This document shows, piece after piece, positions 1-64,000 of a stretch of DNA of 64,000 bases (positions within the stretch are counted from its first letter, which is position 1; every line of letters starts with the position of its first letter). The notes under the pieces are model-generated. The model saw only the letters and a program-made list of their open reading frames with translations, was not told the origin of the DNA and ran no database searches. A program made the translations under genes and the position numbers. The DNA comes from Patescibacteria group bacterium. GTDB taxonomy: Bacteria > Patescibacteriota > Microgenomatia > Levybacterales > UBA12049. Location of the stretch: NCBI GenBank assembly GCA_023484045.1, contig JAMDAA010000022.1, positions 4,201 through 68,200 of the forward strand, in the 5' to 3' direction.

Positions 1-133
1 TTTCCCGTTTTTGGCCAGTTGTTTCTTCGGCAAATCTTAAAACAGCGTCTGTTAATTTGCTTGTTTTTTCCTTGGATCTTTCTCTGCTATCATAGGCAGG
101 TATTATATTAAATTAGAAGTAATAAAACAATAG

Positions 134-2821
134 TTATTTGGAACTGAATATGGCGAATTGAATAAAAATAAATGTAAAGAAGACAATAAATACTATTGGT
201 GCTGCCATCGATAAATAATTTCTTTTATTCGGGCGGTAATATTTAAGGAGAAGAGAATTACTCACAACCGAAATTGAGCTTAGGGCCATCGCAAGTCCGG
301 CGAGTTCGGGTTTTAAAATAAGTCCGGCAAAGGCAAAAATTCTGGCCGCGATCGGTATTCCCATCACGTTATAAAAAAGCGCAAAAAACATATTTTGTTT
401 TATTTTGCCCATCGTTTCCTTCGAAAGTTTTATTGCCTGCGTGACATCTCTGAGGTCATTTTTTATGATTACAATTCCGCCTGTTTCCATCGCGACATCC
501 GTCCCCGAACCCATCGCAATCCCTAAATTAGCCTGCGCTAATGCTGGTGCATCATTAATTCCGTCCCCGACCATAGCGACCTTAAAGCCTTCGGCCTGAA
601 GTTTTTTAACCTCACTCGCCTTATCTTCGGGTAAAACTTCTGCCAAAACATTATCGATTCCGACTTGTTTCGCGATTGCATCGGCGGTAAGGCTATTATC
701 TCCTGTTATCATGTAAATTTTAATTTTCATTTTTTTAAGCTTGTCTACGGCTTCTTTAGACGATTCTTTAACCGTATCGGCAACACCAATAAGTCCTAAC
801 AATTCAGCTTGTTTACCCTGAGCTTGCCGAAGGGCTAGAATCATAACTGTCTTACCCTGCTCTTCGAGTCGCGATAATTTTCGGTCGACCCGGTCAATAG
901 AAAACCCTACAATATTATTTATTAATTTCCGGTTGCCAAAATAATATTTTCTGCCGTCGATTTTGCCTTCGATTCCGTGTCCCGGGATCGCTTTAAAGTT
1001 ATCAATATTTGTGAGTTTTAGAGATTCTTTTTCCGCTTCGTTTAGTATCGCTTCTGCGAGTGAATGTTCGGACTGCTTTTCTAAAGAAGCGGCAATTCCC
1101 AAAACTTCGTTTTCGTCAAAGCCATCGAACGTTTCGATGTCGGTTACGACTGGTTTACCGTTTGTCAAAGTTCCTGTTTTATCAAACACAATCGCATTTA
1201 CCTTGCATGCGGTTTCTAGAGGCTCTCCGCCTTTAATAAGAACTCCTTGTTCTGCACCTTTACCTGTGCCGACCATTATCGCCGTTGGTGTCGCAAGACC
1301 CAAAGCGCACGGACACGCGATAACGATTACCGAAGTTAAAGCCATCAGTGCAAAAGAAAGCGGTGCGTGCAAAATAAAAAACCAGATTATAAATGTAAGA
1401 ATCGAAATCAGAAGCACCGCCGGAACAAACCAGGACGAAATCCGGTCGGCAAAATCCTGAATCGGCGCTTTAGACCCTTGGGCTTCTTCGACAAGCCGAA
1501 TTATTCCGGCCAAAGTTGTTTCTTCACCGACGTGCGTCACGACAAATTCGAAACTGCCGGTTTTATTTATGGTGCCGCCGATAACGTTGTCACCGATTTT
1601 TTTCTCAACCGGAATACTTTCGCCTGTAATCATCGATTCATCGACAGCGGATCCTCCTTTAGATATTTTTCCGTCCGTCGGAATTTTTTCACCGGGCCTA
1701 ACTAAAATAGTATCGCCTTTTACAACCTCGTCGATTGGAATATCTCTTGTAACTCCCGCTTCGACCGCGAAGCGAGGCGAGCCGTCCGATATCACGCGTG
1801 CTGTTTTTGGCTTTAAACCCATTAATTTTTTAATCGCGTCGGATGTTTTTCCTTTTGCTTTTACTTCTAGCCATTTTCCCAAAGACACAAACGTTATAAG
1901 AAACGCCGCAGTTTCAAAATAGAGTTCCGGGATTTTCATACCCGATAAGCCGATTAATGATCTGCTATTGTAAACATAAAGCTCAAAATTTATAAGGCTG
2001 TAGAAATATGCGACACTCGTTCCGATCGCGATAAGGCTATCCATATTAAACGTTTTCATTTTCAGTGCCGACCACGTCCCTTTGTAAAAACCTTTTCCGA
2101 CATAAAATTGGATAGGAGTAGTTAAGATTAAAGAGATAAGTCCTATATACGGCATTAAAATTGTCCTGAGGGGTAGCCACGCAAAAAAATCGAGGAACAT
2201 AAAGTAAACCATCGGGATGCTTAAAATAAAACTTGTGATAAAATTCTTGCGGTAATACGCGATTTCGGATGCCTTTTTCTTTATTTCGAATTCGGTATCC
2301 GAAGGGTTAGCCACAGTTGCGCTATAGCCCGCTTTTTTTACTGCCTCGATAAGGTTTTCGGTTTTAGAAATTGACTCGTCGTAAGTAATAGACGCTTTTT
2401 CTGCCGCAAAATTTACGTGAGCTTCTTTTACGCCCGGAGTTTTATTCAAAGACTTTTCGATTAATAATGCGCAGGAAGCGCAATGCATTCCGGAGAGAGA
2501 AAGATTAACTCTCGCGGCATTAAACGAGTGTTGAACTGATGCATGATCAATAATATTTTCTGAAGCAAAGGCTTTGTGATTTTTATTGTCTCCGTTTGTA
2601 TTTTCAGAAATGATCGAAGCTTTGTATCCGGCGTCTTCGATCGCAGTAATTATTTTATCGTCCATAAGTTTATAGTTTGAGGCGACTAAAGAACCCAATC
2701 CGGATTTATGATCGATGTTAATATCTTGTACGCCGGTAAGCGAAGATAATTCTTCTTTAATAAGCGTTTCGCACGAACCACAATGCATTCCGCTTACTTT
2801 AAAGTCGATTTTCCTTTTCAT
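134..2821 (-). CDS. copA: Cu(I)-translocating P1B-type ATPase with two N-terminal HMA domains
   Basis: 895-aa ORF. Two GMHC(G/A)SC metal-binding motifs, CPC in the TM segment ([12 protein letters not shown]), DKTGTLT phosphorylation site, GDGINDAP hinge. Confidence 0.9.
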
Positions 2822-3027
2822 AAATTTTCTATTTTATAGGCAGTTCCTTCCAGTGCTTTTTTTAATTCATCGAGGTTAATTTCTCTTTTGGCGGTTACGG
2901 TTGTTTTTCCTGATCCTAAATCTACCTTTACTGATTCAACACCAGAAATACTTGATATCCTCTTTTCGGATAGTTTTTTACAGGCGTCACAACTTAACCC
3001 TAAAATTTTAAAAGATAAATTTTTCAT
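2818..3027 (-). CDS. copZ: small heavy-metal-associated (HMA) domain copper chaperone, CopZ-like
   Basis: 69 aa. N-terminal GLSCDACKK variant of the MxCxxC HMA motif. Overlaps the copA start by 4 nt, suggesting an operon. Confidence 0.7.
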
Positions 3028-3043
3028 TATTAAATATTAGCCC

Positions 3044-4864
3044 TTAGTTAACCTCAATTTGACCCCGTACTCCCATCGCGCATGTTATGTTGAATATTCC
3101 TGGTTTGCTGGGAGTAAAATCAAATGTTATTGTCTGTCCTTTAGAAAAAACTTCAATTTTGTTTGTCAGACCGGGAACCGTAACGCTTCCCATGCAGCCG
3201 TTACCGTCGTCTTTTGCTTCTATTTCAAATTTTACCGGTTTATTAGCTTTAACAATAAATTTATTCGGAACAATATCATTATCTGCGCTGTATGTAGCCT
3301 TAATCAGTTGGACTTCGCCTTGAGCAGTTACTTCTCCGTTTTTTACAGTATTAGCATTTCCCGCAGTATTTTTTTTAGCTCCGCAGCCGCATCCACTACC
3401 TCCACTACCGCAGGATTGTCCGGCCGGAGGGTTTGCGGCAGTAGTGTTTTGAACATTTTGAGTTGCGACCGACGTTGAAGTGTTGGATTCCGCGGAAGTA
3501 TTATCAATAACAGTAAACGATCCGGTGAACATGCCCATGGCACAAGAAAAACGGATCGTTCCGGCTTCATCGGGATTGAATTCGATAATATTCTCTCCTG
3601 CCTTGAGAGTTTGTTTAATTCCAAGCTTTTGAGAAACGATACTCGCAGTACAGCTGTTGCTGTCTTCAGAAGTAATAATCCACTTAACAGGAACCCCTTT
3701 TTTAATCGTGAAATTATTCGGAATATAACCGGAATTATTCTGTACCATTCGAACTTCCTGGACTCCGTTAACCAATTTTACATTCTCGTCTTGAGAAGAT
3801 GCTTCCGTGCTATTCGATTTTCCAAAAACCTGAGAAACATCAGGGTTGATTCCCAAGAGATTGAAGCCGTTCGAAATATTAAATAGCGCGAGAAATATAA
3901 CAATGATCCCGACTGTTCTAAAAAAGAACTTTGCGGATTGACCTTTAACGACAGATGTTATTCCGCCAACGGTTAACAACCCCGGTGCGGTTCCGATCGC
4001 AAATACACCCATAGTTAAAGCGCCTGCGAGCGGGCTTCCCGTGCTCATCGCGTATAATTGCATCGCCTGCGTAAAGCCGCATGGTAAAAAAAATGTCGAG
4101 GCACCCATTATCGATGCGTTTTTGTTGGTGTACTCAAGTTCGGAGCGGTCTTTTATGCCGAGCATCCTGCTTAGACCTTTTGGCATAGTAAAAGATATTT
4201 TTTTTAGGATCGGAAAAATATCGATAAGCTGGCTGCCCAATAAAAACATAACTAACCCTACAACAACGATCATAATTCCTAAAAATGACGTTGATAGTTG
4301 AAAAAACGATCCTGTATAACCGATTACGCCCCCAAGTATAAAATACGAAATAATTCGTCCGATGTTAAAAAATAAATGGGGTTTAAATTTCTCCATTCCC
4401 GAAGCGTTTGGATATTTTTTTGAAAAATGCGCGGACGCCCCTAAAACTAACCCACCGACAAGCGCCATACAACTCGAGACGCCGGCTGTTAGACCGATAA
4501 GAAGTACGACGGGAAGACTGGAATAATTTCCCGAGATCGAGCTCGTAAGACTAAAAACATCGAGCGTTTTTAATGTTAAAAAAAGAAATAAGACGATCAA
4601 AAAAGCTATGCTTAGCTCGATATAATCATAGTAGTTCCTCGAAAATAATGGAGATTTTTCTTTGCCTAAGGCGTAACCCGCGTTTTCGATAGCAGTTACA
4701 ACGGCATTCCGATTAAGTTGTCCTTCATAATATATTTCTGCGGTTCCGGCCCTGTGGTTCAAAACGGCTTTTTTAATCCCTTGAATTTTTGTGAGTTCGT
4801 CTTCGATCAAAATCTCGCAGGAACGGCAATACATGCCTTTAATATTTATTCTGCATTTTTCCAT
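3044..4864 (-). CDS. polytopic membrane protein: N-terminal HMA domain, permease core, Cys-rich linker and two C-terminal cupredoxin-like domains
   Basis: 606 aa. N-terminal GMYCRSCE HMA motif and multiple Gly-rich TM helices. Linker GQSCGSGGSGCGCG. Two repeated beta-rich domains ending F(S/T)CAMG(M/V)..G..(T/E)V. Confidence 0.6.
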   Translation of the reverse strand: MEKCRINIKGMYCRSCEILIEDELTKIQGIKKAVLNHRAGTAEIYYEGQLNRNAVVTAIENAGYALGKEKSPLFSRNYYDYIELSIAFLIVLFLFLTLKTLDVFSLTSSISGNYSSLPVVLLIGLTAGVSSCMALVGGLVLGASAHFSKKYPNASGMEKFKPHLFFNIGRIISYFILGGVIGYTGSFFQLSTSFLGIMIVVVGLVMFLLGSQLIDIFPILKKISFTMPKGLSRMLGIKDRSELEYTNKNASIMGASTFFLPCGFTQAMQLYAMSTGSPLAGALTMGVFAIGTAPGLLTVGGITSVVKGQSAKFFFRTVGIIVIFLALFNISNGFNLLGINPDVSQVFGKSNSTEASSQDENVKLVNGVQEVRMVQNNSGYIPNNFTIKKGVPVKWIITSEDSNSCTASIVSQKLGIKQTLKAGENIIEFNPDEAGTIRFSCAMGMFTGSFTVIDNTSAESNTSTSVATQNVQNTTAANPPAGQSCGSGGSGCGCGAKKNTAGNANTVKNGEVTAQGEVQLIKATYSADNDIVPNKFIVKANKPVKFEIEAKDDGNGCMGSVTVPGLTNKIEVFSKGQTITFDFTPSKPGIFNITCAMGVRGQIEVN

Positions 4865-5009
4865 AGCTTAAAGGATATCAGATGAAATATTAAGAAATTG
4901 TGAGAATTTCCGAGAAAAATCTTGTAATTTCAAAATTGCCTTCTAATACACCACACACATCCACTATTGTTAGTGGTGAATTTGATAAGCTCCCTCTTAT
5001 CAATAATGT

Positions 5010-5273
5010 TTATTTAGCAAATAATCTGTAAACTTTTGCAAAAATATAGCCGACTATCCAAGCCGTTATGGTTGATGATATTAATCCTGAAAAAAATGAC
5101 GCTAGTGTTAAATTCCAAGTACTCGCGTTACTAAGTTCAATACCATGGAACCATGATTGAGCAACTGCAAAAGACGCATCAGGAAACAAGCCCACCAATA
5201 CGCGGCATATCACAAAAACAACAGCCGTTGTAAGAGCTAGGGCATTAGGAATAGCATAGGATTGCGCTTTCAT
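5010..5273 (-). CDS. small hydrophobic membrane protein
   Basis: 87-aa ORF with two predicted TM segments. No recognisable motif. Confidence 0.35.
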   Translation of the reverse strand: MKAQSYAIPNALALTTAVVFVICRVLVGLFPDASFAVAQSWFHGIELSNASTWNLTLASFFSGLISSTITAWIVGYIFAKVYRLFAK

Positions 5274-5278
5274 TCAAG

Positions 5279-5950
5279 TCACCTCCTTTCGTTTAGTTTA
5301 ATACTCAAAAGATATTCGTAGATTGGTCCGAGTAACCCACCGGCTCCTATTGCCCATAAAATTTCTTCAACAGGAACACCCAGAAGAATTATCCCCGAAA
5401 GATTAGATAAATTCCAGTGTTTGATAAAACTAGGAGTAAAAAAAGAGAGTATTGAGAAGAAGAGAAAGTATAGTAGTCCAAAAAGTAAACCTGAATAAAG
5501 GACTTTTTTCAATAGGTCTGGCCTAGTAATAACAATAAGGACAACATCAACCACGATCCCGATATAGACCGCATACATGAAGTTTATTTTAAATAAAGCA
5601 TAAGTAAGAAAAATAACAATAATACCTATTCCCAATATCAATCCGTGAAAAAACTCGCCATTATAACAGTTGCAAAGTCTTTGATGTTTGACTTTACCTT
5701 TCATAAATAATTCATAAATAACAGCAATAATTCCACCTATAGCAAAACTAAAAATAAAATCTTCGATGGAAAGTTTAGGATTTCTGATAGTATCAGGAAG
5801 CCAATAGCCGGGAACAAAAAATACTTCTGATAAACCAGCAGGGGTAATAATTAGACTTGCGATAAGCATTTCTTTTCTTAATTTCTTTTGGGAAATAAAA
5901 ATTAGAAACCATATAGCAAGCAAGAATAATGAACCGAGCAGGTAGTGCAT
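5279..5950 (-). CDS. integral membrane protein of unknown function
   Basis: 223-aa ORF, about 6 hydrophobic helices. No recognisable motif. Confidence 0.4.
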   Translation of the reverse strand: MHYLLGSLFLLAIWFLIFISQKKLRKEMLIASLIITPAGLSEVFFVPGYWLPDTIRNPKLSIEDFIFSFAIGGIIAVIYELFMKGKVKHQRLCNCYNGEFFHGLILGIGIIVIFLTYALFKINFMYAVYIGIVVDVVLIVITRPDLLKKVLYSGLLFGLLYFLFFSILSFFTPSFIKHWNLSNLSGIILLGVPVEEILWAIGAGGLLGPIYEYLLSIKLNERR

Positions 5951-5958
5951 AGATTTAT

Positions 5959-5991
5959 CTTGACAGATACCCCCCCAGGGTGTATATTATT
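5959..5991 (+). promoter_or_regulatory. putative sigma70-type promoter with embedded GC pseudo-palindrome (candidate CsoR operator)
   Basis: TTGACA, 17 nt, TATATT immediately upstream of the csoR ATG. The spacer ATACCCCCCCAGGGTGTAT is an imperfect TACCC..GGGTA-type palindrome like known CsoR operators. Confidence 0.45.
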
Positions 5992-5998
5992 AGCGTAC

Positions 5999-6268
5999 AT
6001 GAAACAAGATAAGAATGTCAAGGACGAGGTCCAAAATCGAATTAATATTATCAAAGGCCAGCTTGACGGTTTGCTTAAAATGATTGAGGAAGATAAATAT
6101 TGCATAGATTTACTCAACCAAAGCTTGGCTATTCAAAATTCCATTAAAAGCCTTGATGCTCTTATATTTGAAAAACATTTAAAAACACATGTAGTTAGTC
6201 AGTTCCAAAATCAAAGAGACAAAGCAGTTGAAGAACTGCTAAGATTATTTAAGAGAGTCCATCAATAA
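5999..6268 (+). CDS. csoR: CsoR/RcnR-family metal-sensing transcriptional repressor
   Basis: About 90 aa from the ATG at 5999. Core RI.IIKGQLDGLLKMIEEDKYCIDLLNQSLAIQNSIKSLDALIFEKHL matches the CsoR fold, with conserved Cys (YCID) and His (HLKTH) ligand positions. Confidence 0.75.
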   Translation: MKQDKNVKDEVQNRINIIKGQLDGLLKMIEEDKYCIDLLNQSLAIQNSIKSLDALIFEKHLKTHVVSQFQNQRDKAVEELLRLFKRVHQ

Positions 6269-6314
6269 ACGTATAAATAATCTATGAAAATGTATGTGTG
6301 TCCAATGCCCCAGA

Positions 6315-6349
6315 ACCATTCGGTTCGGGGCTACCGGGCACCGAATGGT
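6315..6349 (+). promoter_or_regulatory. GC-rich 10-bp inverted repeat in the csoR-copB intergenic region (possible operator or attenuator)
   Basis: ACCATTCGGT...ACCGAATGGT with a GC-rich 15-nt spacer, 25 nt upstream of the copB start. Local GC is unusually high. Confidence 0.3.
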
Positions 6350-6375
6350 GACCCGGTGCATCCTTACGAGTTGAT

Positions 6376-8658
6376 ATGAATAAAAATTCTGTTATTTACA
6401 TCTGTCCTATGCACAGCGAGGTCAGATCTGGCAGGCCCGGAAAATGTCCTAAATGTGGGATGACTTTAATCGAGAAGGATGAACAATCACATCACGGAAT
6501 GGAATCCGTGCAACATACTTCCCGTACCCCAAAAGAAAATACGGATCAAGGCCAAGGGATTTTTTACACATGTCCCATGGATCCCGATGTTATACAAGAC
6601 ACTCCAGGTAATTGTCCAAAGTGCGGAATGAAGCTTGTGCCAATGAATTCAGAGCATGAAGGACATGAGGATCACGCCTCAATGGAGAAAGATTTTAGAA
6701 AGCGTTTCTTTATTACTTTACCTTTTGTTGTCACTACTATGCTTCTTTCGCCAAATATTCAGAAATGGCTTCGTTTCAATATAAATTTTTCGGGCAGTGA
6801 ATTACTACTTTTTGCCTTAGGGACATTTATTTTTTTCTTTGGCGGATTACCTTTCTTCAAAGCAGCAAAAGGTGAGTTATCCCGTAAAAACCCCGGGATG
6901 ATGACCTTAGTGGCTTTTGCCATAACAGTTGGTTATATTTTTTCGGTTGCCGCAACATTCTTTTTTCCGGGAGAATCCTTATATTGGGAAATATCCACTC
7001 TTACCTCAGTTTTTCTGTTAGGTCATTGGTTGGAGATGAGAGCTGTTAGAGGAGCAACAGGTGCTCTAGCAGAATTGGCTAAACTCATTCCCCCATCCGC
7101 TCACCTTATTAAAAATGGAAACATCACAGATGTTAAAACAAGCCAGTTAATAATAGGCGACAGGGTTTTGGTTAGGCCCGGTGAAAAAATTCCAGTAGAT
7201 GGACTAGTAATAGATGGAGAAAGTTCTGTTAACGAATCGATGGTAACCGGAGAATCAAGACCAATCAATAAGAAAAAAGGTGATAAGGTAATCGGTGGCA
7301 CTATCAATCAAGATGGATCTTTAACAATCGAAGTTGCCAAAACAGGAGTGGATACAGCCATCTCTCAAATTATGAAACTGATACGGGAAGCCCAAACCTC
7401 AAAACCAAATGTTCAACACTTGGCTGACAGAGCGGCGAGTGTCTTGTTTTATGTAGCTATTATTGCCGGGGCCGCTTCATTTATTACTTGGGTATTTATT
7501 TTACCTCACGGAGTTGTTTTTGCTGCGACTGTGGCCGTCGCGGCGATTGTTGTTGCTTGCCCTCACGCTTTGGGTTTGGCTATTCCTACAGTTACTACAA
7601 TTACATCTACCCTAGGTGCTAAAAATGGAATTTTAATAAAAGACATGAAGGGTTTAGAGATTGCTCGAAAAATCAGTTATGTAGTATTTGATAAAACAGG
7701 AACGCTGACAAAAGGAGAATTCGGAATAACCAATATTATTTTAAGCCAAAAATCAGGCATCAAAGACTCGCCTCGCTTCGCGGGCGAAGCGGGCCAGGAT
7801 GAATTATTGAAATTTGCCGCAGCTGTAGAAGTTCAATCACAACATTCTATCGCTCAAGGAATTGTTAATGATGCTAAAAATAAAAAATTAGAAATACCAA
7901 ATGTCAAAGAATTTAAGTCTTTCCCTGGTAAAGGAGCAGTTGGAAAAATTGATAATAAGAAAATTGCTGTTGGCAACAAAACACTAATGGAAGAAATGAA
8001 AGTCGGAACAGAAGATGGTAGCTGGAAGACAGAAAAGAAGGGTAATACACCAGTTTTTGTTGCTATAGATGACAAATTAGCTGGCGTGATACTTCTTGCA
8101 GATATTATTAGGGAGGAATCTAAAGAAGCGGTTAAAAGACTGCATGAGATGGGAATAAAAACAGCCATGCTGACAGGTGATACTCAAGATGTAGCTTCGG
8201 AAGTAGGAAAACAATTGGACATGGATACTGTTTTCGCCCAGGTACTACCGGAAGATAAGGTCGATAAAGTAAAAGAATTACAAAACAAAGGTAATGTTGT
8301 AGCCATGGTAGGTGATGGGGTCAACGATGCTCCATCCCTGACTCAGTCTCACGTCGGTATTGCTATAGGTGCAGGAACCGATGTTGCAGTCGAATCAGCA
8401 GGTATTGTGCTTATGAAAAACGACCCCATGGACGTAGTCAAAGCAATATCTTTAAGTCGTAAAACTAATACAAAAATGGTGCAAAACCTTGTTTGGGCGA
8501 CCGGATACAACGTCTTTGCTATTCCGACGGCAGCAGGAATATTTTACCCGTCATTTGGAATCCTACTTCGACCCGAATGGGCAGCATTACTCATGAGTGC
8601 ATCCTCTATCATTGTTGTCTTTAACGCTTTGCTTTTAAGAAGAGCAAAGCTTGATTAA
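6376..8658 (+). CDS. copB: CopB-type (P1B-3-like) heavy-metal P-type ATPase with CPH motif and two N-terminal CPxH...CPKCGM metal-binding repeats
   Basis: 760 aa. [11 protein letters not shown] (CPH) in the TM segment, [17 protein letters not shown]. Two N-terminal repeats, YICPMHSEV...GKCPKCGM and YTCPMDPDV...GNCPKCGM. Confidence 0.85.
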
Positions 8659-9244
8659 AAATATGAACTTTAAAAACACTGTTTTAAAAGTAATCGTTTT
8701 TTCGATAGCTTTTGCTTTTATAGAATCATCGGTTGTGATTTATTTAAGACATCTTTTAGGTGCAAGTCAACCTGTATTAAATAAAGATGAGGTACTGTTG
8801 TTACTTCCAGGAATTGCGTTTTTGGAACCTAAGACTGCTCTTAATATTATTTCCAACAGTCAGCTTTTGAATATTGAGATGATTAGAGAAGCATCTACCT
8901 TAATAATGTTAGCCTCTGTTGCTCTACTTGCAGCAAAGAAGTTTAAAGAAGCCTTTGCTTTTTTCTTTTTAGCATTTGGGATTTGGGATATTTTTTATTA
9001 TGTGTTTTTGAAACTCATTATAGATTGGCCTAAGTCTCTTTTTGATTTGGATACCTTCTTTCTATTGCCTGTTCCCTGGATCGGACCGGTGTTTGTTCCG
9101 ATCTTAATATCCTCGATCATAGTTTTTTTATCGCTTGTTTACCTTTTAATTTACGAAAAGAAACCCTCCTTCGCTAAAGCTTCGGAGGGCGACCCGCCTG
9201 CATGCGCCTCGAGCGCAAGCGATTGGCGGGCAGAAGGGAGGTGA
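8651..9244 (+). CDS. membrane protein of unknown function
   Basis: 197-aa ORF with 4-5 hydrophobic helices. Overlaps the copB stop, suggesting an operon. Confidence 0.4.
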
Positions 9245-9248
9245 TTTT

Positions 9249-9467
9249 ATGTTTGGATTTTCTAAAAAAGTTACGGACCCTGTTTGTAAAATGAAGGTGG
9301 ATAAAAATAAAACTAAGTACTCTTCAGAATATAAAGGCGAGAAATATTATTTTTGCTCTGAAGATTGCCTAAAAAAATTTGACACAGAACCGAAAAAATA
9401 TCTTGTTCAGGATGAGAATATTTCTACGCAAAACTGTTGCCATCAAAACAGTAAATCCTGCTGTTAA
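9249..9467 (+). CDS. YHS/TRASH-type metal-binding domain protein
   Basis: 72 aa. DPVCKMKV..YYFCSEDCLKKF matches the YHS pattern (C.M....Y.FCS..C...F). Cys-rich tail CCHQNSKSCC. Confidence 0.65.
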   Translation: MFGFSKKVTDPVCKMKVDKNKTKYSSEYKGEKYYFCSEDCLKKFDTEPKKYLVQDENISTQNCCHQNSKSCC

Positions 9468-9521
9468 CCCTAACTTTTAGCGATTTGCTTCTATGTATAG
9501 GGATTTTTATCAAACTCGGCT

Positions 9522-10205
9522 TTACAGCTTATTGATTTCCGTACTTAATTCCTGATTCCTTACAGCCATTTGAATATCATCTCTGGCAAATTTAACAATC
9601 CCCTCTTTATCGATCACAACGTAACTGTGTCCGGGAAACTGCCCTTTATGCATCGAGGAAGGAAGTGTTAAAACTCCATACTTTTGCGAAACTTGCCTAT
9701 TACCATCAAAAAGCACATTAGCAGAAGCAAGTTCCGGCATTTTATCGATGGCTTGCTTCCACTCATTTTTAGGATCAGCTGTAATATTTAATATCACCGC
9801 TTTACTCCCCAGTTCTGTGTCTTTTCCAAAAGCTGCAATCTGGTTCCAGCAAGCAGGATAACACATTAATCCTTCGTTAAAGAAAAGAATTACGTTTTTG
9901 CCTTTTAACTCACTTAGGATAATCTTTTTTCCATCATAGTTTTCTAGAGTAAAATCAGGAGCACTTTTACCGACCAGGCCATTAAAAATGGTTGCGTCAA
10001 CAGGAGTAGATCCTCCGTGGTGACTTGCCATGGAGTCAGTTTGTGATCCTTGGACCGACTGACCAGTCTCTTTATCTGTAGAAACCTGGTCTCCCTTGCT
10101 ATTTATGTTTACCTCGATATTAAAATTGCTAACAACTAATATCAAAGCTATAACTATCCCGGTACCTAAAATTGCGATAAGTCCAGTTTTATTCAAAATT
10201 ATCAC
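9522..10205 (-). CDS. secreted thioredoxin-fold protein with CxxxC motif (TlpA/Sco-like thiol:disulfide oxidoreductase)
   Basis: 227 aa with an N-terminal TM anchor. Motif ILFFNEGLMCYPACW. Paralog of 11210-11842. Overlaps the downstream CcdA-like gene. Confidence 0.5.
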   Translation of the reverse strand: MIILNKTGLIAILGTGIVIALILVVSNFNIEVNINSKGDQVSTDKETGQSVQGSQTDSMASHHGGSTPVDATIFNGLVGKSAPDFTLENYDGKKIILSELKGKNVILFFNEGLMCYPACWNQIAAFGKDTELGSKAVILNITADPKNEWKQAIDKMPELASANVLFDGNRQVSQKYGVLTLPSSMHKGQFPGHSYVVIDKEGIVKFARDDIQMAVRNQELSTEINKL

Positions 10206-11067
10206 CTCTTTTCTTCAAAGAGATAAATTGCTTAATAGCAAAATAAGCAATAAACAAAGCGATTCCTGTGAAAATAAGGGCCCAAGCAGCTTCTGGGATA
10301 ACTCTAGTAAACTGGTTTATAAATTTTATAAATTTAGTCAGATAAATATTTAGTGCAACTTGGTACGAAGAATGGGAAGTTAACTGGCTGGTTTTTGCAA
10401 GGTAGATAATAACTATTCCTAAAACTAAAAACATCAACCCGGAAAAAAAGTTGGCAAAGGTTAAATGGATCTTTTGACCGAGTAATTTATAAGACAAGTT
10501 TTTTCTGAAGGCAAAAAACTTTTTAGTAAAATCGACTTTATCAAGGAAAAAGGCGATAATAAAAAGAGGCAGAACAATCCCCAGTACATAAGCAAGAGTA
10601 TAAATCCCTCCTAAGATAAACGATCCAGGAAGCGCCGATAAGGTTAAAACTCCTGCCAGAACCGGAGCGCAACAAGTCGTTGCAATCGCAGAAAATATAC
10701 CTAAAATATAAACAGAAGCAAAATCCTGTCCTCTAAGTTTCGGGTGAACGCTAAAGGGCAGAGAAAATTGTCGTCCAAGTAGTAAACTTAACCCTAAAAA
10801 TATTAAAAATATTCCTCCAACGAAGAAGATCGTGTCATGGTATCGACTGAAAATTTGAGTGAGAAATGAAACTCCAAGGCCAATAGGAAGAAAGATAGAT
10901 AATATACCGAGGAAATAGACAAAAGTCATTAAAAATACTGGAGCTTTTTGCTTAAAAATTGAGGCAAAATAGGTTGGCAGAAGAACCGTGATACAACAGG
11001 GCGCAAAAAGCGCAGCGATCCCTGCAAAAAAAGAGGCTATAAAAGATGCGCTGATTAAAAGATCCAT
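10189..11067 (-). CDS. ccdA: CcdA/DsbD-family transmembrane thiol-disulfide transporter
   Basis: 292 aa. FAPCCITVLLPTY in TM1 and a second CCAPVLAGVL motif. Typical DsbD_2 architecture. Confidence 0.7.
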   Translation of the reverse strand: MDLLISASFIASFFAGIAALFAPCCITVLLPTYFASIFKQKAPVFLMTFVYFLGILSIFLPIGLGVSFLTQIFSRYHDTIFFVGGIFLIFLGLSLLLGRQFSLPFSVHPKLRGQDFASVYILGIFSAIATTCCAPVLAGVLTLSALPGSFILGGIYTLAYVLGIVLPLFIIAFFLDKVDFTKKFFAFRKNLSYKLLGQKIHLTFANFFSGLMFLVLGIVIIYLAKTSQLTSHSSYQVALNIYLTKFIKFINQFTRVIPEAAWALIFTGIALFIAYFAIKQFISLKKRGDNFE

Positions 11068-11210
11068 ATATTAAATACATTCGATCCATTCGACTACAGC
11101 TCAGGATCGTACTGAGTGAAATCGAATGTACGACTTTGCTCAGTATTTAATCTCTTCGAGCCTGAGCGATCGAGGCCCTCAGAGCCGAAGGCCTGAGTTC
11201 ATCGAAGGAT
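11068..11210. repeat. intergenic palindromic element (MITE/REP-like), 2 parts
   Basis: Part 1 (about 11068-11147) has terminal inverted repeats TTAAATAC...GTATTTAA and an internal hairpin CTCAGgatcgtaCTGAG. Part 2 carries CCTGAGCGA..GCCGAAGG..TCGAAGGAT motifs that recur at 46119-46190 and 57851-57868. Confidence 0.5.
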
Positions 11211-11842
11211 TAAAATTTGTCAATTTCTGTCAACAACTGCTGATTTCTTATTGCCATTTGGGGATCGTCTAAAACATACCGCACAATTCCCCTTTTATCA
11301 AGAACTACATAAGTGTGTCCGGGAAGTTGTCCTTTATGCATTGAAGAAGGAAGAGAAAGCATGTTATAAGAAGCGGAAACTTTTTTATCAGTGTCAAAAA
11401 GAACAGCGGCGGAAGCGAGTTCCGGCATTTTTTCGATCGCCCCTTTCCAGTCATTTTTGGAGTCATTTACAATAGTTAATACTACTGTCTCTTTGCTTGG
11501 GAATTGGTTATCCTTTCCAAAAGCAGCGATCTGATCCCAACAAGCCGGATAACACATTAATCCTTCGCTAAAAAAGAGGATCACATTTTTACCTTTAAGA
11601 CTGCTTAAGGTAATCTTTTTCCCATCATAGCTTTCTAAAGTAAAATCAGGCGCAGGTTTACCAACTAAACTATTAAGAACCGCTGGAGCAGTAGACTGAT
11701 TGGCAGAGGAGCCTTGCCCGCCTAGCTGCGAGGCCGGTCCACTATTACCAGTTAGTAAAAAGGCTACGGCAACAACAATTACAGCTAAAACTACAAACCC
11801 TACTGTAATAATTAATCCTTCTTTATTTCTCATATAATTCAA
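11210..11842 (-). CDS. secreted thioredoxin-fold protein with CxxxC motif, paralog of 9522-10205
   Basis: 210 aa. Same VILFFSEGLMCYPACWDQIAAFGKD core. N-terminal TM anchor. Confidence 0.5.
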   Translation of the reverse strand: MNYMRNKEGLIITVGFVVLAVIVVAVAFLLTGNSGPASQLGGQGSSANQSTAPAVLNSLVGKPAPDFTLESYDGKKITLSSLKGKNVILFFSEGLMCYPACWDQIAAFGKDNQFPSKETVVLTIVNDSKNDWKGAIEKMPELASAAVLFDTDKKVSASYNMLSLPSSMHKGQLPGHTYVVLDKRGIVRYVLDDPQMAIRNQQLLTEIDKF

Positions 11843-11860
11843 ACAATCCGTTCCTTTATA

Positions 11861-12082
11861 TTAATGACAAGATTTACCGTTTCCTTTGGTATTATCCTTT
11901 TTTTTATGATCACCGTGACCCTTCATCATGAATAGATGCATCAACGGACAGGCTAAAAGAACAGCAAAGAAGAAGAGATTCCCTATAGATACTTTAAAAA
12001 CTGTGATTGCAACGACTGTTATCGCAAAAACAGCAATACAAATCATTAGTAGCTTGCCTTTAATAAATTTTAAAGATTCCAT
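11861..12082 (-). CDS. small membrane protein with His/Lys-rich C-terminal tail
   Basis: 73 aa. Two TM helices, then MKGHGDHKKKDNTKGNGKSCH, a possible metal-binding tail. Confidence 0.3.
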   Translation of the reverse strand: MESLKFIKGKLLMICIAVFAITVVAITVFKVSIGNLFFFAVLLACPLMHLFMMKGHGDHKKKDNTKGNGKSCH

Positions 12083-12516
12083 TTAAAACTCCTTTCGGAA
12101 ACCCCGCCGACATTTTTTATTTTTAGCTCTAAAGACTTAGGTCTTGGCGAAATAGGGTTAAATTTTAAAATTCCTTTGCGATGATGACCTCCTGAATTAT
12201 CGCCTTCCCAAGCCAACGGTTTGTATACATGATTTTGATTATCGATAAGTACAGATACGGTAACCAAATCTGCGGTCAGCTCTTCCGTGTGCGTATTTAA
12301 TACTACCTGAAAATCCCAACCGGACAATCCGTTATTTAAATCATTTGGAGTAACAATAACGGAGACCGGCCCTTCGTTGTTTTCCTTTGTTTCCAAATTG
12401 CTACTGCCAGGATTACTTGCACTCTTTGGATTTAAGTTTACAGAAAAACTGTTTTTGAGTGTAAAAGCTAAGATTATAAGCAATAAAACAATAAAAATAA
12501 TTACAATTTTTTTCAT
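12070..12516 (-). CDS. secreted protein of unknown function
   Basis: 148 aa with an N-terminal signal/TM. Confidence 0.35.
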   Translation of the reverse strand: MKKIVIIFIVLLLIILAFTLKNSFSVNLNPKSASNPGSSNLETKENNEGPVSVIVTPNDLNNGLSGWDFQVVLNTHTEELTADLVTVSVLIDNQNHVYKPLAWEGDNSGGHHRKGILKFNPISPRPKSLELKIKNVGGVSERSFKWNL

Positions 12517-12983
12517 AATTGGCCGGAAAATTTTACTATTCGATTCCCGATATAGAGTATTCCTAAAAGATTGAAGAACAAGCCGATCCAGAAGAATTTA
12601 ACTTGGTATTGACCAATAAAAGTAATTATTCCTGTTACTCCAAGAATCGGTAAGATATTTGTTAGATAATGAGCACAGCAGGAAACCATCGCAGCAGTAG
12701 AAGTCGTCCCTGAAACGCCTAAAACCCGTCCGGTTGAAGCCCGTTGTTTAACAATCCCTTTAAGGTAGTTGTATAGACTAAATTGGATTCCGAATCCCAG
12801 AGCGAGTAGGAGAATATAGTACCAAAATTCTGTAAATTGTTCCCAAGTAAAGTTCCACCCGGAAACAAGAGTCAAGATCAAAAAATATACAGATAAAAGG
12901 GTGAGGAATGCTAAGATTCCCTTAAACACTGATTTTTTCAAAACTCCTAAATTTACGATTAAATTACTCATCTTAAGAACCAA
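12513..12983 (-). CDS. membrane protein of unknown function
   Basis: 156-aa ORF with 4 hydrophobic helices. Confidence 0.35.
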   Translation of the reverse strand: MVLKMSNLIVNLGVLKKSVFKGILAFLTLLSVYFLILTLVSGWNFTWEQFTEFWYYILLLALGFGIQFSLYNYLKGIVKQRASTGRVLGVSGTTSTAAMVSCCAHYLTNILPILGVTGIITFIGQYQVKFFWIGLFFNLLGILYIGNRIVKFSGQL

Positions 12984-13027
12984 TAATTTAGTTTAGCATA
13001 AAAGATACTACAATGTGTAGTACTAAT

Positions 13028-13672
13028 TTAGAGATGCGTTAAAATTGATTTTAAAAATTTGATCGACGGTAAAAAGGCAGGGGTATTTTTAAGGTAATGC
13101 CGATATTGAGGATATTTTTGTAAGACATCTTTTTCTTCCTTTCGGGCAAGCCTTATATACATGAAAGTTAAGATTGGTGCCATGATTAAGGTCGGAAGAG
13201 TTGGCCATTGCATTAAAAATCCGAGAATAATAATTATAAAACCGACATATTGTGGATGCCTTATGTATTTATAGGGCCCAGTCCTGGCGATAGTTTGGTT
13301 TTTTGTAGCCTGATAAAGTATGTTCCAGGACGCGCTGATTAAAATTAGTCCTCCAATAATTAACGCATAGCTTAAAATATGTAGGATGCTAAAATGTGGA
13401 TCACCTGTATTACCTAATAGATCTTCCCACAAATGCCCGGAATTATGGGAAAAATTTATCTGCGGAAACCTGTTCCCTGACAACGAAGAAAGTAGGTAGA
13501 TAGTGAGCGGAAAACCATACATCTCAGTAAACAAAGCAATAATAAAAGCAGAGAAGGCTCCAAATGACCGCCAATCAACACCTGTTTTAGGTTTAAAAGC
13601 ACCATAAGCAAACCAGAGAAATAATCCACTTAGTGCTATTGCTATAAACCAATTTCCGTATGCATATTCCAT
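13028..13672 (-). CDS. membrane methyltransferase of the ICMT/PEMT-like family
   Basis: 214 aa. TGPYKYIRHPQYVGFII matches the RHPxY.G motif of isoprenylcysteine carboxyl methyltransferase-like proteins. Confidence 0.55.
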   Translation of the reverse strand: MEYAYGNWFIAIALSGLFLWFAYGAFKPKTGVDWRSFGAFSAFIIALFTEMYGFPLTIYLLSSLSGNRFPQINFSHNSGHLWEDLLGNTGDPHFSILHILSYALIIGGLILISASWNILYQATKNQTIARTGPYKYIRHPQYVGFIIIILGFLMQWPTLPTLIMAPILTFMYIRLARKEEKDVLQKYPQYRHYLKNTPAFLPSIKFLKSILTHL

Positions 13673-13752
13673 AAGTTGATTTTCATCCTAAAAGGACAGA
13701 TTTTATTATAACAAATACTTACTACAATATGTAGTAATCAAAGCCTTGTAAA

Positions 13753-15165
13753 TTATGCGGGATTCTTTAAAGTTGGTAGTGTTACAATAACCGTAGTTCC
13801 TTTACCCATCTTACTATTTACATTTACTATTCCATTATGAGCTTTTATGATTCCTTGAGTTATCGCTAATCCTAATCCTGACCCTTTATTTGTATATAAC
13901 GTTACTCCCCTATAAAATGGTTCAAAAATATACGGTAAATCTTCTCGAGTAATACCGATACCATTGTCTTGTACTTTTACAATAACATTATTTTTATTAT
14001 GTAGAGTTATACGTATATAACCATGTTTAGGCGTAAATTTAATAGCATTATCGATAATGTTCAAAATAGCCCTGGCGAGCTTGTCTTTTTCTCCAAAAAG
14101 TTTAACTCCGCCGGTTATATCTCCGCTGATTGTAATATCCTTTGAAAGGGACATTTTTTTCGCTACATCCTGCAACTCCGCAATAAACTCGGAAAAGTCA
14201 AAGACCCTGCCTTGGACTTTAACATTTTCTGCTTTTGACCATGCCAGTTCGAGTATTTTATTGAACATTATTGAAGCTTTTTTTATGTCAATGAGCATTT
14301 CAGAAAATACTTTTTTATATTCTTTGGCCGATCTCTTCTTAGATAAAATTAGTTCGACACTACTTTGAAGAATTGCCAAAGGTGTTTTTAATTCATGAGT
14401 CACGTTAACAATAAATTGGTGTTCTCTTTTAAGCGCTTCTCTTAAGCGGTCGAGAAGTTCATTAAAAGTCTTTGTCAACTCTTCGATTTCATCTCCAGTG
14501 TGGGAATTTATAATTTGTTCTTCCAAATTCTCCATCTCAATTTTTTTCAATTTATTGGATAAAGCAGCCACTGGTTGCATACCAATATTGGCGAGGAAAT
14601 ATCCACCTAAAATAGTTAAAATGGACAAACCAAGGAATACGGCTCCCATAATAGTTAACAACCTATTTAAAGACATTTGAATAATATCTATCGGATGTGC
14701 GATGAGCACTACTCCATTAAATTTGTCATTTTTCTCGATGGGAGAAACTAAGAAGCGCATAGTCGAGCCATTTATATCCTGATCATTGAAAAATGGCTTT
14801 TTTGTATCCAAAGCAAGATTGAAAAGCTTTTTGAATAATTTGTTTTTAGGGTCGATCCCCACTGTGCCACTAATCGTTTGTCCCGAACTATCCATAATTA
14901 CTACAAGCATACCGGGGATCGCGCTAAATTCTTGCAAAAATCCCTGATCGGCAAGATATTGATGCATGCCAATATTTTGCTTTTTTACAATCTCGACGAC
15001 TTTACTTGCGTGAGAAGAAAGAATATTATCAGTGTAATTAAAAAGTGTCTGCTTTGTAATAATATAAAAACTACTAAAAATTATCGCCATGGATAAGTAA
15101 AGGGCGGATGTATACCAGAGGGTCATGCGGAATCTTAAACTTTTCCTATTCATGTGCTTTTGCAA
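13753..15165 (-). CDS. two-component sensor histidine kinase (no adjacent response regulator)
   Basis: 470 aa. Two TM helices flank a periplasmic domain. H-box NVTHELKTPLA. HATPase N and G boxes (DNAIKFT, DNGIGI, GSGLGLAI). Paralog of 20797-22206. Confidence 0.85.
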   Translation of the reverse strand: MQKHMNRKSLRFRMTLWYTSALYLSMAIIFSSFYIITKQTLFNYTDNILSSHASKVVEIVKKQNIGMHQYLADQGFLQEFSAIPGMLVVIMDSSGQTISGTVGIDPKNKLFKKLFNLALDTKKPFFNDQDINGSTMRFLVSPIEKNDKFNGVVLIAHPIDIIQMSLNRLLTIMGAVFLGLSILTILGGYFLANIGMQPVAALSNKLKKIEMENLEEQIINSHTGDEIEELTKTFNELLDRLREALKREHQFIVNVTHELKTPLAILQSSVELILSKKRSAKEYKKVFSEMLIDIKKASIMFNKILELAWSKAENVKVQGRVFDFSEFIAELQDVAKKMSLSKDITISGDITGGVKLFGEKDKLARAILNIIDNAIKFTPKHGYIRITLHNKNNVIVKVQDNGIGITREDLPYIFEPFYRGVTLYTNKGSGLGLAITQGIIKAHNGIVNVNSKMGKGTTVIVTLPTLKNPA

Positions 15166-15217
15166 GTATATATAACAAAGATTAAAATGTTATTAAGATT
15201 TTTATTGCATATTTTTA

Positions 15218-15745
15218 TTAGCATTGTTCGCTGACCTTACAAATATAATCTGTCAATTGCTGCTTATCTAAGAAGCCGTAAGCCGGAGGTTTTTCTACCC
15301 CTTTTGCGGTAAAAATAAATGTAGGGACACCGGAGATCTGATACTTCTTTGCGTCTTCAACGCAAGATTCCAACTCATACCACTCTCCATAAAAAAGATC
15401 CCCGTACTCCGGTAAAATCTGATCCAAAACTTTATTTTGGGTAACACAGTAGGGACACGTTTCGGATTCAAACAACTTAAACTTTAAGGAGGCGTCAGGG
15501 TTGCCGGCCTTTATATTAGGGCAGCTTTTTTCTCCGAGCACAATTTTCTTACTAAATTGCGCATTAACTACTCGGAGAGGCTTATCTGCCGCTTTCTCGA
15601 TTTGAGTAATATCTTGATTAGCCTTTTTAATGCCTAGATTAACAAAAACATTGAAACCAATAAATAATGTTACTAACACCACTAAAAATAACGGGGTCCT
15701 TTTAAAAATTTGTTGGTCAGTCCAAATAATTTTTGGTAAGCTCAT
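15218..15745 (-). CDS. membrane-anchored thioredoxin-like protein (CPYC active site)
   Basis: Real start is probably the Met at 15745; the longer ORF upstream overlaps the ccdA-like gene. ETCPYCV CxxC and cis-Pro GVPTFIF. Confidence 0.6.
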   Translation of the reverse strand: MSLPKIIWTDQQIFKRTPLFLVVLVTLFIGFNVFVNLGIKKANQDITQIEKAADKPLRVVNAQFSKKIVLGEKSCPNIKAGNPDASLKFKLFESETCPYCVTQNKVLDQILPEYGDLFYGEWYELESCVEDAKKYQISGVPTFIFTAKGVEKPPAYGFLDKQQLTDYICKVSEQC

Positions 15746-16419
15746 ATCGAAATTACCTGTAGCGCTAAATAGATTAAATAAATGCCAGCCAAAAGAATTA
15801 ACACTCCAGCGCTTTTTTGAATTTTCACCATATACTTTGCTAAAAAGTTGCGCATTGCGCTCTTCGATAAAGAAGATATAAGAGAAAATACGATCATAAG
15901 GCTCGACATCGCCAAAGCATAAACGGCAAAATTGATTATTCCTCCAAATATTCCTTCTTGAGCAAACGACTGGAAAATTACAAGCAGAAAAATTGGTAAA
16001 GTACATCCTAATGCCCCAAAGGCATAGGCTACACCGAAGAGGTAAAATCGTTTTCCTCCATTTGATTTGGTTTGGATACAAAGCGGTGGTTTGATGGCAA
16101 ATTCATAACCGAGCAATGTTGACGACCCCATAAATACAAGTAATCCACCAGTAAAAAGTTCGATCCAGGGAAATACTGGAGTAATAAGACGGCCGAAAAT
16201 GGTAACAATGATTCCGAAGGCAATATAAGCAGTTATTAGTCCCAGACTTGCCAGGCTGCCTGCTTTAAGCCCAAAAAGAAGTTGCTGTATCCGATTGCTA
16301 CCTCCTGTTTCGTGTTTAACACAGTAACCGACATACGCCGGGATTAAGGCAACACTGCACGGTGCAAAGAAAGCTTGCAGGCCCGCCAGAAATGAGAAGG
16401 AAACTAAAATTGGATTCAT
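15742..16419 (-). CDS. ccdA: CcdA/DsbD-family transmembrane thiol-disulfide transporter
   Basis: 225 aa. FFAPCSVALIPAYVGY in TM1 and a second Cys in ALGCTLPIF. Overlaps the downstream thioredoxin-like gene by 4 nt. Confidence 0.7.
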   Translation of the reverse strand: MNPILVSFSFLAGLQAFFAPCSVALIPAYVGYCVKHETGGSNRIQQLLFGLKAGSLASLGLITAYIAFGIIVTIFGRLITPVFPWIELFTGGLLVFMGSSTLLGYEFAIKPPLCIQTKSNGGKRFYLFGVAYAFGALGCTLPIFLLVIFQSFAQEGIFGGIINFAVYALAMSSLMIVFSLISSLSKSAMRNFLAKYMVKIQKSAGVLILLAGIYLIYLALQVISI

Positions 16420-16424
16420 CTTCT

Positions 16425-16742
16425 TTATTTGCCATTCTTTTTTGTAATATTTATACTTATGGAAAAAGGTTTATTCAAAGTGCCAGACGAGCTCATTTTC
16501 CACATCAGGAATTGATTGAATAAAAACCCTCCGATGATTATTGCTAGAAGGATCGCAGAAATGGATATTTTGGGATAGGAAATTTTAGCAGTTGGAACTT
16601 GCTTTGAAACCTTAAGTTTAGATATCTCCTCGTCTGAGATAAAAATTTTCTTAAAATTTCGAAAGAAAAAGAGGTAAATTATTCCTCCGAGTATTAAGGT
16701 CACACCTAAAAATAGGAAGAAATCGCTGTAATCGCTAATCAT
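16425..16742 (-). CDS. small membrane protein
   Basis: 105 aa, two TM helices. Confidence 0.3.
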   Translation of the reverse strand: MISDYSDFFLFLGVTLILGGIIYLFFFRNFKKIFISDEEISKLKVSKQVPTAKISYPKISISAILLAIIIGGFLFNQFLMWKMSSSGTLNKPFSISINITKKNGK

Positions 16743-17536
16743 TTTTTTAATCCGTGCATGCCATCTGAACCCGCCCCGCCGTGTGACTCGTGAGGTAATG
16801 CGCTTCCATTTCCGGTGGCTAACAGATAATCTTCAAGCATTCCTTTTGGATACCAAAGAGCATACCAGCGATGAGATTCACCAACAAGTTGCTCATCTGA
16901 ATATTTGTCACCATAATTTAAAATCATATAGCGGTAAAAGCCACGGACTGCCTTTGCGTGGGCGCAACCACAATTTTTATTCATTGTTACGTTGTTAGGT
17001 CCACCGCAGCAGTAGCTACAAGTCATCAGAAAAGTAATAAGTTTTTGGAACCTCGTCTCTTGTTCAGTTGGGAGCCTTATTGACGCTTCAAATGCTCCCC
17101 ATTTTTTTTGGGCGTTTACCGGATCGTCGAAAGAAATATCCTCGGGGGCATAGAACGGTTTACCCGTTGCCATCATCACTACCTTGGCATCAGAAAGCGC
17201 ATTTCCGCTATGGGGGTTAGCCATAACATCGGTAATTGTTGGCCATTCAACAAGTGAAGTAGTTTTTCCATCAGGGTTTACTTTTGGGGCAATAATTGTC
17301 TTAAAAGTATCGGTTTTCATACCTAAAAACGAAGCAATAAATCCTCCCGACGAAACCATCCCCATTGCCATTGCTACTCGAGTAATCATTAACTGATTAA
17401 ATAGAAAAAGAATTATTAAAAGCGGGATCAAAATTTCTTGAAGAGGTAAAATAATAACTGTTCTTGGCGTTTTAGTCACGGCCGTACGGCGGTTGATCGC
17501 TGGAATCATTTTTAACCTGTTTAATATATTTTTCAT
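16739..17536 (-). CDS. secreted Cys/Met/His-rich protein (PCYCGC-like motif), candidate metal-binding
   Basis: 265 aa with an N-terminal TM. MAMGMVSSGG, CSYCCGGPNN..NCGCAH, C-terminal HESHGGAGSDGMHG. Confidence 0.4.
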   Translation of the reverse strand: MKNILNRLKMIPAINRRTAVTKTPRTVIILPLQEILIPLLIILFLFNQLMITRVAMAMGMVSSGGFIASFLGMKTDTFKTIIAPKVNPDGKTTSLVEWPTITDVMANPHSGNALSDAKVVMMATGKPFYAPEDISFDDPVNAQKKWGAFEASIRLPTEQETRFQKLITFLMTCSYCCGGPNNVTMNKNCGCAHAKAVRGFYRYMILNYGDKYSDEQLVGESHRWYALWYPKGMLEDYLLATGNGSALPHESHGGAGSDGMHGLKK

Positions 17537-17548
17537 ATTTTTATATCT

Positions 17549-18835
17549 TCACTTTGTTGGATTAGGACTCGGCTTTGCAGGCCGAATTATTTGGTTATTA
17601 GTTAAATCTTTGTAAGTAATGTTTCCGAGCTGATTAAACCCTGTAAAAATATACCAACCGTCTGATCCAACTGTTCCTACACTTTTCCAGACATTTTTGA
17701 GATTTGTATACTGATCGGCTTCAGGAGATATTAAAATAGTCGGAACTTTGGTAATGCCATATTGCGCCAGCAAACTTTTTCCCTCCGTAGACGATATGTC
17801 TACCAAACGCTCTGAACGTAAAGCAACTCCGTACCCCTGGGTCAGAATTGGTTTTTGAATATCTTGTACCTTATAACAATCAGTACAACTTGAATCGGTA
17901 AGATAGATTAGATCAACAAGACCTACGATTTGTCCTTTTATTAAGTCTCGATACGGCAACGGAAGATTTCTAGCAATATAAGTCTTATCCTTTTCAACTG
18001 TACCAAAGTTTGGCCAATTACTTTTTAGGCTATCGTATAGATCAAATTCGGGTGAAAAGATAAAGGTCGGGATTTTAGTTATTTTATATTGGTTAATTGC
18101 ACTTTGACCATCTAAAGAGTTCCAGGCAAGCTCCTTTGTTTCCTTTACTTTAACACCCGCCTTTTTGAAATTTTCGATTATTGTTTTTAGGTCTACGCAT
18201 TGGGAACAAAATGAATCCGTGATCAGAGTAACTGTAACCTTTCCCATTTCTTGTCCGGTCCCCGTGTCGATAAATATAGGCGCTAATTTTGTAAATATAA
18301 AAGTATTGTTTTTAACCTCCCCGTTACTTTTAACAAAACCTTCTAAATTATTTTTAGTTACTTCACCCGTAATAAGATATGTCGGAACCTTTTTAATAGC
18401 AAACTGTTTAATAAAAGCTCTGGCTTCGGGTGAATCAAATACCTGGGTTTTCTCCCCTTCTACTTTAACGTTTAACTTCTTAAAACCGAAAACAGCATCG
18501 TCGACATTAAAACAATTCTTACAGTTAGGAGTGGTAATTTTAATAATTTTAATATTAGCAGGCCTTGCGGCTTCCTTTGCAGCAGCAATATTTTTATTAA
18601 TGACAGCGAGTGTCTTTGTAGAAACAAGCGCGCCGGCAATAGTTACTAAAAGAGTTATATATAAAATTATCTTCGGCCATGAAATATTAAGCCTCTTCCT
18701 ATTAGGAACAACATCCGACCTTATACTAGACACAACATCTTTTTTGTTCATAACATATAGACAGTCCGCTTTAACTTTAACAACCTCCAACCATTGATTG
18801 CGGTACATTGGCATTGCTTCCCGTACCAGTTCCAC
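17549..18835 (-). CDS. membrane-anchored protein with three tandem thioredoxin-like domains
   Basis: 428 aa. Three CxxC motifs (CKNC, CSQC, CTDC), each followed about 50 aa later by a K(V/I)PT cis-Pro motif. Confidence 0.55.
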   Translation of the reverse strand: MELVREAMPMYRNQWLEVVKVKADCLYVMNKKDVVSSIRSDVVPNRKRLNISWPKIILYITLLVTIAGALVSTKTLAVINKNIAAAKEAARPANIKIIKITTPNCKNCFNVDDAVFGFKKLNVKVEGEKTQVFDSPEARAFIKQFAIKKVPTYLITGEVTKNNLEGFVKSNGEVKNNTFIFTKLAPIFIDTGTGQEMGKVTVTLITDSFCSQCVDLKTIIENFKKAGVKVKETKELAWNSLDGQSAINQYKITKIPTFIFSPEFDLYDSLKSNWPNFGTVEKDKTYIARNLPLPYRDLIKGQIVGLVDLIYLTDSSCTDCYKVQDIQKPILTQGYGVALRSERLVDISSTEGKSLLAQYGITKVPTILISPEADQYTNLKNVWKSVGTVGSDGWYIFTGFNQLGNITYKDLTNNQIIRPAKPSPNPTK

Positions 18836-19052
18836 TATTTGTGGTTGTAGCAGCTGGAACAGTATTTACCGAAGCCGAGCTGGCTTTGGAACTTATACGC
18901 ACCAATTGGACGGTTTGAAAAATAGTAATTACGGCTATAAGTCCCAATACTACAATTTGTAGGTTAGGTTTTGGGACGCGCAATACTACATTATTTTCTT
19001 GACTTGGGTTTTGATGTACTGCGTTTGTTTTTAATCGTTGATTTTCTGTCAT
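18777..19052 (-). CDS. small TM protein with Ser/Thr/Gly-rich tail ending in Cys
   Basis: About 91 aa from the ATG. Strong upstream RBS AAAGGGGGTG. Overlaps the start of the downstream gene. Confidence 0.3.
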   Translation of the reverse strand: MTENQRLKTNAVHQNPSQENNVVLRVPKPNLQIVVLGLIAVITIFQTVQLVRISSKASSASVNTVPAATTTNSGTGTGSNANVPQSMVGGC

Positions 19053-19284
19053 AAGCACCCCCTTTCATTAGAAATAGTTTACGATTCGGCTTTGCCGGAG
19101 AGTAATTACTATTTCTTATGCCCTCCGAATAAACGCTCCTTGAGCCGCAGTAGAAATCTACTAAGGCAAAAGGTAAGTTATGGAGGGCTTTCTCATCTCT
19201 ACTACTTAGTGTAGTAGACTGCTTGTAATTTTGTCAATACCTTTAGTAAACTCAGTATTGTTTTTGACGTGAGGAATTGACCGG

Positions 19285-20367
19285 TTAGCGGTTAAGAAGT
19301 GGTGTTTGATATTTAAAAGCTTGTGTAGTAAGTAAGGGGCGGCTTACATTTTTGGGATCGTCGTCACACTTCTTTTCCGGTAAAAACAAATGGGCTGGGA
19401 TGTAATTTGTTGACTGCTCAAAATAAGGATGACATTGTTTGGAACAAGATTGATTATCTGAACACAGAAAATAAGTAGAGTCTGACTTTGAATCCATATG
19501 AAAGGCACTAACTGGTGTTTGTAACAAAAACCAACTAAAAAAAATGAATAAAAAAGTCGTTATAAAGCTTACTGATGAGAGTCTTAATCTATGTTTTGTT
19601 CCCGGATTTACTAAACGATTGATTCTGATTTCAAAATAATCAGGACCGGAAGCGTTAGAAACGGTAGAGAAATTGAGCTGGGGCGAGGCTAAGATCTTTT
19701 TAAGCGCACCGCGCAGGAAGGTAGAGTTTTGCTGGCGACTTATCGTCCATTGATCTGCTAATAATTCATTGACGGCCTCTATATTTTTATGGAGGTCGGC
19801 AAAGATCGGTAAAAAGAAAAACATCGAAGAAAACGTTTTTCCGATAAGTACCTTAACAGGATCTCGACTTAGCAGATGAGATTGTTCGTGAAGTAAAACT
19901 GCTTCTAATTCTTTATCCGTTAAGGATTGAACTAGACCTGTGGTAACCACAATATGTGGTGAAAAAATACCGCAACAAAAAGAAAATAAATTATTATCGT
20001 TAACCAAAATCACTTTATTTGTAAGACCTAATTTGTCTAAAACTTTTGCTAAGTATAAAGTTGTATTAACCCTATTCATAAGTAATTTTCTTATGAAGAT
20101 TTTCGTTTTAATAAGTTGCAATATGAAAGACAAAAGGCCTGTTCCCAAAACAACTCCGATTGCTAAAATAAACACATTAGGGAGCGAACGGGGAACTTCA
20201 AGCATAACATTAGAAATAAATTTCTGGCAGAGAAAGAGATTTTTTGAGGTAAATAAAGGAGACGCCTTATTTAAAAGAGCGATTGCAACCGAGCTGACGG
20301 TTAGCGCAGAGAAGATTAAAATATAAAAGCTATAGTTAATTCTTTTCATATTCAAGCAAAACGGCAA
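19285..20367 (-). CDS. BlaR1/MecR1-like M56 family membrane metalloprotease signal transducer with Cys-rich extracytoplasmic C-terminus
   Basis: 360 aa. HEQSHLLSRD (HExxH in the M56 context) after 4 TM helices. C-terminal domain CSDNQSCSKQCHPYF...KKCDDD. Confidence 0.75.
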   Translation of the reverse strand: MPFCLNMKRINYSFYILIFSALTVSSVAIALLNKASPLFTSKNLFLCQKFISNVMLEVPRSLPNVFILAIGVVLGTGLLSFILQLIKTKIFIRKLLMNRVNTTLYLAKVLDKLGLTNKVILVNDNNLFSFCCGIFSPHIVVTTGLVQSLTDKELEAVLLHEQSHLLSRDPVKVLIGKTFSSMFFFLPIFADLHKNIEAVNELLADQWTISRQQNSTFLRGALKKILASPQLNFSTVSNASGPDYFEIRINRLVNPGTKHRLRLSSVSFITTFLFIFFSWFLLQTPVSAFHMDSKSDSTYFLCSDNQSCSKQCHPYFEQSTNYIPAHLFLPEKKCDDDPKNVSRPLLTTQAFKYQTPLLNR

Positions 20368-20375
20368 ATTTTGGT

Positions 20376-20765
20376 TTAATCCTCATCTAATATCTTTAAC
20401 AACTGCTGCCGTTTCTTCGGACTAATTTTTTGAATTTCTTTTACGAAATGAGTTAATACCTCTTCGCCCAGAGTAGAAACGGCGGACGAGAAAATACCAT
20501 GAACAGCTTTGGCCATAAATTGGTCTTTAGTTCCTTTGGGTTTATATAAATAGCTTTGTCCACTAAGATACCTAACTAAAATACCTTTATTTGCAAGTCT
20601 TACCATTATAGTCATTACAGTTGTGTAAGCAATTCGTCGCCTTTTCTCTAAAATTTCAGTCACATCTTTAACAGAAACTGCTTTTTTTTGACTCCAGATA
20701 ATTTCCATTATCTTAGATTCTAGCTCTCCCAGGACTTTACCAGTAACCCCAGTTTTTTTGTTCAT
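20376..20765 (-). CDS. BlaI/MecI/CopY-family transcriptional repressor
   Basis: 129 aa. Winged-helix AYTTVMTIMVRLANKGIL typical of the penicillinase-repressor family. No C-terminal Cys cluster. Confidence 0.8.
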   Translation of the reverse strand: MNKKTGVTGKVLGELESKIMEIIWSQKKAVSVKDVTEILEKRRRIAYTTVMTIMVRLANKGILVRYLSGQSYLYKPKGTKDQFMAKAVHGIFSSAVSTLGEEVLTHFVKEIQKISPKKRQQLLKILDED

Positions 20766-20796
20766 ATTACTAACTATTGTAGTACTCGATTCCTAG

Positions 20797-22206
20797 TTAG
20801 TCAAATGGGTTGACGAGGGGTAAAGAAATTATAACGGAAGTACCTTTTCCGACTTTACTAACTATTTTAATCAGTCCTTTATGTGCCTGAATTATTCCCT
20901 GGGCGATTGCCAGGCCTAAGCCAGATCCTAATGTTTTAGTTGTTTTTGAGCCTCTGTAAAAACGTTCAAAAACATGAGGAAGTTCTTTTTCCGAAATACC
21001 TGCTCCCGTATCTTTGATCTCGAGAATCGCGCGTTTATTTCTTTTATAAAGCGCAATCGAGACCAAGCCCTTATTTGGAGTATATTTTATTGCGTTATCG
21101 ACAATATTTAAAATAGCGCGGGAAATTTTGTCTTCATCTCCTGTAATTTCCAAATTTGCTTCTATTTTTTCCTGCAATTTTATTTGTTTTTGCGATCCCA
21201 GTTTTAAAGCGATTTCCCTGATTTCATTGACGACATTAGACAAGTTGAAATACCGTTCTCCCAATTGCGCGTTTTCCGCCTCGAGCCAAGCTAAATCAAG
21301 TATGTTTTTAATTATCGTCGAAAGCCGGTTTGCGTCTACTAAAGTTTCTTCTAAAGCCCGTTTGTATTCATGCTCTGTTCTTTTTTTGGAAAGAACAAGC
21401 TCGATTTCGCTTCTTAGTGTTGCGACCGGAGTTTTAAGCTCGTGGGCAACATCGCCTATAAATTGCCTTTCCCTGTGAAACGCTTCTTGCATGCGACCCA
21501 AAAGATTATTAAAAGTGGTGGTTAGTTTCTCGATTTCATCCTCTGTTTTTGGATTATCGATTCTTTCGTCTAAATGTTCTGATGATATTTTTTCCATTCT
21601 GTTGCTGATATTGGATATCGGACGCATTATTTTACCGGCCAACAGTCTTCCTCCTAAAATAGTCGGTAAAATAAGGAGCAAAAAAACAATGCCAAGGGTA
21701 TTTAGCAACGAATTTAACGACTTTTGAATTGCGTCGATCGGATGGGCAACAAGAATTACTCCGGCAAGAGAATTGTTATATCGAACAGCTTGAGCGGTAA
21801 AACGCATCGGAGAATTTTTAATATCCTCGTTTGAGTAAACAGCTTGATTCGTGTGTTTTGCGCTCTCAAAAAGAGATTTGTAGAAATCATGCGGGTTTTC
21901 GGTAGTTAAGGAACTATTCACCGCATTGCCGTCTTTGTCCAGAAGCACCACAACCATTCCCGGAATTTGGCTAAATTCGGAGTACAGTTGTTGTTTTAGC
22001 ATCGCTTCGTGCATATTAACTCCTTGACGGGTTACTATTTCCGTAAGTTTCACTGCGTGTGTAGAAAGCTCTTTGTCGACCTGACTAAAAATAATTTGCC
22101 GTGTGACAAAATAAAAGCTCGAAAATATAAACGCGGTTGCTAAAAAAAGAGTTAAAGTATACCACAATAAAATTCTGAATCTGATGCTTTTCGTATTTAT
22201 AATCAT
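20797..22206 (-). CDS. two-component sensor histidine kinase
   Basis: 469 aa. H-box DVAHELKTPVA and HATPase boxes. Overlaps the upstream response-regulator gene by 4 nt. Confidence 0.85.
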   Translation of the reverse strand: MIINTKSIRFRILLWYTLTLFLATAFIFSSFYFVTRQIIFSQVDKELSTHAVKLTEIVTRQGVNMHEAMLKQQLYSEFSQIPGMVVVLLDKDGNAVNSSLTTENPHDFYKSLFESAKHTNQAVYSNEDIKNSPMRFTAQAVRYNNSLAGVILVAHPIDAIQKSLNSLLNTLGIVFLLLILPTILGGRLLAGKIMRPISNISNRMEKISSEHLDERIDNPKTEDEIEKLTTTFNNLLGRMQEAFHRERQFIGDVAHELKTPVATLRSEIELVLSKKRTEHEYKRALEETLVDANRLSTIIKNILDLAWLEAENAQLGERYFNLSNVVNEIREIALKLGSQKQIKLQEKIEANLEITGDEDKISRAILNIVDNAIKYTPNKGLVSIALYKRNKRAILEIKDTGAGISEKELPHVFERFYRGSKTTKTLGSGLGLAIAQGIIQAHKGLIKIVSKVGKGTSVIISLPLVNPFD

Positions 22207-22871
22207 TCGTTTATTCTGTATCCGACTCCGTGAATTGTTTGAATAAGTTTTACTTTAGTGCCTGAATCGATTTTTTTTCTAAGGGATGCGACGAAAACAT
22301 CAACGACATTACTCATCCCGTCAAAGTTGTAATCCCATACGTGTTCGATAATCATGGTTCTTGTAATAACTTCTCCTTTGTGGCGCAGTAAAAATTCCAA
22401 AATCGAAAACTCTTTTGGAGTTAGATTAATAATTTTTGTTCCGCGCTTTATGATATGTTTTAAAGGATCTGCTTCCAAATCTCTGGCTTTTAGTATGGGA
22501 GATGAATCTTTGTGGCTTCTTCTGATTAATGCGTGAATACGCGAACGAAACTCCAAAAAAGAAAATGGTTTAGTTATATAATCGTCGGCGCCGCTGTCCA
22601 GTCCCGCGACCTTATCTTCTGTTGTCGATTTTGCGGTTAGCATAAGAATCGGAATTTTTACGTTTTTATTCCTTAATTCCCTGCACACTTTAAGACCGTC
22701 AATTTTAGGAAGCATAATATCCAGAACAATCAAGTCGTATTGTTCCGACTCTCCTAAATATAACCCTTCTTCTCCGTCGAATGCCTGATCAATGGCAAAA
22801 CCGTCTTCTAGGAGCCCCTTTTTTATTATGTTTGACAGACGTCTTTCATCCTCGATCACTAAAATTCTCAT
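22203..22871 (-). CDS. OmpR-family response regulator (receiver plus winged helix)
   Basis: 222 aa. Receiver motifs (DLIVLDIMLP, Asp and Lys positions) and a C-terminal trans_reg_C pattern (VHGVGYR). Confidence 0.9.
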   Translation of the reverse strand: MRILVIEDERRLSNIIKKGLLEDGFAIDQAFDGEEGLYLGESEQYDLIVLDIMLPKIDGLKVCRELRNKNVKIPILMLTAKSTTEDKVAGLDSGADDYITKPFSFLEFRSRIHALIRRSHKDSSPILKARDLEADPLKHIIKRGTKIINLTPKEFSILEFLLRHKGEVITRTMIIEHVWDYNFDGMSNVVDVFVASLRKKIDSGTKVKLIQTIHGVGYRINE

Positions 22872-22989
22872 AAATATAATGATAATTATATCACAAAAAG
22901 TTAAAAAATTATGAAGATTTAATTAAAACGAAATTTAAAACACCGCACCCGCCGCCTGTTTTTGGAGGTTGTTCGATAATTTCTGTATT

Positions 22990-23814
22990 TTATTTTTCAT
23001 TATCTCCTTTGTATTTTAATAATTTGTAAAAAATAAACAGAATTACGGCAAAAACCGTTAAATCGATAATCGGATTTTGAAAATATTTGGCGATTCCAAA
23101 AACTGTCAGACGAATTGTCTGACTGTATGATTCCATCTGATTCATTTGAATCTTCCCCTGATAATTAAAAACTGCGATTAATACTCCTGTTATAAAAAAG
23201 ATAACGGCTCCCAAAAACTTTAAGACTTTATATATTTTTTGTCTGTTTTTTCCTGCAATCTTTGCCGTTGCCTTTTGATAAAACATCGACATAATAAACA
23301 AAGGCATAACAATACCGGTTACATACGATAGCGAAACTATAAGCGCCTGGAAAAGTGTTGGAGAAAGAGAAGTTAGTGTTACAGCCGCAAACAAAACGGG
23401 CGCACAGCAGGCAGACGTCAGTCCCGACATTAATCCTAAGCCGAATACACTCACAGTACTAATTTTTTTGTTATCAGGAGCGGATACGTGAAAAAACTGG
23501 GGGAGGTGAAAAACCGGCTTTAGAGTCATTGTCCCCATTAGAATCATTACAAAAGCTCCGATGTAATAGACTTGCAAATGATAGGTGTCGAGGAAAAAAA
23601 TCGCTGATCTTATGCCTAAAGCGATCGGTACAAGCACAAAAGCGAGTCCCAAGGCAAATATAAGCGTATAGTACATAACCCTGTTCTTTTCTTTGAAAAT
23701 GGTTCCTAAATACGACGGGAAAAGAAAAGTAATGCAGCAAGGAGCAAACAGGGCTAAAACCCCGGCTAAAAATGACGCGGTTAAAGAAATTCCGAATAAA
23801 AAATTTGAATCCAT
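22990..23814 (-). CDS. CcdA/DsbD-family transmembrane thiol-disulfide transporter (third paralog)
   Basis: 274 aa. FAPCCITFLFPSY and SACCAPVLFAAV motifs. Confidence 0.65.
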   Translation of the reverse strand: MDSNFLFGISLTASFLAGVLALFAPCCITFLFPSYLGTIFKEKNRVMYYTLIFALGLAFVLVPIALGIRSAIFFLDTYHLQVYYIGAFVMILMGTMTLKPVFHLPQFFHVSAPDNKKISTVSVFGLGLMSGLTSACCAPVLFAAVTLTSLSPTLFQALIVSLSYVTGIVMPLFIMSMFYQKATAKIAGKNRQKIYKVLKFLGAVIFFITGVLIAVFNYQGKIQMNQMESYSQTIRLTVFGIAKYFQNPIIDLTVFAVILFIFYKLLKYKGDNEK

Positions 23815-23816
23815 AT

Positions 23817-24314
23817 TTATTTGACGTTTGCTTTGATGCTAAAAACAAGTTTTTGATTTAGCGGATCATTAGTCGTTACATAAACTTCGCGTTCAACAAA
23901 TCCATACACAGGCATTGTAGCCGGTCTATAAATCAATCTAATAGTAGCTGTGTCACCAGGAACAATTTCTGTGACATACCCACTTTGTGAGTGCATGCCG
24001 TATTCTTTACTCGTAAAATCTTTATAGATAATTTGTCCGGCGGTACAACCGCAACTGGAATTAATATTAAGAATTTGCAAAGGTTTGCTTCCGGTATTTT
24101 TTAAAAAAAAATCTTTTTGTTTGATGTCAGAAACCTTAATATTGCCAAAATCGAAAAAATTTACTGCAGTTTCTGCTTTCGGGCGATTATTTTCTTTAAT
24201 AGAATATGTTGTTGTATTAGGTACTGGTTTTTGCCCCGATATCATGAGAAACGACAATGCGACAACAAGAACAATAAAACCGATCAAACCAAAAATAATT
24301 GTTTTTACAGACAT
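23817..24314 (-). CDS. secreted DUF1573-like protein
   Basis: 165 aa. FDFGNI...F.LKNTGSKPLQILNINSSCGCT matches the DUF1573 signature. Confidence 0.5.
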   Translation of the reverse strand: MSVKTIIFGLIGFIVLVVALSFLMISGQKPVPNTTTYSIKENNRPKAETAVNFFDFGNIKVSDIKQKDFFLKNTGSKPLQILNINSSCGCTAGQIIYKDFTSKEYGMHSQSGYVTEIVPGDTATIRLIYRPATMPVYGFVEREVYVTTNDPLNQKLVFSIKANVK

Positions 24315-24433
24315 TTTATTGAAATATTACACGGGAGTGGATTAAGATTTTGTGAAGAAGATGAAATTAGGGTATGTTTTATTGTATAATACTCCTCGTG
24401 AAAAAAAAGCGCAAAAAAAAGTATAATAAATTC

Positions 24434-25309
24434 ATGCTCAAGTTAAGGATTGGATCGGTTCTATTTTTTGTCTTGTTTATTATTCTTGTTTTGGAAAATT
24501 TTTATATATATTCGCCCAAAAAAATCACACGTAAAAACAGCGTGCGTCGCGTTGTTGCGTCTGCAAATATTATTCCAACCCCGACTGTTACCCCGACCGT
24601 AATCAAAAAGGCAGAAGTTACTCCAACTCCGGCGTATTACGGTTTTTGTTTGCGGGTTCCTGTTTTAATGTATCACCACGTTGAACCGATGGCGGTCGCT
24701 AAAGAGAAAGGTGACACATTATTTGCCGTTGACAGTGGAATTTTTGAGGGGCAAATGGCATATCTTAATTCGGCAGGATACACGACGATTCCGGCGAAAC
24801 AATTAATCGAAGCGCTTCGAAATCATTCAGGGCTTCCAGGTAAAAGTGTTGTTGTGACTCTCGACGATGGGTACAGTGATGCTTATCAATACGCGTACCC
24901 GATCGCACAGAGATACCGTATTATTTTGAATTTAGCAATTCCGACCGGTCTTATTAGCGGGGAAAGATACATGAATTGGGGCCAAATCGAGGAGATGTCG
25001 CGAAGCGGAATCGTAAATTTTATCGATCACACGTGGTCGCATTATTCTGTTAATCGCGGACCGCTCGAAAAAATTAAATACGAAATCGAGACGGCTAAAA
25101 CCCAGCTCGAGCAGCACACTGGCCAAAAAATTGATGTTTTTGTGTATCCGTATGGTTCATCTAGCCCGACATCGATTAATGTTTTAGAACAAGACGGTTT
25201 TATCGGTGCATTTTCGACTATTCCCGGAACTTACCAATGTGATTCATTTATTTTAAATCTTCACCGGACAAGAGTCGGCAACGCTCCCCTTTCGGCCTAC
25301 GGGTTGTAA
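24434..25309 (+). CDS. polysaccharide deacetylase (NodB-homology domain), membrane-anchored
   Basis: Motifs VLMYHHV, VVTLDDGYSD, HTWSH. Start taken at the ATG at 24434 after an A-rich leader. Confidence 0.75.
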   Translation: MLKLRIGSVLFFVLFIILVLENFYIYSPKKITRKNSVRRVVASANIIPTPTVTPTVIKKAEVTPTPAYYGFCLRVPVLMYHHVEPMAVAKEKGDTLFAVDSGIFEGQMAYLNSAGYTTIPAKQLIEALRNHSGLPGKSVVVTLDDGYSDAYQYAYPIAQRYRIILNLAIPTGLISGERYMNWGQIEEMSRSGIVNFIDHTWSHYSVNRGPLEKIKYEIETAKTQLEQHTGQKIDVFVYPYGSSSPTSINVLEQDGFIGAFSTIPGTYQCDSFILNLHRTRVGNAPLSAYGL

Positions 25310-25408
25310 ATTGATATAGTAATCACCAAGAGTAATCATCAAGGAGAGTTCTTGCATTAAGCTAACAAGGTCTCTCCTCTCTTCTTCTTGCTCTTCTTGC
25401 TCTTCTTG

Positions 25409-26092
25409 TTAACCATTTACTTCTTCCAAAGTAAGTTCTTTTAGTGCATATTCGGGGTTTTCTTTAAAATCTTCGACAAAGTTTTGATACGAAAAAATAT
25501 CTGACTTTGCTGTATTTTTTGATTTTTTAAAATAAGATGAAATTTCATCGATTTTTATCCAATCGGCGGTTTTACTTTTAAGATAATAGGGGTAACTCGA
25601 AAATTGGACATAGTCAAATTTTGAACTCTTTAATTTCATTGGGTTTCTATGAATATAGGAAGATAAATATAGATTTTGTTCTTCGGTTTCTATAAGAGCT
25701 GCTTTATAAACACTTTCGAACAGTGTTCCAATTCTTTTGTATTTATTATTGTAATACCGAACAAAACATGTCAAAACTCTTCTCGTTAATTTTTGTATAG
25801 CCTCTTTTGTATATTGTTTAACTTGTAAATGAAAGTGATTTGGCATTAATGTGAAAGACAAAAGATCAATCTCGCGATTCAAATTTAAATTATTTATTTT
25901 ATAAAGAAGTTTGGGCGACAAGGGTTTATCCTTAAGAAGATTTTGTGGCGTATCTAAATAGAGCTTTAGATAATGGAGGAAAACCGTGCAGTCTTTTTCA
26001 TCTATGAAAATTTCTTTCTTATCGATTCCCCTGTTATAAATATGATAATAACCATTTTCGACATACGTTTTAAGTGTGTTTTTACCCGGCAT
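25409..26092 (-). CDS. Y1 HUH transposase (IS200/IS605 TnpA or REP-associated RAYT-like)
   Basis: 227 aa. HUH motif MPNHFHLQV and catalytic-Tyr motif SSYIHRNPMK. Confidence 0.65.
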   Translation of the reverse strand: MPGKNTLKTYVENGYYHIYNRGIDKKEIFIDEKDCTVFLHYLKLYLDTPQNLLKDKPLSPKLLYKINNLNLNREIDLLSFTLMPNHFHLQVKQYTKEAIQKLTRRVLTCFVRYYNNKYKRIGTLFESVYKAALIETEEQNLYLSSYIHRNPMKLKSSKFDYVQFSSYPYYLKSKTADWIKIDEISSYFKKSKNTAKSDIFSYQNFVEDFKENPEYALKELTLEEVNG

Positions 26093-26214
26093 AGTTTATA
26101 AATATAATTTTAATATAGTTTTATTTTTGCATATCAGAGCAGTCTTTTGCAAGGACTCTCCTTGTAATGAAGAAGTTTGATATCTTTTATTCTGTTGTAA
26201 TTTGATTTATCTTC

Positions 26215-27018
26215 GTGTATTTTTTAAGTATGCCCAATTCTTCTTATAAGACAATTCTTCACATCGACTTCGATTCATCCTTTGCCAGTTGTGGACAACA
26301 ATATAATCCCAAGCTTCAAAAGAAACCAATCGGAGTCACTGCGGTAAACGGTAGAACTTGTATTATCGCTTCAAGCCGCGAGGCAAAAATTTTAGGGATA
26401 AAAACGGGAATGCGAACTTTTGAAGCTAAGAAAATCTGTCCGTCGGTAACATTCGTGCCGGCAAATTTTGTCAGATATTGGGAAGTTAGTAAAAAGTTCA
26501 TAAACATCTGCAAAGATTATTCGCCGCTGGTCGAAGTTTTCTCGATCGACGAATTATTTATCGACGCAACCTCAACCCTTCATCTTTTCGGTGGCGTATA
26601 TGGAATTATTTCAAAAATTAAAAAACGGATTAAAGCAGAAATCGGTGGATATATCACGGCCAAAATTCGCATCGGGACTCGATAAGCCAAACGGAATCGT
26701 CGAAATTGAAAAAAAGACGTCAGGATAGATTCTTTAATCTCAGAAGATTTTTACTTAAACACAAATTATATACGGCAAATTCATATTTATGTTTCAAATC
26801 TTGAAGACAAGAATAATTTAATGACTTCTCTTTTCGATTCTGATCAAAAGAAAGACAGGGTTACAAAAGTAGTCGATAAAATTAACGAAAAATTCGGAGA
26901 TCACACGATAAGAAACGGATTTCTACTCTATAGTGAAAAATTGACTACGACCCAGAACGGTTTTGGGTCTGATAAATACGAAAGAGTTAAGCTTACAGGC
27001 TCGGCTACTCGCGTTTGA
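26215..27018 (+). pseudogene. dinB: degraded Y-family DNA polymerase IV gene
   Basis: N-terminal 156 aa (ILHIDFDSSFASCG.., SIDELFID) ends at a frameshift in an A4 tract near 26663. The +1 frame continues FASGLDKPNGIVEI. About 100 aa are missing before the C-terminal fragment at 26821-27018. Confidence 0.65.
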
Positions 27019-27823
27019 GATCGGAGACAGATTTTGCCTCGGAAATAATTTGTTGAATTTTATTTTCGGAAAGATCAAGAATTCCAAGTTTAGTAGAATC
27101 GCTAACGATATCTTTACATAAAACTATGTGGTTTTTTAATAATTCTTGCTTTTGATTACCGGAAAGTGAAGAAAGAACAGTGATCGGGATGAGATCAAAT
27201 TTTTCGACTAAATCTCTTAAACTTTCGCCGTTCGGATAGCTCCAGCTTATAATTTTCATCCCGACGCACGACCCGTAAGTTATCGAATCCCCTGTTACTT
27301 TGGTGTTCGTAATTAAAAAAACATTCGAAAGCTTATTTTTTTCTTTTACATCGTCAAATCTTGCTTTGGTATACATCGCGACGTGTATGTCTGACCGGGT
27401 TCCCGGTAAATTATGGTATTTTACCTCGACCATAATTTTTTCGTTCGTTTTTTCGGCTAAAACATCGATTTCGTGACTTATACACTTCCCCTGCAATATT
27501 TTTCTGACGATTGTTTGGAATCCTTGGGCTTCGAGAATTTTTGAGATAAAGTCTTCAAAAGGGAAACCTGTCGGTCCTAAACTCATAATAGCCTGTTTTA
27601 AGCCGTATTTTGCGCTCGCGTATGGGATTTGCGATTTTTCCAAAAATCCGACGATCTGAGAATAAATTTCCGAAGTCGAAATGTTATTGCGGAGCTTTTT
27701 TTTAATATTCCCGATAACCTGATCTCGCAAATTTTCCGGAATTCCGGCGCGTGCGATCGAGCTCCTTACTTTTTGTTCACTGAAGGGCTCTTTTTCCCCA
27801 TTTGCTTTAATTACGTAAATCAC
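27005..27823 (-). CDS. ATP-cone domain protein fused to a PD-(D/E)xK-like nuclease core
   Basis: 272 aa. N-terminus MIYVIKANGEKEPFSEQKVRSSIARAGIP is ATP-cone-like. Mid-region HEIDVLAEK..IMVEVKYH fits a D..E.K nuclease motif. Confidence 0.45.
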   Translation of the reverse strand: MIYVIKANGEKEPFSEQKVRSSIARAGIPENLRDQVIGNIKKKLRNNISTSEIYSQIVGFLEKSQIPYASAKYGLKQAIMSLGPTGFPFEDFISKILEAQGFQTIVRKILQGKCISHEIDVLAEKTNEKIMVEVKYHNLPGTRSDIHVAMYTKARFDDVKEKNKLSNVFLITNTKVTGDSITYGSCVGMKIISWSYPNGESLRDLVEKFDLIPITVLSSLSGNQKQELLKNHIVLCKDIVSDSTKLGILDLSENKIQQIISEAKSVSDLKRE

Positions 27824-27840
27824 ACTTTAATCGTAGCAGA

Positions 27841-30222
27841 TTAATTTATTTTTTTAAATGCGATAAAATCGTCAATTTCTTTTATTACGATGTATCGAGG
27901 ATTACTTTTTAATTTTGTCACCATTTCTTTTTGGGCTTTTAGCGATGGCTGGGCGAATTGGTCGTTGAGTAAAAATATAACGATATTTGCCTTGTCGACT
28001 CCGATCGGAATCGTGTAGATATTTTTGCGGTGAGAAAGGTGCGCACCTAAATTATTGGTCGCGGCGATACTGTATCGTTTTGAAATGTGCGCGAGAAAAT
28101 CGACGACTTCATTTTTATGGATGTAAGGTTTCACAAACATATCAATATTCGGCGTTTTAGAGCCCGGAAGCGGGCCGAAAGAATAGGCCGAATATAAAGT
28201 TGCAATGGTTAAATATAAAACAAAGGCAAAAATTGGAATTTTCGGGAAAATCTTTTTTATTTGTTTTATCCCGTAGATCGCAGAGATAAATATAAACGGT
28301 GTTATGGTCGCACTATACTGAAAATATATTTGATGAAGCTGAAGGTTGTTGCTTAAAAGATTAATTAATAGATCGGGAAGTAAGAATATTAAATACAACG
28401 GAGAAAAAAGCGATAAATATCCAAGTGGCAAAAATAACTGGTTTAAATAATGGAGTTTTGCCGGTTGAACAATCGCGAGTATTGTTTTTTGCGGATGAAT
28501 AATTAAATTTCCTATAATCGATCCAGGTGACGACCCAAAATCCGAATAGTAACTAATCGCAAAATGATTTCCACCGCGCGCAGATGGAATCGCGATAGAA
28601 ATTAAATAATAAAAAACTCCGATTGAAAAAAGAAATAATATTAATCCCAAAACGTATTCTAAGCTTCTGTTTTTATTCGAGTTCACTCTTTTAATATCTA
28701 AATAAATATTAGATACGATTAAATATAATCCGAAGAGAGATATAATTGCCCACACCTGCTCTTTAGTAACCGCAGATAATACCGAAAAAATAATAAACAG
28801 GATATATTTTTTTTTAATCATGTAATAAAACGCGGCGAGCAAAAAAGTCGTCGCAAGCGACACGGCGTGAAAATCGTATAAATTAGTATATTGAATCGCG
28901 GGGCTTAAAAGGTAGACGGATGAAAAAACAAGGGCAAGATTTTTGTTTTTTAAAACATGTTTTGCGAGAAGGTAAGCAAAAATCGCGCCGATACCTAAAA
29001 CGACAGTTTGAATTAAAAGAAGCATTCTCGGATCGTTCCAGACGTAATAAAACGGGGTAATAAGGATTAAAATAAAATCTGCGTGGAACGCGAGTCTTGA
29101 AATATTATTAGTGCCGTCGGGGTCAGTTAATTGAAAAGTTCTGCCGTGCAGTGTATTCCAAACGGTTTGGTCCATGTTGCCCAAATCAAAGCGCCCGGCA
29201 TAAAAATTGTCGTATCTAAAAAAACTCGCGGTCGTAAAGTAAATAATGTAGATTAGGATAAATAGCGATAAAAAAATTGCTTGTTTATGTTCGCCGATAA
29301 AATTTTCCAAAAACAATACAACTCTGTTTTTTGAGTGGTACCAAACAAACGCAAAAACTAAAAAAATGATTTCAGAAAGAATTAGAATGACTCTCGCAAA
29401 TATTGAACCGAGTCCAGCAAGACTTAAAGGGATAAACTTTGCTAAACCGATCGTCATTATTCCTTCGCGTACGCCCAAACCCATCGGAGTAATAAACGAT
29501 AAGTAGCCGATCATAAGAGAAAAAACAAAAAAACCGATAAATGTTAGAAGGTAATACGGCTCTAAAAAGACGATCGAGGATATCGTAAAATATGTTCCGA
29601 TTCCGAAAAAGAAAAGGCAAAGTATAGAAATCATGAGTAAAAAAACGAGCGACCAGATCGAAAACCCCTTTAATACACTAAGAAGCTGGGAGTAAAATTT
29701 ATAGATCGAAACGGAGATTACTATAAATAAAAATAGTGCAACAAAAATCATCCAAAGTCCGACGTGAACAACGGGTGTTAAAATAAAAAAAATAAACGGA
29801 AGCGAAAAAAACGAAAAAATTGCACACGCGACAACGAGTAATACTCCCTCGGCGAGAAACGACACCGCGATATCTTTTTTACTTACTCCCCTTTTTGAAA
29901 AAATAACAGTCATCCCTAAAAACGACCAGATGTTTCCCGGGACAAATCGTTTGATTTGAGAAATTTCCCACAAAAAAGACAATTCTTTTAACGGAATTTC
30001 GTAACCTTTTTGTTTTAGTATCTGTTTCCAAAGGATAGCGCGTGTAAAAAAATAAGAAAAAAAACACAGAACCCCGAGCACTAGAAGTGCAAAATTTGTG
30101 TGCTCTAGGCTTACTAGAATTTGCGAACCGTTGGAATATACGACTTTAAATATAAAAAAAAGGGCGAGGATCGCGATTGGCCAGCCTAAGAGAAATTTAG
30201 AGATGTTTAATAATTTTTTCAT
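27841..30222 (-). CDS. large polytopic membrane protein (flippase-like N-terminal half, DUF2079-like C-terminal half)
   Basis: 793 aa with more than 15 TM helices. No catalytic motif recognised. Confidence 0.4.
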   Translation of the reverse strand: MKKLLNISKFLLGWPIAILALFFIFKVVYSNGSQILVSLEHTNFALLVLGVLCFFSYFFTRAILWKQILKQKGYEIPLKELSFLWEISQIKRFVPGNIWSFLGMTVIFSKRGVSKKDIAVSFLAEGVLLVVACAIFSFFSLPFIFFILTPVVHVGLWMIFVALFLFIVISVSIYKFYSQLLSVLKGFSIWSLVFLLMISILCLFFFGIGTYFTISSIVFLEPYYLLTFIGFFVFSLMIGYLSFITPMGLGVREGIMTIGLAKFIPLSLAGLGSIFARVILILSEIIFLVFAFVWYHSKNRVVLFLENFIGEHKQAIFLSLFILIYIIYFTTASFFRYDNFYAGRFDLGNMDQTVWNTLHGRTFQLTDPDGTNNISRLAFHADFILILITPFYYVWNDPRMLLLIQTVVLGIGAIFAYLLAKHVLKNKNLALVFSSVYLLSPAIQYTNLYDFHAVSLATTFLLAAFYYMIKKKYILFIIFSVLSAVTKEQVWAIISLFGLYLIVSNIYLDIKRVNSNKNRSLEYVLGLILFLFSIGVFYYLISIAIPSARGGNHFAISYYSDFGSSPGSIIGNLIIHPQKTILAIVQPAKLHYLNQLFLPLGYLSLFSPLYLIFLLPDLLINLLSNNLQLHQIYFQYSATITPFIFISAIYGIKQIKKIFPKIPIFAFVLYLTIATLYSAYSFGPLPGSKTPNIDMFVKPYIHKNEVVDFLAHISKRYSIAATNNLGAHLSHRKNIYTIPIGVDKANIVIFLLNDQFAQPSLKAQKEMVTKLKSNPRYIVIKEIDDFIAFKKIN

Positions 30223-30240
30223 GGGATTAAAACGGAGATG

Positions 30241-30313
30241 TGAGCTGCCGGGGACTCGAACCCCAAACCTACTCCTTAAGAGGGAGTTGCTCTACCAGTT
30301 GAGCTAGCAGCCC
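30241..30313 (-). tRNA. tRNA-Lys (anticodon CTT)
   Basis: Cloverleaf: acceptor GGGCTGC/GCAGCTC, anticodon stem ACTCC/GGAGT, loop CTCTTAA, T-loop TTCGAGT. No encoded CCA. Confidence 0.85.
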
Positions 30314-30425
30314 TTCGTAACTTCGTTACTCAGGATCTTCGACCCGCTTTATATTTTAGCTGTGATTTAGTATACTATAAACGTGTTATTTAGGGCAATA
30401 AGCTTCGTCTAAACGTTAAGGAAAA

Positions 30426-30500
30426 GCGCCTGTAGCTCAGTGGATTTAGAGCATCTCGCTTCGGACGAGAGGGTCGGGGGTTCGAATCCCTCCAGGCGCG
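30426..30500 (+). tRNA. tRNA-Arg (anticodon TCG)
   Basis: Acceptor GCGCCTG/CAGGCGC, anticodon stem TCTCG/CGAGA, loop CTTCGGA, T-loop TTCGAAT. Confidence 0.85.
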
Positions 30501-30513
30501 CAGAAGAGAACAT

Positions 30514-31125
30514 TTAGCGATTTACTTTTTTGCAGTAGTCGGTTTCTATTTTAGTTTGCTCCGCGAGTATCTTTTCTTTGCCGGGCATTTTATCGTTTCC
30601 GAAGAAGTGAGTAATAATATCATCGGTAATTAACTCTTTCGGAACAACACAATCAACCTCGCTTATCAACGGTGCACCATTTTGGTCGACAACTTTACTT
30701 GAGTAGTGACATTTCCCATTTTCTAGACCAAATACGGTAATTATGTAAGTACTATTGCCACCGCCACCAAACGGCATCGTAAGCTTGCTCGCCTTACACT
30801 GCAGAAAATTTGAGGCAAGGCATTGTGGATCGCTGCAGCTAACGGGGCCAGTCGGCTTTAGACTTGCGGTCGGAGATGAAATCGGAGTTGATGTAGGGAC
30901 GCGTGAAGTAGGCATCAGTGTTGGAGTAGCCGTCACAACGGGACTTGTTGCTTTTCCTTTAAATAATAAAAAGTAGCTGATTATTCCGGCGACGACTAAA
31001 AGTAGAAAAATAAATAAAACAAGACCAGCTGGATTACGTTTATTAGTAGGACTAGAGTTTCCCGATACTACTACAGTAGGTTGAATATCTTGTGTATTTT
31101 GCTGGAGCGTGTTTTCATCGCTCAT
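30514..31125 (-). CDS. membrane-anchored secreted protein with Pro/Thr/Ser-rich linker
   Basis: 203 aa. One TM, a PTS-rich linker, and a Cys-containing C-terminal domain. Confidence 0.35.
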   Translation of the reverse strand: MSDENTLQQNTQDIQPTVVVSGNSSPTNKRNPAGLVLFIFLLLVVAGIISYFLLFKGKATSPVVTATPTLMPTSRVPTSTPISSPTASLKPTGPVSCSDPQCLASNFLQCKASKLTMPFGGGGNSTYIITVFGLENGKCHYSSKVVDQNGAPLISEVDCVVPKELITDDIITHFFGNDKMPGKEKILAEQTKIETDYCKKVNR

Positions 31126-31170
31126 ATTATGAGTATTTCACTATTAAATGTGAGATGTCAAGAAGCTCAC

Positions 31171-32175
31171 TTATTTCTGACTCGGGGTTTTGAGTTCGGA
31201 AAAGATTATAAAAAGGACCGATAGAAAAGGAACGGACAGAAGTGCACCCAATATTCCCATTAATTTTGTTCCGATTACAACTCCGATTATTATAATAATC
31301 GGGTTTAAGCCTACTACCTGATGCATAATTCTCGGCACTAAAACATTATTTTCCAATTGGTGGATAACAAGATACGCGATTATCACAAATATCGCAAGGT
31401 TCGGAGAAATCGTAAGCGCCAAAAGAACTGCCGGAATCGCGGAAATTATCGGTCCGATGGTTGGAATTATCTCTAAAAGTCCGGCGAGCATTGCGAGCGG
31501 CAACGCGTATTCAATTTTTAAAATTATAAGCGCGATATATGTTAAGATCCCGATCGAAAGCGACAAAAGAATTTGACCCCGCATCCACGCACCGAGTTTT
31601 TGATCGATCTGAGAAATAATCGAAGCTACTCTTTTTTGGGAGTGCTCTGAAAAAAGTTTTGCGATATTCTCCTGAATCTTTTCATAATCGAGTAATAAAT
31701 AAAAACTCACGACGATTACCGTGATCATGGAAAATATGCTCCCGAACACGGTTCCGGTTACGTCGATAACGTTTTTTCCGATATTACCGAAGCTGTTCAT
31801 ATCGGGCGATATAAATGTCCCGACTTGGGATAAATCGAGCTTTAATCCGAAGAAGTCGACTGTCTTATTCAGGTAATCAGGAAGATTCGAAAAGAAAAGC
31901 TGAATCTGGGAGACTAAAAAAGGAATAAGCGGAACAATAAATAAAAACAAAAGCGCGAGAAAGATAAGATAAGCAAGTACAACCGATATGGCTTTAGGTA
32001 TTTTTAGCTTTCTGATAAGCGCCGACAGCGGGAAAATACTGACCGCGATTATATAAGCAATAAAAAGATCGACCAATATATTTCGGATCGAAAACACAAA
32101 CCATCCGAGCGCGATCAGAAAAACCGCAAATATAACCTGACTTTTCATTAAATATCTAAAAAATCCGCTGAGCAT
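31171..32175 (-). CDS. putative AI-2E (PerM/UPF0118) family transporter
   Basis: About 335 aa from an internal Met; the longer ORF overlaps rnhB. Seven to eight TM helices with a central hydrophilic loop. Confidence 0.5.
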   Translation of the reverse strand: MLSGFFRYLMKSQVIFAVFLIALGWFVFSIRNILVDLFIAYIIAVSIFPLSALIRKLKIPKAISVVLAYLIFLALLFLFIVPLIPFLVSQIQLFFSNLPDYLNKTVDFFGLKLDLSQVGTFISPDMNSFGNIGKNVIDVTGTVFGSIFSMITVIVVSFYLLLDYEKIQENIAKLFSEHSQKRVASIISQIDQKLGAWMRGQILLSLSIGILTYIALIILKIEYALPLAMLAGLLEIIPTIGPIISAIPAVLLALTISPNLAIFVIIAYLVIHQLENNVLVPRIMHQVVGLNPIIIIIGVVIGTKLMGILGALLSVPFLSVLFIIFSELKTPSQK

Positions 32176-32206
32176 GGTTATATTATAACGAATCGGCCAG
32201 TAAACA

Positions 32207-33001
32207 TCAAAAAGTAAATCTCGTAAGATTAAAGGATTTTCGGTGGATTTTAGACAAGCCGTATTTTTTAATCGCATTTTGGTGTTCTTTTGTCCCGTAA
32301 CCCTTGTTTTTTGAGAAATGATAATTCGGATATTTTTTATGGAGTAGCTTCATCAAGGAATCGCGGTGAACCTTTGCGATTATCGAAGACGCGGCGATCG
32401 AGACACATTTTTGGTCTCCTTTTATAATCGCTTTTTGATTTTTGAGTCCGATCTCTTTAATATATTTAATGTGAAAACCGTCGACCAAAACAAAACAATT
32501 TTGTTTTGGAATTTCCAATTTCCAATTTCCAATTTCCAATTCACCAGAAGTTTGTTTTATTTTTTTATTTCTTGATATTTGAAAGATGATACTTTTAACT
32601 GCCTTTCTAAATCCGATCGCCGTCGCTTTTCCGATCCCGTATTTGTTGATTATTGATACGGGAGTTGTCGCGATCGAGTAAATAAATTCTTTTTTTATCT
32701 CTTTTGCGAGCACTTTTCTTTTATTCGGCCTTATTTTTTTTGAATCATTTATTTCTGTAAGTAGTATCCTTTTAGCCTCGCAAGGCGTCGCCTTGCAAAA
32801 AGACTCCTTGTCGAGTGCAACCGCACCGACGACGACCGGTCCAGCAAACGCTCCCCTTCCGACTTCATCTAATCCGATTATCAGGTTGTAGCCTTTTTTA
32901 AAAGCGTTTTTTTCTTCGTTTAGATTGGGGTATTTCACGTCCAAATTATAGCATTTACAATACAATTTTAAATTGACATCGGGATTTTTATTTGTTAGCA
33001 T
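32207..33001 (-). CDS. rnhB: ribonuclease HII
   Basis: GLDEVGRGAFAGPVVVGAV catalytic motif, and the SASIIAK..RD region. Contains a 7-bp tandem-repeat insertion. Confidence 0.8.
   Translation of the reverse strand: MLTNKNPDVNLKLYCKCYNLDVKYPNLNEEKNAFKKGYNLIIGLDEVGRGAFAGPVVVGAVALDKESFCKATPCEAKRILLTEINDSKKIRPNKRKVLAKEIKKEFIYSIATTPVSIINKYGIGKATAIGFRKAVKSIIFQISRNKKIKQTSGELEIGNWKLEIPKQNCFVLVDGFHIKYIKEIGLKNQKAIIKGDQKCVSIAASSIIAKVHRDSLMKLLHKKYPNYHFSKNKGYGTKEHQNAIKKYGLSKIHRKSFNLTRFTF
32511..32541. repeat. (AATTTCC) x4 microsatellite inside the rnhB coding sequence
   Basis: aatttccaatttccaatttccaatttccaatt, encoding ELEIGNWKLEI in rnhB. Confidence 0.9.
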
Positions 33002-33432
33002 TTATCCAATGCTGGATAAATGCTAATATGAAATCTTTGATTCGAAACACGATCGTAAATTCGCTTTCCCTTTTGGCCTTGACCCAGCTTTTGGCCGGTG
33101 TAAAAATCGAAGGAGGAACACTAACGTATTTGATCGGCGGCATCGCGCTTTCGTTAATGATCTTTTTACTTAAGCCTTTGTTAAATCTCTTAGCGTTACC
33201 TTTAAATTTTATAACGTTTGGCACGTTTTCTTTTTTTATAAACGTGATTATTCTTTATCTATTGACAGTCGCGATCCCTCAAATTACAATTTCGGCATTT
33301 ACATTTAAGGGTGAATCTTTTATGGGTTTTGTTATCCCAAAAATTTCAGTTAACGCGTTTTTTGCGTACATCATTTCATCGGCTGTTTTATCATTCGTAG
33401 CATCACTCGTAAATTGGCTTATCAAAAAATAA
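32992..33432 (+). CDS. membrane protein of unknown function
   Basis: 146 aa, 4 TM helices. Confidence 0.3.
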   Translation: MLAFIQCWINANMKSLIRNTIVNSLSLLALTQLLAGVKIEGGTLTYLIGGIALSLMIFLLKPLLNLLALPLNFITFGTFSFFINVIILYLLTVAIPQITISAFTFKGESFMGFVIPKISVNAFFAYIISSAVLSFVASLVNWLIKK

Positions 33433-33435
33433 AAT

Positions 33436-34392
33436 ATGAAAACTAACAAAAAGATTGTGTGTCTAGGCGGTGGCATCGGTACAGTAAATTTAATAAAGGG
33501 ACTAAAAGAATATACAGATAATATAACCGTAGTTGTTTCGATGGCCGATGATGGAGGATCGGCCGGGAGACTGCGTAGGTTTTTCGGTGTTCCACCACCC
33601 GGAGATTTAGTAAGCTGTATCGCGGCGATGTCAGAAGCAGACAAAGAAATGAAAAGCCTTTTGACGTATCGATTTAACGGAAATCGGTACGGGTCGGATC
33701 ACACGCTTGCGGGTCACAAACTCGGAAATCTCATTTTGGTCGCGCTGACCTCGATCACAGGAAGTTTTAATAAAGCGGTTTCTGAAATGCAACGGATTTT
33801 TAACGCACAGGGTAAAATTCTCCCGTCGACAGACGAAAATATTTCGATATGGGCTAAAACATCGGTCGGAGAAAAGGTTTACCGCGAAGAGAACATCGAT
33901 CTTGGTAAATTTACGGGAAGGATCGACCGGTTATATCTTAAACCGAGTAGTCCGACGGCACCGAAAGAAGTTATTTCAGCACTTTTGGATGCGGACGCGA
34001 TTATCGCAGGCCCCGGAGATTTATACACAACCATTATGCCGACCCTTTTAGTTCCGAGTATTTTAAGCGCGATTAAGACGTCAAATGTCAAGAAGATTTT
34101 TGTCGTAAACGTAACGAATAAAGTATTCGAAACTCCGGAGTTTCGAATTGATGATTACGTTAACGCGATCATTAAACATTGTAAATCAAGAGTGTTTGAA
34201 TACTTTTTGGTAAACAATAATTTTAAATCCAAAATTCCGGCCAAATATAAATATCAATATGACTATGTCCCGATTAACGGAGTGACAGAAAATCTCAGAG
34301 ATAAAATTATAAAAGAAGACCTTATCGACGAAAATTTTCCCCTCTATCACGATTCAGAAAAGCTTGCCAAGGCGATTGTAAAAAGTATATAA
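33436..34392 (+). CDS. yvcK: YvcK/CofD-like (UPF0052) gluconeogenesis-factor family protein
   Basis: LGGGIGTVNLIKGL, VVSMADDGGSAGRLRR and GPGDLYTTIMP motifs. Confidence 0.8.
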   Translation: MKTNKKIVCLGGGIGTVNLIKGLKEYTDNITVVVSMADDGGSAGRLRRFFGVPPPGDLVSCIAAMSEADKEMKSLLTYRFNGNRYGSDHTLAGHKLGNLILVALTSITGSFNKAVSEMQRIFNAQGKILPSTDENISIWAKTSVGEKVYREENIDLGKFTGRIDRLYLKPSSPTAPKEVISALLDADAIIAGPGDLYTTIMPTLLVPSILSAIKTSNVKKIFVVNVTNKVFETPEFRIDDYVNAIIKHCKSRVFEYFLVNNNFKSKIPAKYKYQYDYVPINGVTENLRDKIIKEDLIDENFPLYHDSEKLAKAIVKSI

Positions 34393-34400
34393 TAAAGCCT

Positions 34401-34613
34401 GTGATACTCACGATATTTCAAATAGTAATCGCGGTTTTGCTTATCGGCGCAATTTTACTACAAATGCAGGGAAGCGGGTTGTCGACGGCGTTTGGAGGAA
34501 GCGGTGAATTTTACAGAAGCAAAAGAAGTGTGGAAAAACTACTCGTTTGGGTTACGATAATTTTGGCAACCCTCTTTGCGGTTTTATCAATTATTCAGCT
34601 TGTTCCTCGATAA
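34401..34613 (+). CDS. secG: preprotein translocase subunit SecG
   Basis: 70 aa. LLIGAILLQMQGSGLSTAFGG is the SecG signature. Confidence 0.7.
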   Translation: MILTIFQIVIAVLLIGAILLQMQGSGLSTAFGGSGEFYRSKRSVEKLLVWVTIILATLFAVLSIIQLVPR

Positions 34614-34622
34614 CGTCGTACT

Positions 34623-35978
34623 ATGGTCGTTATAAGAAAAAGACTTGTTTACTGGCTCGTAAGAGAGTACATCAAGAAATGGGGGAAAAGAATTCTCTTA
34701 TTTTTCTTTTTGGGTCTCGGATTTTTTTTTATTCTTAGTCTAGTTCTTCCGACAATAATCGCAAAAATTCCTGCAGGGCAGAAGGAATCGATCGGAATCG
34801 TCGGATCTTACACAACCGATAATCTTCCCGATACCATTTTAAATGATATTTCAAACGGTTTAACGAAGGTAGAAGATAATGCGACACCTAGGCCAGCGCT
34901 CGCAAAATCGTGGAAGGTTCACGAAAATGGAATGGGCTATATATTCAAATTAAGAGAAGATATTACGTTCTCCGACGGAACAAAATTTACATCGAAAGAC
35001 ATCGACTATAAGTTTAAAGACGTCACTGTTTACAAGCCCGACGATTACACGATCGCGTTTAAATTAAAAGAAGAATACGCTCCTTTTCTAACGACCGTGT
35101 CTGCGCCGATTTTTAAAAAAGGGTATGTTGGCACAGGTGAATATTCGATAAAAGACGTCCAGTTGAACGGAAATTTTATTGAATCTATAACATTAGCGTC
35201 GCGGAAAAACAAGTTTAAAATAAGAAAGTATCAATTTTATCCATCTATGGATGCTATAAAGACAGCGTATTCGCTCGGTGAAGTTTCTAGGATTATCGGA
35301 ATATCGAATCCGTATTTTAAAGACAGGTCACTCGGATTATTTCCAAACACAAACGTAAAGAAAAATGTCGATTATTCAAAATTAATAACAATTTTTTATA
35401 ACACCCAAGACAAGGTTTTGTCGGACAAAAAAATAAGAACAGGTCTTTCCTACGCTGTCTCCGACAAATTTGAGTATGGAGAAAGGGCGTACGGGCCGTA
35501 TCCTCCTGTTTCTTGGGCAAACAGGCCAGAAAACGCAGAACACATCCAAGATTTAGAACACTCAAGATTATTATTGTCCGCGGCGAACGAATCCGGAAAA
35601 GAAAAAATACAGGTCGATATGAAGGTATTCCCGAAATACAAAAAAATCGCCGAGGATATCGCCAAAGCCTGGAAAGAAGTCAATGTGGATACTAAAATCG
35701 AAGAAGTAAACTCTTTTCCACCTGTCTTTCAAGTTTTTTTGGGCGACTTTAATGTACCAGAAGATCCGGATCAATACACCCTTTGGCATTCCGATCAGGC
35801 AAACAATATATCCAATTATAAAAACCTGAGAATAGATAAACTTTTAGAAGACGGAAGAAAAACATTCGATGCAGAGAAGCGTAAAAAGATTTATTCCGAT
35901 TTTCAAAAATATCTGATCGACGATCAACCCGCGACGTTTCTTTACTTTCCTTACGAATATGTGATCCAACGAAAATGA
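34623..35978 (+). CDS. ABC transporter substrate-binding protein, family 5 (peptide/nickel type), membrane-anchored
   Basis: LAKSWKVHENGMGYIFKLREDITFSDGTKFTSKDI matches the SBP_bac_5 N-terminal signature. Confidence 0.6.
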   Translation: MVVIRKRLVYWLVREYIKKWGKRILLFFFLGLGFFFILSLVLPTIIAKIPAGQKESIGIVGSYTTDNLPDTILNDISNGLTKVEDNATPRPALAKSWKVHENGMGYIFKLREDITFSDGTKFTSKDIDYKFKDVTVYKPDDYTIAFKLKEEYAPFLTTVSAPIFKKGYVGTGEYSIKDVQLNGNFIESITLASRKNKFKIRKYQFYPSMDAIKTAYSLGEVSRIIGISNPYFKDRSLGLFPNTNVKKNVDYSKLITIFYNTQDKVLSDKKIRTGLSYAVSDKFEYGERAYGPYPPVSWANRPENAEHIQDLEHSRLLLSAANESGKEKIQVDMKVFPKYKKIAEDIAKAWKEVNVDTKIEEVNSFPPVFQVFLGDFNVPEDPDQYTLWHSDQANNISNYKNLRIDKLLEDGRKTFDAEKRKKIYSDFQKYLIDDQPATFLYFPYEYVIQRK

Positions 35979-36925
35979 GAAAAGATAGTGCGTCTTAGTT
36001 TTTTTAGCGACTTTTCCCGGATCTGTTTCACTCTTTCACCGGTTATTCCAAATTCGTGTCCAATTTCATCGGGCGTAAATTCTCTTCCATAAAATCCAAA
36101 AATCATTTTTATTATCTCTCTATCTCGACCTCTTAAATAAGATAGTAGATCCTCGACGTTGTCTCTTTGTTCATTCTTGGTTACCTCATCAAGAACAACA
36201 TCGCGATCATTATCTGCTCCCGTTAAAATAGCCTCGTTCAAAGCGCTAATTCTATAGTTAATATATTTTTTTATTTCTGCTTCCGGAACTCGAGTTTCCC
36301 ATGCAATCTGTCCGGTGAAATCATCAATATCTTTCTTTGTTAAGCTTTGCGCATCTTTATTAAGTTGATCATCCGATTCATCCACAGCAGTATTGTAAAA
36401 GGGATGTTCCGCAAGATTAAGTGGGCTATTATCTCTACTCGATAAATACGACGCTATCGCGAGTTTGGCAGAAACATATACTTGAATAACAATCGGTGCG
36501 TTAGGATTTAGTTTTCTACTCTTTTCTGTTATTGCTACGACTGCCGACATTACCATCTCGTCGCGTTCTTGAGGATCTTCATCATCAGCTTTATGAAAAT
36601 AATCTACTGCGCTTAAAAACGTCCTGAGATTTAAAAGTAAAAATGATTTGACTCCTTTATCTACGGTGTTTTTGTCTGTGCTCTCGAGTGTTTCCAATGC
36701 GGTTATTCGCGCTTGGGCCGGAATTTTTCCCGGTAAAATTTCGACGACTTTTTTGAACAGATCATAAATCCCGATATTTGGATTATCGTTGTAGGCCTCG
36801 AAAGTTTTATCCCAAATACTGCTCATTTGTTCAACATCTGGTTTACTCAAAACCCTTCTTACTAGGTTTTGAGTGCTCGATTCTTGACCTGTTACTTCTC
36901 CAATGCCTCTTTCTGGACTACTCAT
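35951..36925 (-). CDS. sigma-70 family RNA polymerase sigma factor (divergent N-terminus)
   Basis: C-terminal region 4 (REIIKMIFGFYG...TPDEIGHEFGITGERVKQIREKSLKKLRR). Region 2 not recognisable. Confidence 0.6.
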   Translation of the reverse strand: MSSPERGIGEVTGQESSTQNLVRRVLSKPDVEQMSSIWDKTFEAYNDNPNIGIYDLFKKVVEILPGKIPAQARITALETLESTDKNTVDKGVKSFLLLNLRTFLSAVDYFHKADDEDPQERDEMVMSAVVAITEKSRKLNPNAPIVIQVYVSAKLAIASYLSSRDNSPLNLAEHPFYNTAVDESDDQLNKDAQSLTKKDIDDFTGQIAWETRVPEAEIKKYINYRISALNEAILTGADNDRDVVLDEVTKNEQRDNVEDLLSYLRGRDREIIKMIFGFYGREFTPDEIGHEFGITGERVKQIREKSLKKLRRTIFSHFRWITYS

Positions 36926-36969
36926 TTTAGGATTATATAATACTATAAGTTTTAATTCAAGTAGAATAC

Positions 36970-38241
36970 TTAAATCTGGATCGATTTTGATCGAAGTTTT
37001 CTGTGGTATGTGATTGCAAATCTGTGACTTTCGTCACGAATCCGCATAAGAAGTTTTAGAGCGTTCCCGTTTCGCGCTAAAGTTATTTCGGAAAATTCGG
37101 GTGTTACGATCGTCTCAAGTCTTTTTGCGAGTCCGATAAGCGGAATTTTTTTCTTTACGGTTTCCATCGCTTCTAAAGCCGCCGATACTTGATTTTTTCC
37201 GCCGTCGACGACGATTAAGTCCGGAAATTCCCAGTCATCACGTTTCAATCTCCTGATTAATATTTCTTTCATCATCGCAAAGTCGTTCGGATGACCATCG
37301 ATTCTAATCCGGAATCTACGGTAAGACGAAGTATCCTTTTCGCCAAGGGTGAACACGACCATCGACCCGGTCGAAAATTTTCCAGATATGTTTGACACAT
37401 CAAAACACTCGATTCTGTCGAGTTTTTTAACCGCAAGTTCCATTTTTTGGAGTTCGTTAAAAAGCGAACCGAGCTCGATCTTTCTTAAATCGTAACTTAA
37501 GTTCGGGTTCAATTCATATTCGAAAGGTCTATGGATCGGACTTGTCACAACTTTTACGGCGTCAATCTTTTTTTGAATCGATTTTGCATTTTCATAGTCC
37601 TCATTTTTACTGAATCCATCTCTCTCTTTTTCGAGATTCTTTATAATCTTATTGATATCCCCTTTTAGAAATTGAATAATATATCTAATGTTTTTCTTGT
37701 ACGTTGTTATCTCTCCTGTAACCTCGGGACACGGACAAAGACCCAGGTGATTGTAAAAACATATTTTAGATGAGTGATTAATAACGGACTGAAACGGAAA
37801 TATTCTTCGAATTGTTCTTAAAACAAGTCTCATGGCGCCGGGATTCGGATACGGACCAAAATACAAAGAGTTTCTGTCGTCTTCATTTCTCGACGTGAGA
37901 ATTTTTGGAGCATTATCCTTTATGGTAATCCGTATAAGAGGATATGCCTTTTTGTCGATAAGTTTTACATTATACTCAGGCAGAAACTTTTTAATGTAAT
38001 GTGCTTCAAGCAGTAGCGATTCGAGCTCTGACTGTGTTTTGATAATCCTGATCTTTTCGATCCGCGATATGAGTTGCGCGGTCTTTTGCTCGGTATTTAT
38101 ACCTTTTGTAAAATACGATGAAACCCGGTTTTTAAGGTTTTTCGCCTTCCCCACGTAAATCACTTTCCTTTTTTCGTCCAAAAAAAGATATACGCCTGGT
38201 TCTTGCGGCAATAACAAATATGAAGATGATAAATATTCCAA
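36970..38241 (-). CDS. uvrC: excinuclease ABC subunit C (short form)
   Basis: N-terminal GIY-YIG (GVYLFLDEKRKVIYVGKAKNLKNRVSSYF) and the RNase H-like RDESHRFAITYHR motif. The 5' end overlaps the upstream gene in the ORF track. Confidence 0.8.
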   Translation of the reverse strand: MEYLSSSYLLLPQEPGVYLFLDEKRKVIYVGKAKNLKNRVSSYFTKGINTEQKTAQLISRIEKIRIIKTQSELESLLLEAHYIKKFLPEYNVKLIDKKAYPLIRITIKDNAPKILTSRNEDDRNSLYFGPYPNPGAMRLVLRTIRRIFPFQSVINHSSKICFYNHLGLCPCPEVTGEITTYKKNIRYIIQFLKGDINKIIKNLEKERDGFSKNEDYENAKSIQKKIDAVKVVTSPIHRPFEYELNPNLSYDLRKIELGSLFNELQKMELAVKKLDRIECFDVSNISGKFSTGSMVVFTLGEKDTSSYRRFRIRIDGHPNDFAMMKEILIRRLKRDDWEFPDLIVVDGGKNQVSAALEAMETVKKKIPLIGLAKRLETIVTPEFSEITLARNGNALKLLMRIRDESHRFAITYHRKLRSKSIQI

Positions 38242-39988
38242 TTAGAATACCTCCTAATATTACTAAACTGCTTAAGTACAGCGGAGAAATATTAATACTT
38301 GCAGTAATTTCCCGTCCCTGAGCTGTTATTCTAACTAATGCCTTTCTGTTTGTCAAAAAGGATGTTTTGTCGAACGTTATTTTTTTTGTTTCGTATCCAA
38401 ACGGAGGGATTCGGGAAAATGACAAGATTTGCTTACCCGGCGATAAAAAATCGGACGAGACATTAACGGTTTGAGAATCGAGAAGTTCCTGGCTCGTATT
38501 TTTAATCGTGATCTCGCCTTTTATCGGCAGATTAGACGGTACGGATTTTGGAATATCGGTCGAGATTTCAAAATTTTGGTTATGCGAAGGTTTTATCAGC
38601 GAAAAGTCGACGTTAACGTCTTTTGTGTTTTCTCTTCCCGGCAGTTTATATCCGCCTGCCGGAACCGGATAATTACTGTCCTGTCCTTTAACGATAAAAG
38701 CGACATGGTCAAAATCTAAAACATTAAAATAATCGACTCCCCCGGTCGTGTTTCCCCAAGTCGGGTCGACCATAACCCACGTTTCTAAATTTTTATCATA
38801 ATACTCGGGCCACGCGTGAAGAATGTCTTTTAAAAGAGAGAGAGGTCTCTGTTTTGAGTTTACTGTGTTTGCGTATCCGTCGATTTCGCGGGCCGGAATC
38901 CCTGCCGCCCGGGATAGTGCGACAAAAAGATCTGTGAACTCGAGGCAAACTGCTGATGAAGGATCGGAGAGAGTATTAAGCGCGCCGAGTCTTGATTTAT
39001 TTTGAGTGACTCTTGAAAAATCGTATTTTAAATTATTAATAACGTAGTTGTAGATTGCCTCCGGCGTTTTTAATTTTTCCGCCAACTGTTTTATTTTCGG
39101 GTTTGACGATTGCCAATAGTTTCTTTCCTCAAGGTATAGAGCTACTTCTCTATCCGTAATCTTTTGTTTTTTGGGATACAGGGAAACTTTGACCTTTCCT
39201 TTTACCGTAATATTCATTTTTTGCGTCGGCGCGAGCCTGTATTGCGCGAGCCAATTTCCGTCAGTATCTTCTGTAACGTTAATAGGTTTCGGATTTATAT
39301 CTTCGATAAAAACATCCTGATAATTGGTCGACGGGGGTATCGCGATTTCGGTTTTTACCGGAAAAATGTTTGTGTTGCCGATATAATAGGTAAGATTGAA
39401 ATCGTAAACTTGAAAATCCCCAAACGCGATTGAGATTCCCGATTTTCCGAGCTGTTCCTTGGTAAAATATAATTTGTTGTTTGCTTGGCGGGGTTTTATG
39501 TATGTCGGGTCTCCGAAACTTTGGGGAACGATTACATTAACGTTGAAATCAGAAAAATCGTTTTTGGGAGAAAGTCCCGGAATATTTATTTCCCAAATGC
39601 TACCGAGTTTATACGCGATGTCTTTTGTGTCAAAAGTTAGATTAAAATTTAAAACATTATTTTCTCCGATAACGCGCTTGTTAAACGTAACGTCGATTTT
39701 ATTTCCCTCATCGGTTTTTGTGACAACGGGCAAAATCGGTCCGTTCGGATCGTACGCTTTTATATTTCGGATGTCGCTGAATCCGAGTTCGATCGTATAA
39801 GAGGAAGCGTAAAATTGGGCAGATTTGTTTTTAATCGCGATATTAAAATTAGCATTTGTGTTGCCGTCGTTTGTTACGGTGTACGTTACGTCGTAAGAAG
39901 TGTTAAAATTATCAGCGGAAAAAACGGGTTTTGGAAAAAGAGTAAAAAAAATAAAAAAAGTAAGACAGATACTAAACAGTTTTTTCAT
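38132..39988 (-). CDS. secreted transglutaminase-like domain protein with C-terminal TM anchor
   Basis: N-terminal signal peptide. CLEFTDLFVALSRAAGIPAREIDGY transglutaminase-core motif. C-terminal TM plus basic tail. Confidence 0.55.
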   Translation of the reverse strand: MKKLFSICLTFFIFFTLFPKPVFSADNFNTSYDVTYTVTNDGNTNANFNIAIKNKSAQFYASSYTIELGFSDIRNIKAYDPNGPILPVVTKTDEGNKIDVTFNKRVIGENNVLNFNLTFDTKDIAYKLGSIWEINIPGLSPKNDFSDFNVNVIVPQSFGDPTYIKPRQANNKLYFTKEQLGKSGISIAFGDFQVYDFNLTYYIGNTNIFPVKTEIAIPPSTNYQDVFIEDINPKPINVTEDTDGNWLAQYRLAPTQKMNITVKGKVKVSLYPKKQKITDREVALYLEERNYWQSSNPKIKQLAEKLKTPEAIYNYVINNLKYDFSRVTQNKSRLGALNTLSDPSSAVCLEFTDLFVALSRAAGIPAREIDGYANTVNSKQRPLSLLKDILHAWPEYYDKNLETWVMVDPTWGNTTGGVDYFNVLDFDHVAFIVKGQDSNYPVPAGGYKLPGRENTKDVNVDFSLIKPSHNQNFEISTDIPKSVPSNLPIKGEITIKNTSQELLDSQTVNVSSDFLSPGKQILSFSRIPPFGYETKKITFDKTSFLTNRKALVRITAQGREITASINISPLYLSSLVILGGILIGIFIIFIFVIAARTRRISFFGRKKESDLRGEGEKP

Positions 39989-39998
39989 CCGTATAGAT

Positions 39999-42896
39999 TT
40001 AATCTAAAACACTTTTTAAAAATTGTCCAGTATAGGATTTTTGATTTTTGGCGATTTCCTTTGGGGTTCCGGTCGCAACAACATATCCTCCTTTTTCCCC
40101 GCCTTCCGGTCCGAGGTCGATTATATAATCCGCATTTTTAATCACGTCTAAATTGTGTTCGATCACGATTACTGTGTTTCCGAGATCGACGAGTTTTCGT
40201 AATGTAAAAAGTAATTTCTCGAGATCTGCAAAATGGAGTCCGGTCGTCGGTTCGTCTAGCAGGTAGATCGCGTTTCTTCCTTTTTTCGATAAATTTGCGG
40301 CGAGTTTTACCCTTTGGGCTTCACCGCCCGAAAGTGTCGGTGCCGGTTGACCGAGTTTTATGTAGGAAAGACCAACGTCAGACAAAGTTTGAAGTTTATG
40401 GTAGAGCGCCGGAACGTACGAAAAAAAGCTTAACGCTTCGTTCACGCTCATTTGTAATATTTCGGCGATATTTTTTCCGTTAAATAGCACTTCCAACGCT
40501 TCTTTTGTGTACTGGAGACCGCCACAGGTTTCGCACTTTATGTATACATCAGGTAAAAACTGCATCTCGATTTTTATTTGACCTTCTCCTTCACACGTTT
40601 CACATCTTCCGCCTTTTACGTTAAAAGAAAATCTTCCAGGCTTAAACCCTCGTATTTTTGCTTCTTTAGTACTCGCAAAAAGGTCTCTAATATACGAAAA
40701 AGCTCCCGTATAAGTAATCGGATTACTTCTCGGAGTGCGACCGATCGGAGACTGATCGATTAAAAAAACATTCTTTATTTTTTCGAAGCCGTCGATATTT
40801 TTAAATTTTCCGGGTTTTTCCCGGTGATACGGACTTATTTTTTGCATCAACGAGTGATATAAAATATCGTGAACGAGTGTTGATTTTCCGCTTCCCGACA
40901 CACCCGTTACGACTACAAACTTATTGAGCGGAAATACAACGTCAATATTTTTCAAATTGTGCTGTGATGCACCAAATACAGTTATGGTATCGTATTCTTT
41001 TTGATCATTTTTTCTTAAAAAATCGATTTTTTTAGCGCCGGACAAATATTTTCCAGTCAGAGAATTTGGATTTTTTTTAAGTTCATCGATCGTTCCTTTT
41101 GCGACAATTTTTCCACCCTCAAGGCCTGCGGCCGGACCAAAATCAATAATATAATCTGAGTTTTCCATCATTTCTTTGTCGTGTTCGACAACCAACACGG
41201 TGTTCCCGATATCGCGAAGTTTTTTGAGTGTGTCGATTAATTTTTTATTGTCTTTTTGGTGAAGACCGATCGACGGTTCGTCTAAAACATAGAGTACACC
41301 GGTTAATCCGCTCCCGATCTGGGACGCGAGTCTTATTCTTTGTGCTTCTCCACCCGCGAGCGTCTGCGCGCCTCTGGAAAGCGTTAAATAATCCAAACCC
41401 ACGTCGACTAAAAAGGTTAATCTTTGCCGGATCTCTTTTAGTATTAATTTTCCGATCTCTTTTTCTCTGTTTGATAAAATTTTATCTAGTCCGTTTACGA
41501 ATCCGATGCAGTTATTTATCGGTGAGTCGCAGACATCGACGATCGATTTATTGTCGATCGTTATGGACAGCGCTTCTTTTTTGAGACGCGCGCCGTGACA
41601 ATCGTTACAAACCTCGTACCGCATAAATTTTTCGATTTCGGCTTTTATAAACATCGACTCGGACTCGTTATACCGCTTTTTTAATTCATTAATGATCCCG
41701 TAAAACGGTTCAAAAATTACTGTTTCTCTTCCCCACCGATTTTCCCCGTATACTTCATACTCTTTTTCGCCCGTTCCAAAAAGCAATAATTTCTTTTTAT
41801 CGTCGTGAAATTGCCCGATCCTCAGATTAAGCTGTATTTCGTTTTCAGCGCAGAAAATTTTAAAGGTTCTCGAAAACCACGTGTCTTGCTCAGTCATATT
41901 CGGGAATGGTAAAATTCCGCCTTCTGAAATCGTCAAATTCTTATTTAAAATTAAATCTTCATCAACACTCAAAATCGTTCCCAAACCGTTGCAGGTAGGG
42001 CACGCGCCGTGAGGAGTGTTGAACGAAAAGATTCGCGGTTCGATATCCGACATCGAAATGTTGCATACAGGGCAGGCAAATTTTTCCGAAAACAAGATGT
42101 CTTCTGTGCTTCTGGGTTTCTCGGGAATTTCGAATCCTTTATCTTTTATAATCGATGTGATCATTTCTCCGTTTCCAAATTTTAACGCTTCCTCGACGTC
42201 GCCGGAAATCCTGACTTTATCGGTTTTTTTTGTTAAAACAACAGAATCTACGACGAGATCGATCGAATGTTTGTTTGTTTTTATCAGTACAAACTCGTCT
42301 GTTAATGAAAAAAAATGTCCGTCGATCCGGACTTTTTTATAGCCTCTTTTTTTAAGATCCAAAAAAAGCTCGGAATATTCTCCTTTTCGATCCTTAACCA
42401 AGGGTGCTAGAATTAAAATTTTTATCCCGTACGATGGATAGGTCGTATTTTTAAGTAAGTCTAATATAGAATCTATAATTTGCTCTTTTGATAAATGAGA
42501 GATTTCTTTTCCGCAATTCGGACAATGAGGATGCCCGACTCTCGCAAAAAGTAATCGTAAGTAATCATAAATTTCAGTTACTGTTCCGACGGTCGACCTA
42601 GGATTGTGCGATGTCGATTTTTGATCGATCGAAATCGCAGGTGAAAGCCCTTCGATTAAATCTACATCGGGTTTTTTCATTACACCCAAAAATTGCCGTG
42701 CATAAGACGAAAGGCTTTCCACGTATCTTCTTTGGCCTTCCGCGTAAATCGTGTCGAAAGCGAGCGACGATTTTCCACTGCCCGAAATCCCCGTAAAGAC
42801 AACCAATTTGTTTTTGGGAATCTCAACATCAATGTTTTTTAAATTATGCTCACGCGCGCCTTTTATAATAATTTTATCCATAAAAAAATGAACCAT
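39999..42896 (-). CDS. uvrA: excinuclease ABC subunit A
   Basis: 965 aa. Two ABC ATPase modules ([10 protein letters not shown] and [10 protein letters not shown] Walker A, LSGGE signatures) and zinc-finger CxxC pairs. Confidence 0.95.
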
Positions 42897-42993
42897 TAAT
42901 TATAATCGATATTTTTTAATCAAGCAACCCTCCCATAGAATTATCCAATTTTTAAAGTATTTGACAAAAGATTTTTTGTGATATAATACGCAA

Positions 42994-43665
42994 ATGGCAA
43001 AAGGTTCTGTAAAAAAATCAACTCAAAAAACATCGGTTTTAACAACACAAAAATCTCCTGAAGAAAATAAATCTTTTTTTAAGAAAGTAACGAGCAATAA
43101 AGTCATTTTAATTTTAGGTATTTTAATCATTATCGCGATCATATACTTAAAAAAGGATTTATTTATCGTCGCAACTGTAAACGGGCAACCGATTAGCAGA
43201 TTATCAGTAATAAACGAACTCGAAGGACAAGCCGGAAAACAAGTTTTAGACCAGCTCGTAACAAAATCGCTTATCCTTCAGGAAGCTAAAAAACAAAACG
43301 TGAATATCTCTCAAAAAGATATCGATTCTGAAATCGAAAAAGTAAAAAAAGAATTAGAAAAAAACGGTCAGTCGCTTGATCAATTGATGCAGTTTCAGAA
43401 TTTAACGAAAGAAAAACTCAATGAGCAAATAAAAATTCAGCTTATTATCGATCGTATTTTGGGAAAAAATATTACTGTTACAGACAAGGAAGTTAATGAT
43501 TATCTCGAGAAAAACAAAGACGTTTTAGATAAAAACAAAAGTCAGGACGAGTTAAAAGTAGGGATCAAAGATCAGATAAAACAGCAAAAATTATCTGACG
43601 AATTTAAAGCGTGGGTTACGCAACTTCAAACTAAAGCAAAAATCAACTACTACGTAAAGTTCTAA
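42994..43665 (+). CDS. membrane-anchored SurA N-terminal-domain-like chaperone
   Basis: 223 aa. One TM, then a helical Lys/Glu-rich domain like the SurA/PpiD N-terminal domain. No PPIase core. Confidence 0.4.
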   Translation: MAKGSVKKSTQKTSVLTTQKSPEENKSFFKKVTSNKVILILGILIIIAIIYLKKDLFIVATVNGQPISRLSVINELEGQAGKQVLDQLVTKSLILQEAKKQNVNISQKDIDSEIEKVKKELEKNGQSLDQLMQFQNLTKEKLNEQIKIQLIIDRILGKNITVTDKEVNDYLEKNKDVLDKNKSQDELKVGIKDQIKQQKLSDEFKAWVTQLQTKAKINYYVKF

Positions 43666-44014
43666 TCCTCAATTTTCTTTTCAGTGAGTCGGATCTTCGC
43701 TGCGGCTCCGAGATTCGAGACGGATCTCTCTTGGTCATTAAAAAATCCTCCAGAACTAAAATTCAGAGGATTTTTCAGTAAACCCAACGATACCTTGCAC
43801 AGACTGCGCGAATTCGTTGAAACCTTTCTTTCTATGAAGATTTTACCAGATTTAATATGGTGGCTGCAGCCAGAATTGGCCTCAAAAATGCCCGAGAGAA
43901 AAACATAACTCACTTTTGCTCCCTTGTTGTCTCTTTTAAATCTTGTTTATAAACCGATTTTTAATCCCAAATCATGTACAATAACAATTGTTAACTACTT
44001 TTATTTAGGATAAA

Positions 44015-44197
44015 ATGAAGCGGTCGAAACTTCTTACAATTAACCAAGTTGCAAAAATACTAGGGGTTATGTCACCAACTCTTAGACGTTGGGATAGAGA
44101 TGGTAAATTAAAAGCAATTAGGGTAGGAAATAAAAAAGGCGTTGGTGAAAGAAAATATCGCAGGGAAGATATTATTAAGTTTATAACGAAATCCTAA
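44015..44197 (+). CDS. small HTH DNA-binding protein (excisionase/MerR-like)
   Basis: 60 aa. LTINQVAKILGVMSPTLRRWDRDGKL helix-turn-helix. Confidence 0.5.
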   Translation: MKRSKLLTINQVAKILGVMSPTLRRWDRDGKLKAIRVGNKKGVGERKYRREDIIKFITKS

Positions 44198-44304
44198 ACA
44201 TATTCATTGTATATAATTGATAAAAATAGTATGTATAACTCATTTTTATACGAAAAAATGTTGACTATTGACATATAGATTATTTTTTGATACTATCTAA
44301 GCAA

Positions 44305-45516
44305 ATGATTCACTCTTTTACTTGCAAAAACTTTTATTCATTCCCTAAGAAAACAACCATTAGCTTTGTTGTTAATGAAAATGCTCCTGATAATAATGGA
44401 TATCTTAAAACTCCTTCAGGGGTGCGCCTTTCTAAGGCAGAAATTGTCATTGGTTCTAACGCTTCAGGGAAAACCAATCTTCTTAAAATAGTGCCGTTTT
44501 TAAAATGGATTATCCTTGACTCGTTTAACATAAATCCATCAGCACCCATACCGGTACAACCATTTATGTTTAGTGATTTAAAAAACAAACCAACAGAACT
44601 TTCTGTGGAGTTTGAAATTGATGGTAATATCTATCTGTACGAATTTGTTCTGAATAGCAAGAGAATCATATCGGAAAACCTTAAAGTTAAAAATAAAACT
44701 AAGAAACGTGTTACTTATAAAATGCTTTTTTCTCGAAATTGGGACGAAGAAAGCGAAAAATATAACTTTGAAGGCAAAAATTTCGATTTACCAAAAGGGT
44801 TTGAAAATTTACTTCGTTCAAATGCGAGTGTTATTGGTTCTGCTTCGCGATTGAACCATAAAGAAAGTCAAGAAATTGCAAAATATTGGCAACAAGTAGA
44901 GACAAATGTTATTGAAGCTGGTTGGATAGGCGATCATTTATTACTTAATGCGACTCAACAATTGCCAGAGGTATTTAACTTCTATAGCGAAAATGAGTCG
45001 TTAAAGAAGGAAGCTGAAAAGCTATTATCCCGTTTTGACCTGGGTTTAGCAGGATTTGAGATAGAAAAACAAAAACAGGAAAACGGTTTTTTACTTAATA
45101 TAAAGGCTACGCATTTATTGAATGGGCAAAAGCATTATCTTCCTGTTCAATATGAATCTTCGGGTACAAAACAGCTTTTTGTGCTTTTAAAGACAATTCT
45201 GCAGGTTTTAACTAAAGGTGGCGTAGCAATATTGGATGAGTTTGATGTTAATTTGCACCCGGAAATGGTTCTATCGCTTTTTGAATTATTTATTCAACCT
45301 GAAACCAATCCTAAAAATGCCCAAATATTATTTAGCACCCATAGCCACCTAGTCTTAAGCAAGCTAGACAAGTACCAGATAATTCTAACTGAAAAAAATG
45401 ATGATGGTGCAAGTGAATCCTGGCGTTTAGATGAAATGTCTGGAGTTCGTGCAGACGATAATTATTACTCAAAATATATTGCTGGTGCATATGGAGCCAT
45501 CCCAAAAATTAATTAA
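44305..45516 (+). CDS. AAA_21-type ABC/ATPase, AbiLi/RloA-like defence ATPase
   Basis: Walker A GSNASGKTN, Walker B AILDEFDVNLHP, ABC-like SSGTKQL. Promoter-like TTGACA..TACTAT immediately upstream. Confidence 0.7.
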   Translation: MIHSFTCKNFYSFPKKTTISFVVNENAPDNNGYLKTPSGVRLSKAEIVIGSNASGKTNLLKIVPFLKWIILDSFNINPSAPIPVQPFMFSDLKNKPTELSVEFEIDGNIYLYEFVLNSKRIISENLKVKNKTKKRVTYKMLFSRNWDEESEKYNFEGKNFDLPKGFENLLRSNASVIGSASRLNHKESQEIAKYWQQVETNVIEAGWIGDHLLLNATQQLPEVFNFYSENESLKKEAEKLLSRFDLGLAGFEIEKQKQENGFLLNIKATHLLNGQKHYLPVQYESSGTKQLFVLLKTILQVLTKGGVAILDEFDVNLHPEMVLSLFELFIQPETNPKNAQILFSTHSHLVLSKLDKYQIILTEKNDDGASESWRLDEMSGVRADDNYYSKYIAGAYGAIPKIN

Positions 45517-45527
45517 ATGGAAATACT

Positions 45528-46064
45528 ATGTCGAGAACAAATCCTTACAAGAAAAAAAGACGCTCGGCAAACAAGACAATTCTTATTTACAGTGAGGGAT
45601 TACATGAAGAAGTTTTCCTAAAGCACCTAAGAGGTTTATACTCCCAGAACAAAAATGTTGCAATTACTGTCAAAAAAGGTAAAGGCGGAACTGCTGATTC
45701 TCTTGTAATTCAGGCGAATAAAACATTAGGCGCCTTTGATAGAAGAGTCGTGGTATTAGATAACGATAAAAACAAATCCGAAATGCAAAAAGCTAGGCAA
45801 GAAGCAGAAAATAGAAAAATTGAATTATTCGAACATACACCTTGCCTTGAAGCGGTACTATTATCCATATTACGCAAAGGACAAAACTTCAAACAGAAAA
45901 GTTCCAGTTGGTGTAAACAAGAATTTGAATCAAAATATATTGATAGAAAAAAGAGAGGTGAAGTAGACGAATATGTAAAGCTTTTTCCTACGAGTCTACT
46001 GAATAAAGAAATTTCGAAAGTTGCCGAGTTAAAAAGGTTGATTTCTCTTATGCTTGGGGAGTGA
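45528..46064 (+). CDS. RloB/AbiLii-like (DUF4276, TOPRIM-like) partner protein
   Basis: 178 aa. N-terminus KKRRSANKTILIYSEGLHEEVFLKHL fits the RloB pattern (basic stretch plus ILIvcEG..tE). Lies 12 nt after the ATPase. Confidence 0.6.
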   Translation: MSRTNPYKKKRRSANKTILIYSEGLHEEVFLKHLRGLYSQNKNVAITVKKGKGGTADSLVIQANKTLGAFDRRVVVLDNDKNKSEMQKARQEAENRKIELFEHTPCLEAVLLSILRKGQNFKQKSSSWCKQEFESKYIDRKKRGEVDEYVKLFPTSLLNKEISKVAELKRLISLMLGE

Positions 46065-46078
46065 TTAGAAAGCTAAGT

Positions 46079-46208
46079 CTTCGATCCTTGTGGCCAAGAT
46101 GAATCACCAAATAAGTTTACCCTGAGCGAAGCCGAAGGGCTCCCTAACAGTAAGAGCCTGTCCTGAGCGAACGAAGTGAGTCGAAGGATACTTTCACCAC
46201 AAGGATCA
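46079..46208. repeat. intergenic palindromic repeat with CCTGAGCGAAGCCGAAGG motifs
   Basis: Inverted repeat GATCCTTGTGG...CCACAAGGATC flanks two copies of the CTGAGCGAA.CGAAG motif. The same motif occurs at 11158-11205 and 57851-57868. Confidence 0.45.
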
Positions 46209-46285
46209 TTCGGTAAATTGAGTATACCATAAATTTATTCCACCAAAAATTTGTGTTTATCCTATAAGGGTGATAAAATCCCTGC

Positions 46286-47428
46286 ATGAGTTTAGAAACA
46301 CAACCAGTTAGGTACGAAGATAGAGTTGCAACAGTTGTTGGTGGGCGTGGGCAACTAGGAAGCCGAATCGTCAAAGGTATTGATGGATTGGGCTTTAAAG
46401 AAGTAAGGGTTTGTGAAAAGGGAGATCCTTTTACTGATTTTATAAGATTGTCAACAGATCTATTTTTTGCTGTTGATGCAGATCAGGCAAAAGATATGCT
46501 TCACTCAACGCGCGATCTATTGCAGCCACAACATTCTATTCTTGATGGTTCAAGCGTGAAATCACCTTTAATTTCTCTTTATCGAGAATTAGATAATATT
46601 GGCATTAGCGTCTGTTCTACACATTTAGGAGCTGTTCCTGCTCAACCTTGGCGAGGAGTAAAAGTATGGGTTTGTGAAGTTGGCCAAAACTCAGAAAATG
46701 CTAAAAGACTAGCTGTAGATTTATTTTTAGCCAAGAACACATCAATCCAGCAAATCGATATTGAGGATCATCAGAAAGTAGAACAAGATCAATGGTTTAC
46801 TTTTGCTGTTATGCATATTTTTGCTGCAGCTCTGCGAAAATACGGGCTTCCTTTAGAAAGATTTAATGCTTTTGCGACTCTCAATGCAGAACTTGCGACA
46901 CTCCCTTTAGGCCGAACTCTTGGCCAAGGAACAGTTGTTCCATCGGAAGTTTTGCACAGTCAACCCCGAAAGAAAGAGTTTTTTGATGAAATCAGCGCAG
47001 CCTTAGAAGAGTTAAGAGGAAGTTTAGATGATAGAGAAAAGTTACAAGAATTTATGGGACGGAATATTGAATTTCATAATAATCCTACAGGAGTTGTAAA
47101 TTCGGTGTTTAAGAAAGCAGGTATTGTGGGAGCACGAAATGCCAATCTTCGTATGTATGCTTTTAGTTTCCGCACAACTGACGATAGACCAGGAAAACTA
47201 CGGGAGCTGCTTCGTCCATTTTATAATGAGGGTACTAATCTTACTGCAATTGATTCAATGCCTGGAGTAATTACACCTGATGAAGAGCAGCGGGGAGTAA
47301 ACTCAGACAATATTGTGGATTTTGACATAGGTATCGATCCTAAAACAATCAACCCTCAAAAGGCAGAAAGAATAAAGGAAAGATTAAGAGAAATGGGATG
47401 TGTAATTGATAACAGACAAATAATTTAA
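46286..47428 (+). CDS. tyrA: prephenate/arogenate dehydrogenase (TyrA-like) with C-terminal ACT-like domain
   Basis: N-terminal Rossmann VVGGRGQLGS, ILDGSSVKSPLI, IEDHQKV...AVMHIFAAAL. C-terminal FRTTDDRPGKLRELL fits the ACT fold. Confidence 0.55.
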   Translation: MSLETQPVRYEDRVATVVGGRGQLGSRIVKGIDGLGFKEVRVCEKGDPFTDFIRLSTDLFFAVDADQAKDMLHSTRDLLQPQHSILDGSSVKSPLISLYRELDNIGISVCSTHLGAVPAQPWRGVKVWVCEVGQNSENAKRLAVDLFLAKNTSIQQIDIEDHQKVEQDQWFTFAVMHIFAAALRKYGLPLERFNAFATLNAELATLPLGRTLGQGTVVPSEVLHSQPRKKEFFDEISAALEELRGSLDDREKLQEFMGRNIEFHNNPTGVVNSVFKKAGIVGARNANLRMYAFSFRTTDDRPGKLRELLRPFYNEGTNLTAIDSMPGVITPDEEQRGVNSDNIVDFDIGIDPKTINPQKAERIKERLREMGCVIDNRQII

Positions 47429-47480
47429 CTTATTTTTAGCTCGCTATATCAACCTAATCCCCAGTCTATTTTACAACTAT

Positions 47481-47500
47481 CTGGTGAGCCGGACAGGATT
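47481..47500 (-). other. duplicated 3'-end fragment of tRNA-Lys(TTT), T-loop to CCA
   Basis: ctggtgagccggacaggatt is identical to 56109-56128, the 3' end of the intact tRNA-Lys. Confidence 0.7.
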
Positions 47501-47556
47501 GCACTCCGCTAAAGCTTCGAGCAACTAGTTTTCCTGTTCGATATCTTTCTCTAAAG

Positions 47557-47808
47557 CTACATTTCTAGATTCAAAAATCTTTTCTTCATAAATGCGATGC
47601 CTGATCCTGTTTTAAGGTATCGTTCAAATGCCAATGCTTGCCTTTTTGTTTTAAACGCACAATGCCATTCAAGTTGATAATTCAAGTTTGATTTAGTAGA
47701 AAGAACTTTACCTGTCGAGTGTTTTTTTAGACGATTTTTTAAATCAGGGGTATATCCAACATAGTATCTGTTAGTGATGTTATTTCTTAAAATGTAAGTA
47801 TAATACAT
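47557..47808 (-). CDS. small GIY-YIG nuclease-family protein (copy 1)
   Basis: 83 aa. YYTYILRNNITNRYYVGYTPDLKNRLKKH carries the GIY and YIG elements, plus a downstream conserved Arg/Glu. Confidence 0.75.
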   Translation of the reverse strand: MYYTYILRNNITNRYYVGYTPDLKNRLKKHSTGKVLSTKSNLNYQLEWHCAFKTKRQALAFERYLKTGSGIAFMKKRFLNLEM

Positions 47809-47846
47809 TTTAGACAGCTTGCTATCTGTAGCTTTAGCGAAAGATA

Positions 47847-47986
47847 GTGAACGTTTACGAAAAAATTCGAACCTATTTTAAAAATTAATTACGTCTTGCG
47901 TCAGCTCCTCGCTCGTCCGGCTTCGCCGTCCTCGCTTCGTCGCTATTTCGCTTTCGGCGCGGCGCCCCCACCCGCCGCGCCTCCGC
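47847..47986. repeat. inverted repeat A (about 140 bp), partner A' at 54285-54423
   Basis: The reverse complement matches 54285-54423 with at least one mismatch. The GC-rich body contains the T-loop-like aataggttcgaat. Confidence 0.8.
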
Positions 47987-48720
47987 TCATTTTTTGCGCG
48001 CGCGATTTTCGGGAACTTCGTTCCCCTATAATACCACAAACTGAATCGGCCAAAATGGTGGAAATTGGCCGATTCCAAGTACAAAAACTTCCGGTTCCAC
48101 CACTTTTTTGGTTCTCGCCAAGCCAAACGAAAGAACGAACTGAAGATTTTTCCGGCGGTTCCCGCCGGTTTTTTTGTTTCGCCCCTTCCAAACACTTTAC
48201 TATTGTAGAAGAGTACAAGAGTAGAAGATTAAAGTAGAGGTTATCAAATTTCTATCAACCCACCCACCCGACTGAAATTGTTGGCGGCGACCCCATTCAT
48301 CGCGCGCTGGGCGCCCTAGGGGGCGCCTGCGACAACGGTTTTACTTTTCTAAGAGTTCCTACAGCGCGTCCCTCGCCCCGCTGCGGCGGGGCTTGTCTTT
48401 AGTTTTGACTTTTAAGGCTCGCGCGTTCTGGGGTGTCCGCTTTTCGCCCCCGCCTTCTTTATTTGACCCCTTCCTGCTATTCAGGGCTCGGGTTCACGCT
48501 TAAGGAAATAAACTTTAGAACCCTCGCTCCTGATCCCAATGGCTCGCCCCGCGTTTTCTTTCCCTTAAAGATTATCAAGCGGGGCTCGCGTTAGTCGGGA
48601 ACGCTCGTTAAAGTAAGTGGTAACTCGAAGGGTTTTCTGTCGCGTTCCCTCCTTTTTAGCTGGGTGCTATTGAGGGGGCGGGGGCGGCGGAGCCGCCAAC
48701 AACAAAATGAAAAAAAAAGA
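47987..48720 (+). ncRNA. GC-rich ORF-poor region with many stable hairpins; candidate large structured ncRNA (strand uncertain)
   Basis: About 60% GC against a ~35% background. Only overlapping short ORFs on both strands. Hairpins GGGAACuucgGTTCCC, GAATCGGCCAA..TTGGCCGATTC, GGCGCCCuagGGGGCGCC, GCCCCGCugcgGCGGGGC, GGCGGagCCGCC, and a terminator-like CCGGCGGttcCCGCCGG followed by T7. Confidence 0.4.
48152..48176 (+). terminator. intrinsic-terminator-like hairpin inside the GC-rich region
   Basis: CCGGCGG ttc CCGCCGG followed by TTTTTTTG. Confidence 0.45.
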
Positions 48721-48753
48721 TTTTCTTGTCCCATTTTGATACACTGTTAATAT

Positions 48754-49911
48754 ATGGCTGATGATATTCCCCAAGATCAGACACAAACAACGGAGACAAC
48801 AAGCCCAACAGTTCCACCAACTGACCAACCGCCAGTGGAAACTTCACCAGTGCAACCAACATCAGAACAATCATCAACAAATACAGTTTCTTCAGAAACT
48901 CTAAATATTCCTAATCCTGAACCAGTTGCTCCCGCAACTCCCGAACCACAAACACAACCCGCCGAAGCTAAAACAGAAACTCCTGCACAAATAGAAACAC
49001 AACCGCCTGTTTCTCCTCCTGTTTTTGATATTCCGGCATTACATTTTCCGTTCTCCGGTAATTTTCCAGTGACTTTTTCTTGTGGTCAGCAATCAGATAA
49101 CGAAGAAATCAAAAAGAAATTTCAGGAGTGGGGAATTGTTGGCCACAATGGTTTAGATTTTGGATTAACTTCTGGAACCGAAGTTTATCCATGTGATTCT
49201 GGAAAAGTTGTCCAGTCAGGAGATAACGGCGATTTTGGAACATCAATCACTATTCAACATTCGTGGGGACAATCAATTTACGGACATCTTCAAGAAACTA
49301 GAGTCAAAGAAGGCGACGAAATTCAAGTCAACAACGTAATTGGTCTTTCCGGTTCTTCCGGTGCCGCATTTGGTGATCATCTGCATTTTGCCATCAAACC
49401 AAACAATCCTGATTTAAATAATGGTTATCTTGGTTTTATCGACCCTGCGCCTTATTTATCTTTACCATCTCAAAAAGAAGAAACAACCGAAACACCACCA
49501 ATTCAAACCCCACCCGTTGAAGAACAAATGCCGCTGGAAGAAATTAAACCACCGGAACCAGTTATTCATCAAGAAGAGCCGACAATTAACATTGAGCCGG
49601 AAAAACCAGCAGAACAATCCCAAATTCCTCAACCGAGCAATGAAGAAATTCAAAAACAAGTGGATGAAAAACTAAAAACAGAGTTAGATGCCAGAAGATT
49701 AAAAGCTAATCAGGCCAGACAAACAAAGAGAGAAGAAAATTTAATGAAGATTGAAAAACTAATCGAGGAGAAAAAACTAATTAACAATGACGATGTACGA
49801 GAACTTCTTCATGTTTCCCAATCTACAGCCACTAATTACTTAGAGGATTTAGTAAAACGAGGAACAATTAAACTCAATGGCAAGGGTAAAGCAACGATTT
49901 ACAGTTATTAA
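48754..49911 (+). CDS. M23 (LytM-type) peptidase with Pro/Thr-rich N-terminal region and C-terminal winged-helix-like domain
   Basis: HNGLDFGLTSGTEVY...GHLQE...GDHLHFAIKP M23 motifs. N-terminal PT-rich low complexity. C-terminal VRELLHVSQSTATNYLEDLVKRGTI is HTH-like. Confidence 0.75.
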   Translation: MADDIPQDQTQTTETTSPTVPPTDQPPVETSPVQPTSEQSSTNTVSSETLNIPNPEPVAPATPEPQTQPAEAKTETPAQIETQPPVSPPVFDIPALHFPFSGNFPVTFSCGQQSDNEEIKKKFQEWGIVGHNGLDFGLTSGTEVYPCDSGKVVQSGDNGDFGTSITIQHSWGQSIYGHLQETRVKEGDEIQVNNVIGLSGSSGAAFGDHLHFAIKPNNPDLNNGYLGFIDPAPYLSLPSQKEETTETPPIQTPPVEEQMPLEEIKPPEPVIHQEEPTINIEPEKPAEQSQIPQPSNEEIQKQVDEKLKTELDARRLKANQARQTKREENLMKIEKLIEEKKLINNDDVRELLHVSQSTATNYLEDLVKRGTIKLNGKGKATIYSY

Positions 49912-49963
49912 CCCAACATTCAACAACAACAAATATACTCAAGTAATATTTCTATCCAATTAT

Positions 49964-50314
49964 TTATTTTGTTGCTGTGGGTGCCGGATTTGTTGCGGTT
50001 GTTGGTTCAGAGATCGTTTTAGCGACTACTCCGACATTAAACATTTGAGGAAATCTTAATCTGTAAAGGCTCTCCAGAAAATCGGTTCCGGCATAACCTG
50101 CAAGTAAAGATATTCGCCAATCACCATCAGCAATTAATCCTGAAACCACGCCAACAATACCGGAAACCAACATTGTTACCCCAAAATATTGCCAGTGAAT
50201 CTTAAACTCATCAGGGTTTTGAGTTTGTTTTAGTATTCCTACTAATCCGCGAACTAATCCTCCGGCCAGTCCAGTTACTAAATGATAAATTTGAAATTCA
50301 AGTTGTAATTGCAT
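49964..50314 (-). CDS. small two-TM membrane protein (holin-like)
   Basis: 116 aa. Two TM helices and a charged C-terminal tail. Inside the element, near the M23 peptidase. Confidence 0.35.
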   Translation of the reverse strand: MQLQLEFQIYHLVTGLAGGLVRGLVGILKQTQNPDEFKIHWQYFGVTMLVSGIVGVVSGLIADGDWRISLLAGYAGTDFLESLYRLRFPQMFNVGVVAKTISEPTTATNPAPTATK

Positions 50315-50628
50315 TAAGTTTTAGTCACCTCCTTAGATTTTTGTGCTTTTGTACTATTCTGCAAGAGTGCAAACCCACCTTTGCCAAACTTTATTACTTG
50401 ACCAATTTTTGAAATAGTTGAAGTGCTAACTGGAATTTCAGCGGCAATTTCTTCGTATGTTTTGCCTTCCAAAATTAGCTTTGCTATTTTTAGCCTTTGG
50501 GCAAAATCAAGTGTTTTCTCCGGTGAAAACAAGTCTTCGATAAAGATAGTTAAATTCTTTTTGGTTTTGATTTTGAAAAAAGAATTAATAACCAATTGAG
50601 TATCTTTGTTTAGATTTATTTTGTCCAT
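50314..50628 (-). CDS. TrpR-like (YerC/YecD family) DNA-binding protein
   Basis: 104 aa. RLKIAKLILEGKTYEEIAAEIPVSTSTISKIGQVIKFG matches the Trp-repressor-like HTH family. Confidence 0.6.
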   Translation of the reverse strand: MDKINLNKDTQLVINSFFKIKTKKNLTIFIEDLFSPEKTLDFAQRLKIAKLILEGKTYEEIAAEIPVSTSTISKIGQVIKFGKGGFALLQNSTKAQKSKEVTKT

Positions 50629-50629
50629 A

Positions 50630-53542
50630 TTAAACCTTCTTTTTCGCTTTAATTAATAAAACAACTGTAATAAGAATGATAAACGCCATTATTCCGATGA
50701 CTGATATTACTTGTGGATTAAGAAAAGCGTTTGTTTGCTTAACTTGAATGTTTAAATCAAATTCTTTGACATCTCCAGTTAGGTTTACTGTTTGTTCTCC
50801 TTGATAGTTAGCATAAGCAATGTTTATTTTATGTTGACCAGATTCCACATTAGAAAACTGAGCAATTCCGTTTTTATCGGTTGTGGTTTCTTGAACTTTT
50901 GAATGAATAGTAACTTTTGCACCTGGAACAGGTCTGTTTGTCGTATCCACAACCTTAATTTTGACTGTATAGCCATTTTGTTTAACAGCTTGTTTTTCTT
51001 CTTCTGTTTGAGCTGGAACAGTTTTTTGTTCGGTGATCTTAGTTTCTAAATTTCCATTGAATAGACTCTGTAGTGGAGCTGGCAAGTTGTTGTTTATTGA
51101 AAGATAAAATACAGGTTGAGTATATGTGTTTCCTGCACTATCCTTTAGTGCAATTGTACTTTGGTAATGCCCGTCAATTAACGGGAATGGAACAGTAATA
51201 TAAAATCTGGATGACTTTTTGTCGTTTGAACTGTCTTGAATGTTGGACAAAGAATAATCTTGGGTTAAATAGTCAGCATAAGTTTTATCGTCTTTTTGTC
51301 TTTTTAATGTCAGCGTAAGTGTTTGTGGTCCAGACGAAACTTTATCAAAAGTATCGGTCGAATTATTACTATTTGTCTTTATTGAACCCTGATAACTGTC
51401 GACTGCTAATCCTGAGAATGAAGGTGTTCGATTTAAAATACTTATGTTGTAAATTCCTCCGGAATTCACTATCGATACATTTGCAACGGCTAACTCTGAA
51501 ATAGCAGGTGAAGTTTTGTCAATATAAAAATCGGCAGATTGAGAAGTTGAATTAGATTGAGCATCATAAGTAGTAACTGTCCAAGTATGTTTTCCCTCAG
51601 TCAGTTCGGTATTGTTTAAATCTTTAAAGTAAACATGAATTTCGTCGTTTGAACTATCACTATCATTTTCGTTTATGAACTCGATTTTTACAGAGTTGTC
51701 ATCTTTCCATACATAATCGGCTGATCCATTTCCTGAAGTTGGAATACCAGAAGTTGAAAGGCTACGGTTCTTTCCTGAATCTAACGATACAGAATATGAG
51801 GATAAACCACTTCCAGAATCAGAAGACTTTTTGAAAACTAAAGTGGGTTTTGTATCTTCTTTGCTAAAACCCGTTGGAGAAGATAGGGATCCAGCCGTGG
51901 GTGCAGTTGTATCAACTCTAAAATCTGGACTGCCTCCCATGGAAACCCACGATCCGTTACCTGCTGAATTATTAATCCTTGCCTGCCAATGATAGGAAGT
52001 TCCGCTTGTTAACCCGGTAACTGTTACGCTTCCGGTTACGGCTGTTCCCGTAAAAGCGACGGCACTCCCCGTATTTGTGACTGAATTAGTGAAAGCGGTT
52101 CCGTTTGGCTGTATCTCTATTTGAGGAGTAAGGGAATCAGAAGAATTACTTGATGACATGTTAAACTTTAAAATAATTGTTCCTTCGTTTGTATATGCTC
52201 CTGAGGAAATTGCTGTTGTTCCATCTGTTTTATATTGAGCCAATGCGGAAGGTGCCGAGGGCAATATAAACTCATAGACTCCATCATCAGGGGCAGAACC
52301 CTGTGGAACTATTGTTCCGGCAAAATCTGAAGTAAGACTTAAATCCGTACCAGCATTAATTGCCGGGCTAGAAGATGTTAAATGAAAATCTGAACTACTT
52401 CTATTCAAAAATGAAGGTTCTACAAAAGTGCTATGACTATCCCATCCTGTATCTGTTTTCCAGGTTGCGAAATCAACAAATGCGTTATTATATCTAAATT
52501 GACCCTGTGCTGAACCATCTGTGTAGTAAATATTGTAATCAACATCGTTATCGCTCGCTGTATTATTGAGGTCGTCGCTAGCCCTAGTATTATACGCAAA
52601 GACATTATTTCGGATTACTACTCCACTAACAGTGGTTATTGTACTTCCTGGGCCAAATACAAACCCGTGCATATTACCATAACTGGTATTGTTATAAATA
52701 TATGAAACCCCATTCGCTCTTAAATGTTCTTCTACCCATACTCCATTCCAACCCGCTCCATAAGTTATGTTGTACCGAAAAATAAAACCGTTAGAGTTTA
52801 CGTCAAAATGAGCATTGCTCTTATAACCATTGTAAAAAGTGTTCTTTTCAACTAAGGCGTTGATTGTATCTCCCGTATATAAGTTATCACTCCAATCAAG
52901 AAAACCTTGGTTATCATTTAGAGTACTTCCTGTAATTATTGGAGCTGACAAATGGTTAAGCCAAACTCCGATTTGACCAATACTTGTATGATCTAGACCG
53001 TTGTTATAAACATGACTGCCATCTAAGCGAAAACCAGTTGATCGATAACTTGAGCTTTGACCTTCGATTCTAAGTCCAAAAACACCGTTATGATCAATAT
53101 CTGACGAATAAATTTTAAAGTTACTTATTGGGGTAAAATTAGTTGCGTAACTCATCCAAACTCCAGTGTAGTAGTTATTAGTGATCTTCATATTCTGAAG
53201 AGTTATATTTGAAGGTGTGTTCCAGGTTGGTTTTAATCCAAAACCTCTGCCGTACTGTCCGCCTGCTCCGTCAATTTGAAGTCCGTTAAAGGTTATATTA
53301 GATCTGTCATCACAAGATACAACATCATATCTGGCTCCAATTTCCATAGTGTGTGTTGAAGGATTTGCCCCGTCAGAAGCCCAGTAATACACAATATGAG
53401 CAGTGCTGTCATAGTAAAACATTTTTGCGCCTGTTATTGCCGCCAAACTTCCCACAGGTGTAGCCATTACGTTGTCTTCCAGAAGAAGATAAATACCAAT
53501 AGATGCCGTGTAGCTTGCTTTATAAATATTGCCACTTTGCAA
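50630..53542 (-). CDS. about 1000-aa surface protein: right-handed beta-helix (pectate-lyase-like) repeats, Ig/fibronectin-like and carboxypeptidase-regulatory-like domains, C-terminal TM anchor
   Basis: 970-aa ORF from a TTG. N-, S- and G-rich beta-helix repeats (NNVFAYN.., NNTSYGN.., VIRNNVF). C-terminal VISVIGIMAFIILITVVLLIKAKKKV. The true N-terminus with the signal peptide lies upstream in other frames (see 53467-53938). Confidence 0.7.
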   Translation of the reverse strand: MQSGNIYKASYTASIGIYLLLEDNVMATPVGSLAAITGAKMFYYDSTAHIVYYWASDGANPSTHTMEIGARYDVVSCDDRSNITFNGLQIDGAGGQYGRGFGLKPTWNTPSNITLQNMKITNNYYTGVWMSYATNFTPISNFKIYSSDIDHNGVFGLRIEGQSSSYRSTGFRLDGSHVYNNGLDHTSIGQIGVWLNHLSAPIITGSTLNDNQGFLDWSDNLYTGDTINALVEKNTFYNGYKSNAHFDVNSNGFIFRYNITYGAGWNGVWVEEHLRANGVSYIYNNTSYGNMHGFVFGPGSTITTVSGVVIRNNVFAYNTRASDDLNNTASDNDVDYNIYYTDGSAQGQFRYNNAFVDFATWKTDTGWDSHSTFVEPSFLNRSSSDFHLTSSSPAINAGTDLSLTSDFAGTIVPQGSAPDDGVYEFILPSAPSALAQYKTDGTTAISSGAYTNEGTIILKFNMSSSNSSDSLTPQIEIQPNGTAFTNSVTNTGSAVAFTGTAVTGSVTVTGLTSGTSYHWQARINNSAGNGSWVSMGGSPDFRVDTTAPTAGSLSSPTGFSKEDTKPTLVFKKSSDSGSGLSSYSVSLDSGKNRSLSTSGIPTSGNGSADYVWKDDNSVKIEFINENDSDSSNDEIHVYFKDLNNTELTEGKHTWTVTTYDAQSNSTSQSADFYIDKTSPAISELAVANVSIVNSGGIYNISILNRTPSFSGLAVDSYQGSIKTNSNNSTDTFDKVSSGPQTLTLTLKRQKDDKTYADYLTQDYSLSNIQDSSNDKKSSRFYITVPFPLIDGHYQSTIALKDSAGNTYTQPVFYLSINNNLPAPLQSLFNGNLETKITEQKTVPAQTEEEKQAVKQNGYTVKIKVVDTTNRPVPGAKVTIHSKVQETTTDKNGIAQFSNVESGQHKINIAYANYQGEQTVNLTGDVKEFDLNIQVKQTNAFLNPQVISVIGIMAFIILITVVLLIKAKKKV

Positions 53543-53938
53543 ACTCCAACCAGTAACAAGATCGGTCCCTGTGATACGGGTTTGGAAGCTGATGCACCGT
53601 AAGAGTTGTAGGTAATGGGGTTACCTGTGGAACCACCAGTATTTACATACCAAGTTTCTCTCCAAACATCACCTTTCTTTAGTGATACTTGATCTCCAGC
53701 AACAAAACCAAACCCAGCCAGTTTAGCCATCGTTTTAAATGGTCCTGTGCTTCCAGTTGTGTGAGTCTGTTCAAGCCCGTCATAAGAATCATACCCATCA
53801 GTTTGACTAACGTAATAAGTTGCAGCAAAAGCTTTAGTATTTACAACGAAGAATAATGAAACGAATACTAATAGAGAACAAAAAGTTTTTAGGAGAAAAT
53901 TTAGCCGCGGCCTTTTACTCTCTCTCTCTCTCTCTCAT
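53467..53938 (-). other. out-of-frame 5' part of the surface-protein gene: ATG, (GA)9, signal peptide, first beta-helix turns
   Basis: ATG at 53938-53936 is followed by (AG)9 and then an in-frame TAA. The +1 frame encodes SKRPRLNFLLKTFCSLLVFVSLFFVVNTKAFAATYYVSQTDG... continuing into the 87-aa ORF at 53467-53730. A second shift of -1 near 53560-53600 joins this to the 970-aa frame. Confidence 0.55.
53918..53935. repeat. (TC/GA)9 dinucleotide tract at codons 2-7 of the surface-protein gene
   Basis: ctctctctctctctctct on the plus strand. With 9 units the ATG frame stops immediately. With 10 units the ATG would be in frame with the signal peptide. Confidence 0.9.
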
Positions 53939-54120
53939 TTTTGATCCCGAAGTTGGGAGCAATTTGTTTAAACATAACATATTAGATGTGTGAAATTATA
54001 TTTCCCCTACTATTACTATTAAATATAGAAACAATTTCTAGCAAATGCAATAGATAGTTAAGCTTAAAACGTGCCTATTTTTGCTATTGTTTTCTTTTTC
54101 TGTTTTTTGTATATTAAAAA

Positions 54121-54209
54121 TGGACTCAGTTTTGACGGATTGTGTTTTTTAATGGCGCAATCGGACAGATAGGACACAATCCTAACTGAGTCCACCGGTT
54201 GCGCCATTT
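54121..54209. repeat. interleaved inverted repeats, potentially an H-type pseudoknot
   Basis: X TGGACTCAGTT (54121-31) pairs with AACTGAGTCCA (54185-95). Z GGATTGTG (54137-44) pairs with CACAATCC (54175-82). Y TAATGGCGCAA (54150-60) pairs with TTGCGCCATTA (54199-209). The order is X Z Y Z' X' Y'. Confidence 0.5.
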
Positions 54210-54284
54210 AAGTATTAAAAACTATAGGGAAAAAGTTCTTTAAAATTTTTGCGTTTTTTCTTTAGGATTCGAGCTGACAGTTTT

Positions 54285-54423
54285 CGGAGGCGCGGCGGGT
54301 GGAGGCGCCGCGCCGAAAGCGAAATAGCGACGAAGCGAGGACGGCGAAGCCGGACGAGCGAGGAGCTGACGCAAGACGTAATTAATTTTTAAAATAGGTT
54401 CGAATTTTTTCGTAAACGTTCAC
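54285..54423. repeat. inverted repeat A', partner of 47847-47986
   Basis: Reverse complement of A. Contiguous with B'. Confidence 0.8.
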
Positions 54424-54526
54424 CAGTAAAGAAATTGAAGCAGAAGTGGGGGCAGCGCGAGCCGCGCCCCCAATCGCGGCGAGCGCTGCAAAGGGATATT
54501 TTAACGCTGGCCGGAGTTGCCGGTTA
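54421..54526. repeat. inverted repeat B', perfect partner of 56010-56116
   Basis: tcaccagtaaagaaattgaagcagaagtgggggcagcgcgagccgcgcccccaatcgcggcgagcgctgcaaagggatattttaacgctggccggagttgccggtt equals the reverse complement of 56010-56116. Confidence 0.85.
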
Positions 54527-54614
54527 GAATGAAAGGACAGAAGAAAAAACGCAAAAATTAACAAGGTAGAATTTTAAAGAACTTTTTAAGAGTACAAAAG
54601 TACTAAACTAAAGT

Positions 54615-56009
54615 ATGAATAAATACATAGCATATTGCCGAAAATCAACCGACGAGAAAGACAAACAGGTGTTATCTATTGAAGCGCAAATTGCAGAACT
54701 CAAAGAATTTGCTAAACGTGATCATTTAGAAGTTGTTGAATTTATTACCGAAGCCAAAACAGCTAAAATGCCAGGGCGTGAGCAATTTGCGCTAGTCTTA
54801 AAGAAAATTGAAAAAGGAGAAGCCCAAGGCATTATAAGTTGGCACCCAGACCGTTTAGCCAGAAATTCAATAGATGGAGGTAAAGTTATCTATTTATTGG
54901 ATACCGGAAAGTTAATAGATTTGAAATTTCCGTCTTTTTGGTTTGAAAATACTCCCCAAGGAAAATTTATGTTATCCATTGCCTTCGGCCAGTCAAAATA
55001 TTATGTGGATAATTTATCGGAAAATGTAAAGCGTGGTAATCGCCAAAAACTTCGTCGTGGTGAGTGGCCTTCAAAAGCACCATACGGATATATTAATAAT
55101 CCTAAAACCAGAGCCGTTGATGTTGACCCCGAATTATCCAAAGTTGTTAAAAAAGCTTTTCAGCTTTTTTCCGAAGGCAATAAGTCGTTTACGGAAATTT
55201 CAAACTTTATGTTTAAGTTTGGGATGAAGCGGGAAAGTTGTGGGAAACCGATTAAAGTTGATCAAATAAAACGGATGTTATCAAACAAATTTTATGTAGG
55301 AATTTTAAAGTATGCCGATGAATATTATGAAGCTTCCCATAAATGTTTCATCTCCAAACAACTTTTTAATGATGTCCAAAAGCAGGTGGAAAAAATCTTG
55401 CGTCCTAGGCAACACGGCCACGATTTTGCTTTTTCCGGTTTAGCCACTTGTGGAGAGTGCGGCGCCGCAATCACGGCAGAACAACACGTAAAACATTACA
55501 AAAATGGTAAATCCCAAACTTTTATCTATTACCGCTGTACTAAAAAGTTAAAGCCCTGTACACAAAAGTATTTACCAGAAGGTGATTTAGAAGAGCAATT
55601 AAAAAAAGTGGTGGGTGATTGCGGCTTGCACCAGGATTGGGAACCCTATTTTGAAAAATGGATGGCCGAAGATGAGAAAAAAGATCAAGCTAATTCAGAC
55701 ACAGAATTAAGAAGGCTTGGCGAGAACCAAAAGGAAATTGAAACAAAACTTAATCGCTTACTTAATGGTTATTTAGATCAAGTGGTGGAACCGGAAGTTT
55801 ACAAACAAAAGAAAAATGAATTATTTGACGAAAAACTAAAACTTACCGAGCAAATTGCCAAAGTTTCAAAGATTGGTTCGTCTTGGCTCGAACCTATGAG
55901 AGAATTCGTAATTAGCGCCTTGCAGGCGCAAAAAATCGCGCGCGTAAAAAATGAGTGCCATGATTTGGCGATCATGGCAAAAACTGTCGGCTCGAACTAT
56001 TCTTTATTT
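54615..56009 (+). CDS. large serine recombinase (resolvase/invertase catalytic domain plus recombinase and zinc-ribbon-like extension)
   Basis: N-terminus YIAYCRKSTDEKDKQVLSIEAQ with the catalytic Ser in the Y.R.S context. About 465 aa to the start of repeat B. The frame stays open through B and antisense tRNA-Lys to 56276. C-terminal Cys pairs CGECG..CTKK. Confidence 0.8.
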
Positions 56010-56116
56010 AACCGGCAACTCCGGCCAGCGTTAAAATATCCCTTTGCAGCGCTCGCCGCGATTGGGGGCGCGGCTCGCGCTGCCCCCACTTCTGCTTCAA
56101 TTTCTTTACTGGTGAG
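56010..56116. repeat. inverted repeat B (107 bp) abutting and overlapping the tRNA-Lys CCA end
   Basis: Perfect reverse complement of 54421-54526. Contains the strong hairpin GGGGGCGCGgctCGCGCtgCCCCC. Ends in CTGGTGA, shared with the tRNA 3' terminus. Confidence 0.85.
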
Positions 56117-56184
56117 CCGGACAGGATTCGAACCTGTGACCAATTGCTTAAAAGGCAACTGCTCTACCGCTGAGCTACCGGCCC
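56110..56184 (-). tRNA. tRNA-Lys (anticodon TTT) with encoded CCA
   Basis: Acceptor GGGCCGG/CCGGCTC, anticodon stem GTTGC/GCAAT, loop CTTTTAA, T-loop TTCGAAT, 3' ACCA. Confidence 0.85.
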
Positions 56185-56272
56185 GCCCACCACGCAAGCC
56201 GAGCATTGCGAGGCGTTGCGGGCAGGCCCGCTCGCCCCATCTTCACACTCAACTTTTGCAGCTTTTTAAATT

Positions 56273-56524
56273 CTAGTTTTCAAAAATTTTCTTCCAAATC
56301 CAGTTTTAAAATATTTTTCTCTTTTAATCGCCTTTTCTTTATCTAAGCACGCTTCGTAATATATTAGTCTTAAAGGTAATCTGCCTTTTGTTGCTAAGCT
56401 TTTTCTTTTTCTGTGAACTTCTAACCTTTTCTTTAAATCTTCTGTATATCCAGTATAAAGCTTACCGTCTTTTTCACTTTTAAGAACATATGTATAAACA
56501 TTACCTTTTCTCGTGATTATATCA
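56273..56524 (-). pseudogene. GIY-YIG nuclease-family gene (copy 3) lacking a canonical start codon
   Basis: Minus-strand frame encodes ITRKGNVYTYVLKSEKDGKLYTGYTEDLKKRLEVHRK...REKYFKTGFGRKFL with an in-frame TAA immediately upstream and no ATG, GTG or TTG. Not in the ORF track. Lies 88 bp upstream of tRNA-Lys on the same strand. Confidence 0.5.
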
Positions 56525-56538
56525 ATTTATATGTATTA

Positions 56539-56567
56539 TTGACAAGTTCGATCGAGCTAATATAAAC
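56539..56567 (+). promoter_or_regulatory. putative sigma70-type promoter
   Basis: TTGACA, 16 nt, TATAAA about 135 nt upstream of the 56700 ORF. Confidence 0.4.
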
Positions 56568-56650
56568 TAAATCTGTTTTATAAAATTAAATAAGGGGGCA
56601 GAATGTCCCCGAAGCTTGTGCCTAAAACAGGTGTTTATAAAAAAATTAGG

Positions 56651-56678
56651 AGTGAATCATCATTCACTAAAGTTTTTG
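56651..56678 (+). terminator. terminator/attenuator-like hairpin in the 5' leader of the 56700 gene
   Basis: AGTGAAT catc ATTCACT followed by AAAGTTTTTG. Sits between the promoter and the RBS GGGGGTG. Confidence 0.35.
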
Positions 56679-56699
56679 ATGCGTGAAAGGGGGTGAAAA

Positions 56700-57359
56700 A
56701 TGACAGATATTGGACAAACGTTGCTAGCATCTTTAAATAATGGACTAGCTGCGGTCGTAAGCTTTATTCCTAAATTCTTTGCCGGAGTAATAATATTAAT
56801 ACTCGGCTTTGTTGTCGCGTCGATCGTAAAACAAATCGTAATTCAAATAATAAAAGCGCTAAGAGTCGAGGCCTTACTTAAAAAGTACAGTGTTCCGGAG
56901 GGAAAAGAGGAATTTAACTGGGCGAACATTTTAGCCGAAATCGTCCGATGGTTTATAATCATAATATTTTTGATCCCGACGGCTGACGTTTGGGGACTTC
57001 CCCAAATCGTCACGGTTTTAAACACGTTTTTGCTGTATTTGCCAAACGTGTTCGTCGCGGCGATCATCGGTCTTGTCGGTTTTGTGTTTGCGCAGCTTGC
57101 TTACGATATAATGCTCGCATCGACCAAAAGTATTTCGTCAAACACTTCTAAAACTATTGCGTCCTTCACAAAATGGGCGATAACAGTTTTTGTGATTCTG
57201 GCGATTCTAACACAACTTGGGGTCGCAGCAGATTTAGTCAGAATTTTATTCACCGGATTAGTCGCGATGCTTGCGATCGCTGGCGGTATTGCGTTTGGTT
57301 TGGGCGGAAAAGACTCTGCTAAAAGTGTAATCGAAGAAGTACACAAAAAACTTAAATAA
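56700..57359 (+). CDS. membrane protein with TM-helix repeats (MscS-associated conserved TM helix type)
   Basis: 219 aa, 5-6 TM helices, repeated hydrophobic modules. Strong RBS. Confidence 0.45.
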   Translation: MTDIGQTLLASLNNGLAAVVSFIPKFFAGVIILILGFVVASIVKQIVIQIIKALRVEALLKKYSVPEGKEEFNWANILAEIVRWFIIIIFLIPTADVWGLPQIVTVLNTFLLYLPNVFVAAIIGLVGFVFAQLAYDIMLASTKSISSNTSKTIASFTKWAITVFVILAILTQLGVAADLVRILFTGLVAMLAIAGGIAFGLGGKDSAKSVIEEVHKKLK

Positions 57360-57446
57360 ATTGAACGTATTTAGGTTTTAGGATATAATATACGAACGCC
57401 GCGTTCGTCTAGTGGCGGTAATTAGGTTTTTCCCGAGACAATTTTT

Positions 57447-57520
57447 GGCGCGTTCGTCTAGAGGCCTAGGACAGATGGTTTTCATCCATCAAATCGCGGG
57501 TTCGAATCCCGCACGCGCTA
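57447..57520 (+). tRNA. tRNA-Glu (anticodon TTC)
   Basis: Acceptor GGCGCGT/ACGCGCT, anticodon stem GATGG/CCATC, loop TTTTCAT, T-loop TTCGAAT. The upstream 57399-57411 partially duplicates the 5' end (gcgttcgtctag). Confidence 0.85.
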
Positions 57521-57547
57521 CACTTCGGCAGGCTCAGTGCAAGCAAT

Positions 57548-57838
57548 ATGAATAAGCCTCAGAGTTGGTATCTTTACATGCTTCTTTGCGATCAGAAATC
57601 TTTTTATGTTGGGATTACTCCTAATCCGAAAGAAAGAATAGCCGAACATAGAAATAAAGAGTGCATCGCGACGAAAGAATTTTCTGATTTTAAAATGGTT
57701 TATTGTGAAAAGTATTTGAATAAATTTGAAGCAGTAAAAAGAGAAAAACAAATTAAAGGTTGGAGTAGAACAAAGAAGCAAATGCTTATTGAAGGAAAAT
57801 TAGGGATAAATACAAGCACTGAGTTTGTCGAAGTGTAA
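57548..57838 (+). CDS. small GIY-YIG nuclease-family protein (copy 2)
   Basis: 96 aa. WYLYMLLCDQKSFYVGITPNPKERIAEH, with a downstream conserved Arg and Glu. Starts 27 nt after tRNA-Glu. Confidence 0.75.
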   Translation: MNKPQSWYLYMLLCDQKSFYVGITPNPKERIAEHRNKECIATKEFSDFKMVYCEKYLNKFEAVKREKQIKGWSRTKKQMLIEGKLGINTSTEFVEV

Positions 57839-57874
57839 AGAGGATGAGAAGTTTACTCTGAGCGAAGCCGAAGA

Positions 57875-57892
57875 GAATCCCGCACGCGCTAC
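57875..57892 (+). other. duplicated 3'-end fragment of tRNA-Glu (T-loop to 3' end)
   Basis: gaatcccgcacgcgctac is identical to 57504-57521 of the intact tRNA. Preceded by a CTGAGCGAAGCCGAAG motif. Confidence 0.7.
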
Positions 57893-57973
57893 CATTACTG
57901 CCTAACCTTCTTGACATTCGTTTTTAAATCTCCATATACTGATAAAGATCTTATTTTTGAAAGGGGGTGAATT

Positions 57974-58396
57974 ATGGAAACAATACCTACAGATATTCAA
58001 ATTCCGACCGGGCTTCCCGAAAATATTAATCCGGCTACAGTCGCAGGTTTAGGATTACTCGCCGGTATTGGAATAACGGTGTATTTAGTAGTTATTCTCG
58101 CGGCATACATTTATCTTGCAATTTGTTTAATGACCATTTCCAATAAAACAAAACTGGGTACAGGTTGGTGGGCGTGGATACCGATTTTAAATTACGCTTT
58201 AATGCTTAAAATCGCGAAAAAGCCGATGTGGTGGATAATTTTACTTTTAATTACACCCATTAATTTATTTTTCTTTATCTGGATTTGGATGAGAATCGCG
58301 CAAGCCGTTAACAAACCAGATTGGTGGGGAATTTTAATGTTAATTCCGGTATTCAATCTCTTTGTTCCGGGTTATCTTGCATTCTCTAAAAAATAA
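57974..58396 (+). CDS. small polytopic membrane protein with internal WW..IP..N repeats
   Basis: 140 aa, 3-4 TM helices. Strong RBS GAAAGGGGGTG. Confidence 0.4.
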   Translation: METIPTDIQIPTGLPENINPATVAGLGLLAGIGITVYLVVILAAYIYLAICLMTISNKTKLGTGWWAWIPILNYALMLKIAKKPMWWIILLLITPINLFFFIWIWMRIAQAVNKPDWWGILMLIPVFNLFVPGYLAFSKK

Positions 58397-58401
58397 TATT
58401 T

Positions 58402-59106
58402 TTAAACGATATTATTTTCGGAGACCAGACGAAAATATTCGTGTCGAAATTTTAGAAGATTGATTCGTTTTAAGAAACGTTCCCAATCTTTGTGTTGTGT
58501 TTTGTGACATTTAAGTGCCTTGATTTTGATATTGATGGTATTTTTGATATTAACAGTTGTCGTAATAAGTTTATCGTCTGTACCTTCAACTTTACCAAAT
58601 ACATTATAAGATAGGCCGCTTTTGTTGAATTGTTCGATTAATGATTTCGGTGTTACGGTGTAATAAAGCCTAACGTGCTTGTCGGATATCTTTTGGTATT
58701 CAAAAAAGGCTATTGTCGTGCTTTTGTGCATTTGAATGTGATCGGGATGCTTTGAACCACCTTCTTCATTAAATGTAATCACAGCATCGGGTTTTTCTTT
58801 TTTAAAAATCTCTAAAACTTTTTTTGCGATAGTTTTTGAGTCGATTTTATGGAGAGTGCCATCGATCAGTCCTAAAAAGTAAATCTTTGATATTCCTAAA
58901 ATTTTTGCGGCATTTCGTAACTCTTTTTCGCGAATTTTTCCGAGCTTTTCTTTCGTTGTAAGCGGAGGGTTCCCGACTTGACCAGCTTCTCCCTTAGTCG
59001 CAGTAATAAGTTTTACAGACACTCCGCGATTTGTCAGATAAGCTATTGCCCCGCCGCTTGAAAAAGATTCGTCGTCGGGATGGGCAAAAACAAAAATTAC
59101 TTTCAT
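58402..59106 (-). CDS. PIG-L/LmbE-family N-acetylglucosaminyl deacetylase
   Basis: VIFVFAHPDDESFSSGGAIA N-terminal signature and a conserved HPDH. Confidence 0.75.
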   Translation of the reverse strand: MKVIFVFAHPDDESFSSGGAIAYLTNRGVSVKLITATKGEAGQVGNPPLTTKEKLGKIREKELRNAAKILGISKIYFLGLIDGTLHKIDSKTIAKKVLEIFKKEKPDAVITFNEEGGSKHPDHIQMHKSTTIAFFEYQKISDKHVRLYYTVTPKSLIEQFNKSGLSYNVFGKVEGTDDKLITTTVNIKNTINIKIKALKCHKTQHKDWERFLKRINLLKFRHEYFRLVSENNIV

Positions 59107-59150
59107 ATTTATATTATATCATTTACAATATGTAATTAAGTTAACAACAT

Positions 59151-60326
59151 ATGCTAATCTATAATTCATTATCAGACAAAAAAGAAACATTTAAACCATT
59201 ATCGAATAAAACGGTCAAAATCTATGTATGCGGAATAACCCCGTATGATACAACGCACCTCGGTCACGCATTTACTTACGTTTTTTTCGATACCTTAGTC
59301 CGTTATCTAAAATTTAAGGATTATAAAATTATTTATACCCAAAACGTTACGGATATCGACGACGATATTTTAAAAAAAGCAAAAGAAGTAAATCAGGACT
59401 GGAAACTTTTGGGAAAATATTGGACCGATAAATTTCTGAATAACTTAAAACAATTAAATATAGAGCTTCCGACTCACTACACTAAGGCTACTGACTCGAT
59501 TGATATAATGATTAAAATTATTTCTAAATTACTTTTAATAAAATTCGCGTATGAAAAAAGCGGCAACGTGTATTTTGATATCAGTAAAGTAAAAAAATAT
59601 GGATCACTTTCAAAATTCGGTGAGAAACAAATGATTTTAATCTCTAAAGAACGCGGTGGAAATCCTAACGATCCTTTGAAAAAAAATCCCCTCGATTTTT
59701 TGTTGTGGCAGAAAAGTGCTAAAAATGAACCATTTTGGAAAAGTCCGTGGTCTGATGGCCGACCCGGATGGCATATTGAATGCTCGGCGATGATAAATAA
59801 ATATTTAGGAAACAGAATCGATATTCACGGCGGAGGCAGGGATTTAATTTTTCCTCATCACGAAAGTGAAATCGCACAATCAGAGAGCTTTACGGGCAAA
59901 AAACCGTTTGTTAAATATTGGATGCACACGGCGATGCTTTTATATAAGCATGAGAAAATGTCAAAATCTTTAGGAAACTTAGTGATGATCGACGATTTAT
60001 TAAAAAAATATTCTGCGAATGAGATTCGATATGTTTTACTCTCGCACCATTACCGCGTCCCTTGGGAATACGACGAAACGATGTTCTCGAAGGCAAAACG
60101 ATCGTTGAATCTAATTAACAATGTATTAAAGGCTAAAAATAATAAATCAAAAAAGGATAAAGATTCACTTGAGCAGTTCTCAAAATATATGGATAATGAT
60201 TTTGATATACCAAAGGTTCTTTCTTTAATCCTGAACTTGTCAAAAGATAAAAGTAACTCGGCTTCGATCAAAAAAATAATGTCGATCCTCGGTTTCTCCT
60301 TGCAAGGCCTCCCCTTGCGAGGCTAA
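59151..60326 (+). CDS. cysS: cysteinyl-tRNA synthetase (short form)
   Basis: Class I HIGH (TTHLGHAF) and KMSKS (KMSKSLGN). Zinc-binding Cys in CGITPYD and HIECSAM contexts typical of CysRS. Confidence 0.8.
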   Translation: MLIYNSLSDKKETFKPLSNKTVKIYVCGITPYDTTHLGHAFTYVFFDTLVRYLKFKDYKIIYTQNVTDIDDDILKKAKEVNQDWKLLGKYWTDKFLNNLKQLNIELPTHYTKATDSIDIMIKIISKLLLIKFAYEKSGNVYFDISKVKKYGSLSKFGEKQMILISKERGGNPNDPLKKNPLDFLLWQKSAKNEPFWKSPWSDGRPGWHIECSAMINKYLGNRIDIHGGGRDLIFPHHESEIAQSESFTGKKPFVKYWMHTAMLLYKHEKMSKSLGNLVMIDDLLKKYSANEIRYVLLSHHYRVPWEYDETMFSKAKRSLNLINNVLKAKNNKSKKDKDSLEQFSKYMDNDFDIPKVLSLILNLSKDKSNSASIKKIMSILGFSLQGLPLRG

Positions 60327-60400
60327 ACAACGATACAACAAGTAGTATTTTTAATAAAAACCTTTTTAATTATTTCTCTAATATTGTAAAATGGAGATCT

Positions 60401-61561
60401 GTGAGAAAAATATTTTTTTGGATTATCATTTTTATCGTCACATCTATTTTTTATACAGTATGTTTAGTGCCAAAGGCGTTCGCCGTTCAAAACCCCCTAG
60501 GCGTGCCCAATAACAAGTTCGGAATTCATATTTTGTTCTCAGACGAAATAACCGACGCCGCGAAACTCGTAAACACAAACGGCGGCTTATACGGATACGT
60601 CGTGATCCCGATTCAATCCGGTGATAAAGATCTTTTAAAATGGCAAAAGTTTATGGACCGCGCAAGATCATTACAATTAATTCCGGTCATAAGGCTTGCG
60701 ACTGAGGGTGATTATTTTAATACCAGGGTTTGGCGAAAGCCGGTGCCGGCAGACATCGTCGATTTTGCCAATTTTTTAAATTCATTAAACTGGCCGACAA
60801 AAAACAGATACGTTGTTGTATATAACGAACCAAACCGGGGAGACGAATGGGGAGGAAAAACCGACCCTACGGAATACGCACAAATCCTAAGTTACGCGGT
60901 TACCATTTTTAAATCAAAAAGCCCGGATTTCTTTATAATCTCGGCCGGTATGGATAACGCTGCAGCGAACAAGGGTGAAATCTCTATGAATGCGTACGAT
61001 TTTTTTAAACGAATGAATGATGCTGTTCCCGGAATTTTTAACCAAATCGACGGATTCGCAAGTCATTCTTATCCGAACCCGGCTTTTTCCCAACCGCCGT
61101 CAAAACAGGATAAACAAAGTATCGCGTCGTTTAAGTTCGAAAAAGATTTTTTAAAATCCATGTCTAATAAGGATTTACCCGCATTTATTACGGAAACCGG
61201 CTGGTCAAAAGAAAATTTATCCGAAAGTAAAATTGCCGAGTATTATAAAACAGCGTATACGACGGTTTGGAACGACGATTCTTTAGTTTCTGTCGCACCG
61301 TTTCTTCTGCGCGCAGACACGATGCCTTTTTTGAATTTTTCGTTTCTCGATAAGGAAAATCCAAATTTGCTGTTCAAAACAATTGAATCGATGGCAAAAA
61401 CAAAAGGCGCTCCCCTTTTGGAAAAAGAAGTACTGGGAGAAAAAACAAAAGCGACCCAAAATATAAAATATAAAAGTTTTAATAACGCAGCGCCAAAACA
61501 ATTGGGATTGGCCGAAAAGGCGGCAAACGCAATCTTTGCGTGGCTTTTGAAATTAAACTGA
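60401..61561 (+). CDS. secreted TIM-barrel glycoside hydrolase (clan GH-A-like)
   Basis: Signal peptide. VVVYNEPN (acid/base Glu in NEP) and FITETGW (nucleophile Glu) motifs. Confidence 0.5.
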   Translation: MRKIFFWIIIFIVTSIFYTVCLVPKAFAVQNPLGVPNNKFGIHILFSDEITDAAKLVNTNGGLYGYVVIPIQSGDKDLLKWQKFMDRARSLQLIPVIRLATEGDYFNTRVWRKPVPADIVDFANFLNSLNWPTKNRYVVVYNEPNRGDEWGGKTDPTEYAQILSYAVTIFKSKSPDFFIISAGMDNAAANKGEISMNAYDFFKRMNDAVPGIFNQIDGFASHSYPNPAFSQPPSKQDKQSIASFKFEKDFLKSMSNKDLPAFITETGWSKENLSESKIAEYYKTAYTTVWNDDSLVSVAPFLLRADTMPFLNFSFLDKENPNLLFKTIESMAKTKGAPLLEKEVLGEKTKATQNIKYKSFNNAAPKQLGLAEKAANAIFAWLLKLN

Positions 61562-61603
61562 CTAAGTGATAAAATTGGATGTCGAATTTATAACCCCGTA
61601 ATT

Positions 61604-62125
61604 ATGAAAAATCTTGATTTATCATGCGAAACGTTTATTAGTCTTTCACACGGTAAGCTTTCGATCGACGCTGTGATCAGCAAAATTAAATCGTTTCTGG
61701 AGGAAGATCCCAAAAGCGAATATAGTCTTGTGATCGGAACAGATTCATCAGAAAAGTTTGAAAATGGCGATAAAAAACGATCGGTGAATCTTATAACTGC
61801 TGTCGTAGTTCACCGCAAAGGATTCGGCGGAAAATATTTTTGGAAAAAGAAAAATATGCACAATATTCATAACTTAAGACAAAAAATCTACGCAGAAACG
61901 TTTGAATCTTTAGCGTTTGCCGGAAGTTTTGTCCCGGTGTTTAAAAAATCGCTCAACGGTCATTCACCGAATTATAAACTCGAGATACACGTGGATATCG
62001 GAGAGCACGGAGACACACGGACGATGATAAAAGAGATCGTCGGAATCGTTACCGGAAGCGGATTTGTCGCAAAAACAAAACCCGATTCCTACGGTGCGTC
62101 GTTTATTGCAGACAAACACACATAA
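61604..62125 (+). CDS. DUF458-like (RNase H-like fold) protein
   Basis: 173 aa. YSLVIGTDSS...LITAVVVH pattern. Confidence 0.35.
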   Translation: MKNLDLSCETFISLSHGKLSIDAVISKIKSFLEEDPKSEYSLVIGTDSSEKFENGDKKRSVNLITAVVVHRKGFGGKYFWKKKNMHNIHNLRQKIYAETFESLAFAGSFVPVFKKSLNGHSPNYKLEIHVDIGEHGDTRTMIKEIVGIVTGSGFVAKTKPDSYGASFIADKHT

Positions 62126-62203
62126 GAATTTCAAATGTCAAATTTCAAATCTCAAATATTAATAAAAGAGAAATAAAAGAGGTTCAACCTCTAAAATTAA
62201 GAT

Positions 62204-62584
62204 ATGGATTGGGAAGAAGCAAAAGACGTTGAGCAAAAAATTAAACTAATCTTATATCATTTAGACATGCCTCACGTCGTTCAATCAAGAATTTTCTGCT
62301 ACAGAACTCACGGTTCCAAATCACGGGCCTATGCCCGAATCTGGACTTTTCCCAAAATTTTTCAACAAGCATTAAATATTGAGGCGTCTTACGTAATCGA
62401 AGTCCTGTCAAAATATTATGATAAATTAAACGAAAAAGATCAGCACAAGGTTTTAATTCACGAGCTTTTGCATATCCCCAAGAATTTTTCGGGCGCACTT
62501 TTACCCCACCGGAGCCGCGGAAGACATTTGGGAAAACAGGTAAACATATTATTCGAAGAATTTAAAAAGAAAATAGATTTATGA
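62204..62584 (+). CDS. putative zinc metallopeptidase-like protein (HExxH)
   Basis: 126 aa. KVLIHELLHIP motif. Overlaps the downstream gene by 4 nt. Confidence 0.4.
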   Translation: MDWEEAKDVEQKIKLILYHLDMPHVVQSRIFCYRTHGSKSRAYARIWTFPKIFQQALNIEASYVIEVLSKYYDKLNEKDQHKVLIHELLHIPKNFSGALLPHRSRGRHLGKQVNILFEEFKKKIDL

Positions 62585-63270
62585 TAACGATTATTCACGG
62601 CGACGACACATCGACTTCCCGTAACTATTTTCTTTCCCAAAAGATAAATTTTAAAAATTCGATAAGTTTCTCCGGTGAAAAATTGACGCTAACAGAGTTA
62701 GTACAGGTTTTTGAAGGCGGAGAACTATTTTCGGATGATAAAAATGTTTTTATCGAAGAATTATTTTCTAAAAGAAAACCGAGTAAAGAATTAACTGATA
62801 TTTTAATTTATTTAAACAAAAATAAATCTGCAAATATTTTCTTTTGGGAAAACAAAATTCTTACCGCAAAGAGTTTGAGCTGGATAAAAAACGCTGTAGT
62901 GAAAGAATTTAAATTCCCAAAAACCATTTTTTTATTTTTAGATTCGATAAAACCCGGAAACGGAAAAAGATTAATTGAATTATTTCATGAAACGTTAAAA
63001 ACGACCGAAATCGAGATTATCGTTTTTATGATAATCAGACAACTACGATTATTGCTCGCACTACACGAAAAAAGTTCTACGAATATAGAAGAAGTGAACA
63101 AGCTCCAATCGTGGCAAAAAGGAAAGCTCGAAAAACAATCAAAATATTTTGATTTAGAATCCCTCAAAAAAATCTACAAAAGGCTTTTTGAAATCGACCT
63201 CGGAAACAAAACCGGAAATCTGAATATGCCGCTAATTCACGCGATTGACTTTTTTTTACTCGATTTGTAA
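62581..63270 (+). CDS. holA: DNA polymerase III delta-subunit-like protein
   Basis: 229 aa. N-terminus MITIIHGDD..S is typical of HolA. Helical C-terminal half. Confidence 0.4.
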   Translation: MITIIHGDDTSTSRNYFLSQKINFKNSISFSGEKLTLTELVQVFEGGELFSDDKNVFIEELFSKRKPSKELTDILIYLNKNKSANIFFWENKILTAKSLSWIKNAVVKEFKFPKTIFLFLDSIKPGNGKRLIELFHETLKTTEIEIIVFMIIRQLRLLLALHEKSSTNIEEVNKLQSWQKGKLEKQSKYFDLESLKKIYKRLFEIDLGNKTGNLNMPLIHAIDFFLLDL

Positions 63271-63279
63271 GATAATACA

Positions 63280-64000
63280 ATGAACATTAACTCTTCTATC
63301 TTTAAATCTTACGACGTCCGAGGCATCTACCCCACGGATTTCAACGAAGAAATCGCAGAAAAAATAACAAAAGCGTACATAAAGATTCTTACTCCTAAAA
63401 AGGTTGTTCTCGGTCATGACGTAAGAAAATCAGGAGAAAGTTTACACGCTTCGATAATGAATACGTTTGTCGAATCGGGCGTAGACGTTCTGGATATTGG
63501 ATTGGTTTCGACAGATATGTTTTATTTTGCTGTAGGAAAACTAGAGACAGACGGAGGTATAACTGTTTCGGCTTCCCACAACCCGGCAGAATACAACGGG
63601 ATGAATTTTTGTAAAAAAAATGCAGAACCTGTTTCTTCCGAAACCGGACTAAATAAAATAAAAGAGTTAATTTTGAACGACAATCTCGAGCTTCCGGCTT
63701 CCGCTAAAAAGGGCATTATAGAAAAAAGAGACATAATGGATGATTTTATAAAAAGCGTCGTGTCTTTTGTCGACATAAAGAATATAAAACCCGTGAAACT
63801 CGTCGCAAACGCAAATTTTGGCGTAGACGCAGTAATTTTAAAAAAGATTATTCAAATTTATAATCTTCCATTAGATGTCATTTATTTAAATGACATACCT
63901 GACGGGACATTTCCCAAAGGTCCACCAAACCCCTTACTTCCCGAAAATAGAAACGAATTTTTGGATCTTATAAAAAAAACAAAAGCAGACCTGGGGGTTT
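63280..64000 (+). CDS. phosphomannomutase/phosphoglucomutase (alpha-D-phosphohexomutase), 5' partial
   Basis: GITVSASHNPAEYNGM active-site serine loop. The ORF runs off the window end. Confidence 0.8.
   Translation, partial: MNINSSIFKSYDVRGIYPTDFNEEIAEKITKAYIKILTPKKVVLGHDVRKSGESLHASIMNTFVESGVDVLDIGLVSTDMFYFAVGKLETDGGITVSASHNPAEYNGMNFCKKNAEPVSSETGLNKIKELILNDNLELPASAKKGIIEKRDIMDDFIKSVVSFVDIKNIKPVKLVANANFGVDAVILKKIIQIYNLPLDVIYLNDIPDGTFPKGPPNPLLPENRNEFLDLIKKTKADLGV

Follow-up and report, generated by a model that had tools for sequence, protein, structure and literature searches.

A candidate BlaI–M56 proteolytic switch with conserved cysteines and linked thiol and copper genes in Patescibacteria

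Within a 64-kb window of patescibacterial DNA (the whole stretch that was analyzed), a BlaI/CopY-type repressor gene is paired on the minus strand with a gene for a BlaR1-like metalloprotease, as the first-pass annotation had claimed, and the two genes are adjacent in all 21 loci compared (the window and 20 related ones). We tentatively interpret the pair as a two-gene switch of BlaI/BlaR1-type proteolytic derepression for envelope thiol/copper defence, which would be triggered by copper or thiol oxidation at cysteines, a reading that we consider quite possible, though short of probable. Judging from the compared sequences, the blaI–M56 switch is common in uncultivated Patescibacteria of the Microgenomates type.

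BlaIR-type switches form a large and mostly uncharacterized class of envelope sensors, and very few of those devoid of a penicillin-binding domain have a known signal (PMC13492132). PetRP is the one metal-responsive BlaIR example, and its copper-binding site is not known. The family considered here offers a compact, strongly conserved four-cysteine candidate site, at the two positions that communicate in BlaR1, as well as a sharply defined candidate operator and a small coherent regulon, so that the question of what is sensed could be tested directly in E. coli. It also provides a first regulatory handle on surface-thiol protection and copper handling in ultra-small uncultivated Patescibacteria, and flags several conserved proteins without family assignment, namely the SMVGGC protein, the CcmH-like CSYCCG protein, and Cys-Cys membrane proteins.

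The repressor–protease pair and its cysteines

The two genes and the relevant protease elements are as follows.

20376–20765, minus strand: BlaI-family winged-helix repressor, 129 aa (Pfam Penicillinase_R, PF03965)
19285–20349, minus strand: M56/BlaR1-type membrane zinc protease, 354 aa (Pfam M56 and M48; start taken from homologues)
20227–20229, minus strand: C41 in the TM1–TM2 loop (FLCQKF, from the translation)
19876–19890, minus strand: zinc-binding/catalytic motif HEQSH (H154, E155, H158; from the translation)
19288–19503, minus strand: predicted extracytoplasmic C-terminal tail, aa 283–354, about 70 aa, predicted to be disordered
19429–19464, minus strand: tail motif C296-x5-C302-x3-C306-H307, just outside the last TM segment, translation CSDNQSCSKQCH

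The repressor covers the Penicillinase_R profile in full (positions 1–115 of 115, E = 3.8e-27), scoring 95.4 bits against a Pfam cut-off of 22.6. Its closest relative in the PDB is BlaI of M. tuberculosis (2g9w, E = 3.5e-13), other structural relatives being 1sd4 and 1okr. The residues H106-F107 (20445–20450, within LTHFV encoded at 20442–20456) align with the cleavage site N101-F102 of S. aureus BlaI (1sd4), which is part of the dimerization region; H-F is kept at this position in at least 90% of the 120 repressor homologues, and M. tuberculosis BlaI likewise has H-F at the scissile-equivalent position. The best NCBIfam match is CopY_TcrY (TIGR02698), with 57.3 bits, under the equivalog cut-off of 121.95. 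The C-terminal CxCx4CxC (or CxC) metal site typical of CopY is absent, in agreement with the first-pass annotation: the protein contains no cysteine at all, and 96 of the 120 homologues are Cys-free.

The open reading frame 19285–20367 matches Peptidase_M56 (46.7 bits, cut-off 31) and Peptidase_M48 in Pfam. Comparison with the N-termini of some 60 homologues places the true start of the protease at ATG 20349 (MKRINYSF); it also ruled out TTG 20367 (a 360-aa ORF) and showed the 306-aa NCBI product to be too short. Three hydrophobic segments (aa 8–26, 59–77, and 257–280) were obtained by hydropathy analysis, in agreement with the helices of an AlphaFold2 model built on 70 sequences. The third zinc ligand is E195, located within NELLAD; H154, E155, H158, E195, and D199 are invariant in 262–264 of the 265 family members, and the zinc-site residues align with H201EXXH and E242 of BlaR1 (BlaR1 residues as in PMC9834060). 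Searched against the PDB, the family profile aligns with residues 103–347 of BlaR1 (8EXP/8EXS; TM3 to TM4) with E = 1e-11, and BlaR1 is also the best Foldseek match of the model (E = 4e-6). The protease departs from the four-TM, N-out topology of BlaR1, having three TM segments and an alignment that begins at BlaR1 TM3. From this alignment the gluzincin domain is predicted to be cytoplasmic, and the TM1–TM2 loop and the tail extracytoplasmic, the latter in accord with the original assignment. The claim that the C-terminal region is not penicillin-binding also stands: the transpeptidase domain PF00905 has no match in any of the 70 aligned family members, and the protease reaches 33 bits with blaR1_generic, for which the cut-off is 400.

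Four cysteines are thus candidates for exposure at the cell surface, one in the loop and three in the tail, and all four are found in 164 of 218 family members. The C41 loop is topologically equivalent to EL1 of BlaR1, the loop ahead of the helix that runs into the protease domain; the role of EL1 is described in PMC9834060. In the alignment column of C41, cysteine occurs in 234 of the 240 members that have a residue there, and position 49 of the same loop is Met in the majority of the family. Of 110 close homologues, 90 have the tail signature C-x4-6-C-x3-C, as do 78 of the 126 sequences representing 50%-identity clusters; this exceeds chance as far as the sequences tell, and the exact C-x3-C spacing is kept across very divergent tails. 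His follows the third tail cysteine in 50 of 90 members (56%), and an extra tail cysteine (EKKCDD) is conserved solely in a closer subgroup of homologues. Approximately one-quarter of the family members have an incomplete set of the four cysteines, and the tail motif is deleted in a few. The four-Cys M56 family is apparently restricted to Patescibacteria; distant plasmid-borne M56/BlaI pairs occur in metal islands and have EL1-equivalent loops rich in His, Cys, or Met.

Residues 283–354 have pLDDT values below 50 in the AlphaFold2 model, and both the tail and the C41 loop are predicted to be disordered. The Cys-rich C-terminal domain described in the first-pass annotation therefore survives as a conserved cysteine motif but not as a folded domain, and in place of a compact sensor domain there is a short disordered motif together with a loop cysteine. 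Given the CcmH/CcdA/ResA-like neighbours, C-x3-C-H was considered as a variant haem-binding motif; this was dropped because of the limited conservation of His and because these lineages are generally held to be without c-type cytochromes. A further cysteine, C125 (edge strand FSFC, beside the active site on the predicted cytoplasmic side), is Cys in 250 of 265 family members, whereas the equivalent residue is T or Y in the plasmid homologues and W in BlaR1, making C125 family-specific.

Candidate operators and the genes behind them

A scan of the 64-kb window with a positional weight matrix yielded just four sites above the threshold, all of them versions of the 17-bp dyad TACTAC-N5-GTAGTA, which is the likely operator of this repressor on sequence grounds. 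Exact dyads number three against 0.02 expected. The sites, for which no strand is assigned, are listed below.

20768–20784: O1, TACTAaC-TATT-GTAGTA (one mismatch), ending 2 nt before the blaI ATG
19200–19216: O2, TACTAC-N5-GTAGTA (exact), 5′ of the small-protein/thioredoxin operon
13720–13736: O3, exact dyad, 48 nt 5′ of the ICMT/PEMT-like methyltransferase gene
13006–13022: O4, exact dyad, 23 nt 5′ of the SCCAH membrane-protein gene

Three of the four dyads overlap a predicted −10 box, and dyads fall on two of the best promoter-like sites of the minus strand. O1 overlaps the −10 box of the predicted promoter TTGACT-17-TACAAT (20776–20804), and its position is held in 13 of the 20 related loci. 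O2 overlaps that of TTGACA-18-TACACT (19208–19237), and nearly all related loci have an equivalent dyad before the small-gene homologue or after the M56 gene. The O4 equivalent precedes the SCCAH homologue in eight related loci (L001–L006; L022). Altogether, 36 sites were found in 12 loci, almost all of them 0–30 nt before a gene start and on the M56 strand, and nine metagenome loci contain 19 further dyads; the predicted operator layout is conserved over the 21 loci.

The dyad differs from the TACA/TGTA type that the first-pass annotation had suggested looking for upstream of nearby operons: the classical BlaI/CopY (cop) box TACAnnTGTA has zero matches in the window and was ruled out as the operator. 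The 6-N5-6 geometry is shared with a BlaI-family operator of C. thermocellum (PMC8457756), and the PetR box GAC-N5-GTC, compared with TAC-N5-GTA at the dyad centre here, has the same 3-bp core plus N5 arrangement (bioRxiv 10.1101/2020.07.31.226407). A second dyad, AGTAGA-TT-TCTACT, sits in the 19059–19284 spacer; it was set aside because the spacer is short in related loci (about 50–110 nt), the extra sequence being specific to the window. An Rfam scan of the whole window detected four tRNAs only; nothing in the 142-nt stretch separating O2 from the small gene was recognized as a leader RNA.

The genes that follow O2, O3, and O4 are the following.

18777–19058, minus strand: single-pass membrane protein with the C-terminus SMVGGC, first gene of the main target operon
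17549–18835, minus strand: membrane-anchored protein with three thioredoxin-like modules (CKNC, CSQC, CTDC; Pfam Thioredoxin_2, Thioredoxin_3, and Thioredoxin)
16739–17536, minus strand: conserved Cys-rich protein (CSYCCG...CGCAH) with a CcmH-like helical module and a His-rich C-terminus
16425–16742, minus strand: small membrane protein of the O2 gene string
15742–16419, minus strand: CcdA/DsbD-like membrane protein of the O2 gene string
15218–16081, minus strand: thioredoxin-like protein (C-terminal part of the ORF) of the O2 gene string
13028–13672, minus strand: ICMT/PEMT-family membrane methyltransferase, O3 target (Pfam ICMT and PEMT)
9522–12983, minus strand: O4 operon as a whole
12513–12983, minus strand: SCCAH membrane protein, lead gene of the O4 operon
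12070–12516, minus strand: secreted His-His protein, O4 operon
11210–11842, minus strand: redoxin, O4 operon
10189–11067, minus strand: DsbD_TM protein with Cys-Cys pairs, O4 operon
9522–10205, minus strand: redoxin, O4 operon

The operator-linked genes thus encode mostly thioredoxin-like, redoxin, CcdA/DsbD-like, and CcmH-like proteins, and neither the window nor the related loci contain a beta-lactamase or PBP gene in the operator-linked regulon. The gene of the small protein is present in 18 of 21 loci, its SMVGGC C-terminus being invariant, and the gene with three thioredoxin modules in 17 of 21. NCBIfam and Pfam returned nothing for the small SMVGGC protein, the Cys-rich protein, hyp_16425, hyp_15742, and hyp_12513, and the NCBIfam matches of the ICMT-like gene are weak.

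Copper genes and the adjacent two-component pair

The copper genes of the window, none of which has an operator, and the two-component genes are listed here.

134–2821, minus strand: CopA P1B ATPase
3044–4864, minus strand: HMA–DsbD_2–cupredoxin gene
5945–6268, plus strand: CsoR
6376–8658, plus strand: CopB-like P1B ATPase
22203–22871, minus strand: heavy-metal-type response regulator (TIGR01387, 253 bits, below the cut-off)
20797–22206, minus strand: histidine kinase (TIGR01386, 253 bits, below the cut-off)

Two P1B ATPases, CsoR, the DsbD_2–cupredoxin–HMA gene, and the redoxin and DsbD_TM genes were all confirmed as the neighbours that had been named earlier. Co-occurrence of the M56 variant with copper genes, which the first-pass annotation had suggested examining, was also recovered: 13 of the 21 non-redundant loci have a P1B ATPase, CsoR, multicopper oxidase, or DsbD_2–cupredoxin gene no more than 10 kb away. 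Dyads precede a DsbD_2–cupredoxin gene plus a CopZ-like HMA gene in L007 and a Met/His-rich protein gene in L001 and L002; in L039, blaI and a divergent HMA gene have the blaI dyad in common. In the window, the matrix scan placed no dyad before CopA, CopB, CsoR, or the DsbD_2–cupredoxin gene. The proposed link of the pair to copper and thiol genes is accordingly upheld by the conserved operator and by co-location, but the operators of the window stand before thiol-oxidoreductase and Cys-Cys operons rather than before CopA, CopB, or CsoR.

Signal, competing readings, and related systems

According to the scheme that we favour, the repressor would bind the dyads and shut the promoters of blaI–M56, of the SMVGGC/three-thioredoxin/CcmH-like operon, of the ICMT-like gene, and of the Cys-Cys/redoxin/CcdA-like operon. 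An extracytoplasmic signal would be sensed via C41 in the EL1-equivalent loop and via C296, C302, and C306 in the tail; its likeliest form would be the binding of Cu(I) or another thiophilic metal, which in practice may be indistinguishable from copper-driven thiol oxidation. As in BlaR1, the TM helix between the loop and the protease domain would relay the signal, and the protease would cut the repressor near H106-F107, freeing the extracytoplasmic thiol-reducing/metal-handling system as well as the switch itself. The copper efflux ATPases of the window would be left to CsoR and the CopRS-like two-component system. It is possible, though doubtful, that the four cysteines constitute a cell-surface ligand site of the protease that responds to Cu(I) or to thiol oxidation and drives a Patescibacteria-specific regulon led by the membrane-tethered SMVGGC peptide, on which the co-regulated ICMT-like methyltransferase possibly acts. 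If so, the four-Cys site would give the non-beta-lactam BlaIR systems their first defined sensing element, and the SMVGGC-led regulon would be a previously undescribed envelope thiol/metal buffering system.

For copper as the signal speak the 13 loci with copper genes and the behaviour of PetP, which is without a sensor domain and degrades PetR only upon copper addition (bioRxiv 10.1101/2020.07.31.226407). Against it count the CsoR and CopS-like kinases already present in the island, which leave less need for a third copper sensor, the lack of a window operator before CopA, CopB, CsoR, and the DsbD_2–cupredoxin gene, the incomplete cysteine set of about one-quarter of the members, the variable His, and the disorder of tail and loop. 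The regulon, dominated by thiol:disulfide functions, fits a redox signal equally well. With the same machinery and regulon, the protease may then respond to the extracytoplasmic thiol/disulfide state rather than to metal binding: oxidized cysteines (loop–tail and C-x3-C disulfides) would activate it, and the induced CcdA/thioredoxin/CcmH-like pathway would re-reduce them in a feedback loop. An even number of conserved outward cysteines suits two disulfides, the variable residue after the third cysteine speaks against a fixed Cys3His metal site, and the copper sensors already in the island point the same way. We nonetheless consider this version somewhat unlikely in view of the strong co-location with copper genes, the placement of dyads, at some loci, ahead of HMA, cupredoxin, and Met-rich genes, and the fact that the sole characterized sensor-less BlaR-type protease is copper-activated; moreover, copper itself oxidizes thiols, so that the redox version may not separate from the favoured one.

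Less likely still, the cysteines would be structural or serve biogenesis, and the protease would answer another envelope cue (such as a peptide, lipid, or misfolded exported protein, or contact with the SMVGGC protein) or sense via the cytoplasmic C125. Most M56 C-termini are short, unassignable, and disordered, with unknown ligands (PMC13492132), and both the family-specific conservation of C125 and the orthologues wholly devoid of the tail motif are in keeping with such a role. The C-x3-C spacing retained over divergent tails, the near-universal C41, and the metal or thiol nature of nearly every regulated gene argue against this reading.

It is very unlikely that the M56 protein is not a sensor at all and that it degrades the repressor either constitutively or at the command of the neighbouring heavy-metal-type two-component system, which would then be the real input. 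The response regulator and kinase genes are located immediately 5′ of blaI in the window, with 31 bp from the kinase stop to the blaI ATG, but they are not beside blaI in the related loci, being found within 10 kb only in L001, downstream there; judged by this comparison, the pair lies outside the conserved module. Control by the pair was dropped as a general mechanism because it is not conserved beside blaI, which in addition has its own predicted promoter and operator and keeps its M56 neighbour in every locus. A classical beta-lactam sensor whose penicillin-binding domain has degenerated, suggested by nothing but the family names Peptidase_M56 and Penicillinase_R, has a negligible probability, being refuted by the domain tests, by a disordered tail of about 70 aa compared with about 250 aa for the sensor domain, and by a regulon free of beta-lactamase and PBP genes.

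Returning to the metal- or thiol-triggered switch, the first-pass annotation regarded sensing by a BlaR1-type protease as an unusual arrangement, a view that precedents contradict. In PetRP, a copper-activated BlaR-type protease degrades a BlaI/CopY-type repressor without Cys ligands (bioRxiv 10.1101/2020.07.31.226407), and about 6% of M56 proteins have a transpeptidase domain (PMC13492132). Since PetRP is known and most M56 proteins are without a penicillin-binding domain, the switch is a variant rather than a new kind, plausibly a new variant of the copper-responsive cyanobacterial PetR/PetP. In Synechocystis sp. PCC 6803 (Slr0240/Slr0241), as here, a regulator without CopY ligands is encoded directly 5′ of an M48/M56 protease without a penicillin-binding domain, and candidate metal ligands sit in the outward-facing loop ahead of the helix through which the chain reaches the protease domain. 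The present system also shows the genomic association with copper genes expected of PetRP-type switches; the copper-dependent degradation of the regulator known for PetRP is proposed here by analogy. PetP differs by its published description, with four predicted TM segments, no tail, and two Met residues as proposed ligands, whereas the protease considered here has three TM segments, a tail with three cysteines, and a loop cysteine. PetRP controls petE and petJ together with two small genes, which makes it a cofactor switch, in contrast to the envelope thiol-oxidoreductase/metal-handling operons of the present system.

With BlaR1/BlaI and MecR1/MecI of Staphylococcus and Bacillus, the pair shares a cytoplasm-facing M56 gluzincin domain (HEXXH...E), the repressor fold with H-F aligned to N101-F102, the order of repressor and protease genes, and an autoregulatory dyad overlapping the promoter. 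It differs in that the protease is without a transpeptidase-like sensor and has one N-terminal TM helix fewer, the operator is not TACAnnTGTA, and no beta-lactamase or PBP2a target is present. CopY/TcrY/CopR of Firmicutes belong to the same PF03965 family and are likewise associated with copper genes, CopY_TcrY being the best NCBIfam match, but the repressor considered here has neither CxCx4CxC nor any other cysteine, scores below the cut-off, and has no cop box; CopY itself senses Cu(I) without a protease partner. CenIR of C. difficile and BlaI/BlaR of M. tuberculosis (Rv1846c/Rv1845c), the latter providing the closest relative of known structure for the repressor, resemble the present system in a short disordered or absent M56 C-terminus and in a regulon that is not beta-lactamase-related, with an unknown signal (PMC13492132). 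Neither of them shows a conserved cysteine signature or an association with metal or thiol genes; cell-wall proteins are the targets of CenIR, and the M. tuberculosis system has been connected with ATP synthase, energy metabolism, and blaC.

The regulated genes, comprising CcdA/DsbD-like conduits, TlpA/ResA-type thioredoxin folds, and a CcmH-like module, resemble ScsABCD and the CcdA–ResA/TlpA–CcmH systems, which are effectors and not a switch. No Scs system is known to be under BlaIR-type control. Scs proteins are reported to bind Cu(I) and to protect against copper (PMC8900818).

The repressor–protease pair and its family

The first-pass annotation described a BlaI repressor accompanied by an HEQSH protease with a Cys-bearing segment, and this observation is correct, since both ORFs and both motifs were located in the window, which has a low GC content (35–43% in 2-kb windows). 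The DNA belongs to a Daviesbacteria-like genome of Patescibacteria, and both proteins are 100% identical to NCBI entries of a Patescibacteria group bacterium.

Features of the pair
20376–20765, minus strand: BlaI-family repressor, 129 aa; Pfam Penicillinase_R, whole profile, E 3.8e-27
19285–20367, minus strand: protease ORF, beginning 8 bases downstream of the repressor gene; Peptidase_M56 and Peptidase_M48 matches
19876–19890, minus strand: HEQSH of the protease
19429–19464, minus strand: CSDNQSCSKQCH in the protease tail

The N-termini of approximately 60 homologues place the protease (M56) start at ATG 20349 (MKRINYSF...), giving 354 aa; the public annotation (306 aa) begins at an internal Met and is missing TM1 and the following loop with the conserved C41. 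The family comprises 284 representative clusters at E <= 1e-30, and its named members are all Patescibacteria. A family profile (70 members) was aligned with the S. aureus BlaR1 cryo-EM sequence over residues 103–347 (TM3, the gluzincin domain, and TM4), with H154/E155/H158 corresponding to H201EXXH of BlaR1 and E195 to E242. The AlphaFold2 model has a confident core (mean pLDDT 72), and its closest structural match in PDB is BlaR1 (E 4e-6). Three TM segments were predicted by hydropathy (aa 8–26, 59–77, and 257–280); since BlaR1 has its protease domain in the cytoplasm (PMC9834060), the M56 N-terminus is predicted to be inside, and the loop 28–57 and the tail 283–354 outside. The family membership, topology, and intact catalytic residues predicted from these sequence comparisons are considered firm.

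The tail stands where BlaR1 has its beta-lactam sensor domain; it is only about 70 aa long and has pLDDT <50, and none of the 70 family members searched had a transpeptidase match. A degenerate penicillin-binding domain is thus ruled out, and the earlier proposal that the C-terminal part is not penicillin-binding holds. The repressor has no cysteine, as do 96 of 120 homologues, and therefore lacks the CopY CxCx4CxC site, as the annotation had noted; its CopY_TcrY equivalog score is below the cut-off. Among solved structures, its nearest relative is BlaI of M. tuberculosis (2g9w, E 3.5e-13). H106-F107 aligns with the N101-F102 cleavage site of S. aureus BlaI, and H-F is kept in at least 90% of the 120 homologues.

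Predicted operators and the putative regulon

Reading of the intergenic regions revealed a TACTAC-N5-GTAGTA dyad, three exact copies of which were observed in the window (13006–13022, 13720–13736, and 19200–19216) versus 0.02 expected. A fourth dyad (20768–20784), with one mismatch, is located 2 bases ahead of the blaI ATG; a weight matrix built from all sites found only these four in 64 kb. The 6-N5-6 geometry is shared with the operator reported for C. thermocellum BlaI (PMC8457756), and the center TAC-N5-GTA parallels the PetR box GAC-N5-GTC. Two of the dyads coincide with the two best minus-strand promoter-like sites within 12000–24500.

Promoter-like sites overlapping the dyads
20776–20804, minus strand: blaI promoter, TTGACT-17-TACAAT; −10 box inside dyad 20768–20784
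Minus strand: promoter of the next operon, starting with a small-protein gene, TTGACA-18-TACACT; −10 box inside dyad 19200–19216
Overlapping 13720–13736: weaker site, TTTACA-17-TATTGT; −10 box inside the dyad

The blaI promoter ends approximately 10 nt ahead of the ATG (20765), leaving no space for a Shine-Dalgarno sequence, and therefore the blaI mRNA is predicted to be leaderless or nearly so. The −35 box of this promoter shares bases with the stop codon that ends the histidine-kinase gene upstream. The dyad also lies 0–3 nt ahead of the blaI ATG in most related loci.

Eight genome loci from Daviesbacteria, WWE3, and other Patescibacteria (M56 identity 43–69%) share the gene order blaI, M56, small protein, 3xTrx protein, and Cys-rich protein, followed farther along by the SCCAH protein, His-His protein, redoxin, CcdA-like protein, and redoxin. 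The dyad occupies the same three positions in nearly all of them, and three more distant loci, obtained by exact protein look-up, demonstrate the same behavior. Together with the window, these 12 loci yielded 36 sites, most of them 0–30 nt ahead of a gene start on the M56 strand; nine further non-redundant metagenome loci added 19 sites with the same pattern. The steadiest targets are blaI and the small membrane protein.

Putative regulon
Unit 1: blaI-M56
Unit behind dyad 19200–19216, minus strand: small protein, 3xTrx protein, Cys-rich CcmH-like protein
Unit 3, 13028–13672, minus strand: ICMT/PEMT-type methyltransferase with its own operator 13720–13736
Unit 4: SCCAH membrane protein, secreted GGHH protein, two redoxins, DsbD_TM protein with two Cys-Cys pairs

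The predicted operators, three of which overlap promoter-like sites, and the regulon predicted from them are regarded as firm from sequence. The regulon resembles a system that reduces thiols and handles soft metals outside the cytoplasm; parts of it can be compared with CcdA-ResA/TlpA-CcmH and with the Scs proteins, which protect against copper.

The small protein (18777–19058, minus strand) crosses the membrane once; its linker is rich in Ser/Thr/Gly, and its C-terminus, VP(Q/E)SMVGGC-stop, is invariant. It has no family match; homologues were found in related loci L001–L004, L006, L008–L010, and others, and in 18 of 21 loci its gene comes directly after the operator that is conserved best. 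Its terminal Cys could be a tethered metal/thiol ligand or a modification site. The ICMT/PEMT-family methyltransferase gene belongs to the same regulon as this Cys-ending protein; eukaryotic ICMT methylates a C-terminal prenyl-cysteine. Vicinal Cys pairs (FAPCC, TCCAP) replace the single TM Cys in the CcdA/DsbD-like proteins at 10189–11067 and 22990–23814 (minus strand), and the SCCAH-bearing protein (12513–12983, minus strand) has four TM segments. In these pairs, the proteins may resemble MerT and MerC, which are mercury/soft-metal transporters.

Association with copper and other metal genes

A BlaI operator near the metal genes, suggested by the first-pass annotation, was found only in part: its TACA/TGTA form is absent (no TACAnnTGTA in the 64-kb window), the TACTAC-N5-GTAGTA dyad is present, and the weight-matrix scan of the window detected no operator ahead of CopA, HMA-DsbD_2-cupredoxin, CsoR, or the CopB-like ATPase. 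These copper genes have their own CsoR and are located 10.6–19 kb from the pair. The anticipated co-occurrence of such pairs with copper genes was observed across loci: 13 of 21 non-redundant loci have at least one gene for a P1B ATPase, CsoR, a multicopper oxidase, or DsbD_2-cupredoxin no farther than 10 kb from the pair, which we estimate to be far above chance for genomes of about 1 Mb. Among individual relatives, L007 has a dyad immediately ahead of a DsbD_2-cupredoxin gene, behind which comes a CopZ-like HMA gene; L001 and L002 have one ahead of a gene for a Met/His-rich secreted protein; and in L039 the blaI dyad is shared with a divergent HMA gene. In L011, CsoR is two genes upstream of blaI.

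Distant plasmid M56/BlaI pairs are also found within metal islands. On a Salmonella IncC plasmid (L012, 6144–13215), and likewise on Shewanella IncC plasmids, all of them conjugative, the pair leads a TolC-RND adaptor-CusA/CzcA efflux operon, and M56 carries a His-rich outward loop, FVHWHHIDIFSFDSWH, equivalent to EL1; this looks like an uncharacterized metal-responsive BlaIR system of Gram-negative bacteria. The Priestia pair adjoins CsoR-CopZ-CopA, and its M56 loop reads MCCNSH. In the distant relative L010 (11091–13291), the genes after blaI-M56 encode an ArsR-type regulator, a MerA/Pyr_redox_dim-type pyridine-nucleotide-disulfide oxidoreductase, and a MerR regulator, and thus the module may serve thiophilic metals besides copper in some lineages.

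A heavy-metal-type RR/HK pair stands directly upstream of blaI in the window, which contains two paralogous kinases of this type (one at 13753–15165, the other within the RR/HK stretch 20797–22871, minus strand; TIGR01386, 212 and 253 bits, below the cut-off) and only one RR. L001 has one RR-HK pair at the place of the orphan kinase, which suggests that local duplication or rearrangement put the pair ahead of blaI. An IS200-like Y1 transposase (25409–26092, minus strand) adjoins a truncated impB/umuC-like ORF (26215–26685, plus strand) a few kb outside the metal/thiol island, on its upstream (high-coordinate) side.

Protease cysteines and the candidate signal

A C-x4-6-C-x3-C motif just past the last TM segment was found in 90 of 110 close homologues whose tail is intact; a His follows the third Cys in only 56% of cases. 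Among 126 representatives of 50%-identity clusters, with far more divergent tails, the motif is kept in 78, the C-x3-C spacing being exact. C41 (FLCQKF) is present in 234 of the 240 members having a residue at this loop column. Its loop corresponds to EL1, because the helix that comes next aligns with alpha-3 of BlaR1; in BlaR1, EL1 docks into the sensor domain, and its displacement reaches the protease via alpha-3 (PMC9834060).

PetP of Synechocystis is an M48/M56 protease that has no sensor domain; in both cyanobacterial and E. coli extracts, it breaks down the BlaI/CopY-type PetR, and does so only with copper; two Met in the TM2-TM3 loop were proposed as ligands, the site being unproven (bioRxiv 10.1101/2020.07.31.226407; PMC7896320). 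The idea of metal sensing moved from a CopY-like repressor to a BlaR1-type protease, which the first-pass annotation regarded as unusual, is therefore not new. In a 2026 survey, only about 6% of M56 proteins had a transpeptidase domain, the commonest architecture being the M56 domain followed by a short C-terminus that could not be assigned (PMC13492132). Given this precedent and this proportion, the pair represents a variation on a known type of system; the Patescibacteria-wide family, four-Cys signature, operator, and regulon appear to be undescribed in the searched literature.

In the proposed mechanism, the repressor would bind the dyads, and M56 would cut it at H-F upon a signal perceived through the cysteines. 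Our favored candidate for this signal, put forward tentatively, is the binding or action of copper, or of a different thiophilic metal, at the four outward-facing Cys. All four are present in 164 of 218 full-length members; one or more is absent in about one-fourth, and the tail motif is wholly absent in a few, which counts against any Cys-based model. The main rival, a pure thiol-redox signal, would use the same cysteines and seems less likely to us, although the two may be one physical event, since thiols are oxidized by copper.

A further Cys faces the cytoplasm: C125, next to the active site in the edge strand FSFC, is present in 250 of 265 members, and is characteristic of this family, being absent from BlaR1 and from the plasmid-borne M56 proteins. 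The C125-C126 codons (19972–19977, minus strand) fall in the substrate-binding edge strand near the zinc site, and C125 might serve as a fourth ligand of the zinc or as a cytoplasmic position sensitive to metal or redox state.

Follow-up and report, generated by a model that had tools for sequence, protein, structure and literature searches.

The locus lies in a 64,000-nt stretch of a Patescibacteria (CPR) genome, referred to below as the window. Three co-oriented genes, encoding a small HTH protein, an ABC-type ATPase and its partner, occupy 44015–46064, as described in a first-pass annotation of this DNA. Together with the sequences that surround them, the features are as follows.

43684–43908, forward strand: 74-aa ORF, probably a decayed remnant of the C-terminal end of a P0242/P0245-like gene
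44015–44197, forward strand: HTH gene, 60 aa, pI 11.4, HTH_17/MerR/excisionase type
44250–44261, unstranded: degenerate copy of the ACAA-N4-TTGT palindrome, ACGAAAAAATGT, 2 mismatches
44268–44296, forward strand: promoter-like site of the ATPase and putative nuclease operon, 10/12 consensus matches
44305–45516, forward strand: ATPase ORF, 403 aa from the ATG at 44305, AbiLi-like ABC-type (AAA_21/AAA_15)
45528–46064, forward strand: partner ORF, 178 aa, pI 9.8, AbiLii/RloB-like Toprim protein
46082–46217, unstranded: conserved non-coding element of about 135 nt, right edge of the variable site

The ATPase, the partner and the upstream HTH protein

The ATPase frame is open from a TTG at 44287. 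Starting at the ATG it encodes 403 residues, and not the 404 first annotated; an identical Patescibacteria protein in NCBI (P0001, 100%) also has 403. The protein matched the PADLOC AbiLi profile at 1.1e-73 (246 bits), Pfam AAA_21 at 1.6e-30 (107.6 bits, cut-off 27) and AAA_15 at 1.8e-10 (41.5 bits, cut-off 32.1). It carries a Walker A motif (VIGSNASGKTN), a Walker B motif (VAILDEFDVNLHP), an ABC-like signature (YESSGTKQL) and an H-loop (STHSH). Walker A G50–N58, signature Y283–L291, Walker B D311–E312 and both H346 and H348 are invariant among 20 homologues, and the catalytic residues K56, D311/E312 and H346/H348 are intact. The AF2 model built from these 20 homologues is of low confidence (pLDDT 60) and gives no base for claims on oligomerisation or on the partner interface. 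A PDB sequence search with the ATPase profile returned marginal PtuA matches only (E 2e-4).

The partner gene begins after an 11-nt gap and is co-oriented with the ATPase gene. Its product starts with MSRTNPYKKKRRSANKTILIYSEGLHEEVF; this N-terminus, like the Walker motifs and the ABC-like signature of the ATPase, had been noted correctly in the first-pass annotation, and the homology to Toprim/RloB proteins suspected there was borne out by profile searches. Pfam RloB matched above its gathering score (35.2 bits, cut-off 31.5, E 1.8e-8), a modest score in which the profile is covered in part (1–146 of 195), and PADLOC AbiLii (PDLC02338) matched at 1.6e-13. The AF2 model of the partner is confident (pLDDT 91) and matches the Toprim domains of OLD and GajA, while a PDB sequence search with the partner profile gave no match. 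E23, G53, G54, D78, P105 and C106 never vary in a diverse alignment that reaches down to 28% identity, where conservation is at least 90% at G24, D80, E108 and K130. The Toprim glutamate (E23) and the DxD motif (D78/D80) are intact, and the partner clade has in addition an invariant basic N-terminal tail, MSRTNPxKxKRR. We know of no RloB-type Toprim protein for which a structure has been solved or the substrate identified.

The HTH protein matched Pfam HTH_17 (1.7e-11), MerR_1 (6.8e-8) and the TIGR01764 excisionase domain (3e-8). Among 80 loci, its gene was found 5' of the pair only in L001, which has the same sequence, and in L002, the closest relative (74% identity). The presence of an HTH gene upstream had been noted correctly, but it is not a conserved part of the system; it is a lineage-specific neighbour outside the conserved two-gene core. 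Its role may be local regulation, or it may survive as an excisionase-like relic from the decayed integrative element that houses the cassette.

Promoter, palindrome and spread of the gene pair

The pair had been proposed to have its own promoter, and a promoter-like site was indeed found. It is composed of a -35 hexamer TTGACA (44268–44273), a 17-nt spacer and a -10 hexamer TACTAT (44291–44296), the latter extended as TGaTACTAT with the TG at 44288–44289. Its 10/12 score is the best in a 3-kb region. Since the same architecture recurs 5' of the ATPase gene in dozens of related loci, the site is more than a chance match to the consensus. The -10 hexamer ends 8 nt before the ATPase ATG, so that transcription, starting at about 44303, would give an operon mRNA with no leader or almost none; no Shine-Dalgarno sequence was found 5' of this ATG. 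The promoter layout is identical in L002, and the short spacing is also seen in L003 and L009. Other CPR loci keep the palindrome, the -35 and the -10, but have a leader of 25–35 nt.

In related CPR loci the ACAA-N4-TTGT palindrome stands 5–7 nt 5' of the -35 hexamer. Exact copies occur in 26 of 48 CPR loci, and 42 of 48 have a copy with no more than one mismatch, compared with background frequencies per 130 nt of flanking DNA from the same loci of 0.0035 (exact) and 0.097 (at most one mismatch). The palindrome is degenerate in the window and in L002, although conserved elsewhere. Because promoter and palindrome travel with the pair without a linked DNA-binding gene, a protein of the module itself could bind the palindrome. 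The candidate might be the Toprim protein, through its basic tail MSRTNPxKxKRR. The fuller idea, that the CPR clade is a self-contained, autoregulated mobile cassette in which one module protein binds ACAA-N4-TTGT and makes its own expression depend on the complex's state, is speculative and we hold it to be unlikely. If true, it would constitute a layer of regulation that has not been described in AbiL, PARIS or OLD systems, and the clade would stand out as a compact "short-RloB" variant adapted to the streamlined genomes of episymbionts.

The partner ORF lies directly 3' of the ATPase gene in 73 of 80 related loci, and plasmid homologues of about 28% identity also adjoin genes annotated RloB. 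Loci bearing the names of many CPR lineages have ATPases of 54 to 90% identity; some records carry non-CPR names (Pseudomonadales, Methanosarcinales and others), which may be binning errors. The flanking genes vary by locus; they are mostly housekeeping genes, with restriction-modification, recombinase and integrase genes scattered among them. No close relative was found on viral contigs: those in IMG/VR have at most 27% identity. As a cassette complete in itself, promoter included, the pair moves between unrelated genomic contexts, and its CPR clade has spread across many Patescibacteria lineages by horizontal transfer. Compared with L002, dN/dS is 0.034 for the ATPase gene and 0.094 for the partner gene, and the pair is under strong purifying selection.

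The variable site and its flanks

The module is located at a variable site of the genome, an integration hotspot. Its GC content (0.32–0.35) is only a little lower than the mean of the window (about 0.37). The first-pass annotation had placed it in an accessory patch, and the comparison with syntenic loci agrees. In L091 and L092, which contain close relatives of the gene downstream of the module, the module is absent between two conserved flanking sequences: the site is empty in L092 and holds other cargo in L091. This cargo comprises four ORFs with no PADLOC match and only a sub-threshold HNH_5 match; the site was therefore not called a defence hotspot. Besides the pair itself, no recognised defence gene was found in the immediate neighbourhood of the module.

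On the left, homology between the window and L002 (80%) begins at 43791, and the 74-aa ORF lies at the edge of this common DNA. It is probably the decayed C-terminal remnant of a gene like those of P0242 and P0245, its full-length relatives, and short related sequences are found at the corresponding place in L091 and L092. In the window/L002 alignment many of the differences are synonymous and the stop codon is common to both copies; this coding-like substitution pattern argues against a hidden RNA gene. The remnant had no match in Pfam, and its identity is inferred. The product of the P0242/P0245-like gene may correspond to the C-terminal part of a serine-recombinase-like protein. The P0242 gene in L094 runs into a tRNA-Lys(ttt), and the serine recombinase of the window (54615–56276) likewise runs into a tRNA-Lys, where an integrated element lies downstream of the module. 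The link between the remnant and serine recombinases is indirect: the layouts are alike, and both genes overlap tRNA-Lys in the same way.

On the right, the element of about 135 nt can be aligned in the window, L002, L091 and L092, the last two without the module, and homology of the window to L091 and L092 begins at 46184. It contains an 11-bp perfect inverted repeat, GATCCTTGTGG at 46083–46093 and CCACAAGGATC at 46197–46207, with the two arms 103 nt apart. A REP-like palindrome had been annotated here: the inverted repeat is real, but it belongs to this conserved element and is not a dispersed repeat of REP type. Of the element, only an internal 18-mer, CTGAGCGAAGCCGAAGGG, recurs elsewhere in the window, once, at 57858. 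The fold of the inverted-repeat stretch is no more stable than that of shuffled sequences (z = -0.76), and the element had no Rfam match at E<=1. The window copy holds two short insertions (11 and 33 nt) with CTGAGCGAA..GAAGG motifs. The flanking relic and the element were also considered as a disrupted tRNA or tmRNA and this was rejected: ARAGORN remained without a hit even at relaxed thresholds, and the one Rfam match at E<=10 was T-arm-like, 18 nt long and located in L092.

Relation to ATPase–Toprim systems and proposed mechanism

AbiL (AbiLi/AbiLii) was reportedly described by Deng et al. in 1999 on the Lactococcus lactis plasmid pND861. The window pair has the same gene order, an AAA_15/21 ABC-type ATPase followed by a RloB-type Toprim protein, and both proteins match the PADLOC AbiLi/AbiLii models, a likeness by profile. 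It differs from AbiL in being chromosomal and in a CPR genome instead of on a lactococcal plasmid, in the short form of the partner (~178 aa) with its invariant tail MSRTNPxKxKRR, and in the conserved promoter and palindrome that the CPR clade possesses. RloA/RloB are said to have been reported by Miller et al. in 2005 from type I hsd loci of Campylobacter jejuni. The Pfam family RloB (PF13707) derives from these C. jejuni proteins. They too combine an ATPase with a RloB-type partner, the class to which the window partner is assigned above the gathering score; their genes lie in a restriction-modification locus, whereas the window pair and most related loci are outside such loci. The AbiLi/AbiLii (RloA/RloB) identity first proposed is supported by the profile scores given above. 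The pair is a further AbiL/RloAB-type module and no new system, and the AbiL family belongs to a wider anti-phage group that joins an AAA_15/21 ABC-type ATPase to a Toprim (OLD-type) nuclease.

Within this group, PARIS (AriA/AriB, OLD class 4) is, like the window pair, split between an ABC ATPase as sensor and a separate Toprim nuclease, and it supplies a working model in which a sequestered nuclease is released upon sensing. However, the PADLOC AriA profile matched the ATPase at 8.9e-33, much more weakly than AbiLi, and the PARIS partner is of the DUF4435 type while that of the window is of the RloB type, for which neither Pfam nor PADLOC returned DUF4435 or AriB at E<=1. The folds of AbiLii and AriB are reported to superpose poorly (PMC13064643). 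P2 Old, class 1/2 OLD proteins and Gabija GajA also use an ABC ATPase as regulatory module, but there the ATPase and Toprim parts are fused in one polypeptide, and Gabija requires the UvrD-like helicase GajB. OLD class 1/2 and Gabija were rejected because the window has two separate ORFs and no adjacent helicase gene. Septu (PtuA/PtuB) was rejected as well, since the partner is a Toprim/RloB protein without HNH; the PADLOC PtuA match of the ATPase is weak (4.5e-11). The NetFlax pairs (Ernits et al. 2023, PMC10440598) share the two-gene node of AAA ATPase and Toprim-OLD/RloB protein, which supports a toxin-neutralisation relationship; the validated pairs are from Firmicutes.

Taken together, we consider it quite probable that 44305–46064 encodes a member of the AbiL (AbiLi/AbiLii, RloA/RloB-like) family in which an ATPase restrains a Toprim nuclease for abortive-infection defence. 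By analogy, the ATPase is proposed as the sensor and regulatory subunit and the partner as the nuclease effector. The ATPase would oligomerise and keep the basic 20-kDa Toprim protein inactive, as in PARIS, P2 Old and AAA/TOPRIM toxin-antitoxin pairs, until a phage-derived cue sensed through the ATPase, a trigger likewise taken from analogy, releases or opens the nuclease. Metal-dependent catalysis through E23, D78/D80 and E102/E108 would then cut host or phage nucleic acid, either tRNA or another RNA (compare AriB and Old) or DNA (compare GajA), and the infected cell would be arrested. AbiL confers abortive infection in Lactococcus and has been grouped with PARIS as an ABC ATPase plus TOPRIM system (PMC13064643; PMC11464382). 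P2 Old and AriB are both tRNases (10.64898/2026.07.10.737580; PMC11464382).

The same architecture could serve mainly as a toxin-antitoxin or addiction module, with a Toprim toxin and an ATPase antitoxin that stabilise mobile DNA and have no dedicated anti-phage role. Pairs of an AAA antitoxin and a TOPRIM_OLD toxin have been validated experimentally in neutralisation assays (PMC10440598), the window shows a decayed integrative-element context with a recombinase-like relic upstream and an element at tRNA-Lys downstream, and other defence genes are not adjacent. Such behaviour is nevertheless compatible with abortive-infection defence, PARIS being both (PMC13064643); moreover, the founding member AbiL was isolated through a phage-resistance phenotype (PMC13064643), and most loci have housekeeping surroundings with no recognisable mobile element to stabilise. 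We regard this reading as doubtful. A three-gene system that includes the HTH protein as an integral regulator or sensor, such as a MADS-like MAD1/MAD3/MAD4 core or an AbiL variant under HTH control, is in our view very unlikely. The HTH gene, 107 nt upstream of the pair and in the same orientation, is kept with it in L002 (dN/dS 0.16); PADLOC mad1 matched the HTH protein (4.3e-13) and mad3 the ATPase (7e-12), and the degenerate palindrome of the window and L002 would fit a change of regulator. But the gene is missing from 79 of 80 other loci, its HTH_17 match is generic and the promoter of the pair sits 3' of it. MADS itself was rejected on NCBIfam scores far below the cut-offs (MADS1 16.5 bits against 80, MADS3 37.7 against 420), and no methyltransferase or other MADS gene was found near the module.

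Hardly tenable is the proposal that the pair is a restriction-modification accessory, in the "restriction-linked ORF" sense of RloA/RloB, or a housekeeping SMC/RecF-type repair ATPase with its partner. The name RloB does come from type I hsd loci (PMC13064643; PMC10440598), a few related loci have N6_Mtase, ResIII, DpnI or GmrSD neighbours, and UvrA and UvrC are encoded near the module in the window. Context and scores have already largely refuted this explanation: no restriction-modification gene was found within about 8 kb on either side, N6 methylases account for only 2 of 77 upstream neighbours of related loci, and the module is missing at the syntenic site of L091 and L092, a poor fit to a housekeeping role. 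The possibility that the ATPase classes with SMC, RecF or RecN proteins, raised at the outset, was rejected on the same absence and on scores below the cut-offs (SMC_N 21 bits against 40, RecF 13.9 against 172).

As an AbiL-type module, the pair belongs to systems that are known to defence-finding tools. The CPR clade is compact (403 + 178 aa), strongly conserved and widely transferred with its promoter and palindrome, and so makes a convenient minimal model for the biochemistry of ATPase–Toprim defence. It also suits questions on the phage resistance of ultra-small episymbionts and on gene flow among CPR genomes. Taken alone, the window represents an ordinary annotation, that of an accessory defence cassette of known type within an integration hotspot. 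The initial statement that reports of defence systems from CPR-type genomes are rare is dated: in a 2025 survey, CPR genomes had fewer systems each, yet more of them per Mb (PMC12259885), and the pair itself has more than 1,000 database relatives, mostly labelled CPR.

Gene layout, family and active sites of the module

The module pair and the sequences just upstream are arranged in the window as follows.

44015–44197, same strand as the module pair: HTH gene, 60 aa
44250–44261: degenerate copy of the palindrome described below, ACGAAAAAATGT
44268–44296: strong promoter-like site (TTGACA, 17 nt, TGaTACTAT)
44305–45516, co-oriented: ATPase gene, 403 aa from the ATG at 44305 to the stop at 45516; the ORF is opened by a TTG at 44287
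45528–46064, co-oriented: partner gene, 178 aa, starting 11 nt past the ATPase stop

The first-pass annotation gave the ATPase 404 aa, a length corrected here to 403; the motifs it quoted were all found in the sequence. P0001, an NCBI "ATP-binding protein" of 403 aa from a Patescibacteria group bacterium, is identical to the window ATPase, and the same three genes plus the downstream gene are present in a Logan contig (L001).

The ATPase matched PADLOC AbiLi (1.1e-73), Pfam AAA_21 (1.6e-30) and AAA_15 (1.8e-10), in agreement with its description as an AbiL-like AAA_21 protein. An SMC/RecF identity was rejected, both profiles scoring below cut-off (SMC_N, 21 bits vs 40; RecF, 13.9 vs 172). The proposed RloB/TOPRIM-like homology of the partner was recovered by profile searches, with Pfam RloB at 35.2 bits (gathering score 31.5, narrowly exceeded) and PADLOC AbiLii at 1.6e-13. 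Its AlphaFold2 model, built with 37 homologues, is confident (pLDDT 91, pTM 0.86). When 1.84 billion representatives were searched with a profile, 882 relatives emerged, 495 of them at E≤1e-10; nearly all are 165–185 aa in length. In a diverse subset down to 28% identity, E23, G53-G54, D78, P105 and C106 are invariant and G24, D80, E108 and K130 at least 90% conserved, a pattern that reads as the Toprim Glu and DxD signature with additional acidic ligands. In the ATPase, the Walker A, ABC signature, Walker B and H-loop residues are all invariant. Judged by these conserved residues, both enzymes appear catalytically competent. These data establish the family of the module and the integrity of its active sites.

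In the best-supported model, an ATPase oligomer would form a complex with the basic 20-kDa Toprim nuclease and restrain it; a phage cue would probably trigger its release, and the freed nuclease, acting on a presumed substrate, would arrest growth. Among related nucleases, GajA cuts DNA. AbiL has been placed among ABC-ATPase + TOPRIM systems by a lactococcal Abi review (2026) and by PARIS papers, where a PARIS-like working of AbiL is explicitly left open (PMC13064643, PMC11464382). AAA-ATPase + TOPRIM_OLD pairs behave as antitoxin-toxin pairs (PMC10440598), and AriB (PMC11464382) and, according to a 2026 preprint, P2 Old (10.64898/2026.07.10.737580) are tRNases that are released or opened upon sensing.

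Distribution and promoter of the module

One genome per species was scanned, yielding 80 loci, and partners were detected by tblastn. A partner ORF lies directly 3' of the ATPase in 73 of them; one of the other seven is truncated by a contig end and six belong to the most distant group. A clade of 49 loci (54–90% ATPase identity) includes records named Gottesman-, Levy-, Falkow-, Magasanik-, Moran-, Pacei-, Taylor-, Doudna-, Peregrini- and Saccharibacteria, and a few with non-CPR names. The second group (33–44%) is mostly Verrucomicrobiota, and plasmid homologues, at about 29% identity at most, adjoin genes annotated RloB; no close relative was found in IMG/VR. Compared with L002, the 90%-identical closest relative, the ATPase has a dN/dS of 0.034 and the partner one of 0.094. 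Flanking genes vary among loci and are mostly housekeeping; resolvases, methylases, GmrSD and restriction enzymes turn up here and there, and an integrase once.

Just 5' of the ATPase gene, a TTGACA/TTGCAA hexamer is followed by a -10-like hexamer and preceded, at 5–7 nt, by a 12-bp palindrome, ACAA-N4-TTGT. The palindrome is exact in 26 of 48 CPR loci and within one mismatch in 42, compared with a background per 130 nt of 0.0035 and 0.097, respectively, in flanking DNA of the same loci. The promoter of its own attributed to the module is thus backed by conservation across loci as well as by consensus match. In the window, the promoter-like site stops 8 nt 5' of the ATPase ATG and no Shine-Dalgarno sequence was found upstream of this codon, so that the mRNA is likely leaderless or near-leaderless. 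The cassette is self-contained, its upstream DNA being conserved despite the locus-to-locus change of neighbours. The spacing of the palindrome to the -35 is fixed (L003–L049, e.g. L017:5855-5935), yet the pair has no linked gene for a DNA-binding protein.

The module is notable for its compact "short-RloB" partner with an invariant N-terminal basic tail, for its spread over CPR at high identity and for the conserved palindrome-promoter that travels with the two genes. The view that CPR defence systems are seldom reported is out of date: these genomes carry fewer systems per genome but at a higher density per Mb (PMC12259885). In the same study AbiL occurs in 0.79% of aquifer MAGs and is missing from the defence families that reach 1% or more of CPR genomes.

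The HTH gene and the variable site

The HTH gene is present upstream as first described; it is not a conserved part of the module. Its product is of a generic HTH_17/MerR/excisionase type, its PADLOC mad1 match fails the curated NCBIfam cut-off (16.5 vs 80), and among the 80 loci it adjoins the pair elsewhere in L002 only; it is therefore a lineage-specific neighbour. The palindrome is degenerate in precisely these two loci. The protein could act as a local regulator of the cassette; the gene could equally be an excisionase-like leftover. On another CPR contig (L094:12813-13601), a 54-aa HTH_17/MerR gene is followed by a gene of 107 aa and one for a DUF4325 protein, and small HTH_17 genes may be common at the head of CPR accessory cassettes.

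Metagenome relatives of the downstream 380-aa gene (L091, 94% identity; L092, 82%) have DNA homology to the window that starts at 46184, just past the module. A variable site is bracketed by two short sequences, both of them conserved.

Content of the variable site
Left bracket: relic, window 43774–43893
Right bracket: element of ~135 nt with an 11-bp inverted repeat, window 46082–46217
Window: HTH, ATPase and Toprim genes
L002: the same three genes as in the window; outer genes on either side differ from the window's
L091: two unannotated genes, minus strand
L092: empty site, brackets ~30 nt apart

The accessory location proposed for the module thus holds, the site being empty in one syntenic relative and occupied by other genes in the second. 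The two L091 genes encode 250 and 270 aa; just 5' of its relic are two more, one of 247 aa with a weak HNH_5 match and one of 187 aa. A PADLOC search of these four (L091:244-3417) gave zero matches, and they are possibly uncharacterised accessory or defence genes.

The relic has a coding-like substitution pattern and a stop codon common to the window and L002. P0242 and P0245, which are related to it and more complete, are short proteins; the P0242 gene extends into tRNA-Lys(ttt) in L094, as does the large serine recombinase gene of the window (54615–56276). We infer that the relic is a decayed fragment of an integrative element.

What had been called a REP-like palindrome is the right-hand element, conserved, not a dispersed repeat and present also without the module. 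This non-coding sequence of ~100–135 nt, CGATCCTTGTGGCC...GCTCCCTAACAGTAAGGTACTTTCACCACAAGGATCATTCGGTAAA, is common to the window, where it has two short insertions, L002:2886-2985, L091:~3445-3545 and L092:~4105-4205; it matched no Rfam family. In three of the four loci the 380-aa gene lies 3' of it; in L002 it follows the RloB-like gene, with no 380-aa gene after it. The 380-aa product (46286–47428, +) is a conserved, uncharacterised CPR protein with an N-terminal GxGxxG Rossmann-like motif; a Pfam search gave nothing beyond a faint ACT hint (E 0.08).

Putative mobile DNA nearby in the window

A 20-nt exact direct repeat (47481–47500 and 56109–56128), corresponding to the tRNA-Lys(ttt) 3' end (TGGTGAGCCGGACAGGATT..), flanks ~8.6 kb. 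At the right end, the full-length recombinase (Resolvase + Recombinase + Zn_ribbon) abuts and overlaps tRNA-Lys (56110–56184); in L091, tRNA-Lys directly follows the 380-aa gene. The stretch looks like an integrated element inserted directly 3' of the gene downstream of the module. Inside it, 47880–48700 has a GC content of 0.49 vs ~0.37 elsewhere and many GC-rich hairpins; neither a convincing ORF nor, at E≤1, an Rfam match was found, and this segment could be structured RNA or decayed DNA.

A 96-aa GIY-YIG ORF (57548–57838, +; Pfam 5e-16) lies directly 3' of tRNA-Glu (57447–57521), whose 3' end, aatcccgcacgcgcta, recurs past the ORF (57858–57895 region). Right before this repeat is an 18-mer, CTGAGCGAAGCCGAAGAG, found also inside the element 3' of the RloB-like gene (46122–46139). 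A second small GIY-YIG ORF occupies 47557–47808 (-). The arrangement may be that of a small mobile element of the GIY-YIG kind and a motif associated with it.

Follow-up and report, generated by a model that had tools for sequence, protein, structure and literature searches.

Candidate selfish mobile cassettes carrying a minimal GIY-YIG nuclease gene at tRNA genes of Patescibacteria

Introduction

Why should a small nuclease gene lie directly behind a tRNA gene and be followed, in turn, by a second copy of that tRNA's 3′ end? The question is posed twice in the window analysed here, a 64,000-nt stretch of a Patescibacteria contig (JAMDAA010000022.1), once at tRNA-Lys(UUU) and once at tRNA-Glu(UUC). 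A preliminary description of this DNA had noted the arrangement at both tRNAs, proposed that the tRNA-Lys copy had been split by a serine-recombinase element, and reported a third, start-less GIY-YIG gene on the other side of tRNA-Lys. In the full-text literature that we searched, which leaves out most subscription journals, we found no description of tRNA-linked minimal GIY-YIG cassettes. Here, we dissect both loci to the base and compare them with relatives. Related bacteria show this layout next to dozens of different tRNAs, which suggests a role for a large, uncharacterised nuclease family.

Results

Three putative nucleases of the Slx1/UPF0213 branch

The window encodes three GIY-YIG proteins: G1 (47557–47808, minus strand; 83 residues from an ATG start), G2 (57548–57838, plus strand; 96 residues) and G3 (56266–56501, minus strand). 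Against a PF01541 cutoff of 22.6 bits they score 53.6 (E 2.8e-14), 59.2 and 53.8 bits (E 2.4e-14, on the stop-free frame of G3), respectively. An alignment of the three, which the preliminary description had called for, gave pairwise identities of 29–41%, so they are not recent copies of each other. In 3-way and 18-way alignments residues Y16, G18, R26, H30 and E62 (G1 numbering) do not vary, and Y3 and Y5 vary hardly or not at all. The domain stands alone in 83–96 residues, with no auxiliary domain. The best PDB matches are to UPF0213 (1zg2, 4e-11; 1ywl, 2e-07) and to the structure-specific nuclease SLX1 (7cq2, 1e-04), closer to UPF0213/SLX1 than to UvrC/I-TevI, while the TIGR01453 intron-endonuclease model scored 20.6 bits against a cutoff of 56. 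In size, and in their conserved Tyr, Tyr, Arg, His and Glu, the window proteins resemble UPF0213 (YhbQ, BH0048, EF2693) and Slx1-like proteins. Their sequence features place G1, G2 and G3 in the minimal Slx1/UPF0213 branch of the GIY-YIG superfamily, as putative nucleases.

A profile search gathered 19,325 clusters at 50% identity (E ≤ 0.001), and nearly all among the best 150 relatives listed are 78–130 residues long. Homologues of G1 in Patescibacteria are 70–86% identical to it; exact-protein look-ups of G1 and G2 returned no identical recorded protein, and the GIY-YIG proteins had no match in defence-system libraries (PADLOC). Prokaryotic Slx1-like/UPF0213 proteins have been regarded as vertically inherited repair or RNA-metabolism proteins (PMC1564403), and the literature searched does not describe tRNA linkage, flanking repeats or mobility for this family.

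Anatomy of the cassette at tRNA-Lys(UUU)

Behind G1, positions 47481–47500 match 56109–56128 exactly over 20 nt, a copy of the tRNA-Lys(UUU) 3′ end that spans AATCC of the T loop through CCA and a following G, as first reported. By our own estimate, such a 20-mer is expected by chance about 0.002 times per 64 kb. Nor is it a coincidental match within a longer conserved intergenic block, an explanation raised at the outset, since repeats of this type also occur in three relatives (L044, L045 and L069) and each copies its own local tRNA variant. What did not stand is the length of the repeat: the cassette's own repeat is 17 nt, AATCCTGTCCGGCTCAC, from the T loop to tRNA position 74 (DR2-Lys, 47484–47500, minus strand). 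Identity with the tRNA runs on exactly to 47481 (CAG), and the CAG on the tRNA side, which lengthens the 17-nt match to 20 nt, is part of the recombinase element described below, because the crossover sequence GTGA lies inside the tRNA 3′ end.

Two terminal hairpins delimit the unit. The right one (47499–47524, minus strand), TTGCT-CGAAGCTTTAGCGGAG-TGCAA, adjoins DR2, and its loop is the reverse complement of the loop of the left one (47822–47847, minus strand), C TATCT-TTCGCTAAAGCTAC-AGATAG, which begins at the final base of the tRNA-derived repeat. In 29 distinct homologous ends the right hairpin is paired in 93% of cells, with 45 cells altered on both sides; in 44 distinct ends the left hairpin is paired in 98.6%, with 39 cells altered on both sides and two-sided changes in five of its six stem pairs. 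At neither end did any of 500 shuffles reach the observed covariation. As free DNA the terminal hairpins fold at −1.2 to −2.4 kcal/mol, no better than shuffles; the case for them rests on covariation.

The left end also has a second possible partner. An internal inverted repeat at the 3′ end of the G1 ORF (IR-R1, 47542–47561, minus strand), a region that codes for the tail VALxKD in intact homologues, is complementary to the cassette left end; the full inverted repeat, 47536–47561 with 47827–47852, covers 26 nt at 88%. Complementarity between left end and ORF tail is retained in 55 cassettes, and RNA folding predicts a long-range stem of about 20 bp in the G1 cassette (z = −3.8) and of 22 bp in the G2 cassette (z = −3.3). 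Thus the left end can form either the local hairpin or the long-range stem. Wobble counts in the long-range stem, 57 G-U against 65 A-C pairs (35 A-C without two unpaired columns), are too weak to choose between an RNA and a DNA role, and the repeats could serve RNA processing instead of DNA recognition.

Only 38 nt separate tRNA position 74 (47847) from the G1 start codon (47808), and the stretch from the tRNA to G1, like that from the tRNA to G2 at the other locus, showed no promoter-like site. The alignment with the uninterrupted loci and a comparison of protein tails both revealed a 1-nt deletion near the G1 C-terminus relative to homologues of about 93 residues. G1 is thus one of two frameshifted genes among the three GIY-YIG genes of the window, the other being G3.

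A later serine-recombinase element

The intact tRNA-Lys(UUU) (56110–56184, minus strand), identified by ARAGORN, by Rfam (tRNA, 75.5 bits) and through the crossover analysis, is separated from its cassette by an integrative element of 8,265 bp (47851–56115) with a large serine recombinase, inserted at GTGA at the exact junction of tRNA-Lys and cassette. The boundaries of the element are fixed to the base by an internal inverted copy of its joined ends. Positions 47847–47985 are the reverse complement of 54285–54423 and positions 56009–56115 that of 54420–54526, and the two halves of the joined-ends copy overlap by the 4 nt GTGA, the deduced crossover core. As a consequence, bases 56110–56111 of the tRNA, the CA of CCA, come from the end of the element. 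The recombinase carries the Resolvase (PF00239, 1.6e-20), Recombinase (PF07508, 3.9e-10) and Zn-ribbon (PF13408, 3.3e-11) domains and resembles XisF and CcrB, with scores under the cutoffs of both models. This domain set, the short core without a long target duplication and the empty site in relatives are those of large serine recombinases.

The element is missing at the matching point in L044, L045 and L069, where the locus is uninterrupted. When we excised it in silico, the tRNA-Lys locus became collinear, base for base, with these three loci, bearing out both the proposed split and the proposed ancestral order of tRNA-Lys, 38 nt, G1 and tRNA fragment. The recombinase element is later than the cassette and is not a part of it.

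Related cassettes at other tRNAs

We collected 123 related loci by protein similarity alone. A same-strand tRNA adjoins 82 of the 101 GIY-YIG genes that could be assessed. Among 111 distinct GIY-YIG ORFs, 69 are placed 28–250 nt downstream of a same-strand tRNA, 9 just upstream of one and 4 between two tRNAs; no tRNA is in range of another 19, and the last 10 lie at contig edges. The local tRNA 3′ end is repeated after the gene in 56 of 85 downstream cases, against 1/85 for reverse-complement and 1/85 for shuffled controls, and the repeats are bounded by universal tRNA features, (A)ATCC and AC. Related cassettes with 87–95% protein identity occupy Glu-UUC, Glu-CUC, Lys-UUU, Lys-CUU and Tyr tRNAs; the clade also has more distant members on Arg-UCU. 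The tree implies at least 13 changes of tRNA amino-acid type, and every time the repeat is that of the local tRNA. An encoded CCA after DR2 proved not to be a general rule, being true of both window cassettes and a few others.

The terminal hairpins keep close company with the nuclease gene: in 563 kb scanned, 84 of 89 such hairpins lie at most 400 nt from a GIY-YIG ORF. Hairpin-only derivatives also exist, one of them at 9165–9192 of the window, far from any tRNA and likewise preceded by AC. Tandem cassette arrays occur, and frameshifted copies are frequent. Loci L051 and L045 have a common right flank and different left flanks, with the breakpoint exactly at the left hairpin. In an old cassette DR2 carries two mismatches in L100 and three in L023, a stepwise decay by which perfect repeats suggest recent events.

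At the same tRNAs, syntenic relatives have GIY-YIG genes of other subfamilies or lack such genes altogether, in line with the turnover that the preliminary description had proposed. L128 and L129 contain tRNA-Lys, MscS and tRNA-Glu without a cassette, the tRNA-Glu site is empty in L127, and L130 is a further empty-site locus. In L023 and L100 a G1-type cassette occupies the position of the window's G2, the tRNA-Lys 3′ site is empty with an identical tRNA end, and another subfamily is found at the G3 position. Among the loci compared, we found no filled/empty pair for a G1-type cassette in which the tRNA allele and both flanks are shared. The downstream flanks of L023/L100 do not align with those of L127, L128 or L130, and these loci therefore offer no clean fresh-insertion junction. 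On the far side of G1, a relative (L124) of the neighbouring 380-aa gene (46286–47428), 94% identical, diverges right after the stop codon; no tRNA follows there, hence this synteny provides no empty site.

Known RNA elements did not account for the cassettes. An Rfam search of 46–59 kb returned only the two tRNAs, and nothing relevant was found upstream of tRNA-less cassettes. A group I intron or other known RNA was rejected, the cassette being too small for a ribozyme plus the ORF. The tRNA introns described in Patescibacteria sit at position 35/36 (PMC13011429) and are unrelated to the cassettes.

An apparently replaced tRNA allele at the tRNA-Glu locus

The G2 cassette (57521–57892, plus strand) has the same layout as that of G1, with a left repeat (57521–57540), the ORF, an internal repeat (57816–57835), a right hairpin (57856–57875) and DR2-Glu (57875–57892). 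An 18-nt tRNA-Glu repeat, 57504–57521 matching 57875–57892, flanks G2, so that the two loci do mirror each other as first described. The entire cassette is absent from L127, L128 and L130.

The functional tRNA-Glu(UUC) (57447–57521, plus strand), supported by ARAGORN, Rfam and comparison with syntenic relatives, differs from its counterpart in the syntenic locus L127 at 14 of 75 positions. Upstream of it lies a 19-nt remnant of a resident tRNA-Glu 5′ end, GCCGCGTTCGTCTAGTGGC (57398–57416, plus strand), which is 100% identical to the L127 tRNA-Glu 5′ end and stands at an equal distance from the promoter. Checked for co-conversion, the locus has the form of a single event: a divergent complete tRNA-Glu, G2 and the matching repeat, with 19 nt of the resident allele left upstream. 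The window tRNA-Glu allele apparently arrived together with G2. As tRNA and matching repeat seem to have come together, this event does not explain how the repeat was first made. The divergent allele, the covarying terminal hairpins and the G1 frameshift were all absent from the preliminary description.

G3 and the upstream class

G3 belongs to a separate class, whose genes lie downstream of the tRNA promoter and upstream of the tRNA itself. Its stop-free reading frame spans 56266–56526, in place of the 56273–56524 given earlier, and does lack ATG, GTG or TTG after the in-frame TAA, as had been noted. The orthologues, intact in L044, L045 and L069, begin ATGTTTTAT (also given as ATGTTTTATACATATG); the window has ATGTTT-ATACATATG, with one T missing from the run at 56496–56498, directly after the conserved ATG at 56499–56501. 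G3 is therefore a frameshifted pseudogene or the product of a homopolymer/assembly error. The suggestion of a non-canonical start falls away, and that of decay holds unless the assembly is at fault.

The conserved ATG sits behind a near-consensus promoter-like site (56516–56545, minus strand; TTGTCA-18-TATAAT with TG, 11/12 match), which would drive G3, tRNA-Lys and G1 as a single transcript. L045 retains the site, and one like it stands upstream of tRNA-Lys in the empty locus L128. We found no flanking tRNA fragment in the G3 subgroup, so G3 cannot be counted as a third instance of the arrangement at G1 and G2. It may be a decaying copy from a sister class whose members insert 5′ of tRNAs.

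Discussion

A model for tRNA-targeting nuclease cassettes

Our comparisons lead us to the reading that the G1 (47484–47847) and G2 (57521–57892) units are probably widespread, nuclease-only selfish mobile cassettes that target tRNA genes. A typical cassette measures about 350–400 bp (~370 bp at tRNA-Lys) and carries one gene for a minimal GIY-YIG protein of 80–100 residues, with no separate DNA-binding domain, flanked by two hairpins, each the inverted repeat of the other. It starts at the base after tRNA position 74 and ends with a direct repeat of 15–18 nt, from the TψC loop to position 74. Having no promoter of its own, it would be expressed by read-through from the tRNA promoter, and in the transcript the left end and the ORF tail would form a stem of about 20 bp that closes off the ORF. 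By analogy with T4 SegB, the nuclease would break tRNA genes that carry no cassette, at or close to the conserved TψC region, whereupon host repair would copy the cassette from a donor and sometimes co-copy the neighbouring tRNA, as may have happened at the window tRNA-Glu. We propose that insertion is tolerated because the tRNA-end duplication keeps the essential tRNA intact. The tRNA-Lys cassette would later have been cut off from its tRNA by the unrelated serine-recombinase element at GTGA. The insertion chemistry is what we infer from the sequence. We count against this model that the proteins have no counterpart of the DNA-binding domain on which the specificity of Seg and I-Tev enzymes depends, that the hairpins are thermodynamically weak as free DNA, that two of the three window genes are frameshifted, and that no tRNA is in range of 19 of the 111 ORFs.

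T4 SegB is the closest precedent. The site of this GIY-YIG homing endonuclease includes the conserved TψC stem-loop motif found in tRNA genes, and the enzyme drives the inheritance of its own gene and of neighbouring tRNA genes (PMC2330249). The window offers parallels in a nuclease gene beside a tRNA, a repeat beginning within the TψC loop and, in the case of tRNA-Glu, an allele that apparently arrived with the nuclease gene. SegB, however, is a phage-borne protein of about 220 residues with a DNA-binding part, and it is not known to have terminal hairpins or a tRNA-end duplication, whereas the window proteins are catalytic domains of 83–96 residues in cellular genomes, and their cassettes have covarying inverted-repeat hairpins and a 15–18-nt repeat. 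Seg and I-Tev enzymes generally join a catalytic to a DNA-binding domain in some 200–250 residues, which the window proteins do not; presence and absence at a conserved locus, another mark of such enzymes, is found (empty in L127, L128/L129 and L130, filled in L023/L100 and the window).

A further parallel comes from the free-standing GIY-YIG ORFs of fungal mitochondria, such as that at Allomyces atp6, which enter a gene at its 3′ end and supply a new one in its place. In both settings the host gene comes first, with its new or duplicated 3′ end, followed by the endonuclease ORF and then by the displaced 3′ fragment; however, the organelle targets are protein-coding and the enzymes larger, and hairpin ends and varied tRNA targets are not known from those elements.

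Alternative explanations

It is conceivable, if rather doubtful, that the cassette is a true DNA transposon with the GIY-YIG protein as its transposase, acting on hairpin-shaped terminal inverted repeats. The protein would excise or copy the element and insert it at tRNA ends through nicks staggered by 15–18 nt, one strand being cut within the TψC loop and the opposite strand after position 74, so that the repeat would be a fresh target-site duplication. Such a mechanism would account for a repeat that always matches the local tRNA even though near-identical cassettes occupy different tRNA species, for repeat boundaries at (A)ATCC and AC, and for covarying inverted repeats at the ends. It would also suit the hairpin-only derivatives, including that at 9165–9192 with its preceding AC, the L051/L045 breakpoint exactly at the left hairpin and the tandem arrays. 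In a fuller version, which we think a shade less probable again, the minimal Slx1/UPF0213-type protein would be the transposase of an unrecognised, nuclease-only class of DNA transposons; it would recognise its own hairpins together with tRNA shape, TψC or acceptor features and make nicks staggered by about 17 nt, both repeat copies would come from the recipient, and AATCC/AC microhomology would allow priming on a donor at a different tRNA. Against a transposase, neither an excised circle nor a fresh insertion was seen, and the tRNA-Glu event resembles recombinational replacement more than simple insertion. We know of no GIY-YIG enzyme that performs strand transfer or cuts with a 17-nt stagger, and I-TevI leaves 2-nt 3′ overhangs. 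SegB cleavage does the same (PMC2330249), unlike the stagger required.

The cassettes resemble the IS200/IS605 and REP/RAYT elements in that their ends are short and structured, they are very small, and derivatives reduced to the hairpin exist. IS200/IS605 elements encode an HUH Y1 transposase and are not known to have inverted-repeat ends, a target duplication or a long flanking direct repeat; in contrast, the cassettes lack an HUH transposase and have both inverted-repeat ends and a long flanking direct repeat.

An accessory host function in the tRNA operon, be it RNA processing, repair or defence, seems unlikely to us. Under it, the inverted repeats would be processing stems of RNase III type and the tRNA fragment a leftover of operon evolution. 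Judged from promoter-like sites, the gene would be co-transcribed with the tRNA; a panhandle of 20–22 bp surrounds the ORF in both window cassettes, and the long-range complementarity is kept, with some G-U pairs. A TrmH fusion has led others to propose a role in RNA metabolism for prokaryotic Slx1-like proteins (PMC1564403). Presence and absence in syntenic relatives, different subfamilies at the same site, frequent frameshifted copies, arrays, decaying repeats and the lack of any PADLOC match speak against it, and processing stems would fit the mobile-element reading as well without replacing it.

Less probable still is that the cassettes are units mobilised in cis, with the tRNA-end repeats as att sites of an integrase encoded elsewhere. 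The likeness to integrase islands is real in that direct repeats of the tRNA 3′ end from the T loop, which leave the tRNA intact, are their classic signature, and a recombinase element lies in the same locus. The cassette, however, has no integrase, the nuclease being the only ORF between the repeats, and the repeat is not fixed for an element family: it differs from one tRNA to the next, whereas the cassette ends are constant, and one attP core therefore cannot explain the repeats. As for the resident serine recombinase, its 4-nt core lies elsewhere in the sequence, and it is missing from the uninterrupted relatives.

Lastly, the idea that 47501–56108 is as a whole one 8.6-kb island in tRNA-Lys, with 20-nt att repeats and G1 as cargo, is almost certainly wrong: exact 20-nt direct repeats do bracket the recombinase-bearing segment, but it is refuted by the true element ends in the internal joined-ends copy (47847–47850 and 56112–56115), one of which supplies three of the 20 nt, and by L044, L045 and L069, which have tRNA-Lys, a G1-type cassette and the repeat without the recombinase element.

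Implications

The rule of tRNA, hairpin, small ORF, hairpin and tRNA-end fragment would improve the annotation of tRNA fragments in Patescibacteria genomes, and would help to annotate small ORFs that now appear start-less or extended. Were the transposase reading true, it would give a function to a large part of a family of at least 19,000 sequence clusters. For the selfish tRNA-targeting cassettes that we favour, the consequences reach from enzyme to genome. If true, how a nuclease of 80–100 residues without a DNA-binding domain finds its target becomes a testable matter. If many UPF0213/YhbQ/Slx1-like proteins power tRNA-flanking cassettes, the patchy, multi-copy distribution of the family would be explained. 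And tRNA genes would have a new class of parasite, able to replace tRNA alleles across lineages, so that tRNA sequences near such cassettes would be unsafe as phylogenetic or host-assignment markers.

GIY-YIG genes and tRNA-end repeats in the window

Three GIY-YIG ORFs (PF01541; E-values of ~1e-14 to 1e-16) accompany two tRNA genes, located by ARAGORN at 56110–56184 on the minus strand (tRNA-Lys(UUU)) and 57447–57521 on the plus strand (tRNA-Glu(UUC)). G1 (47557–47808, minus strand, 83 aa) lies on the 3′ side of tRNA-Lys, G2 (57548–57838, plus strand, 96 aa) on the 3′ side of tRNA-Glu, and G3, a stop-free frame at 56266–56526 on the minus strand, on the 5′ side of tRNA-Lys. Alignment of the three proteins, a check suggested in the preliminary description, gave pairwise identities of just 29–41%. 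The 20-nt copy of the tRNA-Lys 3′ end reported there beside G1, beginning at AATCC, was recovered exactly by a repeat finder (47481–47500 = 56109–56128), as was the same layout at tRNA-Glu, with an exact 18-nt copy of that tRNA's 3′ end (57504–57521 = 57875–57892). A 26-nt inverted repeat surrounds G1 (47536–47561/47827–47852), and a corresponding pair brackets G2 (57521–57540/57816–57835). Relative to its homologues, G1 has a 1-nt deletion close to the gene end and has lost the usual tail, ...FKSxxVALxKD; the deletion falls in the 47579–47583 region, and the inverted-repeat nucleotides that normally code for this tail are still present. No promoter-like site was found between tRNA and G1 or between tRNA and G2. 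Just upstream of the locus, at 44287–46064, is an AbiLi/AbiLii-type defence pair (AAA_21 ATPase and RloB-like protein).

Linkage to tRNA genes among relatives

G1 has hundreds of relatives in Patescibacteria, 70–86% identical. With a GIY-YIG profile and ARAGORN, we scanned 43 genome and 80 metagenome loci that were picked by protein similarity alone. Among 111 distinct full-length GIY-YIG ORFs, 69 lay 28–250 nt downstream of a same-strand tRNA, 9 just upstream of one and 4 between two tRNAs; 19 had no tRNA in range, and 10 were at contig edges. In one case a tmRNA gene precedes the ORF by 419 nt, which is outside the 250-nt criterion. Among the partner tRNAs are Glu, Lys, Tyr, Arg, Ser, Val, Ala, Pro, His and Ile; Bacteroidota, Planctomycetota and Omnitrophota are among the hosts. 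A repeat of the local tRNA 3′ end (ungapped, score ≥11, 0–80 nt past the stop codon) followed the gene in 56 of 85 downstream cases, against 1/85 for the reverse complement and 1/85 for a shuffle. The repeated stretch starts ~18–13 nt short of the tRNA end and finishes with the AC of positions 73–74.

Structure of the cassette ends

Behind the tRNA, the gene and its terminal hairpins form a cassette whose left end is constant whatever the tRNA identity (C-TATCT / TTCGCTAAAGCTAC / AGATAG), as is the right end before the repeat (stem, CGAA-GC...GC-GAAG, stem). In the left hairpin, 98.6% of cells were paired across 44 distinct sequences, with changes on both sides in 5 of 6 stem pairs; in the right hairpin, 93% were paired across 29 distinct sequences, 45 cells being altered on both sides. 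The observed covariation was reached by 0 of 500 shuffles for each hairpin, and G-U intermediates are nearly absent from both. The right-hairpin loop is the reverse complement of the left-hairpin loop, so that the cassette ends constitute inverted repeats, a third copy of which sits in the ORF tail. Across 563 kb, 84 of 89 cassette-type hairpins occurred within 400 nt of a GIY-YIG ORF. The terminal hairpins are weak as free DNA; as RNA, the left end and ORF tail form a 20–22-bp stem around the ORF in both window cassettes (z of −3.8 and −3.3), and this complementarity is retained in 55 cassettes.

Hairpins of this type also occur alone. One, CCCTCC-TTCGCTAAAGCTTC-GGAGGG, with AC before it and a GC-rich palindrome after it, lies at 9165–9235, at the 3′ end of ORF 8651–9244 and remote from tRNAs and GIY-YIG genes; it may be a hairpin-only derivative. 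Several unrelated loci (L011, L012/L085, L080/L083 and L086) carry a ~28-nt unit, C[CT]GG TATCT GAAG...CGAA AGATA, behind the AATCC of the repeat and just before the copy of the tRNA 3′ end that follows the gene (DR2). This unit is either a hairpin-only derivative or a remnant of an older cassette.

Indications of mobility: presence, absence and change of tRNA partner

The comparison with syntenic relatives that the preliminary description called for revealed both filled and empty states of a Levybacteria-type locus: tRNA-Lys (minus), an MscS-like gene and tRNA-Glu (plus). Relatives L128/L129 lack any GIY-YIG gene; in L127 the tRNA-Glu site is empty, with the same downstream genes; L023/L100 carry a G1-type cassette at tRNA-Glu and another subfamily upstream of a tRNA-Lys that has an empty 3′ site and an end identical to that of the window's tRNA-Lys; and in the window G3, G1 and G2 are all present. 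A tree of 50 distinct G1-type proteins requires at least 13 changes of tRNA amino-acid type, and proteins 90% identical were found on different tRNAs, the repeat fitting the local tRNA each time. The repeat of one old cassette is in decay, carrying 2 mismatches in L100 and 3 in L023; this speaks against its being maintained and suggests that perfect copies are signs of recent events. L051 and L045 share cassette, repeat and right flank; their left flanks differ wholly, and the breakpoint coincides exactly with the left hairpin; near the L051 cassette a LOOT RNA (RF03000) takes the place of tRNA-Lys.

Around tRNA-Glu, gene order is the same in the window and in L127, and neighbouring genes are 71–88% identical in nucleotides. 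The two tRNA-Glu genes diverge at 14 of 75 positions, with stems compensated; the window allele is also unlike that of the syntenic L023. Nevertheless, the 19 nt at 57398–57416, and ACGAAC before them, match the L127 tRNA 5′ end exactly. This resident remnant, beside a divergent tRNA-Glu, indicates that ~487 nt (57417–57903) replaced positions 20–75 of the resident tRNA plus 11 nt. The incoming unit comprises a 30-nt leader, a complete and different tRNA-Glu, G2, a repeat fitting the new tRNA, and 11 more nt; the leader, between remnant and functional tRNA (57398–57446 region), is novel sequence. Of 73 cassette-bearing tRNAs, 9 have a similar orphan tRNA 5′ fragment 30–90 nt upstream (control, 1/73). 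Together with the tRNA-Glu event, they indicate that tRNA and cassette can move as a single unit, as in T4 SegB, a phage GIY-YIG homing endonuclease.

G3 and genes upstream of tRNAs

G3 had been described as start-less, either decaying or using a non-canonical start. The latter is unneeded, since an ATG is present at 56499–56501, preceded by AAAAGG and a TTGTCA-18-TATAAT site at 56545–56516. Orthologues in L044 and L045 start ATGTTTTATACATATG (MFYTYV), and that in L069 has the same ...TTTTATACATATG stretch with an ATG two codons further upstream (MQYFYTYV). In alignment, the window reads ATGTTT-ATACATATG, one T of the run being absent right behind the conserved ATG; G3 is thus a frameshifted gene or bears a homopolymer error of assembly.

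GIY-YIG genes directly upstream of a tRNA take two forms. In the first (L023/L100, L097, L098, L062, L060 and L122), a mirror image of the downstream class, the ORF continues into the 5′ end of the tRNA, positions 1 to 12–29 of which are repeated 8–76 nt ahead of the ATG. The second, G3 and its orthologues in L044, L045 and L069, has a 71–81-nt GC-rich hairpin spacer before tRNA-Lys, and no tRNA 5′ fragment was detected near these genes. In the window this block (56186–56262; −15.9 kcal/mol as DNA, in a genome of ~35% GC) adjoins tRNA-Lys(UUU); blocks of varied sequence precede tRNA-Lys in several lineages (L044, L045, L069 and L130). Separately, a 17-nt hairpin, CCCCGATTAAATCGGGG, between duplicated TCAG, splits tRNA-Lys 5′ fragments in L023 (~2005–2021), L100 and L130 (~3950–4000), and looks like a miniature insertion in its own right.

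The serine-recombinase element

The segment between G1 and tRNA-Lys encodes a large serine recombinase with Resolvase, Recombinase and zinc-ribbon domains, and contains an inverted copy of its own joined ends: 47847–47985 is the reverse complement of 54285–54423 (99%), and 56009–56115 that of 54420–54526 (100%). The two parts overlap by GTGA, which sets the element limits at 47851–56115 (8,265 bp). Crossover took place within the tRNA-Lys 3′ end (...GGCTCAC|CAG...), so the pre-insertion tRNA read ...GGCTCAC and then directly TATCTTTCGC...; the cassette's own Lys repeat is 17 nt, AATCCTGTCCGGCTCAC, and the extra CAG at the tRNA-Lys side is the end of the element. Once the element is removed, the window is collinear with L044, L045 and L069, three metagenomic loci without interruption, over a stretch that begins at the G3 promoter, takes in tRNA-Lys and the G1-type gene, and ends at the repeat. 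The pre-insertion order proposed earlier (tRNA-Lys, 38 nt, G1, fragment) was therefore correct.

The element went into the intact tRNA-Lys and not the repeat copy. Read on the tRNA strand, its end is TCACCAG (56105–56115 vs 47478–47487), identical to the 7 nt of tRNA end and CCA-G kept after DR2; the element seems built for restoring a CCA-bearing tRNA-Lys end. The joined-ends copy (54285–54526) is complete, at 242 bp and 99–100% identity, and lies just upstream of the recombinase gene, which is thereby placed between 107-bp perfect inverted repeats, with the cargo between 139-bp ones; this arrangement could permit recombinase-driven inversion, or it could be an assembly artefact. When integrated, the recombinase ORF (54615–56276) stays open as far as 56276 and runs through tRNA-Lys in antisense. 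With the ends joined it would finish ...SLLVNVYEKIRTYFKN, as the small ORF 54382–54564 does, so that the recombinase C-terminus depends on the integration state.

Discussion

We have documented the anatomy and distribution of these cassettes, the covariation of their ends, their presence/absence polymorphism and one replacement event. The nearest relatives of the proteins are UPF0213 proteins and the structure-specific nuclease SLX1; they score below the cutoff of the intron-endonuclease model and have no match in PADLOC. The family is very large, numbering 19,325 clusters at E ≤ 0.001; of the best 150 relatives, nearly all have 78–130 aa. A 2006 superfamily survey took prokaryotic Slx1-like proteins to be vertically inherited and to act perhaps in repair or on RNA, and did not mention linkage to tRNA genes (PMC1564403). 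We found no description of tRNA-linked GIY-YIG cassettes in the full-text literature, the coverage of which was incomplete.

That the cassettes represent a new class of transposon appears rather unlikely. The best-supported reading is that they are nuclease-only selfish elements exploiting tRNA genes, which would offer conserved, highly transcribed targets. The nuclease would cut tRNA genes; we infer this cutting, its position and the first making of the repeat. Insertion would do no harm, since it leaves the tRNA end in duplicate. The frequent switches of tRNA type, with repeats that fit the local tRNA, speak for a target duplicated on insertion, and the tRNA-Glu event shows that ready-made units are also transferred. 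On this reading the cassettes would stand among the free-standing homing-type nuclease cassettes. T4 SegB provides a functional precedent: the site of this GIY-YIG enzyme takes in the TψC motif, and the enzyme spreads together with neighbouring tRNAs (PMC2330249).
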